Positions 1-64,000 of a stretch of DNA of 64,000 bases are shown here, piece by piece. Position 1 is the first letter of the stretch. Each line of letters opens with the position of its first letter. The DNA is taken from the sequence record OZ346187.1; one strand, given 5' to 3'. The position numbers were made by a program, and so were the translations under genes. The stretch is from a phage. The notes beneath the pieces were generated by a model that saw only the letters and a list, made by a program, of their open reading frames with translations, made no database searches and was not told where the DNA came from.

Positions 1-332
1 ATGAAGGCGGCGTTAGTTTCAAAAATGGGAAAAAACCAGAAGCGCTTTTGAAGCGAATTTTCGAAATGTGTACGCGAGAAGGCGATTTGGTATTGGATTC
101 ATTCGGTGGTTCGGGAACTACTGCTGCTGTAGCTCACAAGATGAAAAGACGTTGGATCTCAATCGAGCTAGGTGATCATTGTCATACCCATATTATTCCG
201 CGCTTGGAAAAAGTGATCGATGGTGAAGATCAAGGTGGTATTTCTAAGTCTGTAAACTGGGAAGGTGGTGGTGGCTTCCGCTATTACAAACTTACCCCGA
301 CCTTAATTGCGAAAGATAAGTCTGACCAATAA
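1..332 (+). CDS. DNA methyltransferase, C-terminal fragment (5' end lies outside window)
   Basis: Frame is open from position 3 with no upstream stop; translation contains DSFGGSGTT, a SAM-binding motif I typical of beta-class N6A/N4C methyltransferases; stop at 330-332. Confidence 0.6.
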   Translation, partial: EGGVSFKNGKKPEALLKRIFEMCTREGDLVLDSFGGSGTTAAVAHKMKRRWISIELGDHCHTHIIPRLEKVIDGEDQGGISKSVNWEGGGGFRYYKLTPTLIAKDKSDQ

Positions 333-345
333 AGAGTACAATCAA

Positions 346-651
346 ATGATGAAACGTTATAAACCATACACTTTTGAAATCGATTTCGAACTTGACGATA
401 TGTTCACTGTGGAAGCTCAGGCAGTTGTCCAGTTGCCAGACCCAGAGTGCCGTGATTCTGATGTTGACTATTACGGATTTAGACAAATTACCGATGTGCA
501 TGTTTACCACAACGGTGAAGAGGTGGACTTCCACCAACTGCCAAACGATTTGCGACACTCAATTTACAAACGTGCAGCCCGTGAACTAGAGTCCTATCTG
601 GATGCAGCGACGACAGCAGCTGCATTTGCTGAAGAAGTGGGAGGTTTCTGA
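346..651 (+). CDS. hypothetical protein
   Basis: ORF track 307-651; first ATG after upstream stop at ~346; no recognisable motif. Confidence 0.35.
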   Translation: MMKRYKPYTFEIDFELDDMFTVEAQAVVQLPDPECRDSDVDYYGFRQITDVHVYHNGEEVDFHQLPNDLRHSIYKRAARELESYLDAATTAAAFAEEVGGF

Positions 652-1046
652 TGATTACAGGTGTGAAGGTTATCCAATACCACTTAACCAAATTGGAAGA
701 TGCTGAAAAAGAGCTTGCAGAAGTTCTGAATAGTGGATATACTTTGCTATCATGCGCCTGCTCAGACACCTACGCTGTGTGGACACTTATCCGGAAGGAG
801 GAGCCTGCAGGGATCTTGGTGCCAAACCCTAAGATTATCAGTGAAGTGGATGACTGCTCTCAGGACGGCCTGTCAGAAGGCTGGGAAGTATGGGAAGGTG
901 GTGAAAACCCTGCACCAGGTAAGTGGGTAAAATACAAACTACGTAGCGGTGCACAGCACGCTGGATACTCTGATAACCTGGACTGGAGTCATTCTTCACC
1001 GGAATCATTGGTAAGTGCATATGATATCGTTGCTTTTCAGGAATAA
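651..1046 (+). CDS. hypothetical protein
   Basis: 131-aa ORF; ATG overlaps upstream stop (TGATGA coupling). Confidence 0.4.
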   Translation: MITGVKVIQYHLTKLEDAEKELAEVLNSGYTLLSCACSDTYAVWTLIRKEEPAGILVPNPKIISEVDDCSQDGLSEGWEVWEGGENPAPGKWVKYKLRSGAQHAGYSDNLDWSHSSPESLVSAYDIVAFQE

Positions 1047-1058
1047 GGAGAGAGTGTT

Positions 1059-1541
1059 ATGTCAGATTTTATGTGGAAAGTAGGTTATGCCTCTCCTGAA
1101 ATGTGCGAGGCTTGCTTTGTAAAAATAGGCCGCGAGGATATTGACAAAGTGATCTTTAAGTTTCGTGATGTATCTGTGATCGGCAACCGAGTGCTTAAGC
1201 ACTTAAAGAATCTGAAGCTCACCAAAAAGAAGTTCTTCGGACTTTTCGAAGAGAAAGTTGATGCTTGGACCCATTGCATTCAGGAAGCTAAATCTCACTA
1301 CAGTGCTATCGTTACCCCAGAACGGGTAGCCAAGATGGAAGGATTCATCAACAGCACAGAGTTTGAGTGCCTAAAGGCTGCCCTTAATAGTTATCCAAAG
1401 TGCCTCAAACACCTTGACAAGTATGTAGAAAAGGATGGGGAAATGTACCTAACCCTGGACGCATATTATGAGATGCAAGAAATTTTAAATTTAGATTTGA
1501 CATTGGTATCCACCGAGTATACAATAGGTATCCGGGTTTAA
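1059..1541 (+). CDS. hypothetical protein
   Basis: 160-aa ORF preceded by AAGGAGAGAG RBS; followed by terminator hairpin. Confidence 0.5.
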   Translation: MSDFMWKVGYASPEMCEACFVKIGREDIDKVIFKFRDVSVIGNRVLKHLKNLKLTKKKFFGLFEEKVDAWTHCIQEAKSHYSAIVTPERVAKMEGFINSTEFECLKAALNSYPKCLKHLDKYVEKDGEMYLTLDAYYEMQEILNLDLTLVSTEYTIGIRV

Positions 1542-1546
1542 CACTA

Positions 1547-1575
1547 GGCCCTGCCCGAAAGGGTGGGGCTTTTTG
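1547..1575 (+). terminator. rho-independent terminator
   Basis: GCCCTGCCC-GAAA-GGGTGGGGC hairpin followed by TTTTT; same hairpin recurs at 12926. Confidence 0.6.
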
Positions 1576-1592
1576 CATTAGGAGACAGCAAA

Positions 1593-2357
1593 TTGAAATT
1601 CATCTACAAAGAACACTACCACAAAGGTGTTGTGTGGAGTCTATTTGACGGGTCTGGTGGTGCAGTTATTGACTGGGCAAAAGCTGGGTACCTGTGCCTG
1701 TGCTTTAATGCAGAAGGTGCTGACCACGGCAGTTATGCAGAGGTGATAACCGATCATCCTAACATTCACTATGTGGATTATTGGATTGACCCATGGTTCC
1801 CTCAGGAAACTTTTTGCATGTATCCAGCTCCAGACTTTATTCTTGCATTTCCTCCGTGCACGCATTTAGCGGTATCAGGTGCTGCACATTTTAAGAAAAA
1901 GCTGGCTAAGGATCCTTTGATCCAAATTAATGCTGTAAAGGATGCTCGGGTTGCGGAAGAGTTGGGAGAGATTTACGATTGCCCGTGGCATGTAGAGAAT
2001 CCTGTAGGGGTTATGTCCACACTGTGGCGAAAACCTGATTACCGTTTTCATCCTTCGGATTATGGTGGGTATTTACCGGAGGATGATGTAAACCCCTGGT
2101 TTCCTGAATTTATAGCTCCACGTGATGCCTACCCAAAAATAACTTGCGGCTGGATAGGCAATGGATTTATAATCCCGGCCACAAAACCTGTCCCGCAAAT
2201 AGTTGACGCGGTTAGCGGGTATTCCATGCAACACGCCAAGCTGGGTGGAAAGAGTGCAAGAACGAAGATGATCCGAAGCCTCACGCCACGTGGCTGGGCA
2301 AAAGCCGTATTCTTAGCAAACGAGCCTGTAGTAAGGAGCAGAATTAATGGGAAGTAA
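1593..2357 (+). CDS. putative cytosine-5 DNA methyltransferase-like protein
   Basis: LFDGSGG (motif I-like), FPPCTHLAVSG (PC motif IV-like), WHVENPVG (ENV motif VI); probable TTG start after GGAGA RBS; start uncertain. Confidence 0.4.
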   Translation: MKFIYKEHYHKGVVWSLFDGSGGAVIDWAKAGYLCLCFNAEGADHGSYAEVITDHPNIHYVDYWIDPWFPQETFCMYPAPDFILAFPPCTHLAVSGAAHFKKKLAKDPLIQINAVKDARVAEELGEIYDCPWHVENPVGVMSTLWRKPDYRFHPSDYGGYLPEDDVNPWFPEFIAPRDAYPKITCGWIGNGFIIPATKPVPQIVDAVSGYSMQHAKLGGKSARTKMIRSLTPRGWAKAVFLANEPVVRSRINGK

Positions 2358-4425
2358 ATTTATGGCATCTGCATACAACCGTTTCGGTGAGCCAAACCCG
2401 AAAGCAATTAAGTATAAAAGTGGGGGAAGTGTGAAACGAGACTATCGTGATGAAAAAGAGGTTGAAACTGTAGAGACTGTTTTAGAAAATACTAAAATCG
2501 TCCCTGTCCCACAACAAAATATCGGTCTGATGGCTGCACAATATTTTGGTGTGCGATCAGCATTGTCCCAAGAAGACGGTGTGACAGTCACTGCAACATA
2601 TTTCCCATATTACGACCGATACGGAAATCTGTCCGGTTTCAAAAAGCGTGACTGGACTATTCCTAAAGAACAAAGGGGCCACTTCTCCGTTGTTGGCATA
2701 GTAAAGGCCAACTCCCAGATGTTTGGTCAAAAGCTGTGTGCATCTTCCAACAACCGTAAGCAGATTAACGTTTGTGAGGGAGAAGGTGATGTTATTGCAG
2801 CATGGCAGGCTGCATATCAGATACAAGTAAAAGGGATTCTCACCAACGCTAAAGCCCCGGCAAAGGTGAAGCAGTGGGCTAAAGAGGTCCAGGACGGGAT
2901 CGACGCAGTTATCAACGGTGGTGATCTGGCAGGAAAACCCTGCCTGCCTTTTGTTGGAATTAACTGTGGATGTGCAAACGCAGTAGATACTTTTGCAAAC
3001 AATGAGAAGTTTATCCGTAGCTATGGAACAGTTGTGCTGGCAATGGATAACGATGCAGCTAACGAGGTAGAGAAGCAAAAACACGTCATTAAAGGTGTTG
3101 AGGCCACGCACAATATCGCAGCATTTTTGATGGCTGATAACGTTTACCACGTAGAATACCCTGGTGAAGTAAATGACCCTGACGGGGTAAAAGATATCCG
3201 TGACATGCTGAAGGCTAAAAAGCTGGAAGATATTGTCAACATGTTCCGGCACCCTGTTAAATATGTGCCTGATGCTGTGTCGGATTTAGAAGACTTCTCT
3301 ATCGAGTCTTTGCGGAAAAAGACTTCCAACGGGGTAGATATCAGCGCAGAGTTCCCAAAACTGCAAAAAATGCTAAAAGGCTTGCACAAAGGGACACTCG
3401 TAATGCTTACAGGGCCATCAGGGGGCGGTAAAACAACTGTAGCTAAAAAACTGGAACATTGTATTGCAAGATACCTAATGGACCCGACATGCCCGAAGGC
3501 TGATGACTATGAAGAGGATGATCGTCTATGTATGATCCATCTTGAGGAGGACCCAGAGGAAGCAATTAACTCCTTGTATGCAAACCAGTTAGGGTTTGAT
3601 GTTAAAGAGTTTGTTGAAGATCCTAGCCAGTTTTTAACTGATCAAGAACACGCAGAGATTCACCAATCATGGGCAAAAGCTGGAAAAATCAAAGTGTTCA
3701 AACATTTCGGATCTATTCCGGTGGACGAGTTGATTACCAAGCTTAAGCAAATGGTTTGCCTGTACCATTGCCGTTATATTGTGCTGGATCACCTATCCAT
3801 GGTAATTTCAGGGCTTAATGTTAAGGATGAGCGAAAAGAACTGGACATGGCTATGACTCAGCTGGCTGCGTTTTGTAAGCAGTTTAACGTGTTTATCTTG
3901 GTGATCGCTCACCTCAAACGTACAGAGATTGTGCCTCCTAAGGACAAGGATGGTAACCCGTTACCTTTCTGGTATCCTGTGCGAAAAGAGAATTTGCGAG
4001 GATCGGCGGGGCTTGAACAGTTGAGTTGGGTAGTCATAGGTGTCGAGGCCGAAGAAATGGTGGATCGTTCTCGTGGACGTGTCCGTCTGGTAGGTCTTAA
4101 AAACCGTCCAGCAAAAACTCTAGGTATTGCTGACACTTTGGTTATGGACCCGCACACAGGTAAGTTCCATGATGCCAGTAATTGGTACTGGGACAAAGAA
4201 ATGCAAATGTTTACAGACGGAGAAGGTGGGGAGGTTGTTTGGAGACCTCAGGCTATGTTTGAGGATCAGGAGCATGCAGTTGTAGAAACACCTATGGGCA
4301 AGGTTGTGGCTGATAAGGTTGTAACTCCTACTGTTAAGCCTGTTGACACGCAGGAAGACCTCCAGTACGATGATCCATCCTCTGACCCGGTCCCTGGTTT
4401 TGAGGATGATGAAACGCCTTTTTAA
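2347..4425 (+). CDS. primase-helicase (TOPRIM primase fused to DnaB-like helicase)
   Basis: TOPRIM-like CEGEGD and VLAMDNDAANE; Walker A GPSGGGKTT; Walker B IVLDHLS; 692 aa. Confidence 0.7.
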   Translation: MGSKFMASAYNRFGEPNPKAIKYKSGGSVKRDYRDEKEVETVETVLENTKIVPVPQQNIGLMAAQYFGVRSALSQEDGVTVTATYFPYYDRYGNLSGFKKRDWTIPKEQRGHFSVVGIVKANSQMFGQKLCASSNNRKQINVCEGEGDVIAAWQAAYQIQVKGILTNAKAPAKVKQWAKEVQDGIDAVINGGDLAGKPCLPFVGINCGCANAVDTFANNEKFIRSYGTVVLAMDNDAANEVEKQKHVIKGVEATHNIAAFLMADNVYHVEYPGEVNDPDGVKDIRDMLKAKKLEDIVNMFRHPVKYVPDAVSDLEDFSIESLRKKTSNGVDISAEFPKLQKMLKGLHKGTLVMLTGPSGGGKTTVAKKLEHCIARYLMDPTCPKADDYEEDDRLCMIHLEEDPEEAINSLYANQLGFDVKEFVEDPSQFLTDQEHAEIHQSWAKAGKIKVFKHFGSIPVDELITKLKQMVCLYHCRYIVLDHLSMVISGLNVKDERKELDMAMTQLAAFCKQFNVFILVIAHLKRTEIVPPKDKDGNPLPFWYPVRKENLRGSAGLEQLSWVVIGVEAEEMVDRSRGRVRLVGLKNRPAKTLGIADTLVMDPHTGKFHDASNWYWDKEMQMFTDGEGGEVVWRPQAMFEDQEHAVVETPMGKVVADKVVTPTVKPVDTQEDLQYDDPSSDPVPGFEDDETPF

Positions 4426-4487
4426 TGTTTAACAAAGAGTGGGAGGGGTAGTACAACCGCCTCCCCTTTAAGGAGAACGTTTATACT

Positions 4488-7400
4488 ATGAGTATGTGGA
4501 ATTTTGACTTTGAGGCCTCAGGTCTTCTGGACGAGGAAGATCTTTACTACCATTGTGGCCTGTTTAAAGAGTTGAATAAAAATAATTTTATGTTGTTTTT
4601 GCCTATCAATGATAGATCTCATTACAGTGAAGAGGAGGTTGAAAAAGCAAAACAATTTATGCTGGCAAAGCAAGATATCTATCCTAGCTGCTCTGTCCGT
4701 ATTGCGGATTTCAGCCAGCTTGAATGGTGGTTAACCGGGAACTCCGATTGGTCACCCACATCATTAAGTTGTCACAACTGTTTTAGTTATGACTTTATCT
4801 TGATGGAGAAGCTGTCTGGTATTCATTTTGATATGTTCCGTGATCCCAAGTGTATGGGGACAATCAATAATCATCAGGTGAACCTGTTCGACACTCTGCC
4901 AATGAGTCGTATACTATGGCCCGACAGACCGTTACCTAAAGGATGCCCTGATTCTGTATACAATCCTGTTACAAAACGTATGCAGCAGGTAGGTCCTCAT
5001 GGCCTAATGGCGTGGGGGTACGCTTTAGGAAACCAGAAGGTTAAAATTGATGACTGGAGAAATTTACCTCTGTGGAAGTATGTTGATCGTGTATTCGAGG
5101 ACGTTATCATCCAGGAGCTGCTCTGGAAAGAGCTGGTAGCGGAATCAAAAGGTGTATTCTACGGCAAATCTGACATGCAGAACTTTATGTACGATCCAGC
5201 CAAAGAGAAGCCGAAAGGGTTCAAGAAGATTACCTGGAAGAATGCATTACGCCGAGGCATGCTGCAGCACTTCCTGATGGAGCTGCAGGCCCGTCAGGGT
5301 GTATACTTCGACATAGATGGAGCTATTGCTTTACGTGACCGTTGCGATGCGTGGATGAAAGAAATCGCTGATCGTGTTGAACCACAACTACCTTTAAAAG
5401 AGCTGTCAATGTCTCAGCGGCCCAAGTTCCCTGAAAAGCCGTTTAACCAAGACGGGACAATCTCTAATAATGGTTGGAAATGGTTAAAAGATAAGCTTGG
5501 CTATCCTGTAGACATGAGTGCTTTAGAGTTCAAAGCCCCGCCTAAGCGAGCATTTACCTCTACAGGAGATGTCAGCAAGATGGGGATAAAATGGTGTGAA
5601 GAGATGGGCTGCAAAGACCCCGATAAGATGGCTGATTTCTTGAGAGGCTATATTAAGGGCACCTCCACACCACAACCCTTACCTAAAGAGCTGATGGATC
5701 AGGCAATAAGTGATCTGCAGCAGAAGCGAATGCCTGACTGCAAGATACCTATGAAAATCAGCAATCAGGACGACATCAAGCGATACCTAATCAGTGCTGG
5801 TTGGCTCCCAACAATGTGGAGAACTAAAGATGTAACTAAAGACAGCAAGAAGAAAGCTTTACCTGATGCAGATGTTGATGCACGAGTATATGCATATATG
5901 GACGAGCTTTTGGAGTCAGAGTATTGTGACCTAATTATCAACTTCTGGAACAAAACTGATGCTAAGTTCCAGACAACCGTGCACAAGTTCCGAAGCTTTC
6001 CTAACTCCGAAAGGATTAAAAAGGAAGTATTCGGGAAAATACGTAGAAAAGCCAGGGCACTTATTACTTCTCCGCAACTGAAAGATACGTTTGGACACCT
6101 ATGCCCAAATCTTGAAAAATTGAACGGAGAGATGGCTAAAGATATCGTCTTGTGGTTATCATTGCGAAACCGCAGATCGGTCCTTGATCCAATCAAGGAG
6201 GATAAGGTTGATACTGGTCTTCTTAATCACCCACGTTTGAAGATTGACCATAAGCTTCCTGCTAAAAGCTCTGGATTAACAAACACTTCCAGACAGAAAC
6301 ACAGTATTTGTGCAAACATGCCTAAACCATCTCCTAAAGTGGTTATGGGTAAAGAGATGCGTAGTCTGTGGGGTGTTCCTCCGGGATACTTTGAGATCGG
6401 TATTGACGGGTCCAACTTAGAGCAGCTTATCGGGGCTTGGGGTGCCTTTGAGTTCGACAACGGCCTGTATTATGATGTTGTAAGTAATGGCGATGCACAC
6501 TGTTATTCAGGAGATACACAAATTCTCACGGAGAAAGGGTGGGTGAGGTTTGAAGATCTTGATCCGGGAACACAAGTGTTCCAGTACGATCACAACACCT
6601 CGTCAATGAACCTTGTTACTCCATTAAATTACGTTAAGCGTAGTTATTGTGGGGATATGTATCATTTCCACAACAGTAGTGTGGATTTTATGGTTACAGA
6701 TCAACACAGGATGCTGACTGTGGATCACAGAAGCAATAAATTGTTTGAAGATTTGGCAAAAGACCTGAAAGCAGGTAAAGGGTCTAATTCAGGAAGAAGG
6801 TTTATCCATGCGGCAGAGTTTTATGGGAATACAACCTTATCTCCTGCCCAGGTTAATTTGCTTATTGCTATTCACGATGATGGGCACTTGCATACAAATA
6901 AGGACGGCAGCATCGTGTGCAGGATTCAGGTCGGAAAGGGAAGAAAAGTTGCAACGCTTTTAGATACTTTTTCTGCTCTAAGCCTTAGTTATGTAGAGCA
7001 GAGCGGGAAAACCACAAAAGGGGGCTTACTGGCGAGAAGGTTCCAATTCCACGTTCCGTCCTGGGTATTTGAGTTTTTGGACAACAATAAGGATTTCACC
7101 TATAACCTGATGAACCTTGATAAAGAATCTAAAAACCTGTTTATAGCTTCTTTATCTAACTGGGACGGGTGGGTATCTTCCGAAGGTGGAAAGGTTGCTT
7201 ACTACTCCCAGGCCGAGTGCAGGAAGAAATCTGTAGAGGTGGTGTCTGCGCTGGCTACTCAGTGTGGTTTACGGAATAATACGGTGGCGATTCACAAAAA
7301 AGGTCGTGCCGTGCAGCACAGAATCACAATTGGTAGCAAACAGAGAGCAGGGTTGCTGACACTATCTAAAGAGTCTGTCGAGGTGAGCGGTTCTTTGGTT

Positions 7401-7880
7401 TATTGCGTTACCGTCCCTTCTGGAGCAATCATTGTGAGAAGGAATGGTAAAGTGGCAGTGTGCGGTAACTGTAATAACGCCAAAGCTTACTCTTCTGTAG
7501 CAGGCAAGGAGATTTCCCGTAACGATGGTAAACCTATCACGTATGGGGTTATGTATGGGGCACAAAAAGATAAAGTTGCAGATATGCTGGACATCTCCCC
7601 AGAGTTGGGACAAAGGGTAATCGATGCACTCTGGGATGCCAACCCAGGTCTTAAGGGGCGCAAAGAGGATCTGGAGAAATTCTGGGAAGCAACAGGTAAG
7701 AAGTTTATCTACTCTTTTGATGGTCATGCTATCTGGACCCGATCTAAACACTCTTTACTTAATGCATACCAACAAAATGGCGGTGCATCGTTGTGTGACT
7801 TAGTTGGAATACTCATGCACCACCAGATGGTGAAGCGTGGGTGGTACGATGAAGGTGTTCGTCGTATTATTTATTACCAT
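4488..7880 (+). CDS. DNA polymerase, family A (T7 gp5-like), exon 1, containing an intein
   Basis: N-terminal FDFEASGL...YHCG exonuclease motif; motif A-like IDGSNLEQL; motif B-like RNDGKPITYGVMYGAQ; ORF stop at 7884-7886 is assigned to the intron. Confidence 0.8.
6501..7469 (+). mobile_element. intein with LAGLIDADG-type homing endonuclease, in-frame between polymerase motifs A and B
   Basis: Starts CYSGDTQILTEKG (intein block A); two LAGLIDADG-like motifs (LLIAIHDDGHL, FIASLSNWDGWV); ends ...VAVCGN followed by Cys at 7470; 969 nt, frame preserved. Confidence 0.65.
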
Positions 7881-8132
7881 AAATAACATTGTGGCTTCAT
7901 AGAGTAATCTATGTCGAATAACCTCTTTAACTGCGGGAAGCCTAAACCTTATGGCAAGGTAATCCGCAACGAAGCGCTCAAAAGAGCGAACGCTCAGAGG
8001 CCATTCCGAAAGGAAGTAGACCAGCAAGTGCGGTCGAAATGGGAGGATTCCTGTGGTTGCTTATCATAGGAATATGAGATGGTCCGATCCTACGTGAAAA
8101 CGTATGGCTATGCACGTAATGGTGCGGGGTAG
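7881..8132 (+). mobile_element. ORF-less group I intron in the DNA polymerase gene
   Basis: P-like CTGCGGGAAGCC and Q-like AATCCGCAACG elements; exon ends in U (7880) that can pair with GUGG 11 nt downstream (P1); ACGU-GAAA-ACGU hairpin near 3' end; last nt G (8132); joining 7880 to 8133 keeps frame. Confidence 0.55.
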
Positions 8133-8510
8133 CTTAACGACCTACCTGAACTATTGGATGAGTACCAACTTCAAGTGCCTGACACACCGAAGTATAAGAC
8201 TGTGTACACCTTCGACACAATTGAAGAACTGGAAGCATTTAAGGCAGAGCAGGAAGCCAAACTTCATGTGTTCGACGGTCATAAGTACAAAAAGGCACGC
8301 AAGGATGAGGACGGAAACGAAGTGGTTGACAGAGACGGAAACACGGTGTACGATCCTATCCTGAACGATGACGGAAAGCTTGAACTTATCTGGAGCCCTG
8401 TGGGTGAAATGGTGGTACATTGCTTCTGGCAAGCTTCTAAAATGATGGGAGTCCCGTTCCAGATCACAGGTGAATACTTGTGTGGTCGTAATTGGGGTGA
8501 TTGTCACTAA
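8133..8510 (+). CDS. DNA polymerase, family A, exon 2 (C-terminal)
   Basis: Frame open from 8133; C-terminus ...CGRNWGDCH resembles the Pol I-family terminus (GENWDQAH-like). Confidence 0.55.
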   Translation, partial: LNDLPELLDEYQLQVPDTPKYKTVYTFDTIEELEAFKAEQEAKLHVFDGHKYKKARKDEDGNEVVDRDGNTVYDPILNDDGKLELIWSPVGEMVVHCFWQASKMMGVPFQITGEYLCGRNWGDCH

Positions 8511-8559
8511 TGTAAACTATCAACACATGGAAGTGTTGTTGAGCAAAGAGGAGACTTTT

Positions 8560-8844
8560 ATGGTAGTAGAACCAACAAAAACATTTACATCCATGACTAT
8601 CCCTGTTATTATGCAGGTGGAGTGTGTTCAGGTATCTCAAGTGTGGCCTGGCACCAAAATCCCAACAGGGCCTGATTTCTTTCAGGTTGGGAAAGTGTAC
8701 AATGTCTGGAAGGCACCAGATTGTTACCCTTTCATTAAAGATGACCGTGGGATGCTGTGGTATCTTGGAAATGACTTGACACTGCACCTTGGGAATGCTA
8801 TTATTGCAGTATTCAGACTTAACAAGAAGGAGACCGATCAATGA
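8560..8844 (+). CDS. hypothetical protein
   Basis: ORF track 8470-8844; internal ATG at 8560 follows AGGAGAC RBS and lies after the polymerase stop. Confidence 0.35.
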   Translation: MVVEPTKTFTSMTIPVIMQVECVQVSQVWPGTKIPTGPDFFQVGKVYNVWKAPDCYPFIKDDRGMLWYLGNDLTLHLGNAIIAVFRLNKKETDQ

Positions 8845-9068
8845 CGACTTTGGTTAAAGCCACCTTTGTAGAAGAAAAGATGACAGACATGTCATTCTTT
8901 AAAGAAGGAAAGACCTACGAGGTTTATTCCGATAAAGCTCGTGCAAACAAAATGATTAAAGACGAGGAAGGGGTTGACTGGTATATCTCTCACCTGGCAA
9001 ACGGTGAGTATCATATCTACGGAACCACTTTGCTTGCCAAGTTTGTAGTTGTTGAAGAGGACCTATGA
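8841..9068 (+). CDS. hypothetical protein
   Basis: 75-aa ORF; start overlaps upstream stop. Confidence 0.4.
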   Translation: MTTLVKATFVEEKMTDMSFFKEGKTYEVYSDKARANKMIKDEEGVDWYISHLANGEYHIYGTTLLAKFVVVEEDL

Positions 9069-9259
9069 AAGTAAAGTATCTTGCTGAAGGTATGAATAGG
9101 TATTTTACCCTTGGTGAAGAATATTGGCCCTTTACAAACAACGGCGATGTCTACGTGAAAGATAATTTCGGCACGCCGTGGTTTCTGCACTCTAATGGGC
9201 TGGGATACTCCATTTACTGCGGTGCAGTGAACAACACAACTCTTGCAGAGTTCGTTTAG
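9065..9259 (+). CDS. hypothetical protein
   Basis: 64-aa ORF; start overlaps upstream stop. Confidence 0.35.
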   Translation: MKVKYLAEGMNRYFTLGEEYWPFTNNGDVYVKDNFGTPWFLHSNGLGYSIYCGAVNNTTLAEFV

Positions 9260-9269
9260 AGGAGGTAGG

Positions 9270-9641
9270 ATGTTAGTAAAAGGTACCCACACAGTCAAAC
9301 AACGTATTGAAGTTGAGATTGATGATTGTGAGCTGAAGCATATTTTACGGTCATGCTCCAACGTTTTGCTCCTTAGTATTCTTCAGGAGCGAGCGGAGAA
9401 CGAGTTCTTAAATGCATTGGCAGGCCGTCCCGGTGACTTCTGTGTGCGTAAGCGTGGTGACAACAAGTCGTGGTTGTGGGAGATCGATGCCGACTGGGAT
9501 TACCACAAAAATGAGGGTATAGATGAGCCTATTCGTGAACTGACGGACAAAGAGATTCAGATGTACAATGAAGTTTGTCATTGGGCAACACGCCAACAAA
9601 TTTACCTAGACCCTGTGTGGCTGATTGAAAATAGTCGTTGA
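9270..9641 (+). CDS. hypothetical protein
   Basis: ATG at 9270 preceded by GGAGG RBS; in frame with ORF 9243-9641. Confidence 0.4.
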   Translation: MLVKGTHTVKQRIEVEIDDCELKHILRSCSNVLLLSILQERAENEFLNALAGRPGDFCVRKRGDNKSWLWEIDADWDYHKNEGIDEPIRELTDKEIQMYNEVCHWATRQQIYLDPVWLIENSR

Positions 9642-9666
9642 CAAGAAGTAAGGTTAGATGTAAGAT
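9638..9666 (+). promoter_or_regulatory. sigma70-type promoter
   Basis: TTGACA, 17-bp spacer, TAAGAT. Confidence 0.5.
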
Positions 9667-9717
9667 ACTCCTCACAAACAGAGTATTGATTGTTAAATAA
9701 TTAAGGAGACCTCTAAG

Positions 9718-9945
9718 ATGAAAATCATGTTGAAACCAGAATGCGTTGCAAACGACCGAGCTTTTAAAGATTGCACACTTGGCGCTACTTATGAAGCAGA
9801 GTTTTGTGAGAACCCTTTGGTAAAAGCCCTTTTGGAAGAAGTACTTTATCACAAGAAGAGCTTGATGAGCTGGAAAACTCAGCACAGTGCCTTACCTTTA
9901 AAGATGATGAAGGAGACTCTGTCTGGTGCACTGTTAACGAAGTAG
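9718..9945 (+). CDS. hypothetical protein
   Basis: 75-aa ORF with AAGGAGAC RBS. Confidence 0.4.
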   Translation: MKIMLKPECVANDRAFKDCTLGATYEAEFCENPLVKALLEEVLYHKKSLMSWKTQHSALPLKMMKETLSGALLTK

Positions 9946-9971
9946 TTTTTGTAAAAACTGAACATTAATAC

Positions 9972-10000
9972 TTGACAACAGCGATAGGACCTAATACAAT
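9972..10000 (+). promoter_or_regulatory. sigma70-type promoter overlapped by a palindrome
   Basis: TTGACA, 17-bp spacer, TACAAT; inverted repeat GATAGGACC / GGTCCTATC brackets the -10. Confidence 0.5.
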
Positions 10001-10031
10001 GGTCCTATCAAAACGAAAGGGGACCACAGCA

Positions 10032-10292
10032 ATGACCAAACAATATCAACGAATTAAAGCCAAGGTTAAGCCAGACTATCTAGAGAAGGACTCTGCTTTT
10101 CGGGACTGCACAGCTGACAAAGTTTACACAGGGGCCGTCCTGTTGAACGATAAACTTGAAGTAGATGTGCTGGGTAAAGAGGCCGTTATCGAGGATGACA
10201 ACGGTGACTGTGTTTTCTGCACCACACGAGAGCTAGAAGTCTTAGAATATTTCGGTGAAATCTTCAACTCCTTAGACGACGAGGAAGCGTGA
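10032..10292 (+). CDS. hypothetical protein
   Basis: ORF track 9972-10292; ATG at 10032 follows AAAGGGGA RBS. Confidence 0.35.
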   Translation: MTKQYQRIKAKVKPDYLEKDSAFRDCTADKVYTGAVLLNDKLEVDVLGKEAVIEDDNGDCVFCTTRELEVLEYFGEIFNSLDDEEA

Positions 10293-10681
10293 TGAAAAAT
10301 ATTTGGGATATCGATATCTTTGAAGCCTCTAAGCTTGACGGTGCTGATGGAGTGATTATGGTGTCTGATGGCAAGGCAACACTAACTTCCGGAGATATCA
10401 TCTATGCCTTGGACGAGCTGGCGCTTCTGAAATCTACCGGTAACACTTTGGAGGAGCGTCTTCAAGGATTCGCTTTCAAAGAAGGTACAAATACAGCCAT
10501 GATGTGCACCACACGGACAGTTCAGGTTGGTAACGGTGTCTATATGATTATTGCTGTGTGTCCTAAATTCAGCAACGTCAACAAAGATGATGCTGACGCG
10601 GTCAACGATGTGGTTGTTCTCTTCGTGGGTGACGCTATGGCAGATCTGATGAATGCAGGAGAAGCAGCAAATGAAGACTGA
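10289..10681 (+). CDS. hypothetical protein
   Basis: 130-aa ORF, start overlaps upstream stop. Confidence 0.4.
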   Translation: MMKNIWDIDIFEASKLDGADGVIMVSDGKATLTSGDIIYALDELALLKSTGNTLEERLQGFAFKEGTNTAMMCTTRTVQVGNGVYMIIAVCPKFSNVNKDDADAVNDVVVLFVGDAMADLMNAGEAANED

Positions 10682-10973
10682 AAACATCACCCCAGCAGGG
10701 TTCTTAAAAGTATACCGTGAACTGCTATATACTACAGAGGACAGTGTTCTAGAGTATCCAGAATATCTTTTGCTGTATAAGTATCTGCAGGAGGCTGGTG
10801 AAAATCTGCCAGTTAGTGCAGAAGGTGGTCCAAACTGGATATACAGCGCATGGAGAAAGGTTGACATTCTCCCAGACCCAGGTAAAGATATGGTAGTTTG
10901 GCAGCTTATCAACAACATCGGGATTCCAATCTTTGATGAAGCTGTTAAAATCTATTTTGAACTTGACGATTAA
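10671..10973 (+). CDS. hypothetical protein
   Basis: ORF track 10653-10973; ATG at 10671 after GGAGAAG. Confidence 0.35.
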   Translation: MKTENITPAGFLKVYRELLYTTEDSVLEYPEYLLLYKYLQEAGENLPVSAEGGPNWIYSAWRKVDILPDPGKDMVVWQLINNIGIPIFDEAVKIYFELDD

Positions 10974-10990
10974 TATCAGGAGACCTTAAG

Positions 10991-11236
10991 ATGACTGAAG
11001 CAGTTGCTCGCGCAGGACAGAAAGTACGTTGTGTTGAAGTAGGTTTTGGTGGCAAAGGGTGTCAAAACTTGACTCAAGGCAAGGAATATGCTGTTATCTC
11101 TGGTGGTGGCGACGAAAGTATTGTGTTCGAGGGCCACATCCTGGATGCTGAAAACTTTGAAATCTTTGACGACGATGGGGATCCGATCACCTGCCTGCTG
11201 GACGGGAATTGGGGAACTTTCGAAGTGATTGGCTAA
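10991..11236 (+). CDS. hypothetical protein
   Basis: 81-aa ORF after AGGAGAC RBS. Confidence 0.4.
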   Translation: MTEAVARAGQKVRCVEVGFGGKGCQNLTQGKEYAVISGGGDESIVFEGHILDAENFEIFDDDGDPITCLLDGNWGTFEVIG

Positions 11237-11319
11237 CAAATACCTATTGTAATTTACAGAAGGGGATGCTAAAATAGTGTCTCCTTCTATGTTGTTCAAA
11301 TAAAATCGGAGATTCCATA

Positions 11320-11688
11320 ATGGAACAAATGAACGATCAAGAGTCGGTTGCGATGAACGAGCAAGAACAACCTCAAGAATTTTTCTTAGGGTTAAGTAAA
11401 GATCAAGTGTCTCTTTTGCTAGTGCTTTCTTCTTTCATGGGAAGACTTCAGGAGCTCACACAACAACCGGAGGCTGAACAATTATTTCAGGCTCTGCGTG
11501 AAGAAGAAAAATATCGTCGTTTGGACTATGCCTTAGGTTGGGTAGCTCAACAACGAGATATGCTGATGGCCCTCTCTGGGACCACAAGTTTTGCAATGGG
11601 CCTGTTGGCTCAAGTTCAGGACAAATTAATTCAAGCAGGGTTTGCACACACGGCAAACACTAACGAAGAACAAGGAGACAAAGAATGA
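11320..11688 (+). CDS. hypothetical protein
   Basis: 122-aa ORF after GGAGA RBS. Confidence 0.4.
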   Translation: MEQMNDQESVAMNEQEQPQEFFLGLSKDQVSLLLVLSSFMGRLQELTQQPEAEQLFQALREEEKYRRLDYALGWVAQQRDMLMALSGTTSFAMGLLAQVQDKLIQAGFAHTANTNEEQGDKE

Positions 11689-12911
11689 GCGTTATTCAAC
11701 AATTCGCTAACCCGATGAATCCGCGTGAAACTGTTTTACTGGCTCACGGCATGATTAAACGCGTCAGCATCAAGCCTATCAAAGGTGCTGATCCTACAAC
11801 AGGTATTAAAACCACTGTGTGGCAAGGTAAGAAAATTGAATCCAGCCACACCATCTCTTTACTGATTTCTGAACTGGATTCCTCTGATAACCTACTTCAA
11901 GGTGGTGAAGAAGTTTGGATCAGTATGGGCGATAAGCTGCTTAAACCGGGTCATCAAGACTCTGTCTCTGTTAAAATTGATGACAAGTGGGAAACCGTAA
12001 CGCCAGGATGGATCGTAAATATCCCTTTGAAGGCAAACGAGCATAACGGTAAGACCTACTACAAAGGCTCACTGGCTAAGATGGTTAAGCTGGGTGCAGG
12101 AGAGGCTCCAGCAGCGACTCAGCAGCAAAAACAGCAACAAGGTGCACAATCACAAGGCCAGAAGCAGAAACCTCAGCAGAATGCCAATCAGGACGTTTTA
12201 CGCATCTATGGTGATGTGACTCAGATTGTTGGCAACGTGGTTACTGTAAATGACCACAAGATTGGCGAAGGTGCTATGGTTGTAACTGATGAGCAGCTTA
12301 AAGACCTGGTGGTAGGTGGTCGTGTTGCAGCCATTGTTGACAAAGACACTGGAAACATTATCAGTGGTTTCAAGGCCTATCCTCCTAAGGCAGAGAACGG
12401 CACTCAAGGCTCCGGTGGCAAGCGTAAATCCTCTTACGACCCTATCGGTGTGGAAACGGGGCATAGCATCAATGCGTTGCAGATCATCCTGGATCGCGGG
12501 TTTAAGGTAGACGACCCACTGGGCGTGGCTAAAACACTGCACGTAGTCACCATTGAGCTTAAGAAAGAGTATGCTCAAGCCACCAACCGAACTGAAGATG
12601 AAGTAGGTGCCAGTGTCGGTAATGCGGTGTTGAACGCTTGTCGCCGTATTGACAAGAAAACGAAAGTTGATGATTTTGCAGCGGCAATTACTGCAGAAGC
12701 AAAAGATGTCTTGACTAATCTGGCTGAGCCGTTGTACGATTGGATCAAGAACGGTGCTGGGTCAACTGACCATCAAGAACCTCAGGCTGCCAAACAGGAA
12801 GCAGCTCCACAGCAAAACACTGTAGACGCTCCTCCTGTAAATGATGGGGAAGATGACCCGATGGATCAGAATCCAGCACAGTACGCCTTTGATGATGACA
12901 TCCCTTTTTAA
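11685..12911 (+). CDS. putative single-stranded DNA-binding-like protein with SSB-type acidic C-terminal tail
   Basis: 408 aa; Q-rich low-complexity linker (QQQKQQQGAQSQGQKQKPQQ); terminates ...FDDDIPF, the canonical bacterial SSB tail. Confidence 0.4.
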   Translation: MSVIQQFANPMNPRETVLLAHGMIKRVSIKPIKGADPTTGIKTTVWQGKKIESSHTISLLISELDSSDNLLQGGEEVWISMGDKLLKPGHQDSVSVKIDDKWETVTPGWIVNIPLKANEHNGKTYYKGSLAKMVKLGAGEAPAATQQQKQQQGAQSQGQKQKPQQNANQDVLRIYGDVTQIVGNVVTVNDHKIGEGAMVVTDEQLKDLVVGGRVAAIVDKDTGNIISGFKAYPPKAENGTQGSGGKRKSSYDPIGVETGHSINALQIILDRGFKVDDPLGVAKTLHVVTIELKKEYAQATNRTEDEVGASVGNAVLNACRRIDKKTKVDDFAAAITAEAKDVLTNLAEPLYDWIKNGAGSTDHQEPQAAKQEAAPQQNTVDAPPVNDGEDDPMDQNPAQYAFDDDIPF

Positions 12912-12925
12912 CAATTAGTTAACAT

Positions 12926-12954
12926 AGCCCTGCCCGAAAGGGTGGGGCATTTTT
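12926..12954 (+). terminator. rho-independent terminator
   Basis: Same GCCCTGCCC-GAAA-GGGTGGGGC hairpin as at 1547, followed by T-run. Confidence 0.6.
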
Positions 12955-12973
12955 GTATAAGGAGATCTGAAAA

Positions 12974-13390
12974 ATGACATTAGAAGATATCATTGTTAAA
13001 CCTGAGAACTATGACCAATACAACCTGTCAACTCAATCTGTAGACCTTGGATGCGCCACAGTTAGTGCGTGGCTGGTTAATGGAAAAGAGCTGGACAAGT
13101 GCTTAGAAGCTCACATGTCTGTTAACAAGTTTCTGGATGAAAATACTCACTGGCTTGAGGGTGCTGGAGTATATGCTTCATGGTTGGAGAGCATGGGCTT
13201 TGACTATCAATCTGATGAAGGGTGGTGGAGCTATCTGGCTATCTGTCCAGAAACACTGCAATGCTTCATGAAATACTCTGAAGATCTTGAGTACCGAGCG
13301 GTGGTTGATAGTGCTATTGCCCGTTATAGCCGTAAACCTTTTTCCCATGACATTAAAACTGTGGAAGAATTTGTTGAAGTTTTCTGTTGA
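12974..13390 (+). CDS. hypothetical protein
   Basis: 138-aa ORF after AAGGAGA RBS. Confidence 0.4.
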   Translation: MTLEDIIVKPENYDQYNLSTQSVDLGCATVSAWLVNGKELDKCLEAHMSVNKFLDENTHWLEGAGVYASWLESMGFDYQSDEGWWSYLAICPETLQCFMKYSEDLEYRAVVDSAIARYSRKPFSHDIKTVEEFVEVFC

Positions 13391-13416
13391 CACAGGTTGA
13401 AAGGTGTGCAATTATA
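13387..13416 (+). promoter_or_regulatory. sigma70-type promoter
   Basis: TTGACA, ~17-18 bp spacer, ATTATA. Confidence 0.4.
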
Positions 13417-13486
13417 ACTTCATAAAACGGGAGGACGCGATGAACGAAGAAAACTGGGATGTATAACTAACAGGAGACCACTGCCC

Positions 13487-13684
13487 ATGATTTATCGAAT
13501 CCGTGTAAGAGAAGATGCACCAGGCTGTTACTTTGACTGGCGTGGGTGGTGGTTTCTCCACCCAATGGATGGACTCACAGATAGAATGCTGGATGCTGCC
13601 CTTTATACAGATACCGACATAGAATATAATCTCTATCTGAAGGACGGTATAGATAACGGTCTATTTGAAGCAATTCCTGTGTAA
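13487..13684 (+). CDS. hypothetical protein
   Basis: 65-aa ORF after AGGAGAC RBS. Confidence 0.35.
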   Translation: MIYRIRVREDAPGCYFDWRGWWFLHPMDGLTDRMLDAALYTDTDIEYNLYLKDGIDNGLFEAIPV

Positions 13685-13752
13685 GAGACTGTGATAGCCA
13701 TGTTTTATGATCTTCCTGTAGCACCACCACCTGTTGAACCTGGAGAACTAAG

Positions 13753-14172
13753 ATGATCTATGAAATGCCAAAACTGATTCGTGACGATGCCCAAAACCAC
13801 ACCATTATTATGGGTAAACGCATGAATATCCTTTGCCGTAACGATTTCTGTGGTGTAGAATACGTTGCAGACTACTTCGGTGAGAATGGTAAACACCCTG
13901 TTCAGTTCTTCCTTGACCATGAGGATAACATTATCTGGGAGTTTGAAACTGAAGATATCCGCAACCTCTTCATCTTCCTCGGTGTCAAGGTTAAGGCCAA
14001 TTTCGCGGAAGGTGAGTGCGACGATTGTGGATTTTATGAGGTGACAGACTTCTATCTCCCGAGTGGCAAGAACATTTACTATGAGAGTCACTTCGGAAAC
14101 ACCAACATGCCTCAAAGCTGGGAAGAATTTTTCAGTATCGTAGAAGAGGAGCTGGCATACCGTGATTATTGA
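13753..14172 (+). CDS. hypothetical protein
   Basis: 139-aa ORF. Confidence 0.4.
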   Translation: MIYEMPKLIRDDAQNHTIIMGKRMNILCRNDFCGVEYVADYFGENGKHPVQFFLDHEDNIIWEFETEDIRNLFIFLGVKVKANFAEGECDDCGFYEVTDFYLPSGKNIYYESHFGNTNMPQSWEEFFSIVEEELAYRDY

Positions 14173-14620
14173 TACTGTAAAGGGAGATTTAATCTCCCTT
14201 TTTAAGAGCGGTGCTGGTCACCTAATCCACGGTTGTAACTGCTTCCACACAATGGGTAAGGGCATAGCAAAACAGATTGCCCGTGAGTTTCCTCAAGCAT
14301 TGTCAGCCGACAAAGAGACCAGACACGGTTGCCTAAGTAAACTGGGTGCGTTCTCCCGATGGGAGCACTTATCTCCGAGAGGTATTGTCTACGGAATCAA
14401 TCTGTATACTCAGTTCTACCCAGGGCCTAATGCTGAATATTTCTCAATCCTGAAAGGCTTTGAGCTAGTCAATGAGGTATTCGAGGGATCGACTTTACCA
14501 TTCTACATCCCTAAGATCGGATGCGGCATAGGCGGTTTGAAGTGGGAGCACGTAGAGGACGTTATTAACCTCGCCACTTTTGATATAGATATTATCGTGG
14601 TGGAGTACAAAGAGTGTTGA
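14162..14620 (+). CDS. macro-domain-like (ADP-ribose binding/processing) protein
   Basis: HGCNCFHTMGKGIAKQIAREFP and IPKIGCGIGG resemble the conserved core of one macro-domain subfamily. Confidence 0.45.
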   Translation: MIIDTVKGDLISLFKSGAGHLIHGCNCFHTMGKGIAKQIAREFPQALSADKETRHGCLSKLGAFSRWEHLSPRGIVYGINLYTQFYPGPNAEYFSILKGFELVNEVFEGSTLPFYIPKIGCGIGGLKWEHVEDVINLATFDIDIIVVEYKEC

Positions 14621-14645
14621 CAGCTGACTTTTGAGATGGTATAGT
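14617..14645 (+). promoter_or_regulatory. sigma70-type promoter
   Basis: TTGACA, 17-bp spacer, TATAGT. Confidence 0.5.
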
Positions 14646-14676
14646 CACCACAACGATTGAGAGAGGGAGCACCACT

Positions 14677-14877
14677 ATGGAGACTAAAATCTTAATTCTG
14701 GCTGTGATAGATACGACCGAAGGGGCCGTGTTCGAATCTGCAGGAGGGTATTTCTACCTGCCCTACGGAAAAATAACTTCCGAACCGAGTAAAGATTCAA
14801 TCCTTAAAGTGTTCCCTTGTGCTTTCTGGCTGGAGATTCTGGTAGAAGATTGCAGAGGATTGGGGAGAGAATTATGA
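14677..14877 (+). CDS. hypothetical protein
   Basis: 66-aa ORF after GAGAGGGAG RBS. Confidence 0.35.
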   Translation: METKILILAVIDTTEGAVFESAGGYFYLPYGKITSEPSKDSILKVFPCAFWLEILVEDCRGLGREL

Positions 14878-15068
14878 GAAACAAGAAAGAGCTTTACTCT
14901 GGCGAGTGGATCAACGATCAACAGGTCGGAGAGGTAACCTGCTTCCGGTGTTTTACTCGGTACAATCTTAAAACTGCACCAAAAAGTGTTCCAAAGACTG
15001 ACGGTTATTACATAAAAGAACCTCATTGCCCAAAATGTAAATGCCGATTGTACTGGAGCAATCTATAA
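14874..15068 (+). CDS. small zinc-ribbon protein
   Basis: ORF track 14817-15068; ATG at 14874 after GGGGAGAG; CFRC ... CPKCKC cysteine pairs. Confidence 0.35.
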   Translation: MRNKKELYSGEWINDQQVGEVTCFRCFTRYNLKTAPKSVPKTDGYYIKEPHCPKCKCRLYWSNL

Positions 15069-15072
15069 GAGG

Positions 15073-15100
15073 TTGACATCTGAAAACTGCAGTGTATAGT
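15073..15100 (+). promoter_or_regulatory. sigma70-type promoter
   Basis: TTGACA, 16-bp spacer, TATAGT. Confidence 0.5.
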
Positions 15101-15131
15101 ATACACATAAACTAACAGAGAGCGATGTATT

Positions 15132-15323
15132 ATGGTAATTTTTAACCGGGATGGTATCATAGTTAGACAGCACCCGTTCCTTGAATACTATCAAATTGAG
15201 CAATGGTGCTACGGGGATTGCAGTCACTCCTATGGGCAAAGTTGGGGATATCGTACAGTTTTTGAATCAACAGACCTTGACAAAGTAAGACAGAAAGTTT
15301 TAGAACTTATTAACAACAAGTGA
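15132..15323 (+). CDS. hypothetical protein
   Basis: 63-aa ORF downstream of promoter. Confidence 0.35.
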   Translation: MVIFNRDGIIVRQHPFLEYYQIEQWCYGDCSHSYGQSWGYRTVFESTDLDKVRQKVLELINNK

Positions 15324-15332
15324 GTATGATAT

Positions 15333-15665
15333 ATGGTAACATTAGAAAGACGTAAAGCTATCGCCGCCACACTGGCAGACATCTTTTGGGATTGCAACTT
15401 AAAAGATACCAGAAATTGTGGCGCATCTGTAGATGTATTATTCCCACGGCCCACCATTGTTGCAATGGGAAACCTGTTAAACGTAGTGTACGGAGCATGG
15501 GACAAAGAAGGTGGATTCTATATCTGGCAACCTGACTACAGAGCCTGGAAAGAGGTAAGGGGTGCGGTTGACTTTGGGCCTGCAAGTGCTAAGATGGATG
15601 GCTGGGAAATTTATGTTGGAAACGACATGAAGCTGAAAGGCGAGATTGTTTACTGGTTACCTTAA
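15333..15665 (+). CDS. hypothetical protein
   Basis: 110-aa ORF. Confidence 0.4.
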   Translation: MVTLERRKAIAATLADIFWDCNLKDTRNCGASVDVLFPRPTIVAMGNLLNVVYGAWDKEGGFYIWQPDYRAWKEVRGAVDFGPASAKMDGWEIYVGNDMKLKGEIVYWLP

Positions 15666-15685
15666 GAGAATGCAGGAGATAAAGT

Positions 15686-15931
15686 ATGAACAAAGGGTGG
15701 ACATTTGTAGACGGCGTTGAAAACATGCCTCTAGGAAAGTATATTGTAGCCATGGCAGATGAGAATGGCAAGGTTGATTTCGGAGCTTGCGAGGTTGTTC
15801 TTGCAGGATCTGGTGACTATGCTCACAAAACTGGGATAATTAACGGTCATTTCTACTTTGATTACAACCCTGTTGTGGCGTATATGGCTATGCCAGAGTT
15901 CGAGCTCCCAAAGGAGGGTGCGGATGTTTAA
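15686..15931 (+). CDS. hypothetical protein
   Basis: 81-aa ORF after GCAGGAGA RBS. Confidence 0.4.
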   Translation: MNKGWTFVDGVENMPLGKYIVAMADENGKVDFGACEVVLAGSGDYAHKTGIINGHFYFDYNPVVAYMAMPEFELPKEGADV

Positions 15932-16121
15932 GCTTAAATCTGCATGGAACATCGCTGTGGGGGACGAGATCCGCATCCCAGGTGGAAAGACCATTATGAA
16001 GATATCTCGTATCGAGTACGAAGGTGATCGTGTATTTCATATCTTTGCAGAAGATGGTCGAGAAATTTATATACAGGCAGGCTCTCACATCTATATTCGT
16101 AAGAAAGGGGACGACAAATGA
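15924..16121 (+). CDS. hypothetical protein
   Basis: ORF track 15858-16121; ATG at 15924 after AAGGAGGG. Confidence 0.35.
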   Translation: MFKLKSAWNIAVGDEIRIPGGKTIMKISRIEYEGDRVFHIFAEDGREIYIQAGSHIYIRKKGDDK

Positions 16122-16447
16122 CAGAGATCATCATTTCAACTGCAGGGTATGTGTTCCTGACAATCATTGCACTGACCATTTTGGTGGTGGTATATGGAAT
16201 TGTTATTCTCCCTATTCTTGAGACAATTAGTTTGTGTCGGTGTTGGAGAAAGGCTTACGGTCCACAGCCGTGGAAGGACTGGCCCCACCTGGTGCACATA
16301 GCGTTCTCTTATGCTTATGATCACGCCAGCAGTGCATGCATAACCGGGTATCACGCCCACAACTGGAGCTGGGAAGGGTTGAGGAAATGGAATGTTACAA
16401 AGACCATACCTCTGCGCATGTACAAACCTAAAAACAAAGACAGCTGA
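16118..16447 (+). CDS. small membrane protein
   Basis: N-terminal hydrophobic stretch YVFLTIIALTILVVVYGIVILPIL; last plus-strand gene before the junction. Confidence 0.4.
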   Translation: MTEIIISTAGYVFLTIIALTILVVVYGIVILPILETISLCRCWRKAYGPQPWKDWPHLVHIAFSYAYDHASSACITGYHAHNWSWEGLRKWNVTKTIPLRMYKPKNKDS

Positions 16448-16758
16448 TACTTGAAAATCCCTGGCATATCAAGTGTAAGGAGGATTTCTAAAATGGATTT
16501 CCTCCTTTTGATATTTCACCGGGCCAGATATTTTAAAATTCTTAGAAAATCAGGTCTTTGAAATGAAAAACAGATCGAGTACCGAAAGAGGATGTACAAA
16601 TTTTCTGATAATAATGGACTTATTGTTATAAAAGGTCAGAGGTAAGCTGGGAAAGTTCTGGTAGAAGGGTGAGAGTATGTGCGGAAAAATCTGGAATAGT
16701 GACTTAAAGTACGGTGCGAACGATAAGGAATTGAGCAGCACATCTTATCGTGCCTGTA

Positions 16759-17149
16759 TTTTGTGTGGATGAATGAGAATACCTATCATTGTGAGAACCA
16801 TTATCATTACGGGCAATTTAACAGTACCGATTATGCGCACCACTGGCGATACATACAGGGATTGATAACATGGGTTACTGTTTACGCACATAACAATTGT
16901 ATTTCTTACTATTTGTGTGGGCGTTTAGACGTTGACGGTCAGAAGTCTGCAGGTTAATATCTAATCTATTGGCTGCTAACTATATCCCACACAAATAGTA
17001 AGAAATACAATTGTTATGTGCGTAAACAGTAACCCATGTTATCAATCCCTGTATGCATGCCAGTGGTGCGCATAATGGGTATTATGTTAAATTGCCCGTA
17101 ATGATAATGGTTCTCACAATGATAGGTATTCTCATTCATCCACACAAAA
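16759..17149. repeat. large imperfect inverted repeat (two ~163-bp arms, 16759-16921 and 16986-17149, 64-bp spacer)
   Basis: Right arm is the reverse complement of the left with a few substitutions; mirror ORFs 16763-16957(+) and 17014-17205(-) give the same peptide; spacer holds TTGACG, 17 bp, TAATAT. Confidence 0.85.
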
Positions 17150-17379
17150 TAGATTGCAAATGTTGTGCCACTGTGTGAACGGCCTGGCCTATTAATTTGC
17201 CTCACTGCCTTGATATTTGAGAATTATTATAAGAATGAGAAGTATTCCCATTTCGTCCGCCTGGCAGCACTCCTGTAGGTCCTGCAAGGACTCTAGCTGA
17301 AAGCTAGACCCTTCGGGCCTCCCTGCAGGTCAGGTCAAAATCGTGGTAGAATTGGGCCTGTTCAGATATTTCTGGCTGA

Positions 17380-18590
17380 CTCTTCAGGTCTGTGTGGGAA
17401 AAGCCAACCTCTCCGGCGGGGCATGGGGTCATGACGGGAAAATTGCAGGTCAATTAAAAAATTTACGTGGTGTATGAAGCGCTCTTCAGGTAAGGCAGGT
17501 ATTATGGGATGAAACCCTCTTCAGGCAATGATATTTGTGGGTGTGATATTTGCTGGAAAGCCAGATATGACGGGACTCCCGGCGGGGCAGGGGTAGTACA
17601 GACAGGGAAAATATGGAGGATGTGGTTGGGTAAATTGATCAGGCAGGTAGAGTATGGAATATGTTACAGGTATGTTAAATAGGGAGGCTGAATATCTGTA
17701 GGATTTGTGTGTAAAATCAAAGACTTAAGTGGTGTTGTGGTATTTTCTATAAATAATTCAAGTTTAATAGGTAATATTTGTCTCTATTCGCTTTGTGTGG
17801 TAAACAGATTCAGATGAGATTGGTTTACAAGTGTATACATAATATACAAATTAAAGATACAAGAAACCCCCCTCCCCCTTCGGCTACCATTCACCTTTTC
17901 CTCTGACTGGTACTTAAACACTTATTCAGACTCTTCAGGTTATCACCCATATATCATATGGCAGTGACTGGTGTCCTCCGGCCCCTCTTTCGTCACCCGT
18001 CCGCTTCGCCATGCTAATGCCATAGCCAATGGTTCGGTTGTTCACCCTGTTCACTCAGGTGTATCTCCATACCCCTTCAAACCGAAGAGAACAGAAAACC
18101 CGAATTACTCGGTAAAAGAAAAGAGAAGAACTTAATTTTATCAGGATAGGCAAGAATGTCAAGGCATGACTGCTCACTAAACAAGCAAACAGTCATGTGT
18201 GGAAGGTAAGTGATTGTGGTGGTAGGAAATTTAGTTGAAAGATGTGTTATAGGTGCTTCCAGCACTTTAGCCGGGCAGCTAATTGTGTGTCAGTCCAGCG
18301 GTTCATCCTCTACTTCACTGAAATCAATGTTCATGGTCTCTTCCCAACCATCGATCTCAGCACAAGAGTGGAGTTCTTTAGGGTTTACTCCCAAAGCCTC
18401 AGCAACAGAGTCTATATTTAACACCTCTGGCAGGTATGATTCATCGAATTCAAGGTAAATCAGGCCACGAGTGTTGTCAGCTCCACCAAATATCTCTATC
18501 TTCATGAAATCTCCTCTGGAAATGAGAGTGTGAACAGGGTTTTATACGTTCTAATGCACAGGAATTATACACGTTTGCCTCTTCAGGCCA
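17380..18590. repeat. repeat-rich non-coding junction with recurring CTCTTCAGG 9-mer
   Basis: CTCTTCAGG at ~17380, 17482, 17516, 17931, 18579; related blocks CCGGCGGGGCA(T/G)GGGT at 17412 and 17578 and GGCAGGTA at 17493 and 17643; several short hairpins. Confidence 0.6.
18290..18505 (-). CDS. small acidic protein
   Basis: 71 aa, strongly acidic (D/E-rich); RBS-like AGAGGAGA upstream. Confidence 0.4.
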   Translation of the reverse strand: MKIEIFGGADNTRGLIYLEFDESYLPEVLNIDSVAEALGVNPKELHSCAEIDGWEETMNIDFSEVEDEPLD

Positions 18591-18626
18591 TGCTTTAGCA
18601 TGAGGAACCTGTGTGGGCTCGGTGCT

Positions 18627-18839
18627 TCATAGTCTACCACCTCTGAACTCTTCGTGCTCAGGCATAATAGAGAACCAGATATCTACGATGTCCTCCCACG
18701 TCAGGTCATCAGCCTCAGGATCTGTCTGGGACGAAGATGAAGAGTCCTCAGAATCTAAGTTTTCCTCTTTAACTGGCTCATCCAAGGGACATATGGTCAC
18801 TCCTTCGGATGTCTCTTCAGATGCATGTGTGTTGATCAT
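18627..18839 (-). CDS. small acidic protein
   Basis: 70 aa, very acidic with a poly-Ser stretch. Confidence 0.35.
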   Translation of the reverse strand: MINTHASEETSEGVTICPLDEPVKEENLDSEDSSSSSQTDPEADDLTWEDIVDIWFSIMPEHEEFRGGRL

Positions 18840-19199
18840 GTTCCCCCCGTGAGTATTCCGGCAACAGCCGCTATGGAAGTAATGATCATCAGGATCACCA
18901 CTAAAACTTCAGACAATGTTCTCATTGTGTATTCCATATTCTCCAAACTGTGTGTGGATACTATCACGGGAGCGGTAATGTGTCAACAGCAACGCCGCGA
19001 GGGTTTGGTTAAAATCCGAGCGTATGGTGATTTGGGTCAAAACGGACGTGCGTTCTCGCTACGCTCGAAATATGGAGTTGTTTGTAGGGAGCTCTTAAAC
19101 GCTCTGTAATGAGATTAACTGCCCAAGGTATGCAATCGTGCACCAGATAAAGAAAAGGACGCCACAGAGCGTCCTAGGTGTCTTAAATTTGATATTTTG

Positions 19200-19511
19200 C
19201 TATACCCACGAGGGCTTATCAAGGTTGGAGTAGCTGAAAGGTGTCAAAAGGTGACTGTCAAAATCTCTCAAACTATCCAAATCTTTTTCCTCGTCCTGAC
19301 ACCATCTGTGCCTACATTTGTTGTTGTAGTGCATGGAATGCATAGCGTTCTGCAACTTAACAGGCACAAGTGATTCAGGAGTAGATAGTATTGTTGGGTA
19401 TGCCAGAACCACCTCAAACAGTGGAAACACATCGAAACTAAAGTCTACCTCTGCAGAGGTTGATGGCATGTAGGAGTATTTAGCCGCCTTTGTAGACATA
19501 ATCCACCTCAC
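19200..19511 (-). CDS. hypothetical protein
   Basis: 103-aa ORF. Confidence 0.4.
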   Translation of the reverse strand: MRWIMSTKAAKYSYMPSTSAEVDFSFDVFPLFEVVLAYPTILSTPESLVPVKLQNAMHSMHYNNKCRHRWCQDEEKDLDSLRDFDSHLLTPFSYSNLDKPSWV

Positions 19512-19834
19512 ACAGGTTTGATAATACCTTCACCGAATAGCTCTTCGTATCTAATCTTGTCCGGATCCCACTCTTGGATAATTTCGAAGACAATATCCAA
19601 CCCAGGGATAATCACTTCTCCAGTGTCAAGTTTGGCAAGAACAAAACCAGAAGGCTGAATGGTTTCCCAGTTGCGCCGATTGGAATAGAAGACCTCGAAA
19701 ATATCGCCGACCTTTATCTGTTGATCAAGATGTTCAAGATTCTCTTTCATATAGACGCAGCGGATTTTTCGTGCAGGCCATAGACCACCTGCATCACGTT
19801 CATTTAGCTCTTTTACAGTAATCGGTATACCCAT
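19508..19834 (-). CDS. hypothetical protein
   Basis: 108-aa ORF, overlaps downstream start. Confidence 0.4.
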   Translation of the reverse strand: MGIPITVKELNERDAGGLWPARKIRCVYMKENLEHLDQQIKVGDIFEVFYSNRRNWETIQPSGFVLAKLDTGEVIIPGLDIVFEIIQEWDPDKIRYEELFGEGIIKPV

Positions 19835-19857
19835 CTCAAATCTCCTTCATAGATAGT

Positions 19858-19888
19858 AAAAAGAGGGGCCCAAGCCCCCCTCTTTGTC
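19858..19888 (-). terminator. hairpin terminator (possibly bidirectional)
   Basis: AGAGGGG-CCCAAGC-CCCCTCT hairpin flanked by T/A runs on both strands. Confidence 0.5.
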
Positions 19889-19889
19889 A

Positions 19890-20195
19890 TTATTCTACAG
19901 AGCGTTTGAACAGAATGTCTGCCTCAGACATGTGCTCAACCTCTTCTTCGATTTTAGCGCGACGTTTTTCAGCCTCATAGCGAATATCGAACTCGGTAGC
20001 CACCAGAGATTTGATGAATTTAGGAGAATACAGGTGATCCTGCTTCTCAACGAGAATGATATCCTTAATGGCATCTTTCAGATCTTTAATCTGAAGTTGG
20101 AGTTCTACCAGTTCTTCGATTGTTTTGCGAAGGCGATCACGCTCTGCAGTGTCAGAAGGAAGAGAGGTGAACAGTTCAACTTTAGATTTAGCCAT
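19890..20195 (-). CDS. hypothetical coiled-coil protein
   Basis: 101 aa, charged heptad-like sequence. Confidence 0.4.
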   Translation of the reverse strand: MAKSKVELFTSLPSDTAERDRLRKTIEELVELQLQIKDLKDAIKDIILVEKQDHLYSPKFIKSLVATEFDIRYEAEKRRAKIEEEVEHMSEADILFKRSVE

Positions 20196-20223
20196 AGTAA
20201 GAGTCTCCTTATGTTGTTTTAAA

Positions 20224-20541
20224 TTAACGTTCTACAAAAATACCGTTCAGTTCAATAACCAGGAATTTCTGGTCTTCACTATCGTCTCGTGCCAGCACCT
20301 CACAGACGTATCGGTCATCCCCATCATCATCGCAGTAAAATACAAGACTGAGGACTTTATCATGGTAAACCTTCGCAACTACCGCCTCGTAAGTATTGCC
20401 GATTGTGAATCCAAGATAATCTCCGATGCATTTGACAACAACATGGTCTCCAGCATTTAAGTCAATCTTCGTCATTACTGCGCTCCTTGGGTAATAATAC
20501 TGTATGTAAAACTTTAACCAGAGATGTGAATAACGCCCCAA
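20224..20541 (-). CDS. hypothetical protein
   Basis: 105-aa ORF. Confidence 0.4.
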   Translation of the reverse strand: MGRYSHLWLKFYIQYYYPRSAVMTKIDLNAGDHVVVKCIGDYLGFTIGNTYEAVVAKVYHDKVLSLVFYCDDDGDDRYVCEVLARDDSEDQKFLVIELNGIFVER

Positions 20542-20630
20542 AACACACCGATAGCGCTAAAACAGACAAGGCCATCATTAAAGCTTCAGTAAAATCAGTC
20601 ATTCCTCACCTCTTGTTAGTCACTATACTA

Positions 20631-20894
20631 TCATTTATCCTTGTCGTCAAGAACTTTTTTAAATCTTTCAGGGATATCTCCCGTTCTTAGATAGTTCATG
20701 ACCTCGCAAGGTTCCCACTTGAATTTCTTACAGAGCAGGGCGGCTGAGATTGTTTCATTGCGAAAAGAAAGGATATTAATATCCCACTCTGAGAACCCCA
20801 ACTTCCGAAGGGTAGCTACAGAAATCCTCACCGCAACCCAGCAGCAAAAACATGCAACAAACGCCACTGCTACAACCCACATCAGGATGTTCAT
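20631..20894 (-). CDS. small membrane protein
   Basis: N-terminal hydrophobic segment ILMWVVAVAFVACFCCWVAV. Confidence 0.35.
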   Translation of the reverse strand: MNILMWVVAVAFVACFCCWVAVRISVATLRKLGFSEWDINILSFRNETISAALLCKKFKWEPCEVMNYLRTGDIPERFKKVLDDKDK

Positions 20895-20983
20895 ATAAGC
20901 ACCTTACTGAAATACAAGACACAGTGTTAAGGTTACTGACCAGCAAATAATTAACAGTGCCGTTGCAACCTTGGCAAGATTTA

Positions 20984-21271
20984 TCATAGTGCCTCTAAGA
21001 TTTCATATCCTTCGGGTCGGAATACAAGCCACTCCGTGGCTCCGTTTGGTCGATACGCTTTATACAGAACAACCTGGTCTCGGCACATGCACATGGCTAC
21101 ATAGTTTTCATCCACACCTGCAGCCTGCATTGCATCTTCTTCTCCGGCAACTGCTTTGCTTACAACTTCCTTGGTAGGCAGGTGTGCGATCAGCTCGTCA
21201 CCATCATTAATTCCAAAATGGCTGAGTTCGCCGTTGGTATCTTTAATCTTAATCTTAACCAGATCTTTCAT
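20984..21271 (-). CDS. hypothetical protein (small-protein paralog group)
   Basis: 95 aa; MK-hydrophobic N-terminus and acidic C-terminus as in neighbouring ORFs. Confidence 0.4.
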   Translation of the reverse strand: MKDLVKIKIKDTNGELSHFGINDGDELIAHLPTKEVVSKAVAGEEDAMQAAGVDENYVAMCMCRDQVVLYKAYRPNGATEWLVFRPEGYEILEAL

Positions 21272-21600
21272 TAGTCTTCCCCCAGGTTCAAAGGTCCTAA
21301 GATTTCATATGCCAGATTAGAAGTTACAAGAGGGTCTTCTGCGTCTTTAGTATTATACCACCCGTGAATAACCAGAGTCCCACTTTGTTTCATGTCCAAC
21401 TGGAACTCTTCTGCCGTTTCCTCATCCAGCTCCAAGATTTCCATAAGGTATTTGATGTTAGGGAGGTATGCAGCTGTTACAGTCCCCTCTACCAGACCTT
21501 CAGGCCAACCTACATCTGGATGACAAGTAGGAACCAGATTGGTCAGCTTAATGGTGTACGCTTTTTCTGCACGAGCCTTCAGTAACGGGTCAATCTTCAT
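21271..21600 (-). CDS. hypothetical protein
   Basis: 109-aa ORF. Confidence 0.4.
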   Translation of the reverse strand: MKIDPLLKARAEKAYTIKLTNLVPTCHPDVGWPEGLVEGTVTAAYLPNIKYLMEILELDEETAEEFQLDMKQSGTLVIHGWYNTKDAEDPLVTSNLAYEILGPLNLGED

Positions 21601-21950
21601 TATTCGTCCTCCTCTTCGGTACCTGCTTCCAGTAATAAGTTAAGAATATCTTCTGCACAAGGCTCATAGAACTCTTGGCCTTCATTATCGATGATTTTGT
21701 AGTCATCTCCGCGAATAATCAGAGGATCACTCTCAAAATTATCGAGACCTTTAACAACGACAACACGATCGATTGCCATCATTGTAAGAACTTTATCGAC
21801 ATCTTCCTCTGCTACACCATACTGCAGCAGAATGTCTTTGGTAGGAGGAACAGCATCCACCACAACACCGTTACCAAAACCTTCCGGTAAGTTAGCTAAA
21901 ATATCTTCCGGAACCACACTAACATCAAAACCAGTAATTTCTACTTTCAT
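21600..21950 (-). CDS. hypothetical protein (small-protein paralog group)
   Basis: 116 aa; MKVEITG start, acidic tail. Confidence 0.4.
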   Translation of the reverse strand: MKVEITGFDVSVVPEDILANLPEGFGNGVVVDAVPPTKDILLQYGVAEEDVDKVLTMMAIDRVVVVKGLDNFESDPLIIRGDDYKIIDNEGQEFYEPCAEDILNLLLEAGTEEEDE

Positions 21951-22211
21951 TTACAGCACCTCTTCGTCAACTACTTCATAAAAATGGCCTGGGATTGCAA
22001 TAGCGTTCTCACCTTCACCTACAAACACAGTTCCGTCAAGAATCAACATCATAAGAGTTTCTGGAATATCCTCTTCCTGAACGTTGCCAAAACCTTTAAT
22101 CAGCTCGTAGGTTGGAAGATTTACCTCTAAGATGTCACCATCTTTAGAGCGGAAATCAACACCATCCTGAATCTCTGCCATTTCAAGGTTTTTCAGTTTA
22201 ATCTTCATCAA
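21951..22211 (-). CDS. hypothetical protein (small-protein paralog group)
   Basis: 86 aa; MMKIKLKNL start, acidic tail ...VVDEEVL. Confidence 0.4.
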   Translation of the reverse strand: MMKIKLKNLEMAEIQDGVDFRSKDGDILEVNLPTYELIKGFGNVQEEDIPETLMMLILDGTVFVGEGENAIAIPGHFYEVVDEEVL

Positions 22212-22240
22212 TCAGTCTCCCGTCTTGTTAAGATGAAGGT

Positions 22241-22269
22241 ATTATTTCACACAGGGTTGGCGTTGTCAA
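22241..22269 (-). promoter_or_regulatory. sigma70-type promoter (minus strand)
   Basis: Reverse complement reads TTGACA, 17-bp spacer, AATAAT. Confidence 0.4.
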
Positions 22270-22287
22270 CACCTGTGTGCAAGAAAA

Positions 22288-22683
22288 TTACTGAAACAGT
22301 GCGGATAAATTACCTTCTGGTGGGAACTTATCTGCCAAAAACGGTGTTAGCACAGTAGCCTTCTGAAGATCTGGGGTCCACTCGTTGTTCAGAACATCCC
22401 AGTAGTACGCAATGTTGCTGTGTGGGTGCCGCATTACGAACTTTTTCCCTTCGTAGTCATCTGAAACCTCTACAGAAGAAATAACAACAGAATCTTCAAG
22501 GGTTTCTTCATAGAAAGATCCACCTTCAAATTTCCAACGAGATGCAAGAGCTCCTGCCTTGAACGCTGCAGATAACGGACTGTCTGCAAGAACATACATT
22601 TCTTGCACTCTGTCGCTGCGATCTTTGCTTCTTACGTTGTATACAGTATCTGAGCTATACTCAACACGGTATAGGCTTACCAT
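22288..22683 (-). CDS. hypothetical protein (paralog of 24490-24888)
   Basis: Shared motifs with 24490-24888: HP(H/D)S...(Y/H)YW(D/N)...(E/T)WTP. Confidence 0.45.
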   Translation of the reverse strand: MVSLYRVEYSSDTVYNVRSKDRSDRVQEMYVLADSPLSAAFKAGALASRWKFEGGSFYEETLEDSVVISSVEVSDDYEGKKFVMRHPHSNIAYYWDVLNNEWTPDLQKATVLTPFLADKFPPEGNLSALFQ

Positions 22684-23042
22684 TACCGCACCTCCTCAAT
22701 AACTTCCACATCTGAGCCCACCACAAATGCAAAAGGACAGGTTTCATGAAAGACATCCGGATCGCCGCCAAGCTTGCTAACAATCTCTCCACCACTAATA
22801 AACACAAGCTCACCGATATTCATCAGATTGCTGAAATAGTACCCATAATGATTAAAGAATGCAGCAGGGTCAGGTAGACTAGTAGCCTCAAGCACTACAT
22901 CAGTTGAGGTTACTTTCTTATCATAACCTCTCGCCTTTTGAGATGCAAGATCTGCAGAATCCTCAGGCGACCGGAGATGCACAGGAATTGTTTCACCAAT
23001 AAAGCGTACTTTCATATTATCACCCAACAACCATAGCTTCAA
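22683..23042 (-). CDS. hypothetical protein (small-protein paralog group)
   Basis: Internal MKVRFIGE... to ...SDVEVIEE matches the family; true start may be at 23015. Confidence 0.4.
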   Translation of the reverse strand: MKLWLLGDNMKVRFIGETIPVHLRSPEDSADLASQKARGYDKKVTSTDVVLEATSLPDPAAFFNHYGYYFSNLMNIGELVFISGGEIVSKLGGDPDVFHETCPFAFVVGSDVEVIEEVR

Positions 23043-23283
23043 AAGGGGTCATGAACGAATAAACGGCATCATCATCTGCTTCAGGGAATGCTCCCAAAGA
23101 CTTCATGTCTGAGCCCTTGACAAATACAAGGTTTTGATCAAAAGCTTCTTGAGGATCAATCCGATACATATTTCGTAGAATATCGCCTACCTCCTCATCA
23201 AGAGGTGAGTATGCTGTGCACGTTTTTCCGATCAAGCTTTGAGAATCAGGGTATCCACCTGAAGTTTTAAAATAAACAATCAT
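23020..23283 (-). CDS. hypothetical protein (small-protein paralog group)
   Basis: 87 aa; contains VFVKGSDMKSLGA. Confidence 0.4.
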   Translation of the reverse strand: MIVYFKTSGGYPDSQSLIGKTCTAYSPLDEEVGDILRNMYRIDPQEAFDQNLVFVKGSDMKSLGAFPEADDDAVYSFMTPFEAMVVG

Positions 23284-23374
23284 ATAGTATCACCTCTGGT
23301 AAGAGATTGGGATTCCTTTCCCACAAATAATTACAAACCTTCCTTATCGAGGAAGTATGCTAATCCAAGCAGGA

Positions 23375-23644
23375 TTATTCCTCTACAATCTCATACACAT
23401 CCGGAGTTACAATCAACTCTTCTCCGTTACCCGGTGCAACAAACACCACCATGCCTTCAGGTGTGTGCTTTTTAGCCATCTCGATAACATCTTCTCGCAG
23501 AGCTGGCTCCATCAGATCAAAACCTTCACCCAGGGCATCACGAACCACCTTCATATAGTCAACTGGTTGTGCTTCGACAATCATACCTTCAACCAGTCCA
23601 CAGTTTTTGTCTGCCAGCTCAGTTTTGAATAATTTAATTTTCAT
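23375..23644 (-). CDS. hypothetical protein (small-protein paralog group)
   Basis: 89 aa; MKIKLFK start, ends ...YEIVEE. Confidence 0.4.
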   Translation of the reverse strand: MKIKLFKTELADKNCGLVEGMIVEAQPVDYMKVVRDALGEGFDLMEPALREDVIEMAKKHTPEGMVVFVAPGNGEELIVTPDVYEIVEE

Positions 23645-23781
23645 TTAGAGGTCTCCTCAATTATTTGATATTAATAGCCGTAACCTAACACATTAACTAC
23701 AACTGCGATTGCAAACATAATTTCAAAGCATGCAATCTCTACATTTGGAACTAATTTCTTGATCACACCCATTGTAGCACC

Positions 23782-24099
23782 TCATTCTCTAAAGTCAATC
23801 TTTACTTTGCCTTTCCCCTTACCTTTCTTTCCACCGCATTTAGCCAGTTGACGTGCTGCAACATCTACCATACGGTCAGTTGCCTCGTAAGCATCACTGC
23901 CTTTAGCTTTGGCAATAACTTCTTTTCCAGAATTGTCAAAAATGAACGCCATAACTTCCTGGTGATCATTTTCAACTTTTACACTCACACGTGCATAGTT
24001 GGCAGAGGGATGCAAACGCTCCAGCTTAGACATTTTGTGGGAAATGAAAGACACCATACCTTCAGTGATTTCTACGTTGCCAGTGATTTCAATTTGCAT
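23782..24099 (-). CDS. hpf: ribosome hibernation promoting factor / RaiA-like protein
   Basis: MQIEITGNVEITEG...KLERL...VKVE...DAYEA.D...RQLAK with basic tail follows the bacterial HPF/YfiA pattern (MQLNITGNNVEITEAL...KL...). Confidence 0.6.
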   Translation of the reverse strand: MQIEITGNVEITEGMVSFISHKMSKLERLHPSANYARVSVKVENDHQEVMAFIFDNSGKEVIAKAKGSDAYEATDRMVDVAARQLAKCGGKKGKGKGKVKIDFRE

Positions 24100-24146
24100 A
24101 ACGTGTTCCTTTTAAAGAAGAGGGAACCAAACCCTCTTTGAAAACA

Positions 24147-24175
24147 ATGATACTAAATCTGAAGCGTTGTGTCAA
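24147..24175 (-). promoter_or_regulatory. sigma70-type promoter (minus strand)
   Basis: Reverse complement reads TTGACA, 17-bp spacer, TATCAT; lies upstream of the HPF-like gene. Confidence 0.45.
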
Positions 24176-24181
24176 CAGTTT

Positions 24182-24472
24182 TTACAGATTGTTGTCGATA
24201 GTTTTTAAAATATCCACAGCAAGATCTGCCATTTTTCGAACATACTCTGCAAACTCAACAGGATCCTTGATCAAAGAATTCACAGGGTCGTACCCTAGAG
24301 CGTTCAAAATGGCTGCAGCATCTACAACCTTCTCATCATTTGCGAAGATCTCTCCATCAAACTTGTAGGTCCATTTTGAGTCAATCTTGGCAGGGAATGA
24401 TTGGTCAACGCTTGTTACACCATCCTTTTTAAACGCTCCGGTGTTATCAGTGTCTAGAACTAAATCCATCAT
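24182..24472 (-). CDS. hypothetical protein
   Basis: 96-aa ORF. Confidence 0.4.
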   Translation of the reverse strand: MMDLVLDTDNTGAFKKDGVTSVDQSFPAKIDSKWTYKFDGEIFANDEKVVDAAAILNALGYDPVNSLIKDPVEFAEYVRKMADLAVDILKTIDNNL

Positions 24473-24489
24473 GTTAGTACCTCACCGTT

Positions 24490-24888
24490 TCAGTTTAGCT
24501 TTTCTTCAACAACCCCATAGCTCGGGACAGAGTCAAGAGCTTTCTGGTTTAAAAGTGGTGTAGCAGAATCTGCAAACGGTGTCCAAGTTTTTGTTCTGGC
24601 ATTCCAGTAATGCTTCACTCTGGAATCTGGATGCACTATAACAAAAACTTTTTCACTTGTCAACACATTAATTTCTTCTACACCCTTGCTGATAATTTCT
24701 CCGTCATAGCCACCAGTCTGGTATCCTTCGTACCAGGTTCTTGCATATGCATAGCCAGCCTGCCAGCATGCAGCCTCCTCCGAGGTGGAGACTACGTAGA
24801 AGTCTTTCTCAAATTCTGGGATACGCCCTTGCTTTACGCTCCAAGCTCCGCGAATTTTCATTGTAACTTTGAACAGTTTATTTTTCAC
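24490..24888 (-). CDS. hypothetical protein (paralog of 22288-22683)
   Basis: Shared motifs VIVHPDSRVKHYWNARTKTWTP. Confidence 0.45.
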   Translation of the reverse strand: MKNKLFKVTMKIRGAWSVKQGRIPEFEKDFYVVSTSEEAACWQAGYAYARTWYEGYQTGGYDGEIISKGVEEINVLTSEKVFVIVHPDSRVKHYWNARTKTWTPFADSATPLLNQKALDSVPSYGVVEEKLN

Positions 24889-24900
24889 AACGGTTACCCA

Positions 24901-25155
24901 TCACAGCTCTACAATCTCTGCATCTGACCCTGCCCCAAAGGCATAATAGGATTCTTCCCCGAAATAATATTCCGGTGCACCAGCAGCGATCAGGTCTGAT
25001 CCCAAGATAAACACCACGTTGTGGCCTACATAACTGTGATGTTGCCGCACAGGATCATCCCACGGCAACCCTTCAAAGTATACCGCAGGAACGACCTTTC
25101 CCTTCAGGAAGGATTGTCCCAAGTAGACGTTAGAATCAAGAATTTTAACCTTCAT
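24901..25155 (-). CDS. hypothetical protein (small-protein paralog group)
   Basis: MKVKILDS...GSDLIAAGA...EIVEL. Confidence 0.45.
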   Translation of the reverse strand: MKVKILDSNVYLGQSFLKGKVVPAVYFEGLPWDDPVRQHHSYVGHNVVFILGSDLIAAGAPEYYFGEESYYAFGAGSDAEIVEL

Positions 25156-25372
25156 TCTCGTCCTCCACTATCTCTACATCCTCACCAAGGGCAAAGTTGT
25201 AGGTCCACTGGCTGTCAAAGCAGTCCTGAGATGCACCAGCGGAAATAAGATCTGCACCTTTTATTTTTAAAAGGTCAGGATAATCTTCGTTAGGGATAGC
25301 GGTAAACACTTTCCCCACTAAGGGCTCCTGACCAATATAGAAGCTTGAATCTAAAACTTTAACTTTCATCAA
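25145..25372 (-). CDS. hypothetical protein (small-protein paralog group)
   Basis: MMKVKVLDS...GADLISAGA...EIVEDENEG. Confidence 0.45.
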   Translation of the reverse strand: MMKVKVLDSSFYIGQEPLVGKVFTAIPNEDYPDLLKIKGADLISAGASQDCFDSQWTYNFALGEDVEIVEDENEG

Positions 25373-25656
25373 CGGTCTCCCTCAGGCGGTTGTGGGACGT
25401 AAACACTGTTACGAATATCGTCAGCAGTGTAGTAATAAGTGGTTCCAACCCTATCTCGGGCTGCAATGTACTCTGCTATACCAATAAGTGCCATTGATTT
25501 GGTGGCGTATCTTCCCCACTCGTTAGCTCCCCAGTAGAATTTAGACCAGTAGGGAATAATACCGAACAAATATACCTTTTGACGAACTTCCCAGTAAGTG
25601 CCTTTTCCGACAAGTTTAAACTCTACTTCACTACTGTTAATCTTTTTCATTATCAA
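25369..25656 (-). CDS. hypothetical protein
   Basis: 95-aa ORF. Confidence 0.4.
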   Translation of the reverse strand: MIMKKINSSEVEFKLVGKGTYWEVRQKVYLFGIIPYWSKFYWGANEWGRYATKSMALIGIAEYIAARDRVGTTYYYTADDIRNSVYVPQPPEGDR

Positions 25657-25949
25657 TCTCCCTCTACCGTGGTCGGATTGTCAGTAAGAAATTGAGCATT
25701 GGCTGGAGGCACGCCTGACATTTTCCACACAACCATAAGTTTGTAACCAGGAACTCTATTAAGTGCAGATCGAGTAGAGTTTGTGCACGTATACTTTCGC
25801 TTTCCAAACCCGTTCTCCATCATAATCCAGTACCCAGTATCTTTGTCACCAGGTATCGGTAGACCACCTTCATCAACCCACTGAATGGACCACGGCACGA
25901 TGGCTACAGCTTTATATTTAAACTTTTTAAACCACTCAAAAAGTTTCAT
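25653..25949 (-). CDS. hypothetical protein
   Basis: 98-aa ORF. Confidence 0.4.
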   Translation of the reverse strand: MKLFEWFKKFKYKAVAIVPWSIQWVDEGGLPIPGDKDTGYWIMMENGFGKRKYTCTNSTRSALNRVPGYKLMVVWKMSGVPPANAQFLTDNPTTVEGD

Positions 25950-26044
25950 AATTCAGCCTCGCATAGACATAATCACTATAAACAGGCAAACAATGAATCC
26001 GAATGCCACGCCACCCATAAACGTTAATATTGATGCAATCATAG

Positions 26045-26230
26045 TCAATCAGCCTCGCTTGGCAACTCTTCTACCTTAACATGCCGAAAAGTGTTACCGT
26101 AATGGTTGATCCATGACATCAGCTCGCTTTCTTGCTCTTCCTCTGGGATGAACTCTCGAATGCTGACAAGTTTTAAGAAAACCCAATCACAATCTGCACC
26201 CATTCTACCAGACAGGCAATAGTGCTTCAT
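26045..26230 (-). CDS. hypothetical protein
   Basis: 61-aa ORF. Confidence 0.3.
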   Translation of the reverse strand: MKHYCLSGRMGADCDWVFLKLVSIREFIPEEEQESELMSWINHYGNTFRHVKVEELPSEAD

Positions 26231-26248
26231 AAAACCCCCCCACCTGGT

Positions 26249-26443
26249 TTAGAATATTGCTTCTTCCATTGCACCTGAGAGCAACAAAGAGGTGATCTGG
26301 CTAACATTCATCTCAGACTCTACTTCCTCCCCTTTGAAAGGTTCGCGGCAGAATAGGACTGTTTCAGGACTTTTACTTCGAACAATATAATACAAATCAT
26401 TCAATGTGTTGTAGTAATAAGTGTTAAAACGTAAGTTTTTCAT
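26249..26443 (-). CDS. hypothetical protein
   Basis: 64-aa ORF. Confidence 0.3.
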   Translation of the reverse strand: MKNLRFNTYYYNTLNDLYYIVRSKSPETVLFCREPFKGEEVESEMNVSQITSLLLSGAMEEAIF

Positions 26444-26727
26444 TTTCTAGTCCCCTTCTTAGATTTTTGTGTAGAAACGCTTTCTGCAATACGAGACAAA
26501 CGTTCTTCTGAAGCCTTGCCTATTCCAGGTTTTTTGAGTGGGTTATCTTTATGACCACAATCCAATTGGATATTGGATACCTCTCCAACCTTGTAAGTCA
26601 ATTCTAGCAAAAGGTTGTCGTCCTTGTCAAATGTTCTTACGATAAATTTTTTATCGTTCTCCTGAACTTCGTATCGGGTACCCGCAGTATACAACATGGT
26701 GCCATCCGCATAGGATATCCAGATCAT
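26440..26727 (-). CDS. hypothetical protein
   Basis: 95-aa ORF. Confidence 0.35.
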   Translation of the reverse strand: MIWISYADGTMLYTAGTRYEVQENDKKFIVRTFDKDDNLLLELTYKVGEVSNIQLDCGHKDNPLKKPGIGKASEERLSRIAESVSTQKSKKGTRK

Positions 26728-27071
26728 TGAACCTCCTTCTGCTGCAACAGCATTAACTCTTTGTTGGAGATTTTTACTGCTGTTTTTATTGTTCCATCTT
26801 CACGAAACCACGACCAGAACTCTACAGTGTCCCCACTGTCAAGCAAAGCATACCCGTGGTAGAAGTCTTTGTCCTTAGACAGTTTCTCATCTATGTCTGC
26901 ATCGACACATTCGTGATCCATAGCATTTTGCCTGAATGCATCGGTTATACCAATGCACGCCTTGCTCTCAAGACTGGTATATCCGATATCTTTTAATTCA
27001 GTTTCCCAAGTCCAGTACCCTATAAAAGCTAAAACAGCTACCCACATTAATAACGTTTTAATCTTTGGCAT
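26724..27071 (-). CDS. putative secreted or membrane-anchored protein
   Basis: N-terminal hydrophobic segment LLMWVAVLAFIGYW. Confidence 0.35.
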   Translation of the reverse strand: MPKIKTLLMWVAVLAFIGYWTWETELKDIGYTSLESKACIGITDAFRQNAMDHECVDADIDEKLSKDKDFYHGYALLDSGDTVEFWSWFREDGTIKTAVKISNKELMLLQQKEVQ

Positions 27072-27133
27072 TCTCTCTACCTCTTTCTTAGTTTATTTCA
27101 CTATGGCACATCCTTTGTGCCATATCTCAACCA

Positions 27134-27595
27134 CTACTTAAATAGTAGTCCAAAATAGTGCAAAATTAACAGAAGTTGAACTACACCTAGTGCAACGGCG
27201 AGTATGTTAATCTTAGAATCGAAAAACTTCTTAACTTTTACTCTAAAAGGTTCCTTAATGTCCTTTACGATCCTATTTATAGATGATTTCATATCCCTGA
27301 TTACCATCCTAAACATTAGAGACGGATCTTCCTTCTCTGTAATAGAATCGAAAACATACTCTCTTCGGTCATAAGGACCTCCAGATCTGCGTATTAACCT
27401 CTCCACAGAGACCTCGTACGACACACCTGTAACGTAATCATCTATGATAAGTAGTGACGGGTCTTTATCGTCCAAGGGTATTAAAGTTATCTTTCCAGAT
27501 TTTGTTAAAATTTCTCCTTTTTCAAGCAAGGTGTACCAATGCTCTCTACCAAGATTGTTGAGGCACGTTTTTACATATTTAACAAACATCGTCAC
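27134..27595 (-). CDS. hypothetical protein with C-terminal transmembrane segment
   Basis: Ends ...ILAVALGVVQLLLILHYFGLLFK. Confidence 0.4.
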   Translation of the reverse strand: MTMFVKYVKTCLNNLGREHWYTLLEKGEILTKSGKITLIPLDDKDPSLLIIDDYVTGVSYEVSVERLIRRSGGPYDRREYVFDSITEKEDPSLMFRMVIRDMKSSINRIVKDIKEPFRVKVKKFFDSKINILAVALGVVQLLLILHYFGLLFK

Positions 27596-27795
27596 CCCTC
27601 ATAGCACGTCTGATATAACCACTCTATGAAATCTTGATACCATTCGCCCTCTGAGCGCTCCGTAGGCCAATAATCTTCACCCTCTCGTGCATTAAAATCT
27701 GAGTATTCAACTTTCCACTCCTTTACCAGCTCGTGGAGAAGGTTTTCAGCCTGCTCTAAAGATTTATTTTTTGCCATTGCTGTCTCCTTTTTCAA
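27592..27795 (-). CDS. hypothetical protein
   Basis: 67-aa ORF. Confidence 0.35.
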   Translation of the reverse strand: MKKETAMAKNKSLEQAENLLHELVKEWKVEYSDFNAREGEDYWPTERSEGEWYQDFIEWLYQTCYEG

Positions 27796-27996
27796 GATAG
27801 TTATACATCAGAACTGCACCACCTAAGATGGCTACCAGTAACAATATCCCAGATAGCATCTCAATAAACATGGCTTGAAACACTGGAAGGTCTCCCTAAA
27901 TTAACGCACCATTTTAAATACATGCTCTTTTCCCATAAAGGTGCCTGGCTAAGATCTGCGTAGAACGCAATCTCTTTAAGAACAGTATAGATAGTT

Positions 27997-28314
27997 TTAG
28001 GTGCGGTCTCCATCCCTACTCTCCTTCCTGATATTCTTGTAGTAATCAACTAGGCACATTATTACGATGAAGATAACAACAGGCCAAAAAGGTGCAGCAG
28101 TGATGATGGTGATAAAATCATCAAACTTCACCCTTCGTCTGGACACGATGCATACACCTGTCAAGAATACCGCTGTTATAACGGACATTACCAGGTAACC
28201 TATTAGCACAACATTTATACTCATTGGTCCTCCCCTTTGTAGGTTAAATTGTATACTACAAATGGTCGCTGAGGGTGTCAAGAAAATTATCCCGTTCTTT
28301 CTCAGAGTTTTCAT
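27997..28314 (-). CDS. small membrane protein
   Basis: Two hydrophobic segments. Confidence 0.35.
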   Translation of the reverse strand: MKTLRKNGIIFLTPSATICSIQFNLQRGGPMSINVVLIGYLVMSVITAVFLTGVCIVSRRRVKFDDFITIITAAPFWPVVIFIVIMCLVDYYKNIRKESRDGDRT

Positions 28315-28789
28315 GTGTGTAGCTGAAAAACATATCGAGAATAACCTTATTGATATATTCCAGCTCCTCTGTGTTCAGATGCTTAGCAGGATCTACAATG
28401 ACATCCCAAATATCATACAGACCACACTCATGATACCCATAACGCCACTCAATTGTCAAGCTGAGCGGCAAATCTTTACCGTCACAAACAACCTTCCATC
28501 TACATATGTTGGTATCTGGTCGTACCTGTGCACGGTACACCTGTACAAAATCCAATTTGAATTTGAGGTACTCGTCATACAATTTAAGCACAAAGCTCTC
28601 GATTTGTGGAGACACTTTTGCAGCAAACTGTGCGTATTTGTACTTGCACTGGATGATCTTTCTGCGTTTTGCAGTTAAATTTTTTGCCGCCAGTTGTTCT
28701 TCAGTGTATCTCCACCTACGATCAACAAACGCAACAGGGTCTTTGTCCCCATAGAGGTCTTCCCAGTTAATCAGAAGCATACCTGTCAC
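28256..28789 (-). CDS. hypothetical protein
   Basis: 177-aa ORF. Confidence 0.4.
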   Translation of the reverse strand: MTGMLLINWEDLYGDKDPVAFVDRRWRYTEEQLAAKNLTAKRRKIIQCKYKYAQFAAKVSPQIESFVLKLYDEYLKFKLDFVQVYRAQVRPDTNICRWKVVCDGKDLPLSLTIEWRYGYHECGLYDIWDVIVDPAKHLNTEELEYINKVILDMFFSYTHENSEKERDNFLDTLSDHL

Positions 28790-29019
28790 TCCTCCACAAC
28801 TTCAAGGCCTTTACCGCCTCGCTCTGGCAGATTACTTAAAGATAGGTAATACATATAATCAGGAGAGATCCTGCCAGACTCTGCACCTGCAGCTAGTAAA
28901 TCCTTCCCTTTAACCAGGACAACATTCTCGTTTGCAGATAGCCGTTTTGCTTCCACAATTTTACCAACACAGTCAACCAAGGAAGGGTACCCTAAATCTG
29001 TAAGAAATTTAACTTTCAT
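28786..29019 (-). CDS. hypothetical protein (small-protein paralog group)
   Basis: MKVKFLTD...GKDLLAAGA...LEVVEE. Confidence 0.45.
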   Translation of the reverse strand: MKVKFLTDLGYPSLVDCVGKIVEAKRLSANENVVLVKGKDLLAAGAESGRISPDYMYYLSLSNLPERGGKGLEVVEE

Positions 29020-29056
29020 GCTACCTCCTACCTACCATCCCTGGTAAGATAAATTA

Positions 29057-29455
29057 TTACTGAACAGAGCGCGGTGCTGGGAAGGATAACTCTTCTAAAG
29101 AGAAGATTTCATTTCCTACCACCCAAGTTGCTGGGTCATCTGGATCAACAGGTTGGATAATCATTACCTCATCAGCCTCGCACACACGTTTCCCACCCAT
29201 AGTAGCGTCAGCCACTAACATACGCGGCTCTTCAGAAATGCACAGGTAGCCACCTCGGCCCACTGTTCCTTCCACGGGATCCTGCCCTTTGACCACAATG
29301 AATACCTTCTCTCCTGTGGCGATATTACTTTTCACACTAACAGTTTGACCAACTTTAGATGTACCGATCTTGGTGGCTTCAAACATTAAATCCCGAATTA
29401 CTGTTGCATAGTTGCCGGACACTTTCTTACCTTCTTTAGTAATCTCAATCTTCAT
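29057..29455 (-). CDS. hypothetical protein (extended member of small-protein paralog group)
   Basis: MKIEITK start; internal VFIVVKGQDPVEG resembles the family core. Confidence 0.4.
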   Translation of the reverse strand: MKIEITKEGKKVSGNYATVIRDLMFEATKIGTSKVGQTVSVKSNIATGEKVFIVVKGQDPVEGTVGRGGYLCISEEPRMLVADATMGGKRVCEADEVMIIQPVDPDDPATWVVGNEIFSLEELSFPAPRSVQ

Positions 29456-29727
29456 AATCTAGGCTCCTTAAATGAATCTATGTAATCAATTAAATCCCAA
29501 GCATCGCGATGGGCTGTCAGAGGGTATACTTCTCCGAGAGGGATCATAGCAATAAGTCTATCAAAAACCCAGTCTGGACGCAACATTTTATGGTGATATT
29601 CCCACTCACCTTCCACAGATTTTTTCTGAGTTATCAGGATCTCTGTGTAGTGTTTCTCCTGTCTTGAGTAGATTGAAAATGACTTGTACATAAATGACCC
29701 CCTCTTGTTGAAAACAACAATACACAA
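29452..29727 (-). CDS. hypothetical protein
   Basis: 91-aa ORF. Confidence 0.35.
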   Translation of the reverse strand: MCIVVFNKRGSFMYKSFSIYSRQEKHYTEILITQKKSVEGEWEYHHKMLRPDWVFDRLIAMIPLGEVYPLTAHRDAWDLIDYIDSFKEPRL

Positions 29728-30042
29728 CTACCAGGTTACTGTCAAGTAGGCAACCGTATTATTTTTCTCTGGGGAGATGCCAACAACATCTACCTGCAGA
29801 CCTCCTGCCCTTAAATCTCCAACAATGTGAGGGAAGTAATCTGAGAGATGCGAGGGTAGATTTATCGAAAATCCGCACCCCAGAAAGCCTGCTAACGCTT
29901 TATTTTGTATCTCCCCCACAATCGCATCATAAATGGAGTTAAGCTCGTCAGGGAGCGTTACAGGACGTTTTAGCGCTAACTGGTGTAATTTGTCCTTAGC
30001 ACTCATTTTCATTTCAGGTCTACCTCTGGAGGTGCCAACCAC
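29728..30042 (-). CDS. hypothetical protein
   Basis: 104-aa ORF. Confidence 0.35.
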   Translation of the reverse strand: MVGTSRGRPEMKMSAKDKLHQLALKRPVTLPDELNSIYDAIVGEIQNKALAGFLGCGFSINLPSHLSDYFPHIVGDLRAGGLQVDVVGISPEKNNTVAYLTVTW

Positions 30043-30542
30043 ATAAACGGCGGCAAGTCTAAACGGTTTTTCTTATCCCACACAAAATATGCATATGCTT
30101 GCCCGTCAGTTCTGCCGTTTGATTGAAATGATGGACGCTTAGATATTGTGATCACAGTAGTAGGTGCATTATCAAGCCACCATTCAAATCTGGCTTTGCT
30201 TTCCAGAAAATTAAGACGCAAAAGCATAATAACTACGTCAGCATCTTTCAACGCCTTGTCTACAAACTCACGAGCCAGGCTGTATGGTGGGTTGGTGATA
30301 ATACAGTCAACATGGTTGTATTCTGTATTCAGATAGTCAACACCTTCTTGTATTTCTCCCCATGCAGATCCTAACGGCATACGGGAGTAGAACACACCTG
30401 AGGCACTATTCCTGCAAGGCTCTAAGTAGGTCCAGTCTTCTGGGAACGGAATAAGGTCATACAGCCCTTCTGCACACCACTCCGGTGTCACATACTCATC
30501 GTAGGCGTTACGTTGTTCATCAGGTTTTCGAGCACAAGTCAT
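30009..30542 (-). CDS. phage-type N6-adenine DNA methyltransferase (short form)
   Basis: DCIITNPPY catalytic motif (NPPY); YLEPC..SASG upstream; 177 aa. Confidence 0.5.
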   Translation of the reverse strand: MTCARKPDEQRNAYDEYVTPEWCAEGLYDLIPFPEDWTYLEPCRNSASGVFYSRMPLGSAWGEIQEGVDYLNTEYNHVDCIITNPPYSLAREFVDKALKDADVVIMLLRLNFLESKARFEWWLDNAPTTVITISKRPSFQSNGRTDGQAYAYFVWDKKNRLDLPPFMWLAPPEVDLK

Positions 30543-30593
30543 GCAAATCTCCAGATCATAAAAGCCCTCCGAAGAGGGCTTTAGAATTAATGT

Positions 30594-31643
30594 TTAAGCT
30601 TCTTCGACAATTCCTGCACCCAGGATTTTTTCATTGAGCTCTTTTGCTGTTTTAATAATATTGTCCACCAGACGCTTGCGAGTCTTATCTTTTACCTTAA
30701 CCTCTTCACCGCCGTTTAGGGTTGTCTTCAATTGGGACAAAATGTCTTGAAGTTCAACGACAGAGAATCGCTGCAGATCTTCTGAGGTAATCTCACCTAA
30801 GGCAATCTTAACGGTCTCACCACTTTCCATCTGCAGGTTCAGGAACACAGTGTGAACATCACCTTTCGAACCACCAGCTTTTGCAGATTCAACAGCATGA
30901 ACTAACTCATCTAAAGAGGTACACTGGTGAATCTCCGGGAGACCTGCTTCACCTAACACACCTTCTTCATCACCTTTTGCCAGAAGCTTTTTCGGTTTTT
31001 GTCCGTTCTGGATGCGTTGTATGTTACCTTCATCCAGAATGATAGCTCCAGTTCGAGCTGCCAGCTCCTCTCCGTCCAACCACACTTCACCACCAGCTGT
31101 GATGGATGCGATCTCATCTTCTGTCAGCACCCAACCGTAGTATTTTTCGATCAGGCGTTCGAAACGCTTTTTCCAGTAGCTGACCTGAGTATTCATGTTC
31201 ACACCGTTACCATAAGTGCCACCTTGATAGTAGTGGAACATAAATTCTGTGTCCGGAGCCACAGTACGTTCTTTGCAACCCAGCCATAAGATTGTTCCCG
31301 CAGAGCAGCACATCCCTTCCGCATGTGCAACAACGCTTGCCTGAGACTCGCGGAATGCCTGCAGATAAGCCATCGCAATGTGCACGCAACCACCAGGGCT
31401 GTTAATGATCACTCGAATGCTTTCTTCAGGCTGAGCCATACGGATCGTCTGCAGGCGAGACATATGATCCTGCAGGTCTTCCAAATCGTCGATATAAAGA
31501 ACGTGGTCAACAACAGGTGTTGGGTAGCTGTATGTCTCCATAATACCACCCGGCATACCGAACATTTTATTACTCATAGGTTCGAAACCGTTCTGTTTTT
31601 CTTTCATGCCGTGTACCATGGTGCTGCGAGGTGTTAAATTCAT
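30594..31643 (-). CDS. ClpP-like serine peptidase with C-terminal extension
   Basis: INSPGG and GMCCSAG motifs resemble the ClpP/S14 core; 349 aa. Confidence 0.45.
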   Translation of the reverse strand: MNLTPRSTMVHGMKEKQNGFEPMSNKMFGMPGGIMETYSYPTPVVDHVLYIDDLEDLQDHMSRLQTIRMAQPEESIRVIINSPGGCVHIAMAYLQAFRESQASVVAHAEGMCCSAGTILWLGCKERTVAPDTEFMFHYYQGGTYGNGVNMNTQVSYWKKRFERLIEKYYGWVLTEDEIASITAGGEVWLDGEELAARTGAIILDEGNIQRIQNGQKPKKLLAKGDEEGVLGEAGLPEIHQCTSLDELVHAVESAKAGGSKGDVHTVFLNLQMESGETVKIALGEITSEDLQRFSVVELQDILSQLKTTLNGGEEVKVKDKTRKRLVDNIIKTAKELNEKILGAGIVEEA

Positions 31644-31703
31644 GAGAAATCCTTAATATTGGAAGTTGAAAGCTATTTATTTAAACCTGATTCACATTTA
31701 CCT

Positions 31704-32015
31704 TTATTTAGCAATCACTAGTGAATACTTACGATTGTCAGAAGCATCACAGCTCAATGATTGCCAGTCTACCACATACCACGTATCATTGTCAACAATT
31801 ACTTTATCGCCTGTTCTGTAGCAGGTACTGCTTTCAATAATCCGAGACTCGATAAAGAATCTGTGTCGGCGCTCACGTAGCAACGCTAAGTTGATTATAT
31901 TACCACCGCTGTCCTTGATCCACACATTCTTGGATCCTTTATTTGCCAAAATTGTCTCGCCGTTGTAGACAAACAGGCAGTATATTTTATTCAGTTTCTC
32001 TTGTATTGTAGCCAT
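31704..32015 (-). CDS. hypothetical protein
   Basis: 103-aa ORF. Confidence 0.4.
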   Translation of the reverse strand: MATIQEKLNKIYCLFVYNGETILANKGSKNVWIKDSGGNIINLALLRERRHRFFIESRIIESSTCYRTGDKVIVDNDTWYVVDWQSLSCDASDNRKYSLVIAK

Positions 32016-32116
32016 ACTGTCCTTCTCTCTGTTTTGTCCGATAATAATATCTAAAGCTTACCTATTTGTCAACAACTGTTTTAGATATTTAAGGGTGGAA
32101 TAACCACCCTTCTGTA

Positions 32117-32905
32117 TTACTCGGAAACAGGGGTCCAAATATGGTTTGCACGATCCTCAATAAGATTGAGTGCGATCTGACGACCCAACCCGGAACGAAC
32201 GACATCGTCTGGACTATCAAAGCTGATCATTCCAACCTCAGGATCTGGATGACGAGTAAAGAAATCCGTCACCCATGCAAGGCCAGATTTACCAGGGATG
32301 TCACGTTGGCTATTATCACCCATAATTACAAGGGTGGCCTGATCAGAGATCCTTGTGATAATTGACAACATTTCTTCAGGGTTAGTTTGCTGTGCCTCGT
32401 CAATCAGGACAAAGCATCGCTCATCGAAACTACGACCACGAATGCTTTCAACTTCACAAATCTCGATACGACTGTTCTGACCGTCTCCCAGCATTGCGGC
32501 AAAAGCACCTTTGCCAACACGACGACAAATCGTGTCCATCATGCTTCGAAGATAGGGCCACAGTTTCTGCATTGCATTTCCGGGTTTAAATCCTGAAGTC
32601 TTTCCTGTCTGGACGTAAGGACGTGCAACAATGATCTTATCAATCTCGTTCTTACGCAGAAGATCACCTGCATATGCAGATGCCATAAATGTCTTACCGG
32701 ATCCAAACACACCGTTTACAATAATAATCTTACGTGACCCCAGATAATCAAGATACTTTTGCTGCTTCTTATTCATTGGTCGGAGAGCTGGAGCGGTGTG
32801 CTCTCTTTCGTCAGCAAATTTCTCAGCAGCCTTACGCAGGCGATCAGATTTGCGAGCCTCTCTAGCTTCATCACGCATGCGTTTTGTTTCTTTAGCTCGA
32901 CCCAT
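32117..32905 (-). CDS. phoH: PhoH-like ATPase
   Basis: Walker A GVFGSGKT; overall PhoH-like organisation. Confidence 0.7.
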   Translation of the reverse strand: MGRAKETKRMRDEAREARKSDRLRKAAEKFADEREHTAPALRPMNKKQQKYLDYLGSRKIIIVNGVFGSGKTFMASAYAGDLLRKNEIDKIIVARPYVQTGKTSGFKPGNAMQKLWPYLRSMMDTICRRVGKGAFAAMLGDGQNSRIEICEVESIRGRSFDERCFVLIDEAQQTNPEEMLSIITRISDQATLVIMGDNSQRDIPGKSGLAWVTDFFTRHPDPEVGMISFDSPDDVVRSGLGRQIALNLIEDRANHIWTPVSE

Positions 32906-32943
32906 GTTGGGACTCCTTTCAGATTGAGATGTGCCAAGTACTT

Positions 32944-33294
32944 TTACTGCAACAGTTTTTCAATAGCCGCTTCCATGCTGCTTGCAACAGCCTGAACTCG
33001 GATATTCATCTCTTCTTGGTGGATCAGCTCCTTAAGCTCTTTAATGGTAAATTCTTTAGAGAAACCTTCCACCATAATCTTGTGCAAGGCTTCTTGCGTG
33101 TCTACTTGCAAGAACTTTTCCAGTTTGTTGGCAGAGGCTTCTAAATCAGCCCGAATACGAGGGTCATCTGTGCGATTCAGCATTAGGCGTAAGCCATCAA
33201 GATTAGTAGAAATAGCATCTGCATGTTGAGTAACTAACCGTGGCAAAATGAGGTCTACAAACTTATTAGCCAAATCGATACGTTCTTGTGTCAC
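32944..33294 (-). CDS. hypothetical protein
   Basis: 116-aa ORF. Confidence 0.4.
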   Translation of the reverse strand: MTQERIDLANKFVDLILPRLVTQHADAISTNLDGLRLMLNRTDDPRIRADLEASANKLEKFLQVDTQEALHKIMVEGFSKEFTIKELKELIHQEEMNIRVQAVASSMEAAIEKLLQ

Positions 33295-33434
33295 TGTTGC
33301 ACCCCCTCTTCATCTTCATGATGTTTCTTTTCACGCTTGTGTTTTTTCTTAAGCTCAAGCGCAATCTCTTTTCTTGTACGCCTTCTTCAAGGCTTTTTTA
33401 GCCATTTGGCACCTCCTCTGCTTTCATTACGCTA

Positions 33435-33464
33435 ATTATAACCAACTTAACAAAACTTTGTCAA
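33435..33464 (-). promoter_or_regulatory. sigma70-type promoter (minus strand)
   Basis: Reverse complement reads TTGACA, ~18-bp spacer, TATAAT. Confidence 0.4.
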
Positions 33465-33467
33465 CAA

Positions 33468-33941
33468 TTAGTCAACCTGAACCCAACCACCTGCTGCCTT
33501 TTTAAACATTCTTTGGTTATCACTACCTCTGAAGGGTTTTTTGGTTGGGTTATCTTTTTCGTACTTACCATCCATAATGTAATCGACACTATCTTTAATG
33601 TAATCGGGAACCTCTTCAAACAAATACCCTGTGTACACCCAGATAGTTTTTGTGTTGCCGAAGTGTTCACGGATAGCGCTAATGATCGAGTACATACCCT
33701 CAATATTGTAAGGCGCTAAAGGTTCGCCACCGCATAATGTAACGCCAGTAATGTGTTTCGGCTCTATAGAGTGAAGTATACTCTCAATAGTGTCATTTGT
33801 TAACGGTTCCCCTTTAGCTGGTGACCAAACACTTTTGTTTTGGCAACCGACGCAGTGATGTGGGCAACCAGAACAGAACACCGTTGTCCTAATGCCTGGG
33901 CCGTCAACCATGCTACACTCTATAATATTAACAACATTCAT
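33468..33941 (-). CDS. nrdG: anaerobic ribonucleotide reductase activating protein (radical SAM)
   Basis: Cys cluster CPHHCVGC with preceding CSG; ~157 aa; adjacent to nrdD. Confidence 0.7.
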   Translation of the reverse strand: MNVVNIIECSMVDGPGIRTTVFCSGCPHHCVGCQNKSVWSPAKGEPLTNDTIESILHSIEPKHITGVTLCGGEPLAPYNIEGMYSIISAIREHFGNTKTIWVYTGYLFEEVPDYIKDSVDYIMDGKYEKDNPTKKPFRGSDNQRMFKKAAGGWVQVD

Positions 33942-34174
33942 TCCTTATCCTCTTTTAGGTAAGGATATTCAGGCCCACAATAAGCTCTATCCAAGAAAAC
34001 AGCTTCTTCCCCTCTGGAATCAGTAGATCTATAATACCCATCACCATGGTAACTAACGAACCAGTGGCACCCATCATCGCTTTCTACTGTTGTGGCTCTG
34101 TCCGAATGAAAGATAATTTCGTAATCCTTACCGAATGTAAACCATCTGTTAGCTTTTACACAGACACCTATCAT
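33938..34174 (-). CDS. hypothetical protein
   Basis: 78-aa ORF. Confidence 0.35.
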   Translation of the reverse strand: MIGVCVKANRWFTFGKDYEIIFHSDRATTVESDDGCHWFVSYHGDGYYRSTDSRGEEAVFLDRAYCGPEYPYLKEDKE

Positions 34175-34505
34175 AAGGAACCTCTCTTCTGTGGTGTGCT
34201 TCTATTCAAGATAAACCTATAAAAGTCCATTTGATGAAGCCGTATAACTTTTTATACTTACGCTTCAGTGCTAACAATTTTATCTTGATTTTCTTGATAG
34301 ATTCCCGCATTTCGACCCCTTATGCTTATAAGTACTCCGCATCGCATTCAGGGCAATGCCAAATAAAATCGTCCAGTGCCTTGCACCAACGAAGATTGCA
34401 ACGACAACCACACTTGCAAATTTTATAAATACCTTTAGACATACTGTACCCCCCAGCTCACTGTGTGTCAATAATATGCCACATCCTTGTGGCTTTTGTC
34501 AAGTA

Positions 34506-35768
34506 TCAGCAACTACAACTTCCATAGTGCTTAACTCGCTCGATAACTTCCGCTTGCTTACCTTTATTGTAAGGACGGGAGTTAGGACTGGAAAGGTATC
34601 CAGACACACGTCGAATTACACTGATCGTTCCCTCTTCATGGTTTCCACACTCTGGGCATACAAAGCCTTTAGCTGTTGCACTGAACTCACCAGAGAAACC
34701 ACACTTGAGACATTTATCCACAGGTTGGTTAATACCAAAATACATAATATGTTTATACCCGAAGTCAACAAGAGCCTCTAAAGCATCCAGGTTGTTTTTC
34801 AGGTTAGGTGTCTCTACGTATCCAATGTTGCCACCAGAGGAGATCATAGCAAAACCTTCCTCATACTCCCACTTATCAAAAGGAGAGCTATTTATCCACA
34901 CTGGCTGATGGAAACTGTTGGTGAGATATTCATGCTCGTGCTTTAACACTTCTGGATATTCACGATCCAGACAGGTTGCAGCTTTATAGCATAGACTCTC
35001 AGAAGGAGTGCCGTACAAGCTAAATGCTAGTCTACTTTCCTTCTTGTATCGCTCACAAGCATCTCTCATGTGCTGAAGGATTCCAAGAGCTAAAGCCTTG
35101 TCACCTTCTCTGCCCAAAATCTGACAGGTTTCATACACACCAATATACCCAATACTGATGGAAGCGTACCCGTCATAGAAGAGTTTATCAATACTTTCTT
35201 CGGGATCCAGGCGAGCAAGAGCGCCTTCACACCACATGATGGGGTTCTGCCCTGCCTTTGTTCCTTTTAGACGGTTAACCCTTACAAGGTGAGCCTCGTA
35301 TGCAAGATCCAAGTATTCGTCAAGAACTGCAAAGAAATCAACACATTCCGTCTTAGCTTTTGCCGCAATCATTGGCAGGTTAAGGCTAACAACACCCAAG
35401 TTGAATCTGCCGAGGTATTTCTCCTCACCTGTTTCCAAGTCATTGTATTTGCTAAGAAAACTCCGGCAACCCATACTCGTTACTTTGCCATCTGTCGAGC
35501 CTGTCACTTTACGATTTAGTGGAACAGAAACAAAGTCAGGATAAATCCGCTCTGCAGAGCATTCCAGAGCTAATCGTTTCAAATCATAGTTAGGATCTCC
35601 GGGGTTCATGTTGACACCCTCTTCTAGGAAGAACAGCACTTTAGGGAACACAGGTGTGATACGTTCTTCACCAAGACCCATTTTGTGGACTTTCAAGTAA
35701 TTTTTGGTAATCATTCTACCAAAGACCGAGGTATCCAGTCCTAAACTTAATGTGATGAATGGAGTCTG
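34506..35768 (-). CDS. nrdD: anaerobic ribonucleotide reductase NrdD, exon 2
   Basis: Frame is open upstream of the ATG to 35768; starts QTPFITLSLG...; C-terminal glycyl-radical-like RRVSGYL and Cys pairs. Confidence 0.7.
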   Translation of the reverse strand, partial: QTPFITLSLGLDTSVFGRMITKNYLKVHKMGLGEERITPVFPKVLFFLEEGVNMNPGDPNYDLKRLALECSAERIYPDFVSVPLNRKVTGSTDGKVTSMGCRSFLSKYNDLETGEEKYLGRFNLGVVSLNLPMIAAKAKTECVDFFAVLDEYLDLAYEAHLVRVNRLKGTKAGQNPIMWCEGALARLDPEESIDKLFYDGYASISIGYIGVYETCQILGREGDKALALGILQHMRDACERYKKESRLAFSLYGTPSESLCYKAATCLDREYPEVLKHEHEYLTNSFHQPVWINSSPFDKWEYEEGFAMISSGGNIGYVETPNLKNNLDALEALVDFGYKHIMYFGINQPVDKCLKCGFSGEFSATAKGFVCPECGNHEEGTISVIRRVSGYLSSPNSRPYNKGKQAEVIERVKHYGSCSC

Positions 35769-36565
35769 CTGTCTCCTCCCTGTGTTTCCACAGGGCCAGA
35801 CTATCTATTACTCTACTTCAATAAGATAATAACCCTTTATTGTGAGATGCTTACCTTCGGCATTTCCTTCGATAGCCCTGTGAACGTTACCTACGTTCAA
35901 ATTTAAGGCTTTTGCACAGGCGTAGAGTGAAGGATATTCACCCACCAAGATTTTCCCTTTGTATGCCTGCACTTTCCTATAGCACTTACCTGGACAAAGT
36001 CCTGTTCGGAAAGCATGTCTCTTATTATCTTCCGGCAAAACCCACTCTAGGTTAGACGGATGATCATTCAATGTATTGCCATCTTTATGATTCACTTCCC
36101 AGTTTTCAGGGTCTTCTGGGACATCTGGCAAACAATACAAGGCAACAACCCTTGAGGTTTGGATTCGAATCTTTTTACCTTTGTGGTTGAAAGAGTACAT
36201 ATAACGGCGTTTAACATGCTTATTACCTTTTCCATAACCTCCCCACAATATTGGGTGCAGCATTCCACGTTTTCCGTATACGTTTCCAACTTCATCAATC
36301 ACATAGTTTGATTCTTCACCATTAAGAATGATCTTTTTCATAGAGCCTCTCCATTTCGAAGTTAGTATTTCAACTAACCCCTACACTACTTGGTTCAGAA
36401 ATGTTTGTCAAGCATCTCTGCCTTTCGTTAGTCGTTACAACCGTTCCAACTCCTGTAAGAACTAGTCACGGGATTGGCATAGCTTTCGCCTTAGCGTTCC
36501 CCGTTAGCCGGATTTACCGACCCCTCTTATGAGGTTAGGAGAGTTTTACAACGGCCAGTTTGTTA
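35769..36565 (-). mobile_element. group I intron in nrdD carrying an HNH homing endonuclease gene
   Basis: On minus-strand RNA the exon 1 end AACGGU pairs with GCCGUU 8-13 nt into the intron (P1, U.G at the splice site); Q-like AAUCCGGCU, R-like GUUGUAACGACUAAC, S-like AUAGAUAGUCU overlapping the HEG stop; CCCUGUGG-AAAC-ACAGGG hairpin; intron ends in G; splicing gives ...SVNG|QTPF... in frame. Confidence 0.7.
35808..36341 (-). CDS. HNH homing endonuclease (intron-encoded)
   Basis: NHKDGNTLNDHPSNLEW HNH motif; 177 aa; lies inside the nrdD intron. Confidence 0.7.
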   Translation of the reverse strand: MKKIILNGEESNYVIDEVGNVYGKRGMLHPILWGGYGKGNKHVKRRYMYSFNHKGKKIRIQTSRVVALYCLPDVPEDPENWEVNHKDGNTLNDHPSNLEWVLPEDNKRHAFRTGLCPGKCYRKVQAYKGKILVGEYPSLYACAKALNLNVGNVHRAIEGNAEGKHLTIKGYYLIEVE

Positions 36566-37426
36566 ACCGTTGACAGAAGTTAACGTATTGATTTGATAGA
36601 GCAAAGTCTGCATGCTGTCAAATACGTCTTTATCTGTCATTTGCATTGCAACAGTCTCAGCATCTGGCAACCAATGTTCCTGGCAAAATTTAAGGTTCTT
36701 CTCATAAGTCGCCTCAGCATACTGTGCCAAATAATGGTCAATATGGCTCATAGTCTGACCCCCATATTGAGCACTAGCTACTGCACTAGAGATTTGGCTA
36801 AGGATTGTTGTTGCAACCCCTATTGACTTCGGCTTACTGACATGGGCGTTACCAATGTTGAATCCGTTTTCCAACATATCTGGATAATTTACCAAACAAC
36901 AGTTTGTTAACGGACTGATCAAGTAGTCAAGATCATGCACATGGATGAAGCCTTTATTGTGCTCTTCTGAGACACGGTCTGGCAGGATCTGTGTTGATGC
37001 AAGGTGTTTGCTAAGGATGCCTGCAAGCAGGTCACGATGAGTGTGTACATGATTGGTAGGCTTATTTGCGTTTTCTTTTGTAAATTCATCACAAGTTCGA
37101 TCCAAGAAGCCACTAATATCTGCAAGCAGTTTTCCACCTGCCTCTCTGTTATTATCTCTTGTCTGTCTATACTGGATGTATTCTCTGGCTGCACATTTTA
37201 AACCCATATCCATAAGAGCATCTTCAACAAGGATATGGATATTTTTTACAGAGATCGTGCACTGGTCGGTTGGTAGATTGTTAGCAACAACTTCATTAAC
37301 CGCACAAGCGATCCGGTAAGCTTCTTCTTCAGTATGTCCAGACTCAAGTAAGGCGGACTCTGCCGCCTTGATCACCTTAATTCCGTTATAGACCTCTTCT
37401 CTACCGTCCCGTTTTACAACTTTCAC
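36566..37426 (-). CDS. nrdD: anaerobic ribonucleotide reductase NrdD, exon 1 (ATP-cone, N-terminal)
   Basis: N-terminal ATP-cone-like MKVVKRDGREEVYNGIKV; ends ...SVNG at the proposed 5' splice site; ORF stop 36563-36565 is intronic. Confidence 0.7.
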
Positions 37427-37701
37427 TTTTTCTCTCCAAAACCATTCTTAACAAAAGAGATGAAATCGTCGGCACCGCCTATATGGACACTTTCAAGATT
37501 GCTTTCTAAGAAGATCTGCGGCAACGTTCTGGGGACAATTGGACTACACTTCTCAATAAGCTCTTCTTTTGTGTAGCCCTCGCCAAGTGTCTTATATACA
37601 AAAGGCAGACCTTTGCTGATTGCAAATTCTTTTGCTCTGACACAGTGTGGGCAGTTATCCTTACCGTAAATGATGATGAAAAAAGATTTTTCGCAGCTCA
37701 T
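37423..37701 (-). CDS. glutaredoxin-like protein
   Basis: CPHC active-site motif in IYGKDNCPHCVRAKEF; 92 aa. Confidence 0.65.
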   Translation of the reverse strand: MSCEKSFFIIIYGKDNCPHCVRAKEFAISKGLPFVYKTLGEGYTKEELIEKCSPIVPRTLPQIFLESNLESVHIGGADDFISFVKNGFGEKK

Positions 37702-37704
37702 ATA

Positions 37705-38793
37705 TTAAAACTCCCAAATTTCTTCTTCAGCGTCGTTAACAGTTGTGTTGACGCGGTAGTCAGTGTTCGACATTTCTTGGTTCGCCGTCTGTTGCAATGA
37801 AGGTTTCATCCACACCTGCATAAACGGTAGCGGGTCCTTTGTTGGCGGCACAAAGTCTTTGTCGATGTCGTAGTAATCATAAATCGGTGAGCAGTTATAG
37901 TCAACCCATTCTTTAAGCAACGGTGAGTTAAGACCTATAATCGCTCTTCCTTCGCTGAAAATATAGTCACTCCAACCGTACTCTTTGGTTCGCACTTCAT
38001 CAAGAATCTCTTTTAACTCCCCTTTTATCTCAAGGAAGCTTTTCTCCCATGCGGGATCATTAAGCAGGATATCAATGATGGCAAAATCACCTTTCGAATG
38101 TAGCATTTCGTCAAGCATGATTTTTTGAACAAGCTGCGCCACCTGAACAAAGATACCCTGTTCAGCTACTGCGAAAGTGCATGCAAAACTTGCAATAAAC
38201 TCAATACTTTCCAGAGCTAAAAGTGCAAAAAGCGCTCTAAGAATGCATTTCCGCACAACATCTTCTTCAACACTAGAAGGATCCAGTCGGTATTTTGCAC
38301 CAATAACCTCAAGCTCTTGCATGTATTTGACAATAACGCCGGATCTGCTCAGAACGTTTTGGTTTTCCTGAATCTCTTCTATAATCTCACGGGCATTGGG
38401 GAGGCATTGTCTAACAATCTCTGAGTAAGTTAGTGCGTGAAGAACTTCAATCTCCGACTGTTTCATCAATAGAGTGAAAAGCTCACTATTAGTGATGAAT
38501 GGTGAAAAGAGGCAGATGATCGATCTTGCCGCAACGCTATCAGCCTCCCATTGCCACATCAAGGTCTGAACCATCACATCATAAGTTGACTTTGAGCATG
38601 TTACAAAATCTGAAATAGATTGCGACAAATCCACTTCATCCTCTGCCCAGTCTTGTTCTTTTTGTTTTTTGTACAGTTCGAACAGTTGTGGATATTTTTT
38701 GTTGATAGAGTCGTACATACCCATTTGCTGTCCCAGAAACAGCGGATAGTCACCAGTTTTATGAGCGGTGTTCTCAGCATTAAATACAGCCAT
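37705..38793 (-). CDS. nrdB: ribonucleotide reductase small subunit (class I)
   Basis: Ferritin-like RNR beta pattern; start taken at MAVFNAENT (ATG 38793) after GAGGTAG RBS; ORF track extends to 38853. Confidence 0.75.
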   Translation of the reverse strand: MAVFNAENTAHKTGDYPLFLGQQMGMYDSINKKYPQLFELYKKQKEQDWAEDEVDLSQSISDFVTCSKSTYDVMVQTLMWQWEADSVAARSIICLFSPFITNSELFTLLMKQSEIEVLHALTYSEIVRQCLPNAREIIEEIQENQNVLSRSGVIVKYMQELEVIGAKYRLDPSSVEEDVVRKCILRALFALLALESIEFIASFACTFAVAEQGIFVQVAQLVQKIMLDEMLHSKGDFAIIDILLNDPAWEKSFLEIKGELKEILDEVRTKEYGWSDYIFSEGRAIIGLNSPLLKEWVDYNCSPIYDYYDIDKDFVPPTKDPLPFMQVWMKPSLQQTANQEMSNTDYRVNTTVNDAEEEIWEF

Positions 38794-38805
38794 TATTCTA
38801 CCTCT

Positions 38806-38830
38806 AAAATGGGGCCGAAGCCCCTTTAAA
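38806..38830 (-). terminator. intergenic hairpin between nrdA and nrdB
   Basis: GGGGC-TTCG-GCCCC hairpin followed by ATTTT on the minus strand. Confidence 0.45.
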
Positions 38831-38831
38831 A

Positions 38832-48506: not shown

Positions 48507-49645
48507 CAGATTGCTCCAACATTTCTAAGAACGTTAACAAGTTTTGTCTGGTCATTAAATGTCCGCTTCATATACAAACAGTCAAAAATTATACTCATCC
48601 ATTGACCTACGGAAATTCTACGATCAATACCATTGAAGTCAGTATACTTAACAACACCTTTCGGGAACCACTTCTTGTACTGATCAATAATAGCCACCCA
48701 CATCTCCTTTGGAGTGCTGCACTGAGACAGTAGGTAGAATGCTGAGGCATCCCCGAACTTACCCTTACCGATAAGTCCTTGATACGGCTTGATGTTGTCA
48801 GCAGAGTCACCACACAGCATTTGGTATCCGAAGAACAGCATCCCGTAACCGCCAACCTCTCCATTAGGCTTCATGAAGATGTTCCCCATACCGTTATCGA
48901 TCAGCATAGGGGTTTCCCTTACAAAATCTCCCTTATCGTTTCGCATGGGATCGAACACAAGCCCCGGTAGTGTTCTTTGGTCCTTATCAATAGAGATAAT
49001 AAACTTGTTGAACTTACCTGTTTTTTGGTAGTGGTTCCAACCTTCAAATTGCTGGATAGCTAACCAGTCGTCAGCCTCGATACCGTTGATCACTTGAGCA
49101 TTATACTGCTTTTGGAGATACTGTCTTGCATCTCCAAGCAGCAGTGGTCTAAGAGTATTGTTACGGTTGGCTTTATATCTTTCCGGCATGGGAAGATCTA
49201 GTCTGAAATTACCTGTGCCTCCAAGTACCCCCACGCACCGATCTTCCGGAATACCGAGATAATTAAGGACTGCATTAGCTTTACACTTAATTGTGTGCAA
49301 GCAGTTCTCTACAGGATCAGGGGTTTGGATATCCAAGACATCGAAATCTTCTCGTGTCCACGGAATAAACTCCTTGCCAGCCTTTTTACATGCAGCTTCA
49401 CGGTTGGTATTCTCAGCTTTTAACCAACCACCAACGGTGTTCTTCTGCCGCCCCCAGAACTCTGTTCGTGTTTTAAACATCTTCTTACGTCCGGAGGCTT
49501 TGTGTGTTACCTCAATTGTCCTTTTTTCACAACTTGCTGCAGCTTGATATGCAACCTGATCGAAGTCATAATAAACTATAGCGTCAGGTTCAAGAAGATC
49601 AGCTAGACAATCTATGGACTCAATAAGTGGATATTCTCTACTCAA
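48506..49645 (-). CDS. 5'-3' exonuclease / flap endonuclease
   Basis: YKANR motif and H3TH-like GDSADNIKPYQGLIGKGKFGD. Confidence 0.65.
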   Translation of the reverse strand: MSREYPLIESIDCLADLLEPDAIVYYDFDQVAYQAAASCEKRTIEVTHKASGRKKMFKTRTEFWGRQKNTVGGWLKAENTNREAACKKAGKEFIPWTREDFDVLDIQTPDPVENCLHTIKCKANAVLNYLGIPEDRCVGVLGGTGNFRLDLPMPERYKANRNNTLRPLLLGDARQYLQKQYNAQVINGIEADDWLAIQQFEGWNHYQKTGKFNKFIISIDKDQRTLPGLVFDPMRNDKGDFVRETPMLIDNGMGNIFMKPNGEVGGYGMLFFGYQMLCGDSADNIKPYQGLIGKGKFGDASAFYLLSQCSTPKEMWVAIIDQYKKWFPKGVVKYTDFNGIDRRISVGQWMSIIFDCLYMKRTFNDQTKLVNVLRNVGAI

Positions 49646-49946
49646 AGACCCTCCTGTTAGTTATTCTGCAAGATGGTTGGATGCTGTAATGAAATGCATC
49701 ATCACTCTCTGCAATAAGTGACTCAACATCCCAATACTTTTCAAAAAGGAACGGATTAGACCCCCAGTGGTGGGTTATTTTCATCAATGAGTCTGGTAGC
49801 AGATAGCCACAGATCTTAATTACATCACCAGGTTGAATTGTGTTTTCATAGAGGTTGCTTTCCTTCTTCAGAATAATACCTTTATGATTCTCGTTTGCAT
49901 ACAACTGGACAATATCTTTATCTTCAACAATAAAAATTTTAAGCAT
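49638..49946 (-). CDS. hypothetical protein
   Basis: 102-aa ORF. Confidence 0.4.
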   Translation of the reverse strand: MLKIFIVEDKDIVQLYANENHKGIILKKESNLYENTIQPGDVIKICGYLLPDSLMKITHHWGSNPFLFEKYWDVESLIAESDDAFHYSIQPSCRITNRRVFE

Positions 49947-50005
49947 GTCTAGTTCTCCTAGTTTATAAATATCTGACTGATAATATCAGATTAATAACAC
50001 TTTTG

Positions 50006-50302
50006 TCAAGACTTTTTAGTCTTTCTTGGAGAGCTTTTTGTTGATCTTTTCCTTTTGTGGTAGATTCCAAGTGCAGCGTTTTCTTGGGCGCACGTTTTAA
50101 CAGTTCTCAGAGAAGAACTTTCAGCTTTAGGCAGGTTTAACTCCCACCAACCGAGCCAGTAAAGTTCTGATTCCGACAGCTGCTCAGATTCAGCCTTCCG
50201 ATACAATGATTGCATACCTCTAATGATGTCGTCCAGAGGTGTATCGAATACAAAAGCTGTCTTATCAAATTTCTCTTTTACAGGTTTCTTAGCCATGCTC
50301 AC
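50006..50302 (-). CDS. hypothetical protein
   Basis: 98-aa ORF, basic C-terminus. Confidence 0.4.
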   Translation of the reverse strand: MSMAKKPVKEKFDKTAFVFDTPLDDIIRGMQSLYRKAESEQLSESELYWLGWWELNLPKAESSSLRTVKTCAQENAALGIYHKRKRSTKSSPRKTKKS

Positions 50303-51173
50303 CTCTCACACAATCATCCACTGACTTCATAAACTCTTGCACCCAAAGTGCCCCTATTTGAGGAACTATGGCGTTACCGAAGCCTTTGTGGCGAGACAAT
50401 CCCATTGGGGTGGATAGCCCATCAACCAACAAGGGAATGCCGGGTTCAGGAAGTTTACGCCATTTTCCGTCTCGGCATAGATACTGTCTTGTATGCTCCC
50501 ACACCCGTAATACATCCTCACCTGCTCCCACAGATTCCCAGGACTTAATGACTTCCTGCCAGTTGCTAAGCGTTGTTGCTTGCGCCTTTCCATCGCTTCC
50601 TGAGATCTGCACCCTACCTGAGTTACCGTAGGGGTTAACCACGTTGCTAACTGCCCCGAAGTAAAGTCGTTCGCGGCGGTGCGGGGCGTTGAGGATTGCA
50701 GCATTAAGTATGGAAGCCCCGAAGCTGTAACCAGCGTTTTCCATTTCATTCTGCATATCGTCGAGCCATCCGGATTCAATCGCTTTTGCAACCTGCTCTC
50801 CAAACATGAACTCAGGTTTAAGCTGTTTAACGAGCCGGAGGTATGTTGGTGCAAGATGTCTTGGGTCAAATTTTCCACGTTGCTTACCTGCTTGAGAGAA
50901 AGGTTGGCAGCACGGAGATCCTGTGCATACCGACCAAGTTTCTGGAATGCCAGCAAGTTTCAAGGCCAAAGGCCATCCACCTATACCAGCGAAGAAGTGC
51001 CACTGTGTGAAACCTCTAAGATCTTCTACAGTAACCTCTGTAATAGAACGATCATCCACCTCGCCTTGAGGAAGTAGTCCTAAAGATATTAGATTCTTCA
51101 ACCAAGCAACTGCATCTTTATCATTGTCATTGTAGTATACCACACTTAATTCTCCAAATACTGATGTATCCAA
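50289..51173 (-). CDS. cytosine-5 DNA methyltransferase
   Basis: Motif I FAGIGG, motif IV GSPCCQPFSQAG, motif VI-like FGEQV, motif VIII-like HRRERL, motif X-like GFGNAIV. Confidence 0.7.
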   Translation of the reverse strand: MDTSVFGELSVVYYNDNDKDAVAWLKNLISLGLLPQGEVDDRSITEVTVEDLRGFTQWHFFAGIGGWPLALKLAGIPETWSVCTGSPCCQPFSQAGKQRGKFDPRHLAPTYLRLVKQLKPEFMFGEQVAKAIESGWLDDMQNEMENAGYSFGASILNAAILNAPHRRERLYFGAVSNVVNPYGNSGRVQISGSDGKAQATTLSNWQEVIKSWESVGAGEDVLRVWEHTRQYLCRDGKWRKLPEPGIPLLVDGLSTPMGLSRHKGFGNAIVPQIGALWVQEFMKSVDDCVRGEHG

Positions 51174-51661
51174 GAAAAGTCAGTCTTCCATTCCGGAACC
51201 TTGCTAAGCTCCCGCCACTCTGCAAAGCAGTCTCGATAATAAGCCTCTGCCATGCCCTTGGTGATCTTATTCACCTTAGCCAACTGATTAACTGCCTGAG
51301 CATACTTTCCACGGATATTTGCTAACCCAGGGTGCACCGATGTGTGACAATCCGGGCACAACGCTATCAGTCCGACAAGACGGATCACTCCATCTTCGAA
51401 AGTGTAAAGTTCATGACACTCCACTGGGTGTTTGCTGCCCTTACCGCCGCACACCTCACAAGTGTAGTTGGCTTCTCTGTAGCACTTCTTACGGATCTTA
51501 TCCCACTCACTCTTCTTCACAGCGTTTCGGAGGTTATTATACCAAGCTGTTTCTGGGATCAGTTGCACAATAAGCCTGCGTTCAGACTTCATTAAACGTC
51601 CGTCTTCCACGTGTTCTCCCTCATTCAAAGAAATGGGTGCGAGGGCAGGAACCTGCCTCAC
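51146..51661 (-). CDS. zinc-binding protein, possibly HNH-like nuclease
   Basis: CEVCGG...ECHELY...LCPDCHTSVH cysteine/histidine pattern. Confidence 0.3.
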   Translation of the reverse strand: MRQVPALAPISLNEGEHVEDGRLMKSERRLIVQLIPETAWYNNLRNAVKKSEWDKIRKKCYREANYTCEVCGGKGSKHPVECHELYTFEDGVIRLVGLIALCPDCHTSVHPGLANIRGKYAQAVNQLAKVNKITKGMAEAYYRDCFAEWRELSKVPEWKTDFSWIHQYLEN

Positions 51662-51827
51662 CTTGTTTCACAAGCTCGTAGAGCTCACCTTGGCCTGTCT
51701 CATAAAGGCAAATACGTTTACCATTGTCCCGATATACATCGACAAGATACGCTGTTTCACCTGCAAACACGACACCACAGGCCAGACATGCTGTCATGAA
51801 CAAAATTGCCAACAGAAAATCTTTCAT
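51621..51827 (-). CDS. small putative lipoprotein
   Basis: Signal-like N-terminus with LAC lipobox-like motif (MKDFLLAILFMTACLACG); directly downstream of endolysin. Confidence 0.35.
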   Translation of the reverse strand: MKDFLLAILFMTACLACGVVFAGETAYLVDVYRDNGKRICLYETGQGELYELVKQGEAGSCPRTHFFE

Positions 51828-51890
51828 GGTTAAACCCTCCTAAACATTTTATGAGGTAACAATACCACGTCCGTGTGGTTATGTCAATGA

Positions 51891-52361
51891 TCAATCCAGG
51901 ACAACGCCACCTGCTTTTTTAAACACATCGATCAACTTCTCGATCTTCTGTTCATGCTGACCATATCCAGCACCAGGTAGCGAAGCCCAGCGGGAACGGC
52001 ATTTGTGGATAGCTTCGTGGATACGCCCTTCGTCAATGTCAGCGAGAGCCTTGCACTCACGGATCAGTTGCAACGCAATCTTGTCCTGACTGGCAGGGCC
52101 AAAATCTGGTAATCCTAGCTGCTTCATATAGTGTTTAGCGAACTTCTCCAAAACCTGGTAACGCCCAGCAGCGGAGGAGGTAAGTTTAGCATTTAGCTTA
52201 ACGTAAACACCGGGATGCTTGCTGTAATCGCTGAACAGCTTGCCACCGACTATGACATCGTATCCACGATCCTTGGTAGGTTGTCTACCATTATCTGTGC
52301 CTTCCGAATATGCGATCATATCCAAGAAAGCTTTTCGTTGAACATTTTTATCAAGTTTCAT
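51891..52361 (-). CDS. endolysin, lambda R-type lytic transglycosylase
   Basis: Near-collinear with lambda R: AFLDMIAYSEGTDNGRQPTKDRGYDVIVGG ... RYQVLEKF ... ASLPGAGYGQHE. Confidence 0.85.
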   Translation of the reverse strand: MKLDKNVQRKAFLDMIAYSEGTDNGRQPTKDRGYDVIVGGKLFSDYSKHPGVYVKLNAKLTSSAAGRYQVLEKFAKHYMKQLGLPDFGPASQDKIALQLIRECKALADIDEGRIHEAIHKCRSRWASLPGAGYGQHEQKIEKLIDVFKKAGGVVLD

Positions 52362-52485
52362 TTTTCATACTCTCCAGTTTACTCATAACTAACCCGATCA
52401 ACAACACTGCATAGTGTGGTTATGTAGGTGCCAATTGAAAAACCATCATTCAATTGACTACCGTTGCCTACTAAACCTTCCTACA

Positions 52486-53769
52486 TCATTCCAGCACCTC
52501 CCAAGTGTCTGGGTTAACATTCCGGACGCAGATACCGACAGGGAATTGGTAGTTGTTGTCTTCTGTCCTTGCTTGATATTTGAAGGTGACAAACTTGCCG
52601 ATCATTTCCTGCATTCTGTCATAGCTACGCTCCTCGTGCGTACCTTTCATCTTCATTTTAACAACAACACCTTCCTTGTCAACACAGATAAGAACACCTT
52701 CATCATTCTTATCTTTCTCAACGTCAATAACTTTCACCTCTGCGTCGTTGAACTTTTTCCATTTCAATGCTTCAGATGTTCGCTGACCATACTCATATTT
52801 ACCGCAGAAATTACGCATGATAGTACCTTCATATCCTTCGGACATGAATATACCAACAGATTCTTCGCAATGATCAACTGTGTACGCAAGCTCTGCGTCA
52901 ACAACCTTGATATGATCAAGCATCAGAGTGGTAACGGTATCCTCTGCATCCATAAGATCCTTGCAGCGTCCAGACTCTGTTTCTGGATCCCACCACACCT
53001 TGTCGCTAGGAATATCAAAAATGTGATACTCCAGATCGTAGCTACAGTATCCACCGTAACGCAAATCATCACGAACAGGCTCAACATCGACAGGAATATC
53101 TACCTTGTTGAAGTTTTTGTATGTTGATAAGCCTGCCTTAATTGCTGCATGACGGCGTTTTTTATCTGCCTCATAGTCTTTATCGATCTCGGCCTGAATC
53201 TCTTCCTGTGTGCGCCACCGTTTAGCAAGAGACACTATTTTCTGCAAAGGAAGACCATGAATGTATAGTTCCCCATCAAGTTGTTTAATCCCAGTGGTAG
53301 AATGGAAAGAACGAAGTTGCTCTAAAAGCTTTCCTTGAATAGGGTAGGACTTATTACCACGGGAAATAAATTTAGGCTCACCATTTTGGAAAACAACAAG
53401 CAGACGAAGGCCATCTAACTTACGCAAGATCCAGCAAGGTAATTTAAGTGCCTTGCCACGCTTCAGGTAGTCATGCACCAGCATAGGTAAAAGATCAACA
53501 CCCTGCTCGCAATCTTCCATGTTTTCAACATACCCCAGACGGACTTGTTTTTCCCACTTGCTGATAGCCTCAAGCTCGGCCTGTTGCTCAGCTGTAGTCT
53601 CGTTGGCACGACCTACGTTTTTAGGTGTGCATACCGTCTCTTTGTACTGCAATTTACCGTCAAGCTTGCCAAACTCTACGATAACCTTTTCGCCATCAGT
53701 GAATACTTTCCACTGTTGGTAGCTGCCATCTTTGTTCAGTGCGTACAGTGTTGTTTTGATTTGATGCAT
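52486..53769 (-). CDS. ATP-dependent DNA ligase
   Basis: Nucleotidyltransferase motif I KLDGLR (KxDGxR); 427 aa. Confidence 0.65.
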   Translation of the reverse strand: MHQIKTTLYALNKDGSYQQWKVFTDGEKVIVEFGKLDGKLQYKETVCTPKNVGRANETTAEQQAELEAISKWEKQVRLGYVENMEDCEQGVDLLPMLVHDYLKRGKALKLPCWILRKLDGLRLLVVFQNGEPKFISRGNKSYPIQGKLLEQLRSFHSTTGIKQLDGELYIHGLPLQKIVSLAKRWRTQEEIQAEIDKDYEADKKRRHAAIKAGLSTYKNFNKVDIPVDVEPVRDDLRYGGYCSYDLEYHIFDIPSDKVWWDPETESGRCKDLMDAEDTVTTLMLDHIKVVDAELAYTVDHCEESVGIFMSEGYEGTIMRNFCGKYEYGQRTSEALKWKKFNDAEVKVIDVEKDKNDEGVLICVDKEGVVVKMKMKGTHEERSYDRMQEMIGKFVTFKYQARTEDNNYQFPVGICVRNVNPDTWEVLE

Positions 53770-54038
53770 TACTCGGCCTCTTCCTTAAAAATTTTAAACA
53801 TCTCTTCTTTACTCATTACCAACCAGTCTCCCATAAAGTCAACTAACCAATCTCCCTGGTACAAAACCAAGTTGCCAAACGGCTCAACAAGCTCACACAT
53901 GCGACGAATATCTCTGGTCCGAACAGGTGACGATGTAAACACACCTGTATCAATCCACCGTTGCAGATCAGATACTGATGAAGAGCTTCCATCAAACTGG
54001 TGTGCTTCTACAGGTTTAGCAAGATTAAATAACGGCAT
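53769..54038 (-). CDS. hypothetical protein
   Basis: 89-aa ORF. Confidence 0.4.
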   Translation of the reverse strand: MPLFNLAKPVEAHQFDGSSSSVSDLQRWIDTGVFTSSPVRTRDIRRMCELVEPFGNLVLYQGDWLVDFMGDWLVMSKEEMFKIFKEEAE

Positions 54039-54333
54039 TGCAGTCCTCCTTCTGTAGTAGGTCTTTTATAGGATAAACAAGTAAGTGTGGATCGGAATAA
54101 CGTATAGTCCTATTCTGCCATACTATGAACTTTATTACAACCAAATTTACAATATCTTTATCACCATGTAGCCCAACACACACATTTGTCCATATTTTGT
54201 GGTTGAAGATCTTGCTATCGATGTAGATTTTAGTGTCAAACTTATCTTCCATTCTACCTATAAGTTTGATCAGCTCCTTCATCTGGTCGCCAAACACAGC
54301 ATCTTTTTCAAGATCTCTGGAATGCTTGTACAT
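54025..54333 (-). CDS. hypothetical protein
   Basis: 102-aa ORF. Confidence 0.4.
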   Translation of the reverse strand: MYKHSRDLEKDAVFGDQMKELIKLIGRMEDKFDTKIYIDSKIFNHKIWTNVCVGLHGDKDIVNLVVIKFIVWQNRTIRYSDPHLLVYPIKDLLQKEDCNAVI

Positions 54334-54395
54334 AACTAACTACCTCACTGCATACTTTCCATAATAAGTAAAGCCGGGTAATCCCGGCTATGTTG

Positions 54396-55109
54396 TTAAA
54401 TATACTCTGTTACATCCTTGAAGCTCGAAGGCTTCATAATCTTACCTTTACTGTCAAGGAATATAATAGCTTTATTACCGTTGTAGAACTCCTCTTTAGC
54501 AACGAAACCTTCGTAGCGACCACCAAAACGACGCTCAAGATCTTCAATCTCTAACTCTATGAGCAATTCAGTAGACATATCTGCACTGGCACCGTGAGAA
54601 TATCGTAGATGGTTGATCCGTGCAAACTTGCTGTCATTAGATTTGAGAACCTTCCGCATCATCCCACACACATCGCCGCGAAGCTGGAACAGCAAAGCTG
54701 TTGACAACTCCGCTAAGCGGTAAGCTGACGCTCTTTGCTTGGATGTGTTTTTCGCAGCGATCAGTGTATCATAGAACTCACCGATCTTGAACTTAAGACC
54801 TCGTGGATTATCAAACAGGTTTGACCACTTTTCGTGATTATCATTAACAAGATAAGCGGCATAACTTGTGACAACGTGAAGATCGCAGGCCTCTTTTAGC
54901 AGGTGATCTCCACCATCACCTTTCTCCAGCTCTTCCAAAACCTCATTGAACTCTTCCTCAATGAAGCTAAGCTGTAATTCGAATGGTGTGTATGATTTTT
55001 TCACTTTAGCTGCCACACGGTTCCAGTTTTCCACCCAGTTGGCAGACCAAAGGTAGTTTTCAGGCTGAGACAGTTTTTCCAGGTTGTCGATCAGTTTAGT
55101 ATTCAGCAT
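54396..55109 (-). CDS. putative MazG-like nucleotide pyrophosphohydrolase
   Basis: EEEFNEVLEELEKGDGGDHLLKEACDLHVV resembles the MazG EExxE...E..D metal-binding helix pair. Confidence 0.35.
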   Translation of the reverse strand: MLNTKLIDNLEKLSQPENYLWSANWVENWNRVAAKVKKSYTPFELQLSFIEEEFNEVLEELEKGDGGDHLLKEACDLHVVTSYAAYLVNDNHEKWSNLFDNPRGLKFKIGEFYDTLIAAKNTSKQRASAYRLAELSTALLFQLRGDVCGMMRKVLKSNDSKFARINHLRYSHGASADMSTELLIELEIEDLERRFGGRYEGFVAKEEFYNGNKAIIFLDSKGKIMKPSSFKDVTEYI

Positions 55110-55122
55110 TGAAGGTCTCCTT

Positions 55123-55884
55123 TTAAAGTTCCATAAAGTTTTCTACAGTTTCAATAAATGCTTTATCAGAGAAAGCGTCAACAGCACCGTTAAACCATAC
55201 AGGGATCCCGCGATCCTCATATTGATAAAGGTCGCTACGTGAAATGCCACTTCCATCTGCACTCTGCGAGTCATACTTGTTTACAATCAGCAGTTTTGTG
55301 CCTTTACAAGTAGCAGGAAACAATTCCCAGTTAAAATTAATAACTGTGTTAGAACAACCTACTAGGATCACCATATCATTGCTTGTGAGAGATGTCAACA
55401 GGTCATACATGTCTGTATACTTAGGAGCAACCTCACCGAAGAACACTACATTGGGCTTAACCCAGGTATACTTGCCTGTATCTACCTCCGTGTATCCGAT
55501 ATTTTTAATTACATCATTACCTTCAGCATCTTCGTAGGTGATTTCAGGCAAATACCCGTGGACATGTAAAATATCTTCATGTTTTACACCAGCACGCTCC
55601 AGCAAATCATCTACATTGGTGGTAAGGTTGATCACACGACCAGACCAGCGGGAATACCACTCAGCGATCCGAAGATGTGCAAGGTTAGGATCAACACTGC
55701 CCAGAGCTACACGACGTGCATTGTAAAAGTCATGCACCTTATAGTAATTCTTGGCAAAGGTGTGAATGTTGCACACCTCATCGATGCTGAAATTCTCCCA
55801 CATTGCAGTGCTACCAGATCGGAAAGTGGGAATACCAGATTCAGCGCTCAAACCAGCACCGGAGATAATAATCAGTCGTCGCAT
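55123..55884 (-). CDS. Sir2-like NAD-dependent enzyme lacking the zinc ribbon
   Basis: GAGLSAESGIPTFRSG, TTNVDDLLERAG, HVHGY sirtuin motifs; no CxxC...CxxC zinc module. Confidence 0.7.
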   Translation of the reverse strand: MRRLIIISGAGLSAESGIPTFRSGSTAMWENFSIDEVCNIHTFAKNYYKVHDFYNARRVALGSVDPNLAHLRIAEWYSRWSGRVINLTTNVDDLLERAGVKHEDILHVHGYLPEITYEDAEGNDVIKNIGYTEVDTGKYTWVKPNVVFFGEVAPKYTDMYDLLTSLTSNDMVILVGCSNTVINFNWELFPATCKGTKLLIVNKYDSQSADGSGISRSDLYQYEDRGIPVWFNGAVDAFSDKAFIETVENFMEL

Positions 55885-55892
55885 AAGTGTCC

Positions 55893-56243
55893 TCAGTAGA
55901 TGTTTTGTTTAATCTCTATTCCAAACTTCTTGAATGAGTCAGCAGCAAGCATAAATTTACGAGCTGCCGATGGATTAGAAGTATGCACGAAAATAATCAC
56001 GTTGTCAATAAGTGGTGGCTTTCCGAATACAAGTTTCTCCTCTAGCGCAGAGAAGCAGTCGTACCCTTCAAGCACTTCACCTAGATCATTGTCAAAATAC
56101 CACTCAGATACGCGTCTGTAGAGCTTTCTCTTATCATTAAGAAAATCCATAAACTCAGAAGAATTCTTTAGCCACAGAGCGTCTGGGAGTCCATAATCTG
56201 ACGGATCTCTAAAATCATCAAGCCACACAATCCACTTCTTCAT
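55893..56243 (-). CDS. hypothetical protein
   Basis: 116-aa ORF between Sir2-like and RNA-ligase-like genes. Confidence 0.4.
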   Translation of the reverse strand: MKKWIVWLDDFRDPSDYGLPDALWLKNSSEFMDFLNDKRKLYRRVSEWYFDNDLGEVLEGYDCFSALEEKLVFGKPPLIDNVIIFVHTSNPSAARKFMLAADSFKKFGIEIKQNIY

Positions 56244-57175
56244 TGCATATAGTCCTCGTTGTGGAAATAGTAGTCCAGTATCTCACGACGCTCCTGCTCT
56301 AATAAGCAATTCCACACATCTTCTGTATAGTTGCTACGAATAAATTTTACCATACCGTAAAACTCTTCGTCAACACGTTTAAAGATATCATCATCCCAAA
56401 TCTTCCAAGCTTTACCCCTCATTACTGCCTTCTGTGCCAGATAGTATGGAGACTTGATCTTCAGCTGCAGATCATAAGGGTAGTAAGGCTTACGAATCAT
56501 ATACCCTTCACCTCTTGTTTCTGCAGCTAATTCTTTTGCATAGCTGAACGGAATTTCACGCACAGTGTTAGGACGTTTTGCACCAAGGTATTTGGCAATC
56601 CCATCTAAAGCTGCTTCTGGTAGCATTATTCCAGAATCATTATATCTGCAACCTATCAAATATGCGCCATGGTCTTCTTGAACAATATGCGGATCTGAAG
56701 GGTGACAAATTTCAAACATGAATGTCATGTTTTCATTGCCCATAACCTTCTTGATAAGATCTAAATTACCACATTGCTCTTGGATGGTTTCCTTTGCAAG
56801 GTTACAATATGGAGAATCAAGAGACCCGGTTGTTGAGAACAATAGGTCACCTTTATGAGATGATACCACACCAAGGAATCCGTTCTTTTTCTCTACCGCA
56901 GTCACAAGCTTATTGTCAGGCAGGTTGGTGGAGTTTTCTCCCAAGTTAAACACTTTTGTGAAGGGCCATGCCACAACATTTCCTTCATTACCTACAACAA
57001 TGCCTCGGCACTCCAGTAAACGAGGGGACAAATGCCATAAATTGTTGTAAAATACTTTTCTAGCATATTTATAGATCTTTAACCCGAGATCTGGGTAATA
57101 CCTACTGGTTGCAAGACCTTTGTCAACTAGGTCGTCTGCATTAAAATACTTCATTATATGTTCCTCATTTGTCAT
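56240..57175 (-). CDS. putative RNA ligase (Rnl1-like nucleotidyltransferase)
   Basis: Motif I-like EKKNG, motif IV-like EGYMIR, motif V-like LKIKSP; likely start is the second Met (57154) after a GAGGAA RBS. Confidence 0.45.
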   Translation of the reverse strand: MTNEEHIMKYFNADDLVDKGLATSRYYPDLGLKIYKYARKVFYNNLWHLSPRLLECRGIVVGNEGNVVAWPFTKVFNLGENSTNLPDNKLVTAVEKKNGFLGVVSSHKGDLLFSTTGSLDSPYCNLAKETIQEQCGNLDLIKKVMGNENMTFMFEICHPSDPHIVQEDHGAYLIGCRYNDSGIMLPEAALDGIAKYLGAKRPNTVREIPFSYAKELAAETRGEGYMIRKPYYPYDLQLKIKSPYYLAQKAVMRGKAWKIWDDDIFKRVDEEFYGMVKFIRSNYTEDVWNCLLEQERREILDYYFHNEDYMQ

Positions 57176-57218
57176 TTTGTCAGTCTATCCTGCCACACAA
57201 ATAACTTAGTGTCAACAC

Positions 57219-57247
57219 TTGAAATTAACAAAACAGTTAGGTATACT
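57219..57247 (+). promoter_or_regulatory. sigma70-type promoter
   Basis: TTGAAA, 17-bp spacer, TATACT. Confidence 0.45.
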
Positions 57248-57275
57248 ACCGTTGAAATTAAAACGGAGGGTCGCT

Positions 57276-57686
57276 ATGTCTAAAATGCTATATATCGTGC
57301 GTGGTCTACCAGGGTCTGGCAAATCAACACTGGCAAATGCGCTATCTTTAGAGGGTCTGTATCCACATTTTGAGAACGACATGTTCTGGTATGACGATGA
57401 CGGCAATTACAACTGGGATGCAAGTAAAGTAACACTCGCAGCAAAATGGTGCAAAGATAACGTAGAAGATATGATGCGTATGGGATACGACCGTATCGTG
57501 GTAAGTAATACGTTTACAAAAGAAAAACATGTGCAGGAATATGTTGACATGGCAATCACTCATGGGTATAGTTATACCGTGATCGTGGTTGAAAACCGCC
57601 ACGGCAATAAAAGCATTCATGATGTTCCAGACAAGGTTGTGGATCGTATGGAACGCCAGCTTAAAAACTGCATTAAACTTAAATGA
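57276..57686 (+). CDS. P-loop kinase, polynucleotide-kinase-like
   Basis: Walker A GLPGSGKST; ATG at 57276 after ACGGAGGG; ORF track 57219-57686. Confidence 0.5.
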   Translation: MSKMLYIVRGLPGSGKSTLANALSLEGLYPHFENDMFWYDDDGNYNWDASKVTLAAKWCKDNVEDMMRMGYDRIVVSNTFTKEKHVQEYVDMAITHGYSYTVIVVENRHGNKSIHDVPDKVVDRMERQLKNCIKLK

Positions 57687-57693
57687 GGAATGT

Positions 57694-58248
57694 ATGAAAT
57701 ACTTTGTAACAAGCGACACACACTTTCTCCACCAGCGGGTCATGGAGTTTGATTCATGTCAAAAACACAGATCTCAGTATGATCACAATCTTGACAGTAT
57801 GAATGCGGGAATCATCACCAAGTGGAACTCTGTTGTGTCACCTGCAGACACTGTGTTCCACTTGGGAGATATTGCATGCACTAATGATAAGAATATCAAC
57901 AAATTGCTCCCAGATATTCTAAATATGTTGAACGGACATATTATTCTTGTTCGTGGCAACCATGACACAAGGACGACTGTCAAAATTATGAAAGAGTTCG
58001 GTCATGAGGTTGTAGATTATTACGAGCTTCGCCACAACAAGAATTTGATCTGTATGAGCCATTACCAGTTTGCAAAGTGGAACAGAAAGCCTCACGGATC
58101 AGTCCAACTGTTCGGTCATGCTCACGGAACCACACAACAGTTGTTTGGCAGGCAGCTTGATGTCGGTTGGGATGTGTGGGGGAGACTCTTACCATTAGAA
58201 GAGGCATACCGTATTGCAATGAGTTTTGATATTGACAGCAGGGAGTAA
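57694..58248 (+). CDS. calcineurin-like metallophosphoesterase
   Basis: SDTHF, GDI, GNHD metallophosphatase motifs; ATG at 57694 after GAGGAA; ORF track 57589-58248. Confidence 0.6.
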   Translation: MKYFVTSDTHFLHQRVMEFDSCQKHRSQYDHNLDSMNAGIITKWNSVVSPADTVFHLGDIACTNDKNINKLLPDILNMLNGHIILVRGNHDTRTTVKIMKEFGHEVVDYYELRHNKNLICMSHYQFAKWNRKPHGSVQLFGHAHGTTQQLFGRQLDVGWDVWGRLLPLEEAYRIAMSFDIDSRE

Positions 58249-58295
58249 TCCCTGCTATTTTAAAGAAAATTGCCACACAAGGAGAATCAGGAGAT

Positions 58296-58646
58296 ATGAA
58301 AGATGGGGATAAGCTGCTATATCTTAAAGTCCCCCTTGAAATACTATCTATGTCAAAAGTTTTGAATGACACAACTGGGGAGGTTGTTGTTCTTGACTTG
58401 TATGACAAGATCGTATACTGCTACCTGCACAACTGGTATAAGCTTGGAGGAAATTCACGCTTCACACCAAGCACAAGGAAAATTGCAGCAGATGTTGGGA
58501 TAAAGAAAACAAAAGCAGCAGCGTGCGTTAAAACTTTAGAATGTGCAGGAGTGGTTGAAACATCCACACAAGGGAGAGGTAAAAGATGCACATTTTCCAA
58601 AGTTTTGCCACCAGAAGAAGTTATTCGGATGTCAACAACTGGTTAG
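58296..58646 (+). CDS. hypothetical protein, possibly DNA-binding
   Basis: 116-aa ORF directly upstream of the iteron-like repeats. Confidence 0.35.
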   Translation: MKDGDKLLYLKVPLEILSMSKVLNDTTGEVVVLDLYDKIVYCYLHNWYKLGGNSRFTPSTRKIAADVGIKKTKAAACVKTLECAGVVETSTQGRGKRCTFSKVLPPEEVIRMSTTG

Positions 58647-58717
58647 ACCAGTAAAAACTTAAATATCTGTACTATAAGGATTCGTATGTTTTATGTTCGC
58701 CATGGAACGGATACTAT

Positions 58718-58783
58718 TAACTGTCCGTGATACGGACACATCTGCCCGTAATACGGACACTAACTGTCCGTGATACGGACACA
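58718..58783. repeat. three tandem ~21-bp iteron-like repeats, each an inverted repeat
   Basis: TAACTGTCCGTGATACGGACACA at 58718 and 58761 (identical) and TCTGCCCGTAATACGGACAC between; each is GTCCGT-N3-ACGGAC; followed by an AT-rich segment with GGTACTAAGTAC / CTAAGTACC palindromes (58790-58920). Confidence 0.8.
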
Positions 58784-58920
58784 TAAAGAATATAACTAAA
58801 ATAACTAAATAATAAAAAATAAAAGATCTAGTACTTATGGTACTAAGTACATATACTTAACTTATGTAGAATATACTAGATCCTAAGTACCATGTTTTAA
58901 ATTTATTACTTACTATGGGC

Positions 58921-59170
58921 AGTGTCGGCCCTTCATTGGCACTCGCCTACGAGGGGCGAGATGCCGGGCCTCCTTGGTGCACACAATAACAGAAGTTCAT
59001 ACATGCAGGTCTGTTAACATGTGTGGGAGCGAAGCGATAGCGCAGGCCAAAGGCCGAGCACTGATGTGGGCCACCGACGAAAGCTTGCCAGCGCCGTAAG
59101 GAGTCGGTTGAGAGTCTCCCGCACGAGCTTGGATGAAGTTTATGTGTGGAAACTGACAAGAAGGCCCCTA
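58921..59170 (+). ncRNA. candidate structured non-coding RNA (unclassified)
   Basis: ~250 bp GC-rich block in AT-rich surroundings; several hairpins (CTCGCC-TACGAGG-GGCGAG, GGCC-AAA-GGCC); only a weak overlapping minus-strand ORF. Confidence 0.25.
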
Positions 59171-59285
59171 AATCGCTCCACAGCTATATAAACTATACCA
59201 GGTAATGCAATCGCACCAGTTTGATAGAAAAGCTCGTTACAAAGCGATACAGTGAGTTTTTCTATAACTTGAAGAGGAGGCAGCT

Positions 59286-59864
59286 ATGGGTTCACGCAAA
59301 GATGACCGTGAAAAGATTGCAAAACGTTATCAGAATGAAGAACAGATGGAGAAAACTTTCAAGTGGAAGCCAGGTTTCCAGCGTAATCATTCTAACGCTC
59401 GTGATCGTAAGCATCCGGATAAGTGGTTAACACCGCCAAATGATGGCATGCAGGTTGGGGATGAGAAGGAGCTGTCACCTGGAAAAGATGGCAACTACAT
59501 TCGCACTAAGGAAGCAGGTCCAAAGGATGACAGCTATCTTGTAGATAAGGTTCTTGACGGTGTTGATGTAGGTGTTGACACTGTACGAAACCTTTTTCTT
59601 GGTTGGTATCGCACAGGGTTTTTCGACATCAAGGCTATTCGTCGTGTTTGTGATATTAAAAAGTCTGCCTACGATGATGATTCCCTACATCGCACTCTGA
59701 GACAATACTCAGAGAGGTACGGTCATCCAGTTATCACTCTTGACGATATTAACGAAGTTATGTATCATGTAGAGGTTGTTGCAGGTAGGTTCGGTGATGC
59801 ATATCTCGGTATTCTTTCTGCAAAGGATGAGGTAATGTTAAATAAGATTTACTATGAACGCTGA
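59286..59864 (+). CDS. hypothetical protein
   Basis: 192-aa ORF after AGGAGG RBS. Confidence 0.5.
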   Translation: MGSRKDDREKIAKRYQNEEQMEKTFKWKPGFQRNHSNARDRKHPDKWLTPPNDGMQVGDEKELSPGKDGNYIRTKEAGPKDDSYLVDKVLDGVDVGVDTVRNLFLGWYRTGFFDIKAIRRVCDIKKSAYDDDSLHRTLRQYSERYGHPVITLDDINEVMYHVEVVAGRFGDAYLGILSAKDEVMLNKIYYER

Positions 59865-59874
59865 GGGGCGATTA

Positions 59875-60063
59875 ATGAACAATCCGGTAGCAAAGAACTG
59901 TAATAAATTCAACAAGTCTGCGATTCACACTGACAGGAAAAAGAGTTGGTTTCCTGACATTGACGAGGAGCTTGAGAGTTACTTTGAAGATTTAGTCACC
60001 AATGCAGATGAGGTTGCGATTAAAGAATACGCAGACAGGAGGGATAAGGCCGGAATCTGTTGA
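59875..60063 (+). CDS. hypothetical protein
   Basis: ORF track 59854-60063; ATG at 59875. Confidence 0.35.
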   Translation: MNNPVAKNCNKFNKSAIHTDRKKSWFPDIDEELESYFEDLVTNADEVAIKEYADRRDKAGIC

Positions 60064-60088
60064 CAAAAATAATGTTACCTGATAAGAT
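60060..60088 (+). promoter_or_regulatory. sigma70-type promoter
   Basis: TTGACA, 17-bp spacer, TAAGAT. Confidence 0.5.
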
Positions 60089-60139
60089 CTGCAATATGAT
60101 GTGATACAATTTTAACTTACGAGGTCTACAGGTAATGCT

Positions 60140-60382
60140 ATGTTTAAGGTTAAGCTCGTTTTTCGTTCCATGAATGAGGATTATTTAGAAGATGAAGGTG
60201 AATTTCGTGCACTGGATGATGCAATAGATTTTGCCAACGACTTAGCTTGTATGAATACGGGTTATGGGCTATGCTGTTGGGATGGTGGTGTTCAGATCGG
60301 TGATAGCAAGATCTTCTACTTCTACCCTGAGCCTGATAACAAACAAATTAAGTATGTTTTATTTATTTGTGCTTTACAATGA
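60140..60382 (+). CDS. hypothetical protein
   Basis: 80-aa ORF downstream of promoter. Confidence 0.4.
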   Translation: MFKVKLVFRSMNEDYLEDEGEFRALDDAIDFANDLACMNTGYGLCCWDGGVQIGDSKIFYFYPEPDNKQIKYVLFICALQ

Positions 60383-60669
60383 GGTTGTTTTCGTGTATCA
60401 TGATGAATATCCAATTTAAAGATGAATTTGATGGCTTTATCTCCGGATGCTTTGAAACAGGGTTCGGAGAAGGCTGAGTTCCCCTTAGAGGGCTTGATAG
60501 TGCACCACACTTAAAATGGTAGGGGCAGCCAGCACATGACGATGTGACCCCAGCCAACCTGTAATAAGGTCGAGCCAAAGTGCGGTAATGGGCTCTGGTA
60601 ACCCACTTGTTGGGTCTTGCTGGTCCAGGACGCTGGACAAGTCGCAGGGAATACCACCCTGCGGCGAAC

Positions 60670-60698
60670 TTGACAATCAGTATTTGCTATGATAAAAT
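60670..60698 (+). promoter_or_regulatory. sigma70-type promoter
   Basis: TTGACA, 17-bp spacer, TAAAAT. Confidence 0.5.
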
Positions 60699-60726
60699 CC
60701 ACCTATCACGTGATAATGGAGGAAAC

Positions 60727-61065
60727 ATGGCGGATACAACTAAAAAGCGTCGCCGTAGAGGCAGACCTCTGAAAGAGGAGTCCAACGCCATTCAGCTAGA
60801 GAAGAACATCCTTGATATGAAGGAATCTTTTATAGCGATGGTTCCAGAAGCTCACAAAGTTTTAAGAGAGCTGATGTTGGACCCGAAAACCAAACAAAAT
60901 ATTCGTCAAAGCATTGCAGAGTATGTTCTTGATAAGGCAGACCGAATGCAGGAAGAATATGATGAGATGTTTGGTGAAGAGGAAGAGGTGGTAGTGGAAG
61001 AGGCTGAAAAACCAGCACCTTTTATGCCATTTACTACAGAAATACAGCCTGTTAGCAATAGCTAA
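60727..61065 (+). CDS. AT-hook-containing small acidic protein
   Basis: ATG at 60727 after GGAGGAAAC; N-terminal KKRRRRGRPLK (AT-hook-like RGRP); acidic C-terminus; ORF track 60607-61065. Confidence 0.4.
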   Translation: MADTTKKRRRRGRPLKEESNAIQLEKNILDMKESFIAMVPEAHKVLRELMLDPKTKQNIRQSIAEYVLDKADRMQEEYDEMFGEEEEVVVEEAEKPAPFMPFTTEIQPVSNS

Positions 61066-61074
61066 AATATTTTC

Positions 61075-61103
61075 TTGACAAACTTTGCTTAACAGTGTAA
61101 TAT
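61075..61103 (+). promoter_or_regulatory. sigma70-type promoter upstream of tRNA cluster
   Basis: TTGACA, 17-bp spacer, TAATAT. Confidence 0.5.
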
Positions 61104-61162
61104 TGTAAACATGGTCTCCCACCTTTTCTGGCGGCTAAGGTGTAAAAGAAAGCCACCCAGTG

Positions 61163-61237
61163 CCCTGTTAGCTTAGTGGATAAAGCAGCGGCCTTCTAAG
61201 CCGTTGACACTGGTTCGAGTCCAGTACGGGGTGCCAA
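61163..61237 (+). tRNA. tRNA-Arg (anticodon TCT)
   Basis: Hand-folded cloverleaf: acceptor GCCCTGT/ACGGGGT (with G.U pairs), anticodon loop CTTCTAA, T-loop GGTTCGAGTCC, CCA encoded. Confidence 0.65.
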
Positions 61238-61241
61238 ATTG

Positions 61242-61327
61242 GGGAGTTATCCCGTAGAGGTAGCGGTGTAGACTGTAAATCTATTGTCATTGCGACTCGG
61301 GTGGTTCGACTCCACCACTCCCCACCA
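61242..61327 (+). tRNA. tRNA-Tyr (anticodon GTA), long variable arm
   Basis: Acceptor GGGGAGT/ACTCCCC, anticodon loop CTGTAAA, T-arm GGTGG-TTCGACT-CCACC, CCA encoded. Confidence 0.65.
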
Positions 61328-61441
61328 AATTTATATTTTTAGATGCATAAATAATACAGATAATGGCATTGATATTTATCGTCGTTTATACTAGTCACTA
61401 ACTGCTCGAAAATCAGTGTCATTATCAGTATAATTTATAAA

Positions 61442-61532
61442 GGAGGGTAGGGAGCAATGGTGCTCAAGCGGTCTTGAAAACCGTCCCGTTGAGGATGACT
61501 CGATGATGGTTCGATTCCATTACTCTCCGCCA
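61442..61532 (+). tRNA. tRNA-Ser (anticodon TGA), long variable arm
   Basis: Acceptor GGAGGGT/ACTCTCC, D-stem GAGC/GCTC, anticodon loop CTTGAAA, T-loop GGTTCGATTCC, CCA encoded. Confidence 0.6.
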
Positions 61533-61630
61533 CATTGTTGACCTTGTAATTAAGCGAAAGCCGGAAGCAGAACCGGATTATCAAATGTTACAGTCGTCAT
61601 CGCCGACTAGCAACATGGTCAACATACTGA

Positions 61631-61729
61631 GCTAGGTAAGCCCTTTGGCAAGGGCGAGGATTTTTAATCCTGAAAATAGACGAGGTAGTCGTTGAATACA
61701 TAGGTGGTTCGATTCCATCACCTAGCACC
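61631..61729 (+). tRNA. atypical tRNA-like gene (~99 nt), anticodon ambiguous (most consistent with TTT)
   Basis: Perfect 7-bp acceptor GCTAGGT/ACCTAGC, D-arm GCCC-TTTGGCAA-GGGC, T-arm GGTGG-TTCGATT-CCATC; anticodon stem imperfect with loop TTTTTAA; ~29-nt extra region before the T-arm; 3' end ACC then T (CCA not fully encoded). Confidence 0.35.
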
Positions 61730-61734
61730 TTTTT

Positions 61735-61810
61735 GCTGATGTAGCACAATCGGTAGTGCAATTGATTTGTAATCAATAGGTTGTAGGTTCAAGTCCTGCC
61801 ATCAGCACCA
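61735..61810 (+). tRNA. tRNA-Thr (anticodon TGT)
   Basis: Acceptor GCTGATG/CATCAGC, D-arm GCAC-AATCGGTA-GTGC, anticodon stem ATTGA/TCAAT with loop TTTGTAA, CCA encoded. Confidence 0.7.
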
Positions 61811-61811
61811 A

Positions 61812-61886
61812 GGCCCTGTAGCTGGAAGGTTCAAGCAAGCGACTCATAATCGCCAGACGGTGGTTCAATTCCACCCAGGGCCACCA
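61812..61886 (+). tRNA. tRNA-Met (anticodon CAT; initiator, elongator or Ile-lysidine type not resolved)
   Basis: Acceptor GGCCCTG/CAGGGCC, anticodon loop CTCATAA, T-arm GGTGG-TTCAATT-CCACC, CCA encoded. Confidence 0.65.
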
Positions 61887-61897
61887 AATAGTAAATA

Positions 61898-61974
61898 CTC
61901 CGCGTAGCTCAGCTTGGTAGAGCGCCTGATTTGGGATCAGGAGGTCGAGTGTTCGAATCACTCCGTGGAGACCA
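61898..61974 (+). tRNA. tRNA-Pro (anticodon TGG)
   Basis: Acceptor CTCCGCG/CGTGGAG, D-arm GCTC-AGCTTGGTA-GAGC, anticodon stem CCTGA/TCAGG with loop TTTGGGA, T-arm GAGTG-TTCGAAT-CACTC, CCA encoded. Confidence 0.7.
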
Positions 61975-62020
61975 CTTTCAGTTATACTTTAAACATATAT
62001 AAACAAAAGGAACCTTTAAA

Positions 62021-62290
62021 ATGTATACACTTAAAATTGTAGAGCGTGTAAATCCAACTCATACCGTAGATTTTCGTGACGATTTCAATCCTCTGGCTGT
62101 AAATCTTCGAGAGTCATATCATGAACTCAGCTGCGATGCAGTGGTGGTCTTTTTTGAAGACAACTCTGAAGGGGCGGTAGCTTGTGTTGTTGATAGTGAG
62201 CAGAAGTTTTATATTTACAGAGATGTAGATGCATACTTGATGAATGAAAATGCAGTTACTGTTAGAATCATCCACCGAGTGCCTCGATAA
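62021..62290 (+). CDS. hypothetical protein
   Basis: 89-aa ORF after AAAGGAAC; followed by terminator. Confidence 0.45.
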   Translation: MYTLKIVERVNPTHTVDFRDDFNPLAVNLRESYHELSCDAVVVFFEDNSEGAVACVVDSEQKFYIYRDVDAYLMNENAVTVRIIHRVPR

Positions 62291-62342
62291 GTATTAGTCT
62301 CCTTTTAGTTAGTTTCGATCTATTTAGGTTACTCAATTTTAA

Positions 62343-62377
62343 CCCGCCCCGTTAGCTGTATAGCTGCGGGGTTTTTT
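62343..62377 (+). terminator. rho-independent terminator
   Basis: GC-rich hairpin CCGCCCCG...CGGGG followed by TTTTTT. Confidence 0.55.
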
Positions 62378-62395
62378 CGTTTCTGGAGCCTTAAA

Positions 62396-62794
62396 ATGAT
62401 TTCAGTTTTAACATGGCTGAGCAGGTATAAAGGGATCATAAAAGGTTTAGTTTTTGCAGCTGCGATAGGTACAGCTTATCTTGGGGCCGTGTATTGGTTT
62501 AACTCTAAGCTTAATGATGCCTACCAAGAAGGTGTGTCAGCAACAGAGTTAAAGTGGGAACGGATCCTTGATCAGCAACAAAAGCAGGCCGACAAAATTA
62601 AAATGGGCCACGCAGAGGAGGTTAAAAACCTTGAAAAATCCCTTTCTGATCTGCAGGATAAATTAAATATAGCTGAGAAGGCAGGTAAAGAAAAGCAGAT
62701 TATCTACCTCCAGTCACCTGAAGGCAAGAAGTCAACACTTCCTGATCAGCTTATAGATATTTATAATGAGAGTATCAATCAGGAGGATCAATGA
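62396..62794 (+). CDS. inner-membrane spanin (i-spanin, Rz-like)
   Basis: N-terminal TM segment GLVFAAAIGTAYLGAVYWF followed by charged coiled-coil; followed directly by a lipoprotein gene. Confidence 0.6.
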   Translation: MISVLTWLSRYKGIIKGLVFAAAIGTAYLGAVYWFNSKLNDAYQEGVSATELKWERILDQQQKQADKIKMGHAEEVKNLEKSLSDLQDKLNIAEKAGKEKQIIYLQSPEGKKSTLPDQLIDIYNESINQEDQ

Positions 62795-63078
62795 GAGTTG
62801 CTACACTGTTTATTGTGTGCTTGTTATTATGTGGGTGTGCAACCAGCGTTGAGAGAGAATACAAGATTGACCCTCCTGATGTAGGAAGGTTGATTGTTAA
62901 ACCCCCGGAAGGTGCCATGAAACCACCTGCTAAAGCTATGCCTTTGAAGAAAGGTGCGCCAGATGCAGTGAATTCTGGCATTATGAGGGATAATAATCTG
63001 TCTTGTAGCAATGATAGAGCTAAATTGATCATTTTGCAAGACTATATTAGAACACTTTTTCCAAAGGAGAGAGGTTAA
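62791..63078 (+). CDS. outer-membrane spanin (o-spanin, Rz1-like lipoprotein)
   Basis: Signal peptide with lipobox LLCGC, proline-rich mature region; start overlaps the i-spanin stop. Confidence 0.6.
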   Translation: MRVATLFIVCLLLCGCATSVEREYKIDPPDVGRLIVKPPEGAMKPPAKAMPLKKGAPDAVNSGIMRDNNLSCSNDRAKLIILQDYIRTLFPKERG

Positions 63079-63503
63079 TGTCTAAGATTTACGGACCGTG
63101 TTCTGAAAAGCAGAAGATGATCCTAGAAAACGATGCAGATATTTTGGTAATCGGCGGTGCCGCAGGGTCTGGCAAGTCGTTCCTCTTGCAATTGATGCCA
63201 CTTAAAATTATTGATGACCCCCACAGCTCTGTGGTTATGTTCCGAAGAACAACCCCACAGTTGGAAGGTGAGGGTGGATTATGGCCTAAAGCAGTAGCTA
63301 TTTATAGTGATCTGCCTGAAAACATTAAGCCAAAGTTTAGAGAGAAGGATCATAAGTTCATTTTTCCACGGTTTGATCCGAACACTGGCAAGTGGGATAG
63401 AAGCAAAAAGGGAGCTGTTGTAAAATACTGCCACATGGAGTATGTACAAGATAAGCTTAACCATCAGGGGCTTGAGTACACCATGGTTTGCTTCGATGAG
63501 GGT
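63078..63503 (+). CDS. terL: terminase large subunit, exon 1 (ATPase N-terminus)
   Basis: Walker A GGAAGSGKS, Walker B MVCFDEG; ORF stop 63504-63506 falls immediately after the proposed 5' splice site (exon ends in U). Confidence 0.5.
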
Positions 63504-64000
63504 TAATTTGTAGCTCTCGTAAAACCTCCCTAATTGCGGGGAAATCTTTATTATTGACACCACCAACCTGTCATGGTAACATGACAGAGGCTTCGAAGAG
63601 AGATCGAAGGTATGGTAACAGTGTGTTAATTTAGATAATCCGCAGCGAAGCATCCGAGAGGATGAACGTTCAACGACTAGTCGAAAGACGTAGAATCAAG
63701 CGATTCGAAACGGGAGGGTGAATGTGTAATACTAAGAAATGTATGGATTGCCAAAGAGTTCTACCTATTGATGATTTCTTTTTATCATCTAAGAGCAAGG
63801 ATGGATACTCAGGTACATGCAAGGAATGCTATATGTACTACAGGAAGGGTGGATCTCGTAAAAACAAAAATATGGTTAAGAGAGATGATGCAGCATTGTT
63901 TATTCAAGACTTGCTGAAGAAAGGTGAACTTTTTGAATGCAAATCTTGTCATGAAAGTATGCTCGCTGATAGTTTTTACACAAAACGTGACTATGGTAAA
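63504..64000 (+). mobile_element. group I intron in terL (3' end beyond window)
   Basis: P element AATTGCGGGGAAA (63531), Q element AATCCGCAGC (63640), R element GTTCAACGACTAG (63682), followed by an RBS and ORF. Confidence 0.6.
63722..64000 (+). CDS. intron-encoded zinc-finger protein, probable homing endonuclease (3' partial)
   Basis: ATG after GGGAGGGTGA RBS inside the intron; CxxC ... CxxC and CKSCH cysteine pairs; continues past window end. Confidence 0.4.
   Translation, partial: MCNTKKCMDCQRVLPIDDFFLSSKSKDGYSGTCKECYMYYRKGGSRKNKNMVKRDDAALFIQDLLKKGELFECKSCHESMLADSFYTKRDYGK

Follow-up and report, generated by a model that had tools for sequence, protein, structure and literature searches.

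The locus described here lies in a window of 64,000 nucleotides, the whole stretch of DNA analysed, which comes from the phage sequence record OZ346187.1. On its minus strand, an open reading frame with an ATG start encodes a protein of 105 residues (MQIEITGNVEITEGMVSFISHKMSKLERLHPSANYARVSVKVENDHQEVMAFIFDNSGKEVIAKAKGSDAYEATDRMVDVAARQLAKCGGKKGKGKGKVKIDFRE); the position of the frame and the length of its product agree exactly with those given in a first-pass annotation of the same DNA. The 6 kb surrounding this hpf-like coding sequence are occupied by a dense array of small ORFs on the minus strand. Positions 22000..26000 of the window are 100.0 % identical to Escherichia phage AlexBoehm (MZ501048.1), which is part of the BASEL collection and belongs to the genus Vequintavirus. 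The features of the locus, together with some observed elsewhere in the window, are collected in Table 1.

Table 1. Features of the hpf-like locus and of other parts of the window, in window coordinates
Feature	Position	Strand	Remarks
hpf-like CDS	23782..24099	-	ATG start; 105 aa plus stop; bas56_0150 of phage AlexBoehm; ortholog of rV5 gp139 (ORF144)
S30AE/HPF core domain, residues 1-90	23830..24099	-	β1-α1-β2-β3-β4-α2; AlphaFold2 model
Lys/Gly-rich tail KKGKGKGKVKIDFRE, residues 91-105	23785..23829	-	predicted disordered, pLDDT <50
Shine-Dalgarno-like AAGGA	24107..24111	-	7 nt before ATG; conserved in Vequintavirus loci
7-bp hairpin AAGAGGG/CCCTCTT	24118..24138	-	predicted transcript 5' end; weak, possibly incidental
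Sigma-70-type promoter	24147..24175	-	-35 TTGACA 24170..24175; 17-nt spacer; -10 TATCAT 24147..24152
TTGACT-16-TACAAT (rejected candidate)	23798..23771		in the 3' end of the CDS
33-aa ORF	23671..23772	-	starts 9 nt past the hpf stop; ribosome-binding site GAGGTG
89-aa ORF	23375..23644	-	two genes downstream of hpf
131-aa ORF	22288..22683	-	28 % identical to the 132-aa ORF
132-aa ORF	24490..24888	-	flanks hpf on the other side
ORF, first of adjacent pair	24901..25155	-	paralog of the next
ORF, second of adjacent pair	25145..25372	-	paralog of the preceding
1132-aa ORF	4488..7886		directly followed by the intron
Group I catalytic intron (RF00028)	7871..8106	+	full model 1-253
86-aa ORF	8104..8364		directly preceded by the intron
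Region devoid of ORFs of at least 70 aa	~16450..18200		about 1.8 kb, either strand
Seven-tRNA cluster	61162..61974	+	includes the 99-nt gene below
Odd 99-nt tRNA gene	61631..61729		four-base anticodon (atcc)

The encoded protein belongs to the HPF/RaiA superfamily and is nearer to short HPF than to RaiA. It matches the Pfam family Ribosomal_S30AE (PF02482) with an E-value of 1.8e-12 and 48.3 bits against a gathering cut-off of 23.7, the match covering residues 3-88 of the phage protein and positions 1-83 of the 88 in the model, and it scores 45.9 bits against the NCBIfam model of the HPF/YfiA family (TIGR00741; cut-off 40.9). Alignment to HPF/YfiA/RaiA profiles had been proposed earlier as the check on this identification, and the protein passes the curated cut-offs of both models. 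At the level of equivalogs the scores stay below the cut-offs. The enterobacterial short-HPF model NF007780 is the top NCBIfam model for the phage protein, although its score of 55.8 bits lies below the cut-off of 125 bits, and the RaiA/YfiA model NF007654 yields 17.6 bits against a cut-off of 158, the phage protein having no RaiA-like acidic end to its tail. Long HPFs are defined by a second, C-terminal dimerisation domain and a length of about 180-190 residues; the phage protein has 105 residues and a single Pfam domain, with residues 91-105 predicted to be disordered.

Sequence comparisons with individual proteins lead to the same placement. When the PDB was searched by sequence, the best matches were E. 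coli HPF chains (2rql, 4v8h and 6h4n; E ~5e-12, residues 1-89). Pairwise alignment gave 43 % identity to E. coli HPF over residues 1-87 (E 5e-18), the E. coli sequence used being in agreement with the PDB alignment, and 25 % identity to E. coli RaiA (E 2e-5). Because of this 25 % identity, the score of 17.6 against 158 bits and the unlike tail, 'RaiA', the name given to the phage protein in RefSeq, is not the best fit. In the phage HPF, aligned with 19 members of the family, the only invariant residue, D69, is present and the near-invariant T12, K22, A63, Y71 and D75 are all kept. The HPF-pattern motifs quoted in the first-pass annotation are likewise all found in the translation, and its identification of the gene as a phage-encoded HPF/RaiA homolog is thus backed by curated profile cut-offs, pairwise similarity and conserved family residues, as well as by the predicted fold.

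An AlphaFold2 model of the phage HPF, built from an alignment of 21 sequences, has a mean pLDDT of 82, with values of about 87-94 in the core, and consists of strands at residues 2-7, 33-43, 46-55 and 60-67 and helices at residues 13-29 and 70-92. Foldseek comparison of the model with V. cholerae HPF (4hei) gave TM scores of 0.82/0.93 and an rmsd of 1.0 Å, and comparison with E. coli HPF in the 100S ribosome (6h4n) gave 0.82/0.90 and 1.1 Å. Every one of the 36 best PDB matches is an HPF, a RaiA, pY or the related RafH; ranking below the HPFs are double-stranded RNA-binding domains and small phage inhibitor proteins with weak scores. The phage protein is therefore predicted to fold like HPF.

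Positions of ribosome contact were taken from those given for structures of Gram-negative HPF-ribosome complexes (bioRxiv 10.1101/2025.10.07.680626) and are stated here in E. coli numbering. The phage HPF keeps K23, K26, E60, D75, R83, K87 and K91, among which R83 is the arginine that contacts m4C1402 (bioRxiv 10.1101/2025.10.07.680626). Other contact positions are changed (T53F, H55F, K80V, K89G and R33S, and Q29 is replaced by R). Canonical binding is less well supported with these changes but is not thereby overturned, since phenylalanine at position 55 and valine at position 80 are also seen in some bacterial members of the family in the alignment.

Beyond the core, the protein ends in a basic tail, as claimed earlier: residues 87-105 (KCGGKKGKGKGKVKIDFRE) carry a net charge of +6, compared with +3 for the tail of E. 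coli HPF and -2 for that of RaiA, and the pI of the whole protein is 9.0 versus 6.5 for E. coli HPF. The tail runs on for about 10 residues after E. coli HPF has ended. A frameshift within the Lys/Gly repeat alters it in APECc02 (101 aa) and Murica (99 aa), and in the lineage of cluster P0004, which is 64 % identical to the phage HPF, the tail is basic and of unrelated sequence. Comparison of these tails suggests that basic character is conserved and the exact sequence is not.

The gene is widely shared among related phages. It is carried, at 90 % protein identity or more, by 119 of the 121 phage records that match the 4-kb region, where the ortholog group goes by the names hpf, RaiA, sigma 54 modulation factor, S30AE and ribosome hibernation factor. 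For the core, pN/pS pooled over 11 Vequintavirus orthologs amounts to 0.097, and to judge by these substitutions purifying selection acts on the hpf-like gene. When 1.84 billion representative proteins were scanned without a profile, only 22 scored E≤1e-3. The sole close cluster among them is P0004 (64-65 % identical, 103 aa) and all others are at most 45 % identical, so that, by sequence, the phage HPFs form an isolated phage lineage with no more than 45 % identity to any cellular HPF. P0004 is encoded, in syntenic position, on uncultured phage contigs of 125-137 kb with a similar array of small genes, including an 89-aa gene downstream as at the present locus. For the comparison with this 64 %-identical lineage no dN/dS ratio could be computed, synonymous sites being saturated; the presence of the gene there and this saturation together imply that the gene is older than the split of the two phage lineages. 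Transfer of HPF to the phage has been read as 'relatively recent' by Mizuno et al. 2019 (PMC6375957), which looks optimistic given the 43 % identity to the host protein.

Some individual records deserve mention. The ortholog in Escherichia phage JES2013 (L011) has a GTG start and asparagine at the otherwise invariant D69; the alternatives here are an error in sequencing and a natural hypomorph. In 18 records within MG065635-MG065684 named 'Campylobacter phage' (host given as Campylobacter or C. jejuni), hpf is found at 96 % identity or more; these are unannotated, rV5-like genomes of about 135-143 kb, and their host label looks doubtful. In several bovine and O177 phage records the true hpf is mislabelled 'ATP-dependent protease La type I'.

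A tblastn search of 50,697 phage records at E≤0.01 found no homolog of RMF, which rules out a phage-encoded RMF partner among the records searched. Short HPF needs RMF as its partner in forming 100S, turning the 90S dimers that RMF induces into 100S. Any 100S-promoting activity of the phage HPF would consequently depend on the RMF of the host.

The consensus promoter that the first-pass annotation had assigned to the gene was recovered in a consensus scan as TTGACA-17-TATCAT, matching 11 of the 12 consensus positions and ending 47 nt upstream of the ATG. Sites with at most one mismatch and a 17-nt spacer number 11 in the window against 0.58 expected (~19-fold), a count reached in none of 100 shuffles, and the strands on which they lie track the local orientation of genes. 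This enrichment of near-consensus sites, together with the agreement in strand, points to a real class of promoters. Looser promoter-like matches show no enrichment in the 4-kb region (11 versus 7.6 ± 2.7 expected). The 11 Vequintavirus loci that were compared all share the promoter sequence with little or no change, the GenBank record of rV5 annotates the hpf promoter as P144, and a divergent relative at 64 % identity has its own TTGACA element, placed nearer to the ATG. From its sequence and conservation, the promoter is probably used in vivo.

Two further candidate elements near the gene were considered and rejected. The hairpin in the leader has a folding energy of -9.9 kcal/mol and a z-score of -0.8 against shuffled sequences; phages of the V18 type carry a mismatch in it without a compensating change, and the divergent L003 lineage is devoid of the hairpin. 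A regulatory role in the 5' UTR was accordingly discarded, as stability is no better than that of shuffled sequence, compensatory changes are missing and the element is absent from the divergent lineage. The TTGACT-16-TACAAT match in the 3' end of the coding sequence has a -10 element that overlaps the start codon of the next small ORF, and it is read as a chance match or as a promoter for genes further downstream.

Most related genomes have the 33-aa ORF that follows hpf annotated as a CDS, and the two are probably transcribed together. Read from the DNA, the product of the 33-aa ORF looks strongly hydrophobic and could be a small membrane peptide. In APECc02, nomine, A6-1 and further records the 89-aa ORF beyond it is called 'sigma 54 modulation factor'. 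The 89-aa ORF was rejected as a second hpf-like gene on the ground that it has no Pfam match at E≤0.1, and for the same reason its name is taken to be a misannotation spread from hpf, two genes upstream. The two adjacent ORFs listed in Table 1 are paralogs with 41 % identity (E 2e-16), and the 131-aa and 132-aa ORFs on either side of hpf are also similar to each other (E 3e-11). Several neighbours of hpf begin with MK(V/I)K and finish in an acidic, (E/V)IVE-like stretch; six neighbour ORFs were compared with Pfam and gave no match.

Elsewhere in the window, the group I catalytic intron scores 64.7 bits against an Rfam gathering score of 50 bits, and since it is directly flanked by the 1132-aa and the 86-aa ORF, an intron-split gene is suggested. 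The tRNA cluster comprises Arg-tct, Tyr-gta, Ser-tga, Thr-tgt, Met-cat and Pro-tgg as well as the odd 99-nt gene, for which the four-base anticodon was called by ARAGORN and the Rfam score is 35.5 bits. The region devoid of ORFs adjoins a change of sign in GC skew and a switch of coding strand, and no tandem repeats were found in it. It probably corresponds to the ORF-free region that Kropinski et al. 2013 described in rV5 (104013-106618).

The gene and its promoter are already known: GenBank records annotate them, and at least two papers have discussed them. In the AlexBoehm record bas56_0150 is annotated 'ribosome hibernation factor', and the rV5 record describes the CDS ORF144 as 'similar to Klebsiella oxytoca probable sigma(54) modulation protein'. 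The rV5 protein (ABI79209, 105 aa) is counted as a virus-encoded ribosomal protein by Mizuno et al. 2019 (Nat Commun, PMC6375957), who placed it among gammaproteobacterial HPFs in their tree and proposed that a viral HPF might compete with the host protein and so prevent dimer formation. When these authors expressed the rV5 protein from pBAD24 in E. coli, its peptides were present in the crude extract and absent from 70S/100S fractions prepared under high-stringency salt, and the abundance of 100S was unchanged in cultures where 100S was scarce (PMC6375957). They deem the result inconclusive and offer growth phase, a true loss of binding and salt-induced dissociation as possible reasons (PMC6375957). 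With this experiment, the ribosome-binding test that the first-pass annotation had named as able to refute its claim has in part been carried out, on a protein 99 % identical to the present one. Mathieu et al. 2020 (PMC6969025) noted that rV5-like phages carry hpf. A full-text literature search revealed no functional work on phage HPF later than these two studies, and no transcript or timing data were found for the rV5-like group; phages go unmentioned in a 2025 preprint on hibernation-factor evolution, as does hibernation in the BASEL paper. The present analysis adds the selection on the gene, the isolation of its lineage, the contact residues, the tail and the lack of a phage RMF.

Considering this evidence, the best-supported reading is that of a working, diverged short-HPF-type factor which would bind vacant ribosomes in a salt-labile manner, at the decoding channel of the 30S subunit, and would probably be made early, encoded by a fixed core gene of the genus Vequintavirus; for the identity and the ribosome-binding mechanism taken jointly, we regard the balance of evidence as roughly even. 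Host RNA polymerase would transcribe the phage hpf from its own near-consensus sigma-70 promoter, and because of this promoter expression is probably early, alongside the surrounding block of small genes. The protein would probably dock in the HPF/RaiA pocket of the 30S subunit, between head and body and over the A/P tRNA sites and the mRNA path, with contacts made through α1 and α2 (K22, K25, R83, K87 and K91) and the face of the β-sheet, and only vacant ribosomes could be bound. The Lys/Gly tail may add non-specific contacts to rRNA past the point where E. coli HPF ends, and binding would probably be salt-labile and reversible. The benefit to the phage would likely lie in controlling the pool of idle ribosomes, or in preserving it, when the host grows slowly or is stationary. 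The first-pass annotation had offered, as a conjecture, that a phage HPF could modulate ribosome dimerisation or hibernation, and we retain it at that strength. Against the reading as a working factor stand the failure to reach the enterobacterial HPF equivalog, the replaced contact positions, the absence of a phage RMF and the negative published co-purification. The last of these, however, fits a hibernation factor, an antagonist of hibernation and a repurposed protein alike and separates none of them.

Among the alternatives, the one that survives best, unlikely as we consider it, is a competitor that acts against hibernation: weak occupancy of the HPF/RaiA site, or the basic tail lying at the RMF site, would prevent host RMF and HPF from locking ribosomes into 100S, and ribosomes would stay free to translate phage mRNAs in stationary cells and in those made dormant by defence. 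This hypothesis was stated by Mizuno et al. (PMC6375957), and a disordered, strongly basic tail that outruns E. coli HPF by about 10 residues would suit it, as the C-terminal tail of RaiA points to the RMF site and RaiA blocks the formation of 100S. Weak, salt-labile binding would also fit the negative co-purification, and without an RMF of its own the phage alone could not promote 100S. An occupant of the HPF site would nevertheless block the mRNA and tRNA sites too, and would have to be easily displaced if it were to help translation. Moreover, the sequence is far closer to that of HPF than to that of RaiA; the tail shows no resemblance to the RaiA one and is truncated or frameshifted in some isolates that are apparently still viable. 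Levels of 100S were not visibly changed on expression, though 100S was scarce under those conditions (PMC6375957). A rather improbable counter-defence form of HPF mimicry can also be envisaged, in which a weak core and the Lys/Gly tail would exclude host RMF, HPF or RaiA, or would shield the decoding site from ribosome-directed toxins, and the phage would thereby translate in stationary or dormant cells. If this is true, bacterial ribosome hibernation would have in such a mimic its first viral antagonist.

It is similarly improbable, in our estimate, that the protein was repurposed and has ceased to be a ligand of the ribosome, its α/β fold, which resembles a double-stranded RNA-binding domain, binding another RNA or a protein during host takeover. 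The replacement of contacts on the β-sheet and α2 (T53F, H55F, K80V and K89G) would agree with such a change, but F55 and V80 occur in bacterial family members as well, and the strongest conservation is found at the residues that face the ribosome in this family (K22, K25, D75, R83 and K87). No stable association with the ribosome was seen on expression in E. coli (PMC6375957), although that negative test used high-salt ribosomes and its authors list dissociation in the salt wash as a possible cause (PMC6375957). The isolation of the lineage, with one cluster above 45 % identity and 22 proteins at E≤1e-3 among 1.84 billion, also speaks for repurposing, as do the next fold matches below the HPFs, double-stranded RNA-binding domains and small phage inhibitor proteins, weak as these are. 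Finally, a functionless, decaying passenger gene from a gammaproteobacterial host, to which the C-terminal frameshift variants and the GTG start and N at D69 of JES2013 might point, is effectively refuted by selection and conservation, given a pN/pS of about 0.1, an intact gene in 119 records, its retention with its own promoter in a lineage with saturated synonymous sites, and stable production of the protein in E. coli (PMC6375957).

The existence of the gene in itself adds little, since the annotation is found in more than 100 public genomes and the product of the gene was analysed and expressed in a 2019 paper. Its interest lies in the reason for which a strictly lytic genus of coliphages maintains an HPF, with strong purifying selection acting on it and a host-type promoter of its own. 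Knowing this reason would tell whether phages exploit ribosome hibernation in non-growing hosts or work against it, which bears on phage therapy of stationary-phase bacteria, and the fact that AlexBoehm infects E. coli K-12 should make the role of the phage HPF easier to test.

Amongst known systems, the closest are the other phages of the group. Phage rV5 has the same gene at the same position with the same promoter, its protein gp139/ORF144 (ABI79209, YP_002003641) being 99 % identical with R104G as the difference, and bas56_0150 of AlexBoehm is the same gene with a 100 % identical protein. With E. coli short HPF (YhbH; 2rql, 4v8h, 6h4n) the phage protein shares the single-domain fold and a basic C-terminus, in addition to the N-terminal MQ(I/L)xITG..VEIT and the C-terminal ARQLxK motifs; it differs in being 10 residues longer with a Lys/Gly tail and in the replacement of T53, H55, K80 and K89. 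The host hpf is located in the rpoN operon, whereas the phage gene has a sigma-70 phage promoter. Expression of the rV5 protein brought no discernible change in 100S (PMC6375957). E. coli RaiA (YfiA, protein Y) has in common with it the family, the fold and a C-terminal extension past the core, but the tail of RaiA is longer with an acidic run at its end, while that of the phage HPF is rich in Lys and Gly.

Phage-encoded proteins with the S30AE fold also occur in jumbo phages, namely Cronobacter phage GAP32, Escherichia phage PBECO4 and Xanthomonas phage XaC1 (phrog_8990). These HPFs are about 22 % identical to the present protein in a structure-based alignment and fall into PHROG 8990, compared with 12469 for the present protein, and Mizuno et al. 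(PMC6375957) placed GAP32 elsewhere in the HPF tree. On account of the different PHROG, the low identity and the separate placement in the tree, the HPFs of jumbo phages and those of the rV5 type are regarded as independent acquisitions.

Follow-up and report, generated by a model that had tools for sequence, protein, structure and literature searches.

What does a ClpP-like peptidase do in the middle of the replication genes of a phage? The gene in question (30594..31643, minus strand) lies in a 64,000-nucleotide stretch of phage DNA (OZ346187.1; the window in what follows), and three kinds of role come into consideration: a subunit of an ATP-dependent Clp protease, as such genes are routinely labelled, a prohead protease, or a peptidase acting on host or phage proteins in some other capacity.

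The ClpP-like Gene and Its Transcription Unit

The coding sequence is complete, specifies 349 residues and is 100% identical to gene gp104 of Escherichia phage APECc02 (KR698074/NC_041869), the name used here. Its rV5 counterpart, gp122, carries the annotation "ClpP ATP-dependent protease subunit", and more than 100 GenBank records label such a gene ATP-dependent Clp protease subunit. As an exact copy of a known gene whose family (PHROG 5410) is already catalogued, gp104 presents nothing unexpected for this phage group.

The ATG is preceded by a Shine-Dalgarno sequence (AAGGA, 6 nt upstream), and directly after the stop codon an intrinsic-terminator hairpin (30558..30582, minus strand) pairs GCCCUC with GAGGGC around a UUCG loop and is followed by UUUUAU, with a fold of -14.7 kcal/mol (z = -3.85); a terminator has been annotated independently at the equivalent place in phage Gotham. 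On the 5' side, gp105 (31704..32015, minus strand; 103 aa, PHROG 5456, no Pfam family) separates the ClpP-like gene from that of a PhoH-like P-loop ATPase (gp106; 32117..32905, minus strand; Pfam PhoH 3.6e-47); in Klebsiella phage KpS8 its counterpart is likewise placed between the two. A consensus scan predicts two sigma-70-like promoter candidates on the minus strand: one between PhoH and gp105 (32044..32072; TTGACA-17-TATTAT, 11/12), matched by an annotated promoter in Gotham, and a TG-extended one just 5' of the ClpP-like gene (31766..31795; TTGACA-18-TAGACT), at whose Gotham equivalent there is a PhagePromoter prediction. gp104 and gp105, which are probably co-transcribed, form a short unit bounded by sigma-70-like promoter candidates and the hairpin terminator.

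Around this unit lie PhoH, NrdG/NrdD/NrdAB, ThyX and, downstream of the ClpP-like gene, a DNA methyltransferase-like gene (30009..30542, minus strand; PHROG 799), so that the setting among replication and nucleotide-metabolism genes described in the original prediction is borne out. The order of ClpP-like gene followed by methyltransferase is also found in KpS8, Barba8S and Certrevirus. Elsewhere in the window, an ORF at 27134-27595 (minus strand) is the equivalent of RefSeq gp094, a "virion structural protein".

A ClpP-Fold Core Distinct from Canonical ClpP

Residues 45-212 (31008..31511, minus strand) form the catalytic core, modelled by AF2 with a pLDDT of ~90. The ClpP/S14-like core recognised earlier from the motifs INSPGG (residues 80-85) and GMCCSAG (residues 110-116) is confirmed on several counts: Pfam CLP_protease (PF00574) matches at 2.3e-12 (47.6 bits; cutoff 20.2), the PDB sequence matches are all to ClpP, and the best 50 PDB matches of the model in Foldseek are likewise all ClpP (E ~2e-9, target-normalised TM 0.63-0.75). 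With bacterial ClpP (MEROPS S14; E. coli ClpP, PDB 1TYF/3MT6) the core fold is held in common at a target-normalised TM of ~0.7, as are the nucleophilic Ser in G-x-x-x-S-x-G, the general-base His in M-x-H-x-x-x-G-G and the oxyanion Gly. Alignments by HMMER, hhalign and MAFFT place Ser114 (codon 31302-31304) and His137 (codon 31233-31235) on ClpP Ser97 and His122, and Gly85 on the oxyanion residue Gly68; Gly85 is invariant, and Ser114 and His137 are invariant in 16/16 close and 12/12 distant homologs. The handle region (Gly-rich loop and helix E) is of similar length in the two proteins, and its retention suggests that gp104 would assemble into ClpP-like rings.

The same ClpP/crotonase-like fold superfamily includes lambda gpC, SppA (S49), NfeD and SDH-type proteins, to which gp104 gives weak Pfam matches below the cutoffs (NfeD1b_N, 18.9 against 40; SDH_protease, 15.7 against 31.3); Clp_like_SDH, at 23.9 against 250, likewise falls short. 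SppA-type (S49) enzymes use a Ser-Lys dyad, whereas in gp104 an invariant His137, located where ClpP has its general base, points to a Ser-His active site.

Although the fold is that of ClpP, gp104 is not a canonical ClpP. Identity to the bacterial enzyme is only ~20%, and none of the ClpP equivalog or subfamily models comes near its cutoff: scores lie at 21-39 bits where 228-361 are required, with 33.2 bits against 308.6 for TIGR00493, the canonical ClpP model, and 38-39 bits against 228-249 for NF001368 and NF009205. Of the canonical-ClpP models, the broad PF00574 alone is above its cutoff. Thus the fold assignment in the original prediction stands, while membership among curated ClpP proteins does not, a distinction to which the ClpX/ClpA docking surface (see below) adds.

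Terminal Segments Flanking the Core

At the N-terminus, where bacterial ClpP has the axial loops and helix A by which it gates its pore and touches the unfoldase, gp104 has a 44-residue segment (31512..31643, minus strand) that is modelled at low confidence or as disordered (pLDDT 32-37; residues 1-43 below 50 in the monomer model). It carries a family-conserved FG.PG...YP.P motif and has no sequence similarity to the ClpP axial loop or helix A; the hhalign alignment to ClpP begins at Y40 and sets a Pro-rich segment against helix A.

A charged C-terminal extension of ~150 residues had been proposed at the outset. An extension is indeed present and 31% of its residues are charged, but it measures 137 residues (213-349) and is more than a charged tail, consisting of a linker followed by a folded, conserved domain. 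The linker (residues 213-243; 30915..31007, minus strand) is disordered (pLDDT 35-40) and differs in length and sequence across the alignment. The orphan domain beyond it (residues 244-349; 30597..30914, minus strand) comprises a helix, a β-hairpin and three helices, is folded and conserved over residues 244-342, and has F293, E297 and R322 invariant. Bacterial ClpP has no counterpart of this linker and domain, and within the wider family the domain is common only to Vequintavirinae relatives: the tail of the ICP1 homolog is unrelated to it, and the homologs of PAK_P4, phiPsa267, Roth39 and VBP32 are without any C-terminal extension. In ClpP the C-terminus is found on the apical side of the ring. 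The domain of gp104, tethered by its flexible linker, would accordingly be placed there, probably to bring in a substrate or partner or to control entry.

Stand-Alone Relatives

gp104 matches PHROG 5410 almost end to end (7.7e-155; residues 24-345 on profile positions 4-322 of 323) and PHROG 1827 at 1.3e-39. Together these two families make up a group of stand-alone genes that includes rV5 gp122, ICP1 gp211, PAK_P4 gp168, phiPsa267 gp047 and Barba8S gp076, and whose members have in common with gp104 a DNA/nucleotide-metabolism setting, a polar docking surface and a Ser-His-(D/E/Q) active site. Such genes are widespread in large virulent phages, including rV5-like, ICP1 and PAK_P1-like phages; a DNA-metabolism context is further seen in KpS8, in T5-like Proteus and Klebsiella phages, and in the large Vibrio phage D481, where the flanking genes bear T4-type annotations. 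ICP1 gp211 stands at the end of a gene range containing genes that peak at 12 min. In the literature on phage-encoded ClpP (rV5, Vequintavirus and PAK_P3 included) we found no biochemical or genetic work on any family member.

Relation to the Head Module

The original prediction, noting that no structural genes lay near the peptidase in the window, held that it may not be a prohead protease, and named capsid and scaffold genes immediately adjacent in the complete genome as the finding that would speak against this. Within the window the nearest packaging or head gene is the split large-terminase gene (61454..63893, plus strand), ~30 kb away. The genes from portal to major capsid protein occupy 81726-86211 of NC_041869.1 on the plus strand, just past the window end, and the ClpP-like gene lies at 48.3-49.4 kb on the minus strand of that complete record, so that the two are ~30 kb apart on opposite strands. 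A comparable separation from the head module is seen in ICP1 and other genera.

The order in the head module is portal, XkdF-like protease, a 325-aa scaffold candidate, decoration protein and major capsid protein. The protease candidate, gp212, is encoded immediately behind the portal; it has a Pfam match to Peptidase_S78_2 (XkdF) at 8.7e-18 (65 bits; cutoff 24) and also matches the head-maturation PHROG 3017. The phage thus has its own prohead-protease candidate in the head module, and gp104 is neither located there nor the sole candidate. By analogy with phi92, in whose structure the head shell contains only major capsid and cement proteins, the two genes between the portal and the cement protein would fit a role as assembly factors.

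Even so, gp104 could be a displaced or second capsid-maturation protease, its ClpP-like core carried into procapsids by the C-terminal domain, as in protease-scaffold fusions, there to cleave the scaffold, the portal or internal proteins of the head. We consider this unlikely. It draws on the profile comparisons, in which gp104 matches NF045542 ("head maturation protease, ClpP-related") better than any other curated model, those for cellular ClpP included, and the secondary PHROG matches are to head-maturation families. ClpP-related head-maturation proteases (NF045542; PHROGs 94, 133, 1684 and 2976) resemble gp104 in being encoded by phages and in having a ClpP-like core, to which a C-terminal extension is often added; the true head-module relatives L030 and L071 show the same architecture, a ClpP core with an extension of ~200 residues. 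With a head-maturation model as its best curated match, the gp104 clade probably has its origin among head proteases and could have retained a function in morphogenesis. Yet the NF045542 score of 60.3 bits is half the cutoff of 120, as compared with 107.8 bits for L030, which also scores 115 on the fusion model NF045540, and the PHROG ranking places gp104 with the stand-alone families 5410 and 1827 rather than with the head-maturation PHROGs, an order that is reversed in true head-module members. The profile search that had been proposed for separating ClpP from prohead-protease families hence sets gp104 apart from the latter as well.

Location and proteomics bear on the same reading from both sides. 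Among the proteins detected by mass spectrometry of rV5 virions are the small proteins gp133, gp137 and gp152, whose genes lie in the same leftward block as the ClpP-like gene, 3-9 kb downstream of it; because some virion-associated proteins are encoded in this block, location is not decisive, and the XkdF-family proteins, gp212 among them, are only putative proteases. On the other hand, gp104 belongs to a unit with its own sigma-70-like promoter candidates, gp212 already holds the canonical post-portal slot, and gp122 was not flagged in the rV5 virion analysis, although this negative result is weak, since mature virions often lack their proteases in any case. The C-terminal domain is predicted to be compact rather than an elongated scaffold, and no similarity was found between it and the head-module scaffold candidate; many family members, as noted, manage without such an extension. 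Finally, the family is also present in ICP1, whose head module has a separate protease (gp125), and in the Vibrio phage with T4-type neighbours; T4-type phages have a gp21-type prohead protease. Taken together, gp104 is probably not a capsid-maturation protease.

The Former Docking Surface and Its Possible Partners

ClpP receives the IGF/IGL loops of ClpX and ClpA in a hydrophobic apical pocket formed by L48, F49, A52, F82, L23, Y60, Y62, I90, M92, F112, L114 and L189 (bioRxiv 10.1101/820209). In gp104 the equivalents of L48 and F49 fall within a 5-residue deletion, and Y60, F82, I90, M92, F112 and L114 are replaced by R77, E99, H107, E109, T127 and A129, so that the pocket is deleted or made polar at 7/8 of the positions checked closely. 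The first five of the substituting residues are invariant in the family, and position 129 is A or S. Since the hydrophobic IGF/IGL-binding pocket of a canonical ClpP is, in gp104, either deleted or taken over by invariant charged residues, the "ATP-dependent" label is unsupported.

A surface that has lost one partner may have gained another, and the neighbouring PhoH-like P-loop ATPase, possibly with gp105, could act with gp104 as a substitute for ClpX/ClpA or as a deliverer of substrates. The invariant charged residues R77, E99, H107 and E109 on the former unfoldase-docking surface are as expected for a conserved new interface, and PhoH is a recurrent upstream neighbour across phage genera: it lies upstream on the same strand within ~2.5 kb of the ClpP-like gene at 30/94 loci (including nearly all of the Vequintavirinae type, the ICP1-like loci, all of the Otagovirus type, and Barbavirus), a linkage that persists though the peptidases are only 25-35% identical. 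We nonetheless regard a PhoH partnership as improbable. The phage groups share an ancestral replication/nucleotide module, and synteny inherited with it can account for the linkage; in both phiPsa267 and PAK_P4, for instance, the order is ClpP-like gene, dCMP deaminase, ligase, HD hydrolase. In PAK_P4, the T5-like phages, D481, VBP32 and the marine short forms, the 4-6 kb of flanking sequence examined around the peptidase gene contains no PhoH, and in the window a promoter candidate intervenes between PhoH and the gp105/ClpP-like gene pair. PhoH is a SF1-helicase-like NTPase tied to RNA metabolism and is not a known unfoldase. A 253-aa gene upstream of the Roth39 homolog was considered as a mislabelled PhoH and set aside; the PhoH HMM gives no match, and its equivalent in a related T5-like phage is annotated as a dNMP kinase.

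A broader version would make gp104 the proteolytic half of an unrecognised degradation system encoded by the phage, in which the charged former docking surface binds another partner (most obviously the syntenic PhoH-like ring NTPase and/or gp105) or the orphan C-terminal domain serves as gate or substrate receptor. While its DNA is being replicated, the phage would thereby destroy selected host proteins, for example regulatory or defence factors; we give this, too, only a slim chance.

It is very improbable that gp104 is a genuine ClpP subunit that partners host ClpX/ClpA, or joins host ClpP in mixed assemblies, and so diverts ATP-dependent proteolysis in infection. The ClpP fold, the conserved Ser and His, the retained handle region, the above-cutoff Pfam match and the many GenBank labels are in keeping with such a subunit; against it stand the curated-model scores, the invariant changes in the docking pocket, from which gp104 probably cannot dock the host motors, and the lack of sequence conservation in the N-terminal loops and helix A. 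Five of the phage's annotated ATPase/helicase genes were scanned for a motor of this kind, and none has a ClpX/ClpA-type Pfam domain. Three of them have Pfam matches, as a helicase of DnaB-like type, another of PIF1-like type and a small kinase-like protein (AAA_33), and the remaining two have no Pfam match. A Keio screen of the V5-like phage LL12 reported LPS genes alone, and its text makes no mention of clp.

The Third Catalytic Residue

In three alignments the column of ClpP Asp171 is occupied in gp104 by Glu186 (codon 31086-31088), in place of the canonical catalytic Asp. The position is D, E or Q across the family: Asp in ICP1, Roth39 and VBP32, and Gln in 13/16 close relatives and in Barba8S, so that many family members do not have the full classical triad. 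D190 (in WLD) was considered as the third residue and rejected, as it lies four residues further along the strand from E186, where all three alignments place Asp171. In gp104 itself a Ser-His-Glu triad is plausible by alignment. Listeria ClpP1, with Asn at the Asp171 position, is still active within a heterocomplex. That gp104 is a weakened or inactive ClpP-like protein acting by binding, as a decoy, inhibitor or structural ring, is a reading which the frequent Gln favours but which we judge extremely unlikely, given Glu186 in gp104, the Asp of the three distant homologs, and the invariance of Ser114, His137 and Gly85 over deep divergence, which argues for selection on catalysis.

Discussion

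We conclude that gp104 is likely a stand-alone ClpP-fold serine peptidase of a phage-specific branch (PHROG 5410/1827) that resides in DNA-replication/nucleotide blocks, is independent of unfoldases and has no role in capsid maturation. As such a peptidase, it would work without an AAA+ unfoldase, as the docking surface suggests, and would cut peptides or proteins, of host or phage, that are unfolded or specifically recruited. It would be made in the early-to-middle phase together with the DNA-metabolism genes, a timing based on ICP1 and on promoter predictions rather than on an rV5-like phage. That it targets host or phage regulatory proteins, as had been suggested originally, is speculation.

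These observations suggest that the routine label "ATP-dependent Clp protease subunit" is misleading for stand-alone phage genes of this kind. The rV5-like phages are studied for biocontrol and phage therapy. Should the substrates of these peptidases be identified, a proteolytic step by which phages take over the host or regulate their DNA metabolism could come to light.

Genomic setting and transcription

The gp104 ORF runs from window position 31643 to 30594 on the minus strand (349 aa), with AAGGA 6 nt upstream of its ATG. Over the surrounding interval (29000-33000) the sequence matches that of Escherichia phage APECc02 at 100% identity (KR698074/NC_041869, Vequintavirus, 135.4 kb; record position minus 17730 gives window position); there the ORF is annotated as gp104, "ATP-dependent protease"; its rV5 counterpart, gp122, is named "ClpP (ATP-dependent) protease subunit". 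PHROG 5410 and over 100 near-identical GenBank entries already catalogue this gene and its family, and tblastn places relatives in 1087 phage records. By megablast, 19 'Campylobacter phage' records (17 with Campylobacter jejuni as host) also match the interval at high identity; either the hosts assigned to them seem questionable or samples were mixed.

gp104 lies inside a ~39-kb leftward-transcribed block with negative GC skew (~18-57 kb) that encodes NrdAB, NrdDG, ThyX, nucleases, ligase and methyltransferases, and PhoH is a neighbour, in keeping with the original prediction of a peptidase embedded among nucleotide-metabolism genes. The skew changes sign at ~18000 and ~57000, roughly where annotated gene direction switches from right to left and back to right. 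The immediate upstream neighbours of gp104, both on the minus strand, are gp105 (31704-32015; 103 aa, PHROG 5456, unknown function) and PhoH (32117-32905; Pfam PhoH, 3.6e-47), and a methyltransferase-like gene lies directly downstream. gp105 has no Pfam match although its RefSeq name is 'PhoH-like protein', a name probably borrowed from the gene next to it; in Klebsiella phage KpS8, too, the ClpP-like gene is preceded by this small protein. Candidate sigma-70-like promoters lie on the minus strand upstream of gp105 (32072-32044, 11/12 consensus matches) and of gp104 (31795-31766), while a predicted terminator hairpin followed by UUUUAU just after the gp104 stop (30558-30582, minus strand; -14.7 kcal/mol, z = -3.85) closes the gp105-gp104 unit. 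The annotators of phage Gotham independently predicted this same order of promoter, promoter and terminator.

Elsewhere in the genome, two adjacent genes at ~23356-24081 (minus strand; NC_041869.1 41086-41811) are annotated as sigma-54 modulation/RaiA-type ribosome hibernation factors, an unusual cargo in a virulent phage. An endonuclease VII-like insert divides the large-terminase gene (61454-63893, plus strand) into two CDSs, and an HNH endonuclease splits the DNA polymerase gene (10946-14565 within fetched locus L001); introns in the terminase gene were already described in the rV5 paper.

Linkage to PhoH across phages

Of 94 fetched loci searched with an HMM made from five phage PhoH sequences, 30 have PhoH on the same strand as the ClpP-like gene and no more than ~2.5 kb upstream of it. 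The linked loci (L004, L006, L007, L010-L029, L090-L097 and L100) include nearly all those of Vequintavirinae type, ICP1-like loci, all of Otagovirus type, and Barbavirus. In PAK_P4, T5-like phages, D481, N4-like VBP32 and the short marine forms, no PhoH was found in the 4-6 kb flanks examined. An ancestral replication module is common to these phage groups, so the linkage is more simply explained by inherited synteny, and a functional pairing of PhoH with the peptidase has low probability. In marine viral contigs (L032:5869-6423; similarly L042, L051, L062 and L067) a ClpP-like gene of ~185 aa sits beside phosphoribosyl transferase, QueE-like and exonuclease genes; even so, the top-ranked PHROG of these short copies is 'head maturation protease' (phrog_94), and the name of a PHROG can therefore be misleading when a copy stands alone.

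ClpP fold, active site and C-terminal domain

gp104 is a ClpP by fold. Pfam CLP_protease matches at 2.3e-12 (47.6 bits vs a cutoff of 20.2), the best PDB sequence matches are all ClpP, and so are the top 50 Foldseek hits to its AlphaFold model (built on 16 homologs; target-normalised TM ~0.7, ~20% identity), confirming the proposed ClpP-like core with INSPGG (aa 80-85) and GMCCSAG (aa 110-116). The model comprises 44 N-terminal residues of low confidence, the confident core (aa 45-212, pLDDT ~90), a disordered linker (aa 213-243) and a predicted folded domain (aa 244-342; helix, β-hairpin and three helices, pLDDT 75-90). The charged C-terminal extension of ~150 aa described originally is present, but is 137 aa long and more than a charged tail.

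Against E. coli ClpP (reference sequence an exact match to PDB 3MT6, residues 1-207), HMMER, hhalign and MAFFT agree on three equivalences: S114 to Ser97, H137 to His122 and G85 to the oxyanion Gly68. Neither S114 nor H137 varies in the family alignment. Since Asp171 aligns with Glu186, the aligned residues most likely form a Ser-His-Glu triad. At the Glu186 position, 13 of 16 close relatives carry Q; ICP1, Roth39 and VBP32 carry D, and PAK_P4 and phiPsa267 carry E. The conserved D190 was considered as the Asp171 equivalent and rejected, since three alignments place Asp171 on Glu186.

The C-terminal domain, with invariant F293, E297 and R322, is an orphan: it belongs to no Pfam family and resembles neither the ICP1 tail nor a 325-aa protein of the head module. 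The single BFVD match is a protein of 303 aa, a length consistent with a family member. Among 1.84 billion representative proteins there were six hits, one of them a spurious LRR protein and the others family members or fragments. Many family members carry no tail at all, so the core function does not need the domain. The C-terminus of ClpP lies on the apical face; by analogy, the gp104 domain would decorate that face, where it would probably recruit a partner or substrate or gate entry.

Divergence from ClpP at the unfoldase docking site

By family membership gp104 is not a ClpP: curated ClpP models score it at 21-39 bits against cutoffs of 228-361 (TIGR00493, 33.2 vs 308.6). The hydrophobic pocket by which ClpP receives the IGF/IGL loops of ClpX/ClpA (L48, F49, A52, F82, L23, Y60, Y62, I90, M92, F112, L114, L189; bioRxiv 10.1101/820209) is not conserved in the alignment. 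The L48 and F49 positions fall within a 5-residue deletion, and Y60, F82, I90, M92 and F112 are replaced by R77, E99, H107, E109 and T127; none of these five residues varies within the close family, and their positions are polar in distant stand-alone homologs too. The N-terminal gating region of ClpP has no counterpart in the gp104 sequence, and a ClpX/ClpA-type domain is absent from the five annotated phage ATPase/helicase genes scanned. A Keio screen with the V5-like phage LL12 reported LPS genes only, and its text never mentions clp (PMC7229145). Given these observations, the "ATP-dependent" label is unsupported.

Relation to the head-maturation proteases

gp104 is probably not the prohead protease, as the original prediction had suspected from its distance to structural genes. 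The terminase starts at 61454 (plus strand), and the portal, decoration and major capsid genes follow just past the window end. There the head module runs portal (PHROG 113), gp212, the 325-aa protein, decoration protein and major capsid protein (Phage_cap_E). gp212 (33350-33769 of fetched locus L002; NC_041869.1 83350-83769), in the canonical slot directly after the portal, matches Pfam Peptidase_S78_2, the XkdF prohead protease family (8.7e-18, 65 bits vs 24); its RefSeq annotation, "DNA methyltransferase", is probably wrong. In the cryo-EM structure of phi92 the shell holds only major capsid and cement proteins (PMC13450770), so the pair of genes lying between those for the portal and the cement protein would be assembly factors.

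Profile ranking separates stand-alone from head-module kinds. On the stand-alone PHROGs 5410 and 1827 gp104 reaches 516 and 137 bits, compared with 77 and 61 on head-maturation PHROGs, whereas two head-module relatives adjoining capsid-like genes (L030, L071) score 134-152 on head PHROGs and 57-68 on 1827/5410. Further family members follow dNMP kinase in T5-like phages and, in a large Vibrio phage whose flanking genes have T4-type annotations, lie between frd (dihydrofolate reductase) and genes for DNA repair and helicase; head maturation in T4-type phages relies on a gp21-type protease. The ICP1 head cluster (gp122-gp126), transcribed late, contains its own predicted protease, gp125.

A morphogenetic role for gp104 is improbable. 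It would fit the best curated match, a ClpP-related head-maturation family (60 bits vs a cutoff of 120), and the few virion-associated proteins encoded in the same block; the rV5 counterpart is not among the 12 proteins flagged with virion mass-spectrometry evidence in the rV5 gene table. Because of that curated match, the gp104 clade probably arose from head proteases.

A separate ORF at 27134-27595 (minus strand; 153 aa, C-terminal hydrophobic segment) corresponds to rV5 gp133, reported as a predominant virion protein by mass spectrometry despite its early/middle-block location; transferring the RefSeq coordinates of this gene (gp094) to the window produces an internal stop.

What the analysis adds to this catalogued gene is thus a negative: gp104 is probably neither a bona fide ClpXP/ClpAP subunit nor the head-module protease.

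Follow-up and report, generated by a model that had tools for sequence, protein, structure and literature searches.

Phage sequence record OZ346187.1 carries an nrdD gene in two pieces with an HNH endonuclease reading frame between them, which raises the question of whether the pieces are joined by RNA splicing or serve as separate genes. The window, a 64,000-nt stretch of this record, was analyzed for the anatomy, junction and relatives of the locus. From the sequence, the nrdD gene of this rV5-like Vequintavirus phage very probably harbors, at positions 35769–36565 (minus strand), a mobile group I intron of the self-splicing type that belongs to subgroup IA2. The continuous NRDD match, the matches of the junction to intron-less alleles and the compensatory changes in the RNA helices are far more than chance would produce.

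The nrdD exons and their junction

The host gene encodes a class III ribonucleotide reductase (RNR), NrdD, with ATP-cone, NRDD and glycyl-radical domains (Pfam) and collinear with a solved NrdD. An earlier note on this DNA had proposed that an upstream frame ending ...SVNG is spliced to a frame that is open above its first start codon and reads QTPFITLSLG. Both frames were recovered: the exon-1 ORF (36563..37426, minus strand) ends ...SVNG and then TAA, and the frame upstream of the 34506..35714 ORF (minus strand) is open from 35768. The gene is split between Gly287 (GGU) and Gln288; the first three intron bases are an in-frame UAA, and its final base is the predicted G. Joining the exons in frame (...SVNG|QTPF...) gives 2124 nt and 707 aa, the same length as the uninterrupted rV5 gp108, with 99% identity over residues 1–707 (exon 1 is likewise 99% identical to gp108 residues 1–287). 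The Pfam NRDD profile is shared out between exon 1 (positions 1–154) and exon 2 (positions 156–562, followed by Gly_radical).

The alignment of the joined NrdD to homologs, which the earlier note had named as a check, was collinear with rV5 gp108 and free of gaps across the junction against the solved T4 NrdD (1h78, E 1e-50). The virtual spliced junction was compared with intron-less nrdD genes, and those of rV5 and of ∼78 other records matched it without a break; the predicted spliced proteins were identical to the deposited joined proteins QXV82698.1 and QXV75731.1 (phages MaxBurger and AlexBoehm). The DNA alone leaves a one-base uncertainty in the insertion point, since the last G of the intron equals the third-position G of the Gly codon of intron-less alleles. 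GGU|...G|CAG is the junction that follows from the group I requirements for U at −1 and G at the 3′-end. Exon 1 starts with GTG here, and the BASEL annotators begin the CDS at an ATG 213 nt downstream.

The nrdD intron is real, if of an ordinary selfish type, and the join is already annotated in a few GenBank records. Among these are BASEL Vequintavirus records (MaxBurger MZ501093, AlexBoehm MZ501048 and others), with the same intron at the same site and nrdD as a two-piece join. Their intron boundaries were set via comparative genomics, and the paper gives annotation only, without RNA structure, subgroup, splicing test or intron description (PMC8594841). Our literature search found no paper describing an nrdD intron at Gly287/Gln288 and none demonstrating its splicing, nicking or homing. 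In most public Vequintavirus genomes, phage-therapy and biocontrol candidates among them, nrdD is entered as a pair of fragments alongside a gene labelled 'hypothetical' or HNH. With the exact coordinates of the join, nrdD can be annotated correctly, and Rfam-based pipelines miss this intron family.

Architecture of the intron RNA

The features of the locus are collected in the table.

Table. Positions in the window of the nrdD exons, the intron and its structural elements
Feature	Position	Strand	Basis or remark
nrdD exon 1	36566..37426	-	ATP-cone and N-terminal NRDD part; last codon GGU (...SVNG); ORF list, Pfam
P1 5′ strand, exon CAACGGU, U at splice site	36566..36572	-	7/7 pairs in 7/7 variants
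Group I intron, 797 nt, IA2-type	35769..36565	-	intron-less alleles, P1/omegaG rules, covariation, weak RF00028 fragments
P1 3′ strand, internal guide sequence GCCGUUG	36549..36555	-	pairs with exon CAACGGU
P3 5′ strand CUCUCC	36538..36543	-	long-range helix found by RNAalifold
Two extra hairpins, from P3 5′ strand to J3/4-P4	36507..36534	-	CCUC-AUAA-GAGG and GUCGG-UAAAU-CCGGC; both covary
P4-P5-P6 domain	36443..36504	-	P4 ACGGGG/UCCCGU; P5/P5a, GAAA loop; P6 GUUCUUAC/GUUGGAAC
P7 5′ strand GACUA	36429..36433	-	within 'R' GUUGUAACGACUAAC; invariant in all copies
P7.1 hairpin	36396..36420	-	loop holds invariant TTGACA (36406–36411)
P7.2 hairpin	36358..36381	-	7/9 pairs altered on both sides; GUA linker precedes
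P3 3′ strand GGAGAG, also Shine-Dalgarno of HNH ORF	36347..36352	-	RNAalifold, pair counts
P8 5′ strand GCUCUAU	36340..36346	-	final two bases are AU of HNH start codon (36339–36341)
HNH homing-endonuclease ORF, 177 aa, I-HmuI-like, loop of P8	35808..36341	-	Pfam HNH_3, 1u3e match
P8 3′ strand GUAGAGU	35810..35816	-	last two sense codons of HNH ORF and stop-codon U
J8/7 (AAUAGA) and P7 3′ strand (UAGUC), classical 'S'	35799..35809	-	high posterior probability against RF00028; invariant
J7/9 (UGG) and P9 (CCCUGUG-GAAA-CACAGGG)	35778..35798	-	P9 7/7 paired in all variants
3′ tail AGGAGACAG	35769..35777	-	35769 is the terminal guanosine; exon 2 pairs with GGAG
nrdD exon 2	34506..35768	-	NRDD remainder and glycyl-radical domain, first residues QTPF; Pfam, tblastn against relatives
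Exon 2 bases +5..+8, CUCC	35761..35764	-	pair with intron tail

The P1 pairing that the earlier note had proposed (exon AACGGU with intronic GCCGUU, U·G at the splice site) is present and extends to 7 bp. Among 7 variants, exon position −7 covaries with intron position 17 (C-G in four, A-U, U-A and U·G), the splice-site U·G is invariant, and the guide sequence follows synonymous exon changes. The Q/R/S-like core elements that had been suspected are likewise found, as P/Q (the two strands of P4), R and S (AGAUAGUCUGG). P3 varies as CUCUCC/GGAGAG, CUCUGC/GCAGGG, CUCUGC/GCAGAG, CCUUCC/GGAAGG and CUCUUC/GGAGAG, and P8 as GCUCUAU/GUAGAGU, AACUUAU/GUAAGUU, AAUCUAU/AUAGAUU, AAUUUAU/AUAAAUU, AUUCCAU/GUGGAAU and AAUCAAC/GUUGAUU. 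Four of the five P6 pairs and four P9 pairs are altered on both sides among variants, and P7.1 occurs in all HNH-bearing variants with the loop kept and a different stem sequence. P9.0, formed by UG of J7/9 with CA before the terminal G, covaries as UG/CA, GG/CC, GU/AU, AU/AU and AA/UU. The terminal G itself is conserved in all 8–10 copies, although the bases preceding it vary. The helix between tail and exon 2 also covaries (GGAG/CUCC, GGGG/CCCC, GGGC/GCCC, GGCG/CGCC, and GGCUG/CAGCC in L045), and P10 has only 1–3 bp. The window copy has every core helix intact, and the P1, P9, P9.0 and tail pairs are all standard.

RNAalifold, unaided, recovered P1, P3, P4, P5, P6, P7.2, P8, P9 and the tail helix; P7 is a pseudoknot, so it cannot be drawn by this program. 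An RNAalifold hairpin GGUUG-UAA-CGACU, which is invariant and competes with P7, was rejected. Pair counting on a MAFFT alignment of a small set (7–10 diverged variants, several closely related and all at the same nrdD codon boundary) gave 93.4% paired cells vs. 34–49% with the partners slid, and 27 pairs changing on both sides vs. 3–8 in the slid controls; none of 500 shuffles reached the observed values. Two rows of this alignment are partly misaligned (the 3′ half of AlexBoehm and exon 1 of L024), which lowers the counts rather than raising them. Compensatory changes were found in P1, P3, P6, P7.2, P8, P9 and P9.0. P7 and J8/7 are invariant, so P7 yields no covariation evidence; they are near-identical to those of T4 nrdD.

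Subgroup IA2 is recognized by two hairpins, P7.1 and P7.2, that follow P7, precede the 3′ strand of P3 and are linked by G-U-A (PMC3428280), and the window intron has both hairpins in that interval, with ...AGUAGUGUA immediately 5′ of P7.2. At the Rfam gathering threshold no match was obtained at the locus, in either the window or the ORF-less relatives. In a permissive RF00028 search the window intron scored 23.3 bits, in fragments, and the ORF-less AlexBoehm form gave a full-length match of 29.8 bits (E 5.9e-6), against a gathering score of 50. Since another intron within the same window scores 64.7, we attribute the sub-threshold score to the model and not to the element: the model places P3 adjoining P4, an arrangement disallowed in this intron family. 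The P3 that Rfam draws beside P4 (CGCUG.C / G.CAGGG) was discarded, as the window variant cannot form it and its 5′ strand is part of a separately covarying hairpin. The low score may be the reason that NrdD stands as two fragments in most records.

The extra hairpins between P3 and P4 lie outside the textbook group I layout and are seen also in other phage introns that have the same P4-P5 motif; ∼30 loci share GCTAACGGGRAAMGCTAAG. The literature search returned no named helices between P3 and P4.

The HNH reading frame, intron distribution and alternative readings

As the earlier note had it, the HNH ORF sits inside the intron with its stop codon overlapping the S element: the UAA spans the edge of P8 and J8/7, with U closing the P8 3′ strand and AA opening J8/7, the 5′ part of 'S' (AAUAGAUAGUC). 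The product matches Pfam HNH_3 (29.5 bits vs. a cut-off of 24.8, 5.9e-7) and aligns with I-HmuI (PDB 1u3e) at E 1.8e-4 over residues 8–160. A C-terminal NUMOD-like DNA-binding module (PF22083) scores 18.4 bits, under its cut-off of 27, though the alignment with I-HmuI extends through residue 160. The motif NH..GN...P.NLEW....N..H is invariant in 7 homologues of 52–88% identity. The homologues checked (51–88% identity) came from a large protein collection and contig look-ups, and each of them interrupts nrdD of another phage at this codon boundary; IMG/VR, queried with the HNH protein, yielded no relatives. P0009 (40% identity), a free-standing HNH gene in another context, was left out. The ribosome-binding site of the ORF is buried in P3/P8. 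A sigma-70 promoter scan of 35600–37600 called none, and TTGACA-N17-TAGTGT is put forward as a hypothetical internal promoter.

Among ∼120 close records (at least 90% identity), the HNH-bearing form was found in 28, an ORF-less form of 257 nt in 14, and no intron in ∼78; about two thirds of the related Vequintavirus records lack the intron. Both intron forms occupy the same site (L050 is an ORF-less twin of the HNH-type intron), which is occupied in distant phages too. Such presence/absence polymorphism at one exact site among close relatives, together with an optional ORF, is the mark of a mobile intron. All six intron-less Vequintavirus alleles sampled have G, not T, at exon position −1. Between the intron-less Avunavirus 18-1-2 and the intron-bearing L009, 83 of 90 flanking nt match, GGT at −1 included. 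Between lineages, the protein sequences of the exons diverge by as much as 60%.

An intein or a group II intron was rejected on the in-frame stop at the start of the insert, which does not form one open frame with the exons, and on the group I core. It is most improbable that the HNH gene was inserted without splicing and that NrdD consists of two polypeptides assembling after translation, even if most GenBank records annotate two NrdD CDSs and an HNH gene, a stop ends exon 1 and an internal ATG lies 18 codons into exon 2. The ∼260 nt of non-coding sequence flanking the ORF folds as a complete group I core whose helices show compensatory changes, and where the exon changes synonymously the guide sequence changes with it. 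The reading frame of exon 2 stays open and conserved all the way to the junction, ahead of its first possible start codon; an endonuclease-only insertion could not explain the ORF-less copies at the site. The precedent for unspliced pieces is nrdA of Aeromonas phage Aeh1, split by mobE (cited in PMC7344957, PMC3653736). It too is a phage RNR gene interrupted by an HNH endonuclease gene, reportedly with neither an intron nor splicing, whereas a complete covarying ribozyme core surrounds the ORF in nrdD.

The Rfam score under threshold and the weak P10 would also suit a former group I intron that no longer splices, leaving nrdD a pseudogene in the intron-bearing phages, and nrdD is probably dispensable in aerobic laboratory culture. 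We give this reading very little credence, given intact core helices in the window copy, exons 99% identical to intact nrdD without frameshifts, and changes between the diverged lineages that are compensatory and not random. If the intron does splice, its HNH ORF could have ceased to be a homing enzyme, being inactive or recruited (maturase-like or for phage exclusion), and the patchiness would then reflect loss. Enzymes of the I-HmuI type also cleave DNA that already contains the intron and play a part in competition between phages (PMC3428280), ORF-less introns persist, and the G at −1 of the sampled intron-less alleles could mark a resistant site. This is nevertheless unlikely: across homologues of 52–88% identity the ORFs are intact and the catalytic motif does not vary, the ORF is always found at one nrdD site, and the exon match of 18-1-2 with L009 is as expected of a donor/recipient pair.

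Proposed splicing and homing, and comparison with known introns

For the preferred reading, a spliced and mobile intron, we propose that the pre-mRNA folds into P1, P3–P9 and P7.1/P7.2, and that free guanosine would attack after the U of GGU. The terminal G would then dock in P7, aided by the 2-bp P9.0, a short P10 (CAG/CUG) and the family-specific helix between the tail and exon 2. Exon ligation would yield the 707-aa NrdD of rV5 length; in unspliced RNA the in-frame UAA would halt ribosomes at the splice site. These steps are standard group I chemistry. The most likely role of the HNH enzyme is to nick nrdD alleles that lack the intron, close to the insertion site, with homing via recombinational repair in co-infection; near-identical phages would for this reason differ in whether they have the intron. 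As the Shine-Dalgarno sequence is the 3′ strand of P3 and the AUG lies in P8, endonuclease translation and ribozyme folding should exclude each other, a putative regulatory coupling.

As a tentative extension, which we hold to be possible and rather doubtful, this intron and those sharing its P4-P5 motif might form a distinct structural variant of IA2 with (i) two helices in J3/4; (ii) a hairpin of tail and exon 2 in place of the normal P10, its loop containing the splice site and terminal G; and (iii) an endonuclease expressed from an intron-internal promoter (the invariant TTGACA in L7.1, 17–18 nt before TAnnnT), whose transcripts would lack the 5′ strand of P3 and free the Shine-Dalgarno sequence. 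The tail/exon-2 helix and the J3/4 insertion, if functional, could interest RNA structural biologists.

The T4 nrdD (sunY) intron with I-TevII lies in the same host gene and the same conserved protein segment (YE-Y-EVNTLFSSNG-QTPF). Both introns have a core of IA2 type in which P7.1/P7.2 are present and P3 is not preceded by P2. Their P7 is almost identical (GACUA(U)/(A)UAGUC), their P4 is similar, and they share the 'GUAAAA-P3-UAA' lead-in, P4 flanks AAC...CAAUCC, 'GAAAC' before the 3′ strand of P3 and a stop codon at or near the intron 5′-end. In contrast, T4 has a GIY-YIG enzyme 3′ of P9 and a 4-nt J3/4, and the window intron has an HNH enzyme in L8 and two hairpins inserted in J3/4; the T4 intron is 1033 nt long, against 797 nt here. 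A blastn search gave no T4 match and no detectable DNA similarity to the T4 nrdD intron, and global alignment with the T4 nrdD core showed blockwise similarity only.

The DNA-polymerase introns of Bacillus phages SPO1 and SP82 (I-HmuI/I-HmuII) are phage group I introns that also encode an I-HmuI-type enzyme of ∼175 aa with an N-terminal HNH, in another host gene and another host phylum. The window ORF aligns with I-HmuI over nearly its entire length, the protein similarity being distant. I-HmuI is reported to nick the template strand 3 nt downstream of the insertion site, in intron-plus DNA too (PMC3428280).

Near-isogenic, easily grown E. coli phages of the BASEL collection offer natural variants with intron and ORF, with the intron only and without intron, which suit homing, co-conversion and splicing experiments. 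The T4 insertion site is 32 nt (11 codons) upstream of the site described here, which is a second, independent group I site. Relatives have further intron sites, at about residues 165 and 387/388 of the nrdD product. Together with the T4-adjacent site, these lend weight to the idea that homing elements repeatedly target the RNR segments that are most conserved.

The nrdD exons and their junction

The earlier note placed a group I intron carrying an HNH endonuclease at 35769-36565 of the window, on the minus strand, and these coordinates and all its sequence statements are correct. The local gene order on that strand is nrdB, glutaredoxin, nrdD exon 1, the insert, nrdD exon 2, a small ORF and nrdG. 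Exon 1 ends in GUC AAC GGU (SVNG), directly followed by UAA, and the open frame of exon 2, starting at 35768, reads QTPFITLSLG, both as claimed. Pfam assigned the ATP-cone and NRDD profile positions 1-154 to exon 1, and NRDD positions 156-562 plus the glycyl-radical domain to exon 2, so the two pieces abut in the family model. Excision of the insert yielded an nrdD frame of 2124 nt, exactly the length of the uninterrupted rV5 gene, and the virtual junction gave an ungapped single-piece match to rV5 and many further records. The proposed comparison of the joined NrdD with homologues was run: the predicted protein is collinear with rV5 gp108 (99% identity, residues 1-707), and it aligns with the solved T4 NrdD with no gap across the junction. 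These data support the observation as real and its interpretation, with the predicted in-frame SVNG/QTPF splicing, to the exact junction.

In the 1.5 kb around the intron, about 28 rV5-like Escherichia myoviruses (genus Vequintavirus) share 94-99% identity with the window, and the majority of their records show an 'HNH homing endonuclease' between two 'anaerobic ribonucleoside-triphosphate reductase' CDSs. The exon junction region matched ~120 records at an identity of at least 90%: 28 have the HNH form, 14 the ORF-less form of phage AlexBoehm, and the others are intron-less. The intron-less Vequintavirus alleles read AACGGG/CAAAC (6 of 6 examined), and all intron-bearing alleles have AACGGU. 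The terminal G of the intron makes the DNA equally readable as an insertion one base earlier that leaves the exon unchanged; under either reading splicing would leave GGU in the mRNA, synonymous with the GGG of intron-less phages, and the splice-site U.G pair needs that U. The exons of intron-less Avunavirus 18-1-2 and of an intron-bearing contig (L009) agree at 83 of 90 flanking nt, GGT among them, and by sequence look like a donor/recipient pair.

Contigs of metagenomic relatives are interrupted elsewhere in nrdD. At about residue 165, L007 (978-1969) carries a different 206-aa HNH ORF and L009 (1574-1892) an ORF-less insert; L009, L010 and L045 have a further interruption at residue 387/388. 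Phage nrdD has at least four intron sites, the T4 site included.

A group I core in the non-coding parts of the insert

Three findings speak for an intron, as the earlier note proposed, over a merely inserted endonuclease gene: ORF-less forms at the same site, relatives of the endonuclease at that site in other phages, and a full core kept by compensatory changes. In AlexBoehm, bov10K2 and 12 other records an ORF-less insert of 257 nt separates the same two codons, GGU and CAA; in the IMG/VR contig L050 the HNH-type intron has an ORF-less twin, with P8 closed by a GGG loop. The contigs of HNH relatives yielded 7 complete intron variants and several partial ones. The alignment of the variants included 12 and 14 nt of exon on the two sides but not the interior of the ORF, and unguided RNAalifold recovered P1, the long-range P3, P4, P5/P5a, P6, P7.2, P8, P9 and a helix between the intron tail and exon 2; P7 was added as a pseudoknot before pairs were counted. 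Standard pairs filled 93.4% of cells, compared with 34-49% when partners were slid by 1-3 columns, and 27 pairs changed on both sides, compared with 3-8 in the slid controls, values that 0 of 500 shuffles reached, with the caveat that the sequences are related and the structure was derived from them.

Individual cases are telling all the same. In P1, exon position -7 pairs with guide position 17 as C-G, A-U, U-A or U.G, tracking synonymous Val, Thr and Ala codons. P3 occurs as CUCUCC/GGAGAG, CUCUGC/GCAGGG, CUCUGC/GCAGAG, CCUUCC/GGAAGG and CUCUUC/GGAGAG, P8 in six distinct complementary versions, and the 2-bp P9.0 as UG/CA, GG/CC, GU/AU, AU/AU and AA/UU. The non-coding parts of the insert are a complete group I core, maintained by compensatory changes. 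Judged by its studied homologues among phage group I introns, the RNA would self-splice by the two-step guanosine-initiated pathway. P7.1 and P7.2 joined by GUA define subgroup IA2 (PMC3428280), and all three are present. The closing G.U of P4 in five variants is A/C in L007 and L022, both sides having changed; this is an isosteric wobble replacement, not a Watson-Crick pair.

Features of the nrdD intron and of the rest of the window
Feature	Position	Strand	Remark
nrdD exon 1	36566-37426	-	
L1	36556-36565	-	in-frame UAA
Guide sequence, P1 3' strand	36549-36555	-	
P3 5' strand	36538-36543	-	
Two extra hairpins	36507-36534	-	
P4-P6 domain	36443-36504	-	
P4	36468-36504	-	
P7 5' strand	36429-36433	-	
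P7.1	36396-36420	-	
P7.2	36358-36381	-	GUA just before
P3 3' strand	36347-36352	-	
P8 5' strand	36340-36346	-	
HNH ORF	35808-36341	-	in P8 loop
P8 3' strand	35810-35816	-	
J8/7 and P7 3' strand	35799-35809	-	
J7/9	35796-35798	-	
P9	35778-35795	-	
Tail, terminal G	35769-35777	-	
nrdD exon 2	34506-35768	-	
Polymerase ORFs	4488-7886, 8104-8364	+	
Polymerase intron	7871-8106	+	ORF-less, ~236 nt
tRNA cluster	61162-61971	+	six genes

Two covarying hairpins separate the P3 5' strand from J3/4-P4, where the T4 nrdD intron has only UAAA. The layout recurs in IMG/VR phage introns (L027, L030, L031) that have the P4-P5 motif and lie in other genes. Bacillus phage S4-2 has the two hairpins too, but its P3 could not be placed confidently. 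The searchable literature gave no name for helices between P3 and P4, which is no proof of novelty. P10 has just 1-3 bp, and the tail helix pairs 4-5 bp with exon-2 positions +5 to +8 (GGAG/CUCC, GGGG/CCCC, GGGC/GCCC, GGCG/CGCC, GGCUG/CAGCC), tracking the codon choices of exon 2; its possible role is presentation of the 3' splice site.

The P4-P5 motif GCTAACGGGRAAMGCTAAG is common to 26 viral contigs (set L027-L054, IMG/VR and MAG). Only L028, L045 and L050 are nrdD introns at the window site; the remainder interrupt other genes, with the same hairpin lead-in before P4. Five contigs of bacterial genomes or MAGs also have it, with intron-like flanks only in L053 and L054; the matches in L055-L057 look like chance. 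The S4-2 intron (L006, 1448-2160) is near-identical in its P4-P5 segment and has an HNH ORF of its own, which follows P6 instead of lying in P8; the gene that it splits, in an unannotated record, encodes a DnaE-like polymerase with a PHP domain.

The endonuclease ORF within the ribozyme

The ORF scored above the Pfam HNH_3 cut-off. Its closest known endonuclease is the crystallised I-HmuI, from the polymerase intron of Bacillus phage SPO1, and the alignment spans nearly the full ORF. Only 11 relatives were found in the large protein collection searched; those of 51-88% identity with contigs fetched (P0001-P0004, P0007, P0008) all lie in nrdD at the same NG/Q boundary, in metagenomic phages at only 38-85% NrdD identity. 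Family and site-specific distribution suggest that the enzyme would nick or cut intron-less nrdD close to the insertion site, setting off intron copying.

The ORF lies inside the intron, and its stop overlaps the S element as described: U of UAA closes P8 and AA starts J8/7. GGAGAG, the Shine-Dalgarno sequence of the ORF, doubles as the P3 3' strand, and the P8 strands contain AU of the AUG and the last two codons, respectively. From this observed anatomy we infer that endonuclease translation and ribozyme folding should be mutually exclusive.

Every HNH-bearing variant has TTGACA in its P7.1 loop, 17-18 nt ahead of TAnnnT, whereas the P7.1 stem differs in sequence between variants; the hexamer is missing from the ORF-less AlexBoehm-type form. 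A promoter here could give transcripts without the P3 5' strand, freeing the ribosome-binding site. A consensus scan called none at these elements, so an internal promoter stays hypothetical.

Known introns, annotation and other features

A group I intron is an expected find in a phage RNR gene. The nearest classic case, the T4 nrdD (sunY) intron, shares the gene and an IA2-type core, but lies 32 nt upstream, has the GIY-YIG enzyme I-TevII 3' of P9 instead of HNH in the P8 loop, and showed no DNA similarity by blastn. The Rfam group I model RF00028, with a gathering threshold of 50, scored 23.3 bits on the window intron, whose core is split by the ORF, and 29.8 bits (E 5.9e-6) along the full length of the ORF-less form. 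At these sub-threshold scores databases miss the intron; in the model, P3 is expected to come immediately before P4. BASEL collection records join the exons, and their deposited proteins equal the predicted spliced proteins exactly; the paper says only that comparative genomics set intron boundaries (PMC8594841). For rV5, whose nrdD is intact, the genome paper reports introns in the terminase gene only; rV5-like phages go unmentioned in a survey of split phage RNR genes. The nrdD intron is thus already recognised in annotation and otherwise uncharacterised; its structural oddities and ready-made natural variant series add some value.

A second group I intron (RF00028 64.7 bits, above threshold) splits the DNA polymerase gene of the window near its 3' end. 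Among Vequintaviruses it is absent in MaxBurger, ORF-less in the window and MaxTheCat; in Mangalyan, Phage 206 and SophiaRose it carries an HNH gene. A weak Hint-domain match in the 1132-aa polymerase ORF (residues 672-706, E 8.8e-4, below cut-off) hints at an intein or intein remnant. At nrdD and the polymerase gene, some 16-23 UNVERIFIED MG0656xx records ('Campylobacter phage C2, C7, D1 ...'), filed under Vequintavirus, show 96-99% identity to Vequintaviruses of E. coli; their Campylobacter host label looks doubtful. Two genes of the tRNA cluster are barely over threshold.

Follow-up and report, generated by a model that had tools for sequence, protein, structure and literature searches.

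Scattered lysis genes of an rV5-like coliphage and a candidate for its holin

The lysis genes of the phage whose sequence is in record OZ346187.1 lie at separate loci, and they very probably constitute the ordinary, already described lysis set of the rV5-like phages (genus Vequintavirus), with three steps as in T4 and with a phrog_1322 protein, encoded outside of the 64,000-nucleotide stretch analyzed here (the window), as the best holin candidate. The window belongs to an rV5-like coliphage of that genus; over 13 kb it shares ~97% identity with HdK5, and at least 80% of the query is covered in 112 records. Its endolysin and spanin loci are on opposite strands and 10.0 kb apart, and no cassette of the λ type, with contiguous genes for holin, endolysin and spanins in a single late transcription unit, was found. 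A hydropathy scan of the ORFs (threshold 1.6 per scanned segment) detected no ORF with a stable transmembrane domain (TMD) adjoining either locus, other than a 68-aa ORF and the spanins themselves. The preliminary description of this DNA, which had the endolysin on the minus strand, the spanins 10 kb away on the plus strand and no holin beside either one, in a non-cassette organization, is thus correct. Assignment of the lysis genes to "early/middle" or "late" expression is by gene context only.

This scattered layout is real, ordinary and not a discovery, as it is already in print for the rV5 group (PMC3606486; PMC6658697; PMC7344957; PMC6139136). The 2013 rV5 paper (Kropinski, PMC3606486) placed lysin gp89 and putative holin gp129 apart as in phage T4, the scattered genes were described for LL12 in 2019 (PMC6658697) and for CB7, rV5 and PVP-SE1 in 2020 (PMC7344957), and the 2018 spanin census lists an rv5 family (Kongari et al., PMC6139136). 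The family matches of the lysis genes are strong, which, at the level of sequence, rules out chance ORFs (Table 1).

Table 1. Features at and around the lysis loci of the window
Feature	Coordinates	Strand	Description
gp129-type protein	27997..28224	-	75 aa; phrog_10061; two TMDs, charged C-terminus; ortholog of rV5 gp129
HNH homing endonuclease	51146..51661	-	phrog_5200, E 1e-71; ortholog bas54_0200, Non-essential
68-aa pre-protein	51621..51827	-	phrog_4641; variable predicted signal peptide and conserved ~45-aa two-cysteine beta domain
Endolysin	51891..52361	-	156 aa; predicted soluble GH104 (λ R-type); ortholog of rV5 gp89 and bas54_0202
Terminator-like hairpin, then U6	62346..62377	+	Ends 19 nt 5′ of the i-spanin start codon
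i-spanin (Rz-like)	62396..62794	+	132 aa; phrog_4297, E 4e-49; ortholog bas54_0001
o-spanin (Rz1-like)	62791..63078	+	95 aa; phrog_1267, E 1.3e-22; ortholog bas54_0002
terL first exon	63078..63506	+	phrog_9526, E 5e-76; Pfam Terminase_6N

The endolysin gene

The endolysin gene sits between the DNA ligase and exonuclease genes on the minus strand. Its product matches phrog_90 (E 2.6e-56) and, by phmmer, the λ lysozyme structures 1AM7 and 3D3D (E about 1e-56; 1.2e-56 for 1AM7). Residues 4-154 align with residues 3-153 of the 1AM7 chain, so the similarity to λ R is full length, and the alignment retains the catalytic glutamate (λ Glu19), which lies in AYSEGTDNG here and in AWSEGTDNG in λ. These matches bear out the initial reading of this ORF as a λ R-type lytic transglycosylase, and that is its predicted activity. 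Its N-terminus (MKLDKNVQRKAF) is polar, and the hydropathy scan found no hydrophobic segment reaching 1.6 there or elsewhere in the protein; the enzyme is predicted to be cytoplasmic, with neither a signal peptide nor a SAR domain. Lacking an export signal, it would have to stay cytoplasmic until the membrane is breached, and so depend upon a holin.

Essentiality can be read from the published HIDEN-SEQ table of the sister phage Bas54, whose orthologs are 95-100% identical to the genes of the window and for which TA sites hit are given against the total. The endolysin ortholog bas54_0202 has no insertion at any of its 24 TA sites and is scored Essential, and its knockout was rescued in trans. 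In the T4 calibration of the same dataset e, t and pseT.3 are essential, pseT.2 is scored as strongly defective, and neither rI nor rIII is essential. By these Bas54 transposon data plaques cannot form without the endolysin and the two spanins, and the phage can do without the 68-aa gene and without either of the two-TMD proteins earlier put forward as holins.

The 68-aa ORF downstream of the endolysin gene

Directly downstream of the endolysin gene is a 68-aa ORF that had been described as lipoprotein-like, a label that has to be withdrawn. Cys14 and Cys17, in its single N-terminal hydrophobic stretch (residues 4-22 in the hydropathy scan), are missing in five of 10 aligned homologs (P0007-P0011 and the ChuuTotoro and ABPH49 homologs lack them). 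Thus, the lipobox cysteine of a bacterial lipoprotein is not conserved, whereas a signal-peptidase-I-type site is, with small residues at -3/-1 (VFA/G, AWS/G, ASA/S). Two other cysteines, C40 and C61, are invariant, and both lie in the mature part; the AlphaFold model (pLDDT 82) has a helix at residues 2-16 followed by four strands. The conserved small residues together with the two mature-part cysteines suggest that a Sec signal peptide is cleaved off to leave a periplasmic protein of ~45 aa, and the product is most likely a small, secreted, cleaved and disulfide-bonded accessory protein of the periplasm.

It is unlikely that this ORF encodes a lysis protein. As such it could be a holin with one TMD, but a T4 RI-like antiholin or regulator of lysis timing in the periplasm, or an inhibitor of incoming tail lysozymes resembling Spackle, would be more plausible. 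Its position immediately 3′ of the endolysin gene would suit such a role, and its synteny is kept even in the distant Vequintavirinae Serratia phage ChuuTotoro and Acinetobacter phage ABPH49, but in these two phages it does not adjoin an endolysin. Like RI and Sp, the product is small and exported and contains two cysteines, and its ortholog bas54_0201 (insertions at seven of eight TA sites; Non-essential) is as dispensable as rI is in T4; against the regulator roles, a Foldseek search with the model gave no informative match, only generic small beta-barrels (best E 0.06). The holin role is contradicted by the insertions in the ortholog and by a hydrophobic segment that is variable and looks cleavable. 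The HNH endonuclease gene, whose reading frame shares 41 nt with the 3′ end of the 68-aa ORF, is not a lysis gene.

The spanin genes

The terminator-like hairpin upstream of the spanin genes folds at -16.9 kcal/mol (z -3.4), and none of 200 shuffled sequences folds as well. The i-spanin match to its PHROG covers positions 1-130 of 130; the hydropathy scan gives an N-terminal TMD at about residues 14-36, its peak being at residues 14-32, followed by a predicted periplasmic remainder with no cysteine. This protein is annotated as an i-spanin in navn, JeffSchatz and Bas54 and belongs to the rv5 i-spanin family of Kongari et al. (PMC6139136). The o-spanin has the lipobox LLCG/C16 with alanine rather than aspartate at +2 (MRVATLFIVCLLLCG/C16-A17), as for outer-membrane sorting, and its proline-rich mature part of 80 aa contains DPPDVGRLIVKPPEGAMKPPAKAMP and one further cysteine, C71, in agreement with the rule that o-spanins have at least one periplasmic cysteine for intermolecular disulfides (Kongari et al., PMC6139136). 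The two genes are of the separated architecture, adjacent and overlapping by 4 nt (ATGA), and the o-spanin/terL junction is a TAATG stop/start overlap. The split terL that follows is annotated in relatives and was described for rV5 (PMC3606486). terL is translationally coupled to the o-spanin gene, and the spanin genes open the terminase/late structural operon as its first two members. The placement of an i-spanin/o-spanin pair just upstream of terL in the preliminary description is correct.

Both Bas54 orthologs are Essential and free of insertions (0/29 TA sites in bas54_0001 and 0/19 in bas54_0002). The predicted function of the pair is disruption of the outer membrane; the zero insertions might also reflect coupling to terL. 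They would fit a packaging role as well, and some GenBank records, that of phage navn among them, name the second ORF a terminase subunit ("putative large terminase subunit"). That these two ORFs, directly 5′ of terL and translationally coupled to it, are packaging proteins such as the small terminase is nevertheless extremely improbable, since both have full-length spanin PHROG matches, the first has its N-terminal TMD and the second a canonical lipobox, a proline-rich mature part and a periplasmic cysteine, both are included in the census of Kongari et al. (PMC6139136), and spanins beside terminase genes are also known in T7/SP6-type phages.

Previously proposed holins

The gp129-type protein was proposed as the rV5 holin in 2013 (PMC3606486), and the window's version (95% identical to bas54_0164), with two TMDs and the C-terminus YYKNIRKESRDGDRT, has the size, topology and charge of a holin. 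A second protein, called "putative holin" in BASEL phages (bas54_0115 type), is encoded in a ~11.8-kb block of small genes that is present in HdK5 and JeffSchatz and absent from the window, where tblastn found no bas54_0115-type gene. Both are Non-essential in Bas54, with insertions at 17 of 19 TA sites in bas54_0164 and at 27 of 28 in bas54_0115; rIIA and rIIB are also Non-essential there.

We consider it rather unlikely, slightly more so than a lysis role for the 68-aa ORF, that the gp129-type protein is the holin, perhaps redundant elsewhere with the BASEL protein and the sole holin here since the latter was lost. The family resembles class II holins (75-78 aa, two TMDs, a Lys/Arg-rich C-terminus), and its gene shares the strand and the proposed transcription unit of the endolysin gene (PMC3606486). 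Dispensability of each gene singly is compatible with mutual redundancy, and the missing ~11.8-kb block would leave only one of them in this genome. On the other hand, bas54_0164 tolerates insertions at most of its TA sites, whereas T4 t and the Bas37 holin have none in the same assay, and the family is confined to the genus Vequintavirus (116 records, some members only 55% identical), whereas the spanins are common to the whole subfamily. The gene is also 24 kb away from the endolysin gene, in an early-region neighborhood of small genes that are dispensable.

A holin candidate in the tail fiber module

The gene of the real holin, probably a small membrane protein, is likely to lie beyond the window. 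The best candidate is a phrog_1322 membrane protein of 88 aa with two helices (bas54_0039 type; Essential, 0/19 TA sites hit). Its gene lies in the tail fiber module, about 37-40 kb downstream of the spanin genes, its presence in this genome being deduced from relatives; an essential fiber gene is found 10 nt downstream of it. The family is present in 375 phage records, in all Vequintavirinae genera and beyond, and has no Pfam match. In the Mu-like Pseudomonas phage Bise the phrog_1322 gene is located between the endolysin gene and the Rz/Rz1 pair. At least nine of 12 betaproteobacterial prophage loci have it immediately flanked by a soluble peptidoglycan hydrolase gene on one side and, on the other, by the gene of an i-spanin in which a lipobox o-spanin is embedded; four different Pfam families are represented among the hydrolases. 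Identity between the rV5-type members and those of Mu-like phages and prophages is only 30-45%. The HIDEN-SEQ transposon has no terminator and its authors list polarity as a caveat, and the essentiality of the 88-aa gene could partly reflect polarity on the downstream fiber gene.

We tentatively propose, as a serious possibility that falls a little short of a probable one, that the 88-aa protein is the long-missing holin of the rV5-like phages, and indeed of the whole Vequintavirinae and the phAPEC8/phi92-like phages, and that phrog_1322 is an unnamed putative holin family that in Mu-like prophages is encoded between the spanins and soluble endolysins, the latter of four enzyme classes. If so, both GenBank "putative holins" would be mis-annotations, and the present genome, with one of them lost, would amount to a naturally occurring deletion mutant that agrees with a phrog_1322 holin.

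The neighboring gene encodes a 104-aa protein with a TMD and a coiled coil (bas54_0037 type), which may act together with the 88-aa protein. Being Essential (1/20 TA sites hit) and conserved throughout the subfamily (224 records), it could be taken to indicate lysis without a classical holin: its architecture, an N-out TMD and a ~80-aa cytoplasmic helical domain, resembles that of the Mu gp25 releasin as described in PMC9239132, and in Bise and several prophage cassettes the spanins are followed by a similarly built protein. The likeness is in architecture alone, as the Pfam search gave no DUF2730 match at E ≤ 1 for either the rV5-type protein or its Bise counterpart and no other significant match for the 104-aa protein, and BLASTP between the two gave E 0.48. 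Moreover, releasin acts on SAR endolysins and the endolysin here has no SAR domain, and the 104-aa gene comes right after the fiber chaperone gene and could serve fiber assembly. Lysis by this route is quite improbable, as is its variant in which an exported SleB-like hydrolase helps, the SleB-like gene (bas54_0065) being Non-essential in Bas54.

With the phrog_1322 protein as the holin, lysis would proceed in three steps: the 88-aa protein would first permeabilize the inner membrane, at the end of late expression; next the endolysin would cleave the murein, and last the spanin complex would act on the outer membrane by fusing or disrupting it.

Comparison with other phages

Phage rV5 and its relatives (LL12, CB7 and BASEL phages Bas54 and Bas55) share these genes and their order, at about 95-98% identity, with the endolysin gene likewise beside the DNA ligase gene, the spanin genes as genes 1 and 2 of the terminase operon, and no adjacent holin. 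The present genome differs from them in lacking the small-gene block that includes the BASEL "putative holin", and from navn and JeffSchatz in having a cytosine-methylase-like gene (50289-51173).

T4 (e, t, pseT.3/pseT.2, rI, rIII) similarly has its endolysin, holin and separated spanin pair at unlinked loci, a soluble endolysin and spanin genes that overlap by 4 nt, and in the HIDEN-SEQ assay it needs all three lysis classes and can dispense with its antiholins. However, the T4 endolysin is a GH24 lysozyme and the one described here is GH104, the spanin genes here head the terminase operon, and the candidate holin is not T-like.

T7 has the 3.5 lysozyme, the 17.5 holin after the tail fiber gene and the 18.5/18.7 spanins beside the terminase genes. 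The window's phage is like these T7/SP6-type phages in having spanins beside the terminase genes (VP4 and SP6 in the literature), a candidate holin in or after the tail fiber genes and a muralytic enzyme among DNA metabolism genes, but there is no sequence relationship. The T7 enzyme is an amidase that also regulates RNA polymerase, and the T7 spanins are embedded rather than separated.

The endolysin is about 60% identical to λ R in the printed alignment, and the three-step disruption of the envelope would be that of λ S, R and Rz/Rz1; unlike λ, this phage has no contiguous cassette and no S-like holin beside R, and its spanin genes are separated where those of λ are embedded. Finally, in Mu-like phage and prophage cassettes (e.g., Bise) the phrog_1322 member lies between the endolysin and the spanins, whereas the rV5-like phrog_1322 gene lies within the tail fiber module, far from both.

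Genomic context and layout of the lysis genes

The lysis genes are dispersed and do not form a cassette, as the preliminary description held, and all four of the genes on which that statement was based are real and lie where it placed them. The best megablast match to bp 51000-64000 is Escherichia phage vB_EcoM_HdK5, which aligns across 100% of the query at 96.9% identity; many further Vequintavirus (rV5-like) genomes come next among the 749 phage records matched, and the gene order agrees with the annotations of the relatives navn, HdK5 and JeffSchatz. The scattered layout is already known from the original description of rV5 and from genome notes that came after it, since the lysin is gp89 in the former (PMC3606486), the spanin pair of CB7, rV5 and PVP-SE1 adjoins the large terminase gene and is not in a classic cassette (PMC7344957), the rv5 family is present for both spanin subunits in the spanin census (Kongari et al.; PMC6139136), and genes 1 and 2 of the BASEL genomes are annotated i-spanin and o-spanin.

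Features of the window discussed in the text
Feature	Position	Strand	Character
Junction of missing block	between 16553 and 16757		~11.8 kb of small genes missing
Inverted repeat, ~165 bp	16757-16921 and about 16985-17150		adjoins the junction
153-aa ORF	27134-27595	-	C-terminal TMD; phrog_7821 ('virion structural protein')
gp129-type gene	27997-28224	-	75 aa, two TMDs
'Putative glycosidase'	28256-28789		function-unknown PHROG; no Pfam match
Methylase-like ORF	50289-51173	-	294 aa, cytosine-methyltransferase-like
68-aa ORF	51621-51827	-	beside endolysin gene
12-mer ACATAACCACAC	51873-51884	-	exact copy
Endolysin	51891-52361	-	phrog_90, E 2.6e-56; lambda lysozyme 1AM7/3D3D, E about 1e-56, whole length
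12-mer ACATAACCACAC	52414-52425	-	exact copy
tRNA-like gene	61631-61729	+	99 nt; four-base anticodon (atcc)
Hairpin with U6 tail	62346-62377		-16.9 kcal/mol, z -3.4
i-spanin	62396-62794	+	full-length match to an Rz-like i-spanin PHROG, E 4e-49; N-terminal TMD
o-spanin	62791-63078	+	Rz-like PHROG, E 1.3e-22
terL exon 1	63078-63506	+	terminase PHROGs; Pfam Terminase_6N

Endolysin and the adjacent 68-aa ORF

The minus-strand endolysin is of the λ R type, as had been proposed from the sequence; in addition to its phrog_90 and 1AM7/3D3D matches, its catalytic glutamate aligns with that of the λ lysozyme structures. No hydrophobic N-terminus was found in its sequence or by the hydropathy scan, so the sequence marks the protein as a cytoplasmic, holin-dependent GH104 enzyme. 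The 12-mer ACATAACCACAC stands in exact copy, and is followed by similar bases, ∼50 nt upstream of the endolysin gene and again ∼50 nt upstream of the 68-aa ORF. These are its only copies in the window, and the whole JeffSchatz genome has one, the endolysin copy; because exact copies are so few, a late-promoter or regulon motif was rejected in favor of a local duplication, which may reflect duplication of a promoter or the boundary of a recombined segment. Sigma-70 and terminator scans gave results barely above the shuffled expectation and were left out of the evidence.

The 68-aa ORF had been called lipoprotein-like, and this is the one point on which the preliminary interpretation failed; the remainder was confirmed. 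Ten homologs were aligned, among them the distant ones of Serratia phage ChuuTotoro and Acinetobacter phage ABPH49. The hydrophobic stretch at the N-terminus varies between homologs and neither of its two cysteines is conserved, positions -3/-1 ahead of the conserved part always hold small residues (VFA/G, SFA/G, AWS/G, ASA/S), and the ∼45 residues after this cleavage-type site are strongly conserved with two invariant cysteines. For these reasons the N-terminus is read as a Sec signal peptide that is removed by cleavage, and not as a lipobox. The AlphaFold model, which is confident (pLDDT 82), consists of a helix at the N-terminus and a beta domain of four strands; searched against the PDB with Foldseek, it gave nothing beyond generic small beta-barrels (best E 0.06) and no informative match. 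In the distant relatives the gene stays between those for a ligase and an exonuclease, where it does not adjoin an endolysin gene. One might guess that the protein acts in the periplasm as an accessory to lysis timing or superinfection, and the ORF should be annotated neither as a lipoprotein nor as a holin.

Spanin genes

The i-spanin/o-spanin pair reported just upstream of terL is borne out by the PHROG matches, the TMD, the lipobox and the overlapping gene junctions. The o-spanin begins with MRVATLFIVCLLLCG followed by CA, which makes a lipobox whose +2 residue is Ala, and continues with a Pro-rich stretch and then one further cysteine. The two spanin genes overlap by ATGA, and the o-spanin stop and terL start by TAATG. 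The sequence thus identifies a two-component spanin whose genes are coupled in translation to terL, so that both subunits would be produced along with the late structural proteins. Downstream of its first exon terL is interrupted, and an endonuclease-like ORF from bp 63722 runs past the window end, in agreement with the intron with homing endonuclease described in terL of rV5, LL12 and Bas54. The stable hairpin that ends 19 nt before the i-spanin start may be the terminator of the tRNA unit or part of the late 5′ UTR. Within the seven-tRNA cluster, the gene that ARAGORN reports with the four-base anticodon is annotated 'tRNA-OTHER' in relatives and tRNA-Lys in BASEL; this tRNA could contain an intron or be unusual in some other way.

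Proposed holins and essentiality in Bas54

When every ORF on the coding strands was scanned for hydropathy, the 68-aa ORF and the spanins were the only membrane proteins at either locus, which upholds the earlier statement that no holin adjoins the endolysin or the spanins. Two holins have been proposed: the gp129-type protein of the rV5 paper, and a different two-TMD protein labeled 'putative holin' in BASEL. Pfam searches of the small ORFs gave no match for the 68-aa ORF, the spanins, or the gp129-type and phrog_1322 proteins.

Essentiality calls in the sister phage Bas54 (MaxBurger), from the published transposon study HIDEN-SEQ
Gene	Product	TA sites hit/total	Call
bas54_0001	i-spanin	0/29	Essential
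bas54_0002	o-spanin	0/19	Essential
bas54_0202	endolysin	0/24	Essential; validated by knockout and complementation
bas54_0201	68-aa gene	7/8	Non-essential
bas54_0115	BASEL 'putative holin'	27/28	Non-essential
bas54_0164	gp129 type, 95% identical to the window's	17/19	Non-essential
bas54_0065	SleB-like hydrolase		Non-essential
rIIA, rIIB			Non-essential
bas54_0037	104 aa, TMD and coiled coil	1/20	Essential
bas54_0039	88 aa, phrog_1322	0/19	Essential

In T4, HIDEN-SEQ scored e, t and pseT.3 as essential, pseT.2 as strongly defective, and rI and rIII as dispensable, so a true holin is expected to score as essential. The published genetics of these near-identical orthologs shows a need for the endolysin and spanins, and none for the 68-aa protein, for either proposed holin, for the SleB-like enzyme or for rIIA/B; 'putative holin' labels of both kinds are contradicted. 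Among the window's small membrane ORFs, compared by gene order and length, none besides the spanins has an essential ortholog. The 'putative glycosidase' beside the gp129-type gene was considered as a second endolysin in a hidden holin-lysin pair and rejected because it has no Pfam match, a function-unknown PHROG and a dispensable ortholog. The nearby 153-aa ORF has a 142-aa counterpart in JeffSchatz and seemingly none in the Bas54 gene table.

A candidate holin in the tail-fiber module

The only essential small membrane proteins of Bas54 besides the spanins are the 104- and 88-aa proteins, both encoded in the tail-fiber module, outside the window. The 104-aa family (224 records) is found in all Vequintavirinae genera; the 88-aa family (375 records) includes members in phAPEC8-like phages, Aeromonas phages and one Mu-like Pseudomonas phage, Bise (36% identical over 56 residues, E 1e-10). 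In Bise three genes directly adjoin in this order: that for the endolysin, that for the 88-aa homolog, and an Rz-like one in which a lipobox ORF is embedded. A scan of bacterial genomes gave 12 betaproteobacterial prophage loci, in at least nine of which the homolog is flanked directly by a soluble peptidoglycan hydrolase (VanY/M15_4, M15_3, GH108 or Amidase_2 across the loci) on one side and an i-/o-spanin pair on the other. That phrog_1322 accompanies enzymes of four unrelated classes speaks for a general function in lysis, most simply that of a holin. Polarity on the essential fiber gene 10 nt downstream may contribute to the zero insertions in bas54_0039; the HIDEN-SEQ transposon has no terminator.

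Several of the Mu-like cassettes, in betaproteobacterial prophages and in Bise, have a further small protein right after the spanins, bearing a TMD at its N-terminus as well as a coiled coil (e.g. MTIQVDFWQLVSLLLGF...), an architecture like that of the Mu gp25 releasin. DUF2730 did not match the Bise protein. BLASTP of the 104-aa protein against the Bise protein gave E 0.48, so no homology is claimed between these two.

Gene content differences from relatives

BLAST comparison with HdK5 and JeffSchatz located the missing block, and no record in the phage collection spans its 16553/16757 junction. A tblastn search of the window for the BASEL 'putative holin' gave no match, so this proposed holin is absent from it. 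The block includes orthologs of bas54_0101 and bas54_0110, both called essential in Bas54; at bas54_0110 the HIDEN-SEQ authors obtained only larger local deletions, which suggests that its essentiality depends on neighboring genes. The methylase-like ORF is also present in HdK5 ('putative modification methylase') and is absent from navn and JeffSchatz (BLAST gap 50297-51166); it appears to be a methylase gene indel beside an HNH endonuclease.

Lysis pathway and comparison with other phages

We infer a pathway in which the membrane lesion would be made by the phrog_1322 protein, perhaps together with its 104-aa partner, both encoded among the fiber genes, after which the endolysin would degrade the murein and the spanin complex would then remove the outer membrane. 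The layout itself adds nothing new; the value of the analysis lies in a testable holin candidate and in the correction of 'putative holin' annotations, which circulate for therapeutic-candidate phages. Vequintavirus phages are used in phage cocktails, and the true lysis-timing gene matters for engineering their burst size and timing. The arrangement resembles that of T4, where the lysis genes (e, t and pseT.3/pseT.2) are also unlinked. It is similar as well to that of T7, in which the holin gene follows the fiber gene and the spanin genes lie beside the terminase genes.
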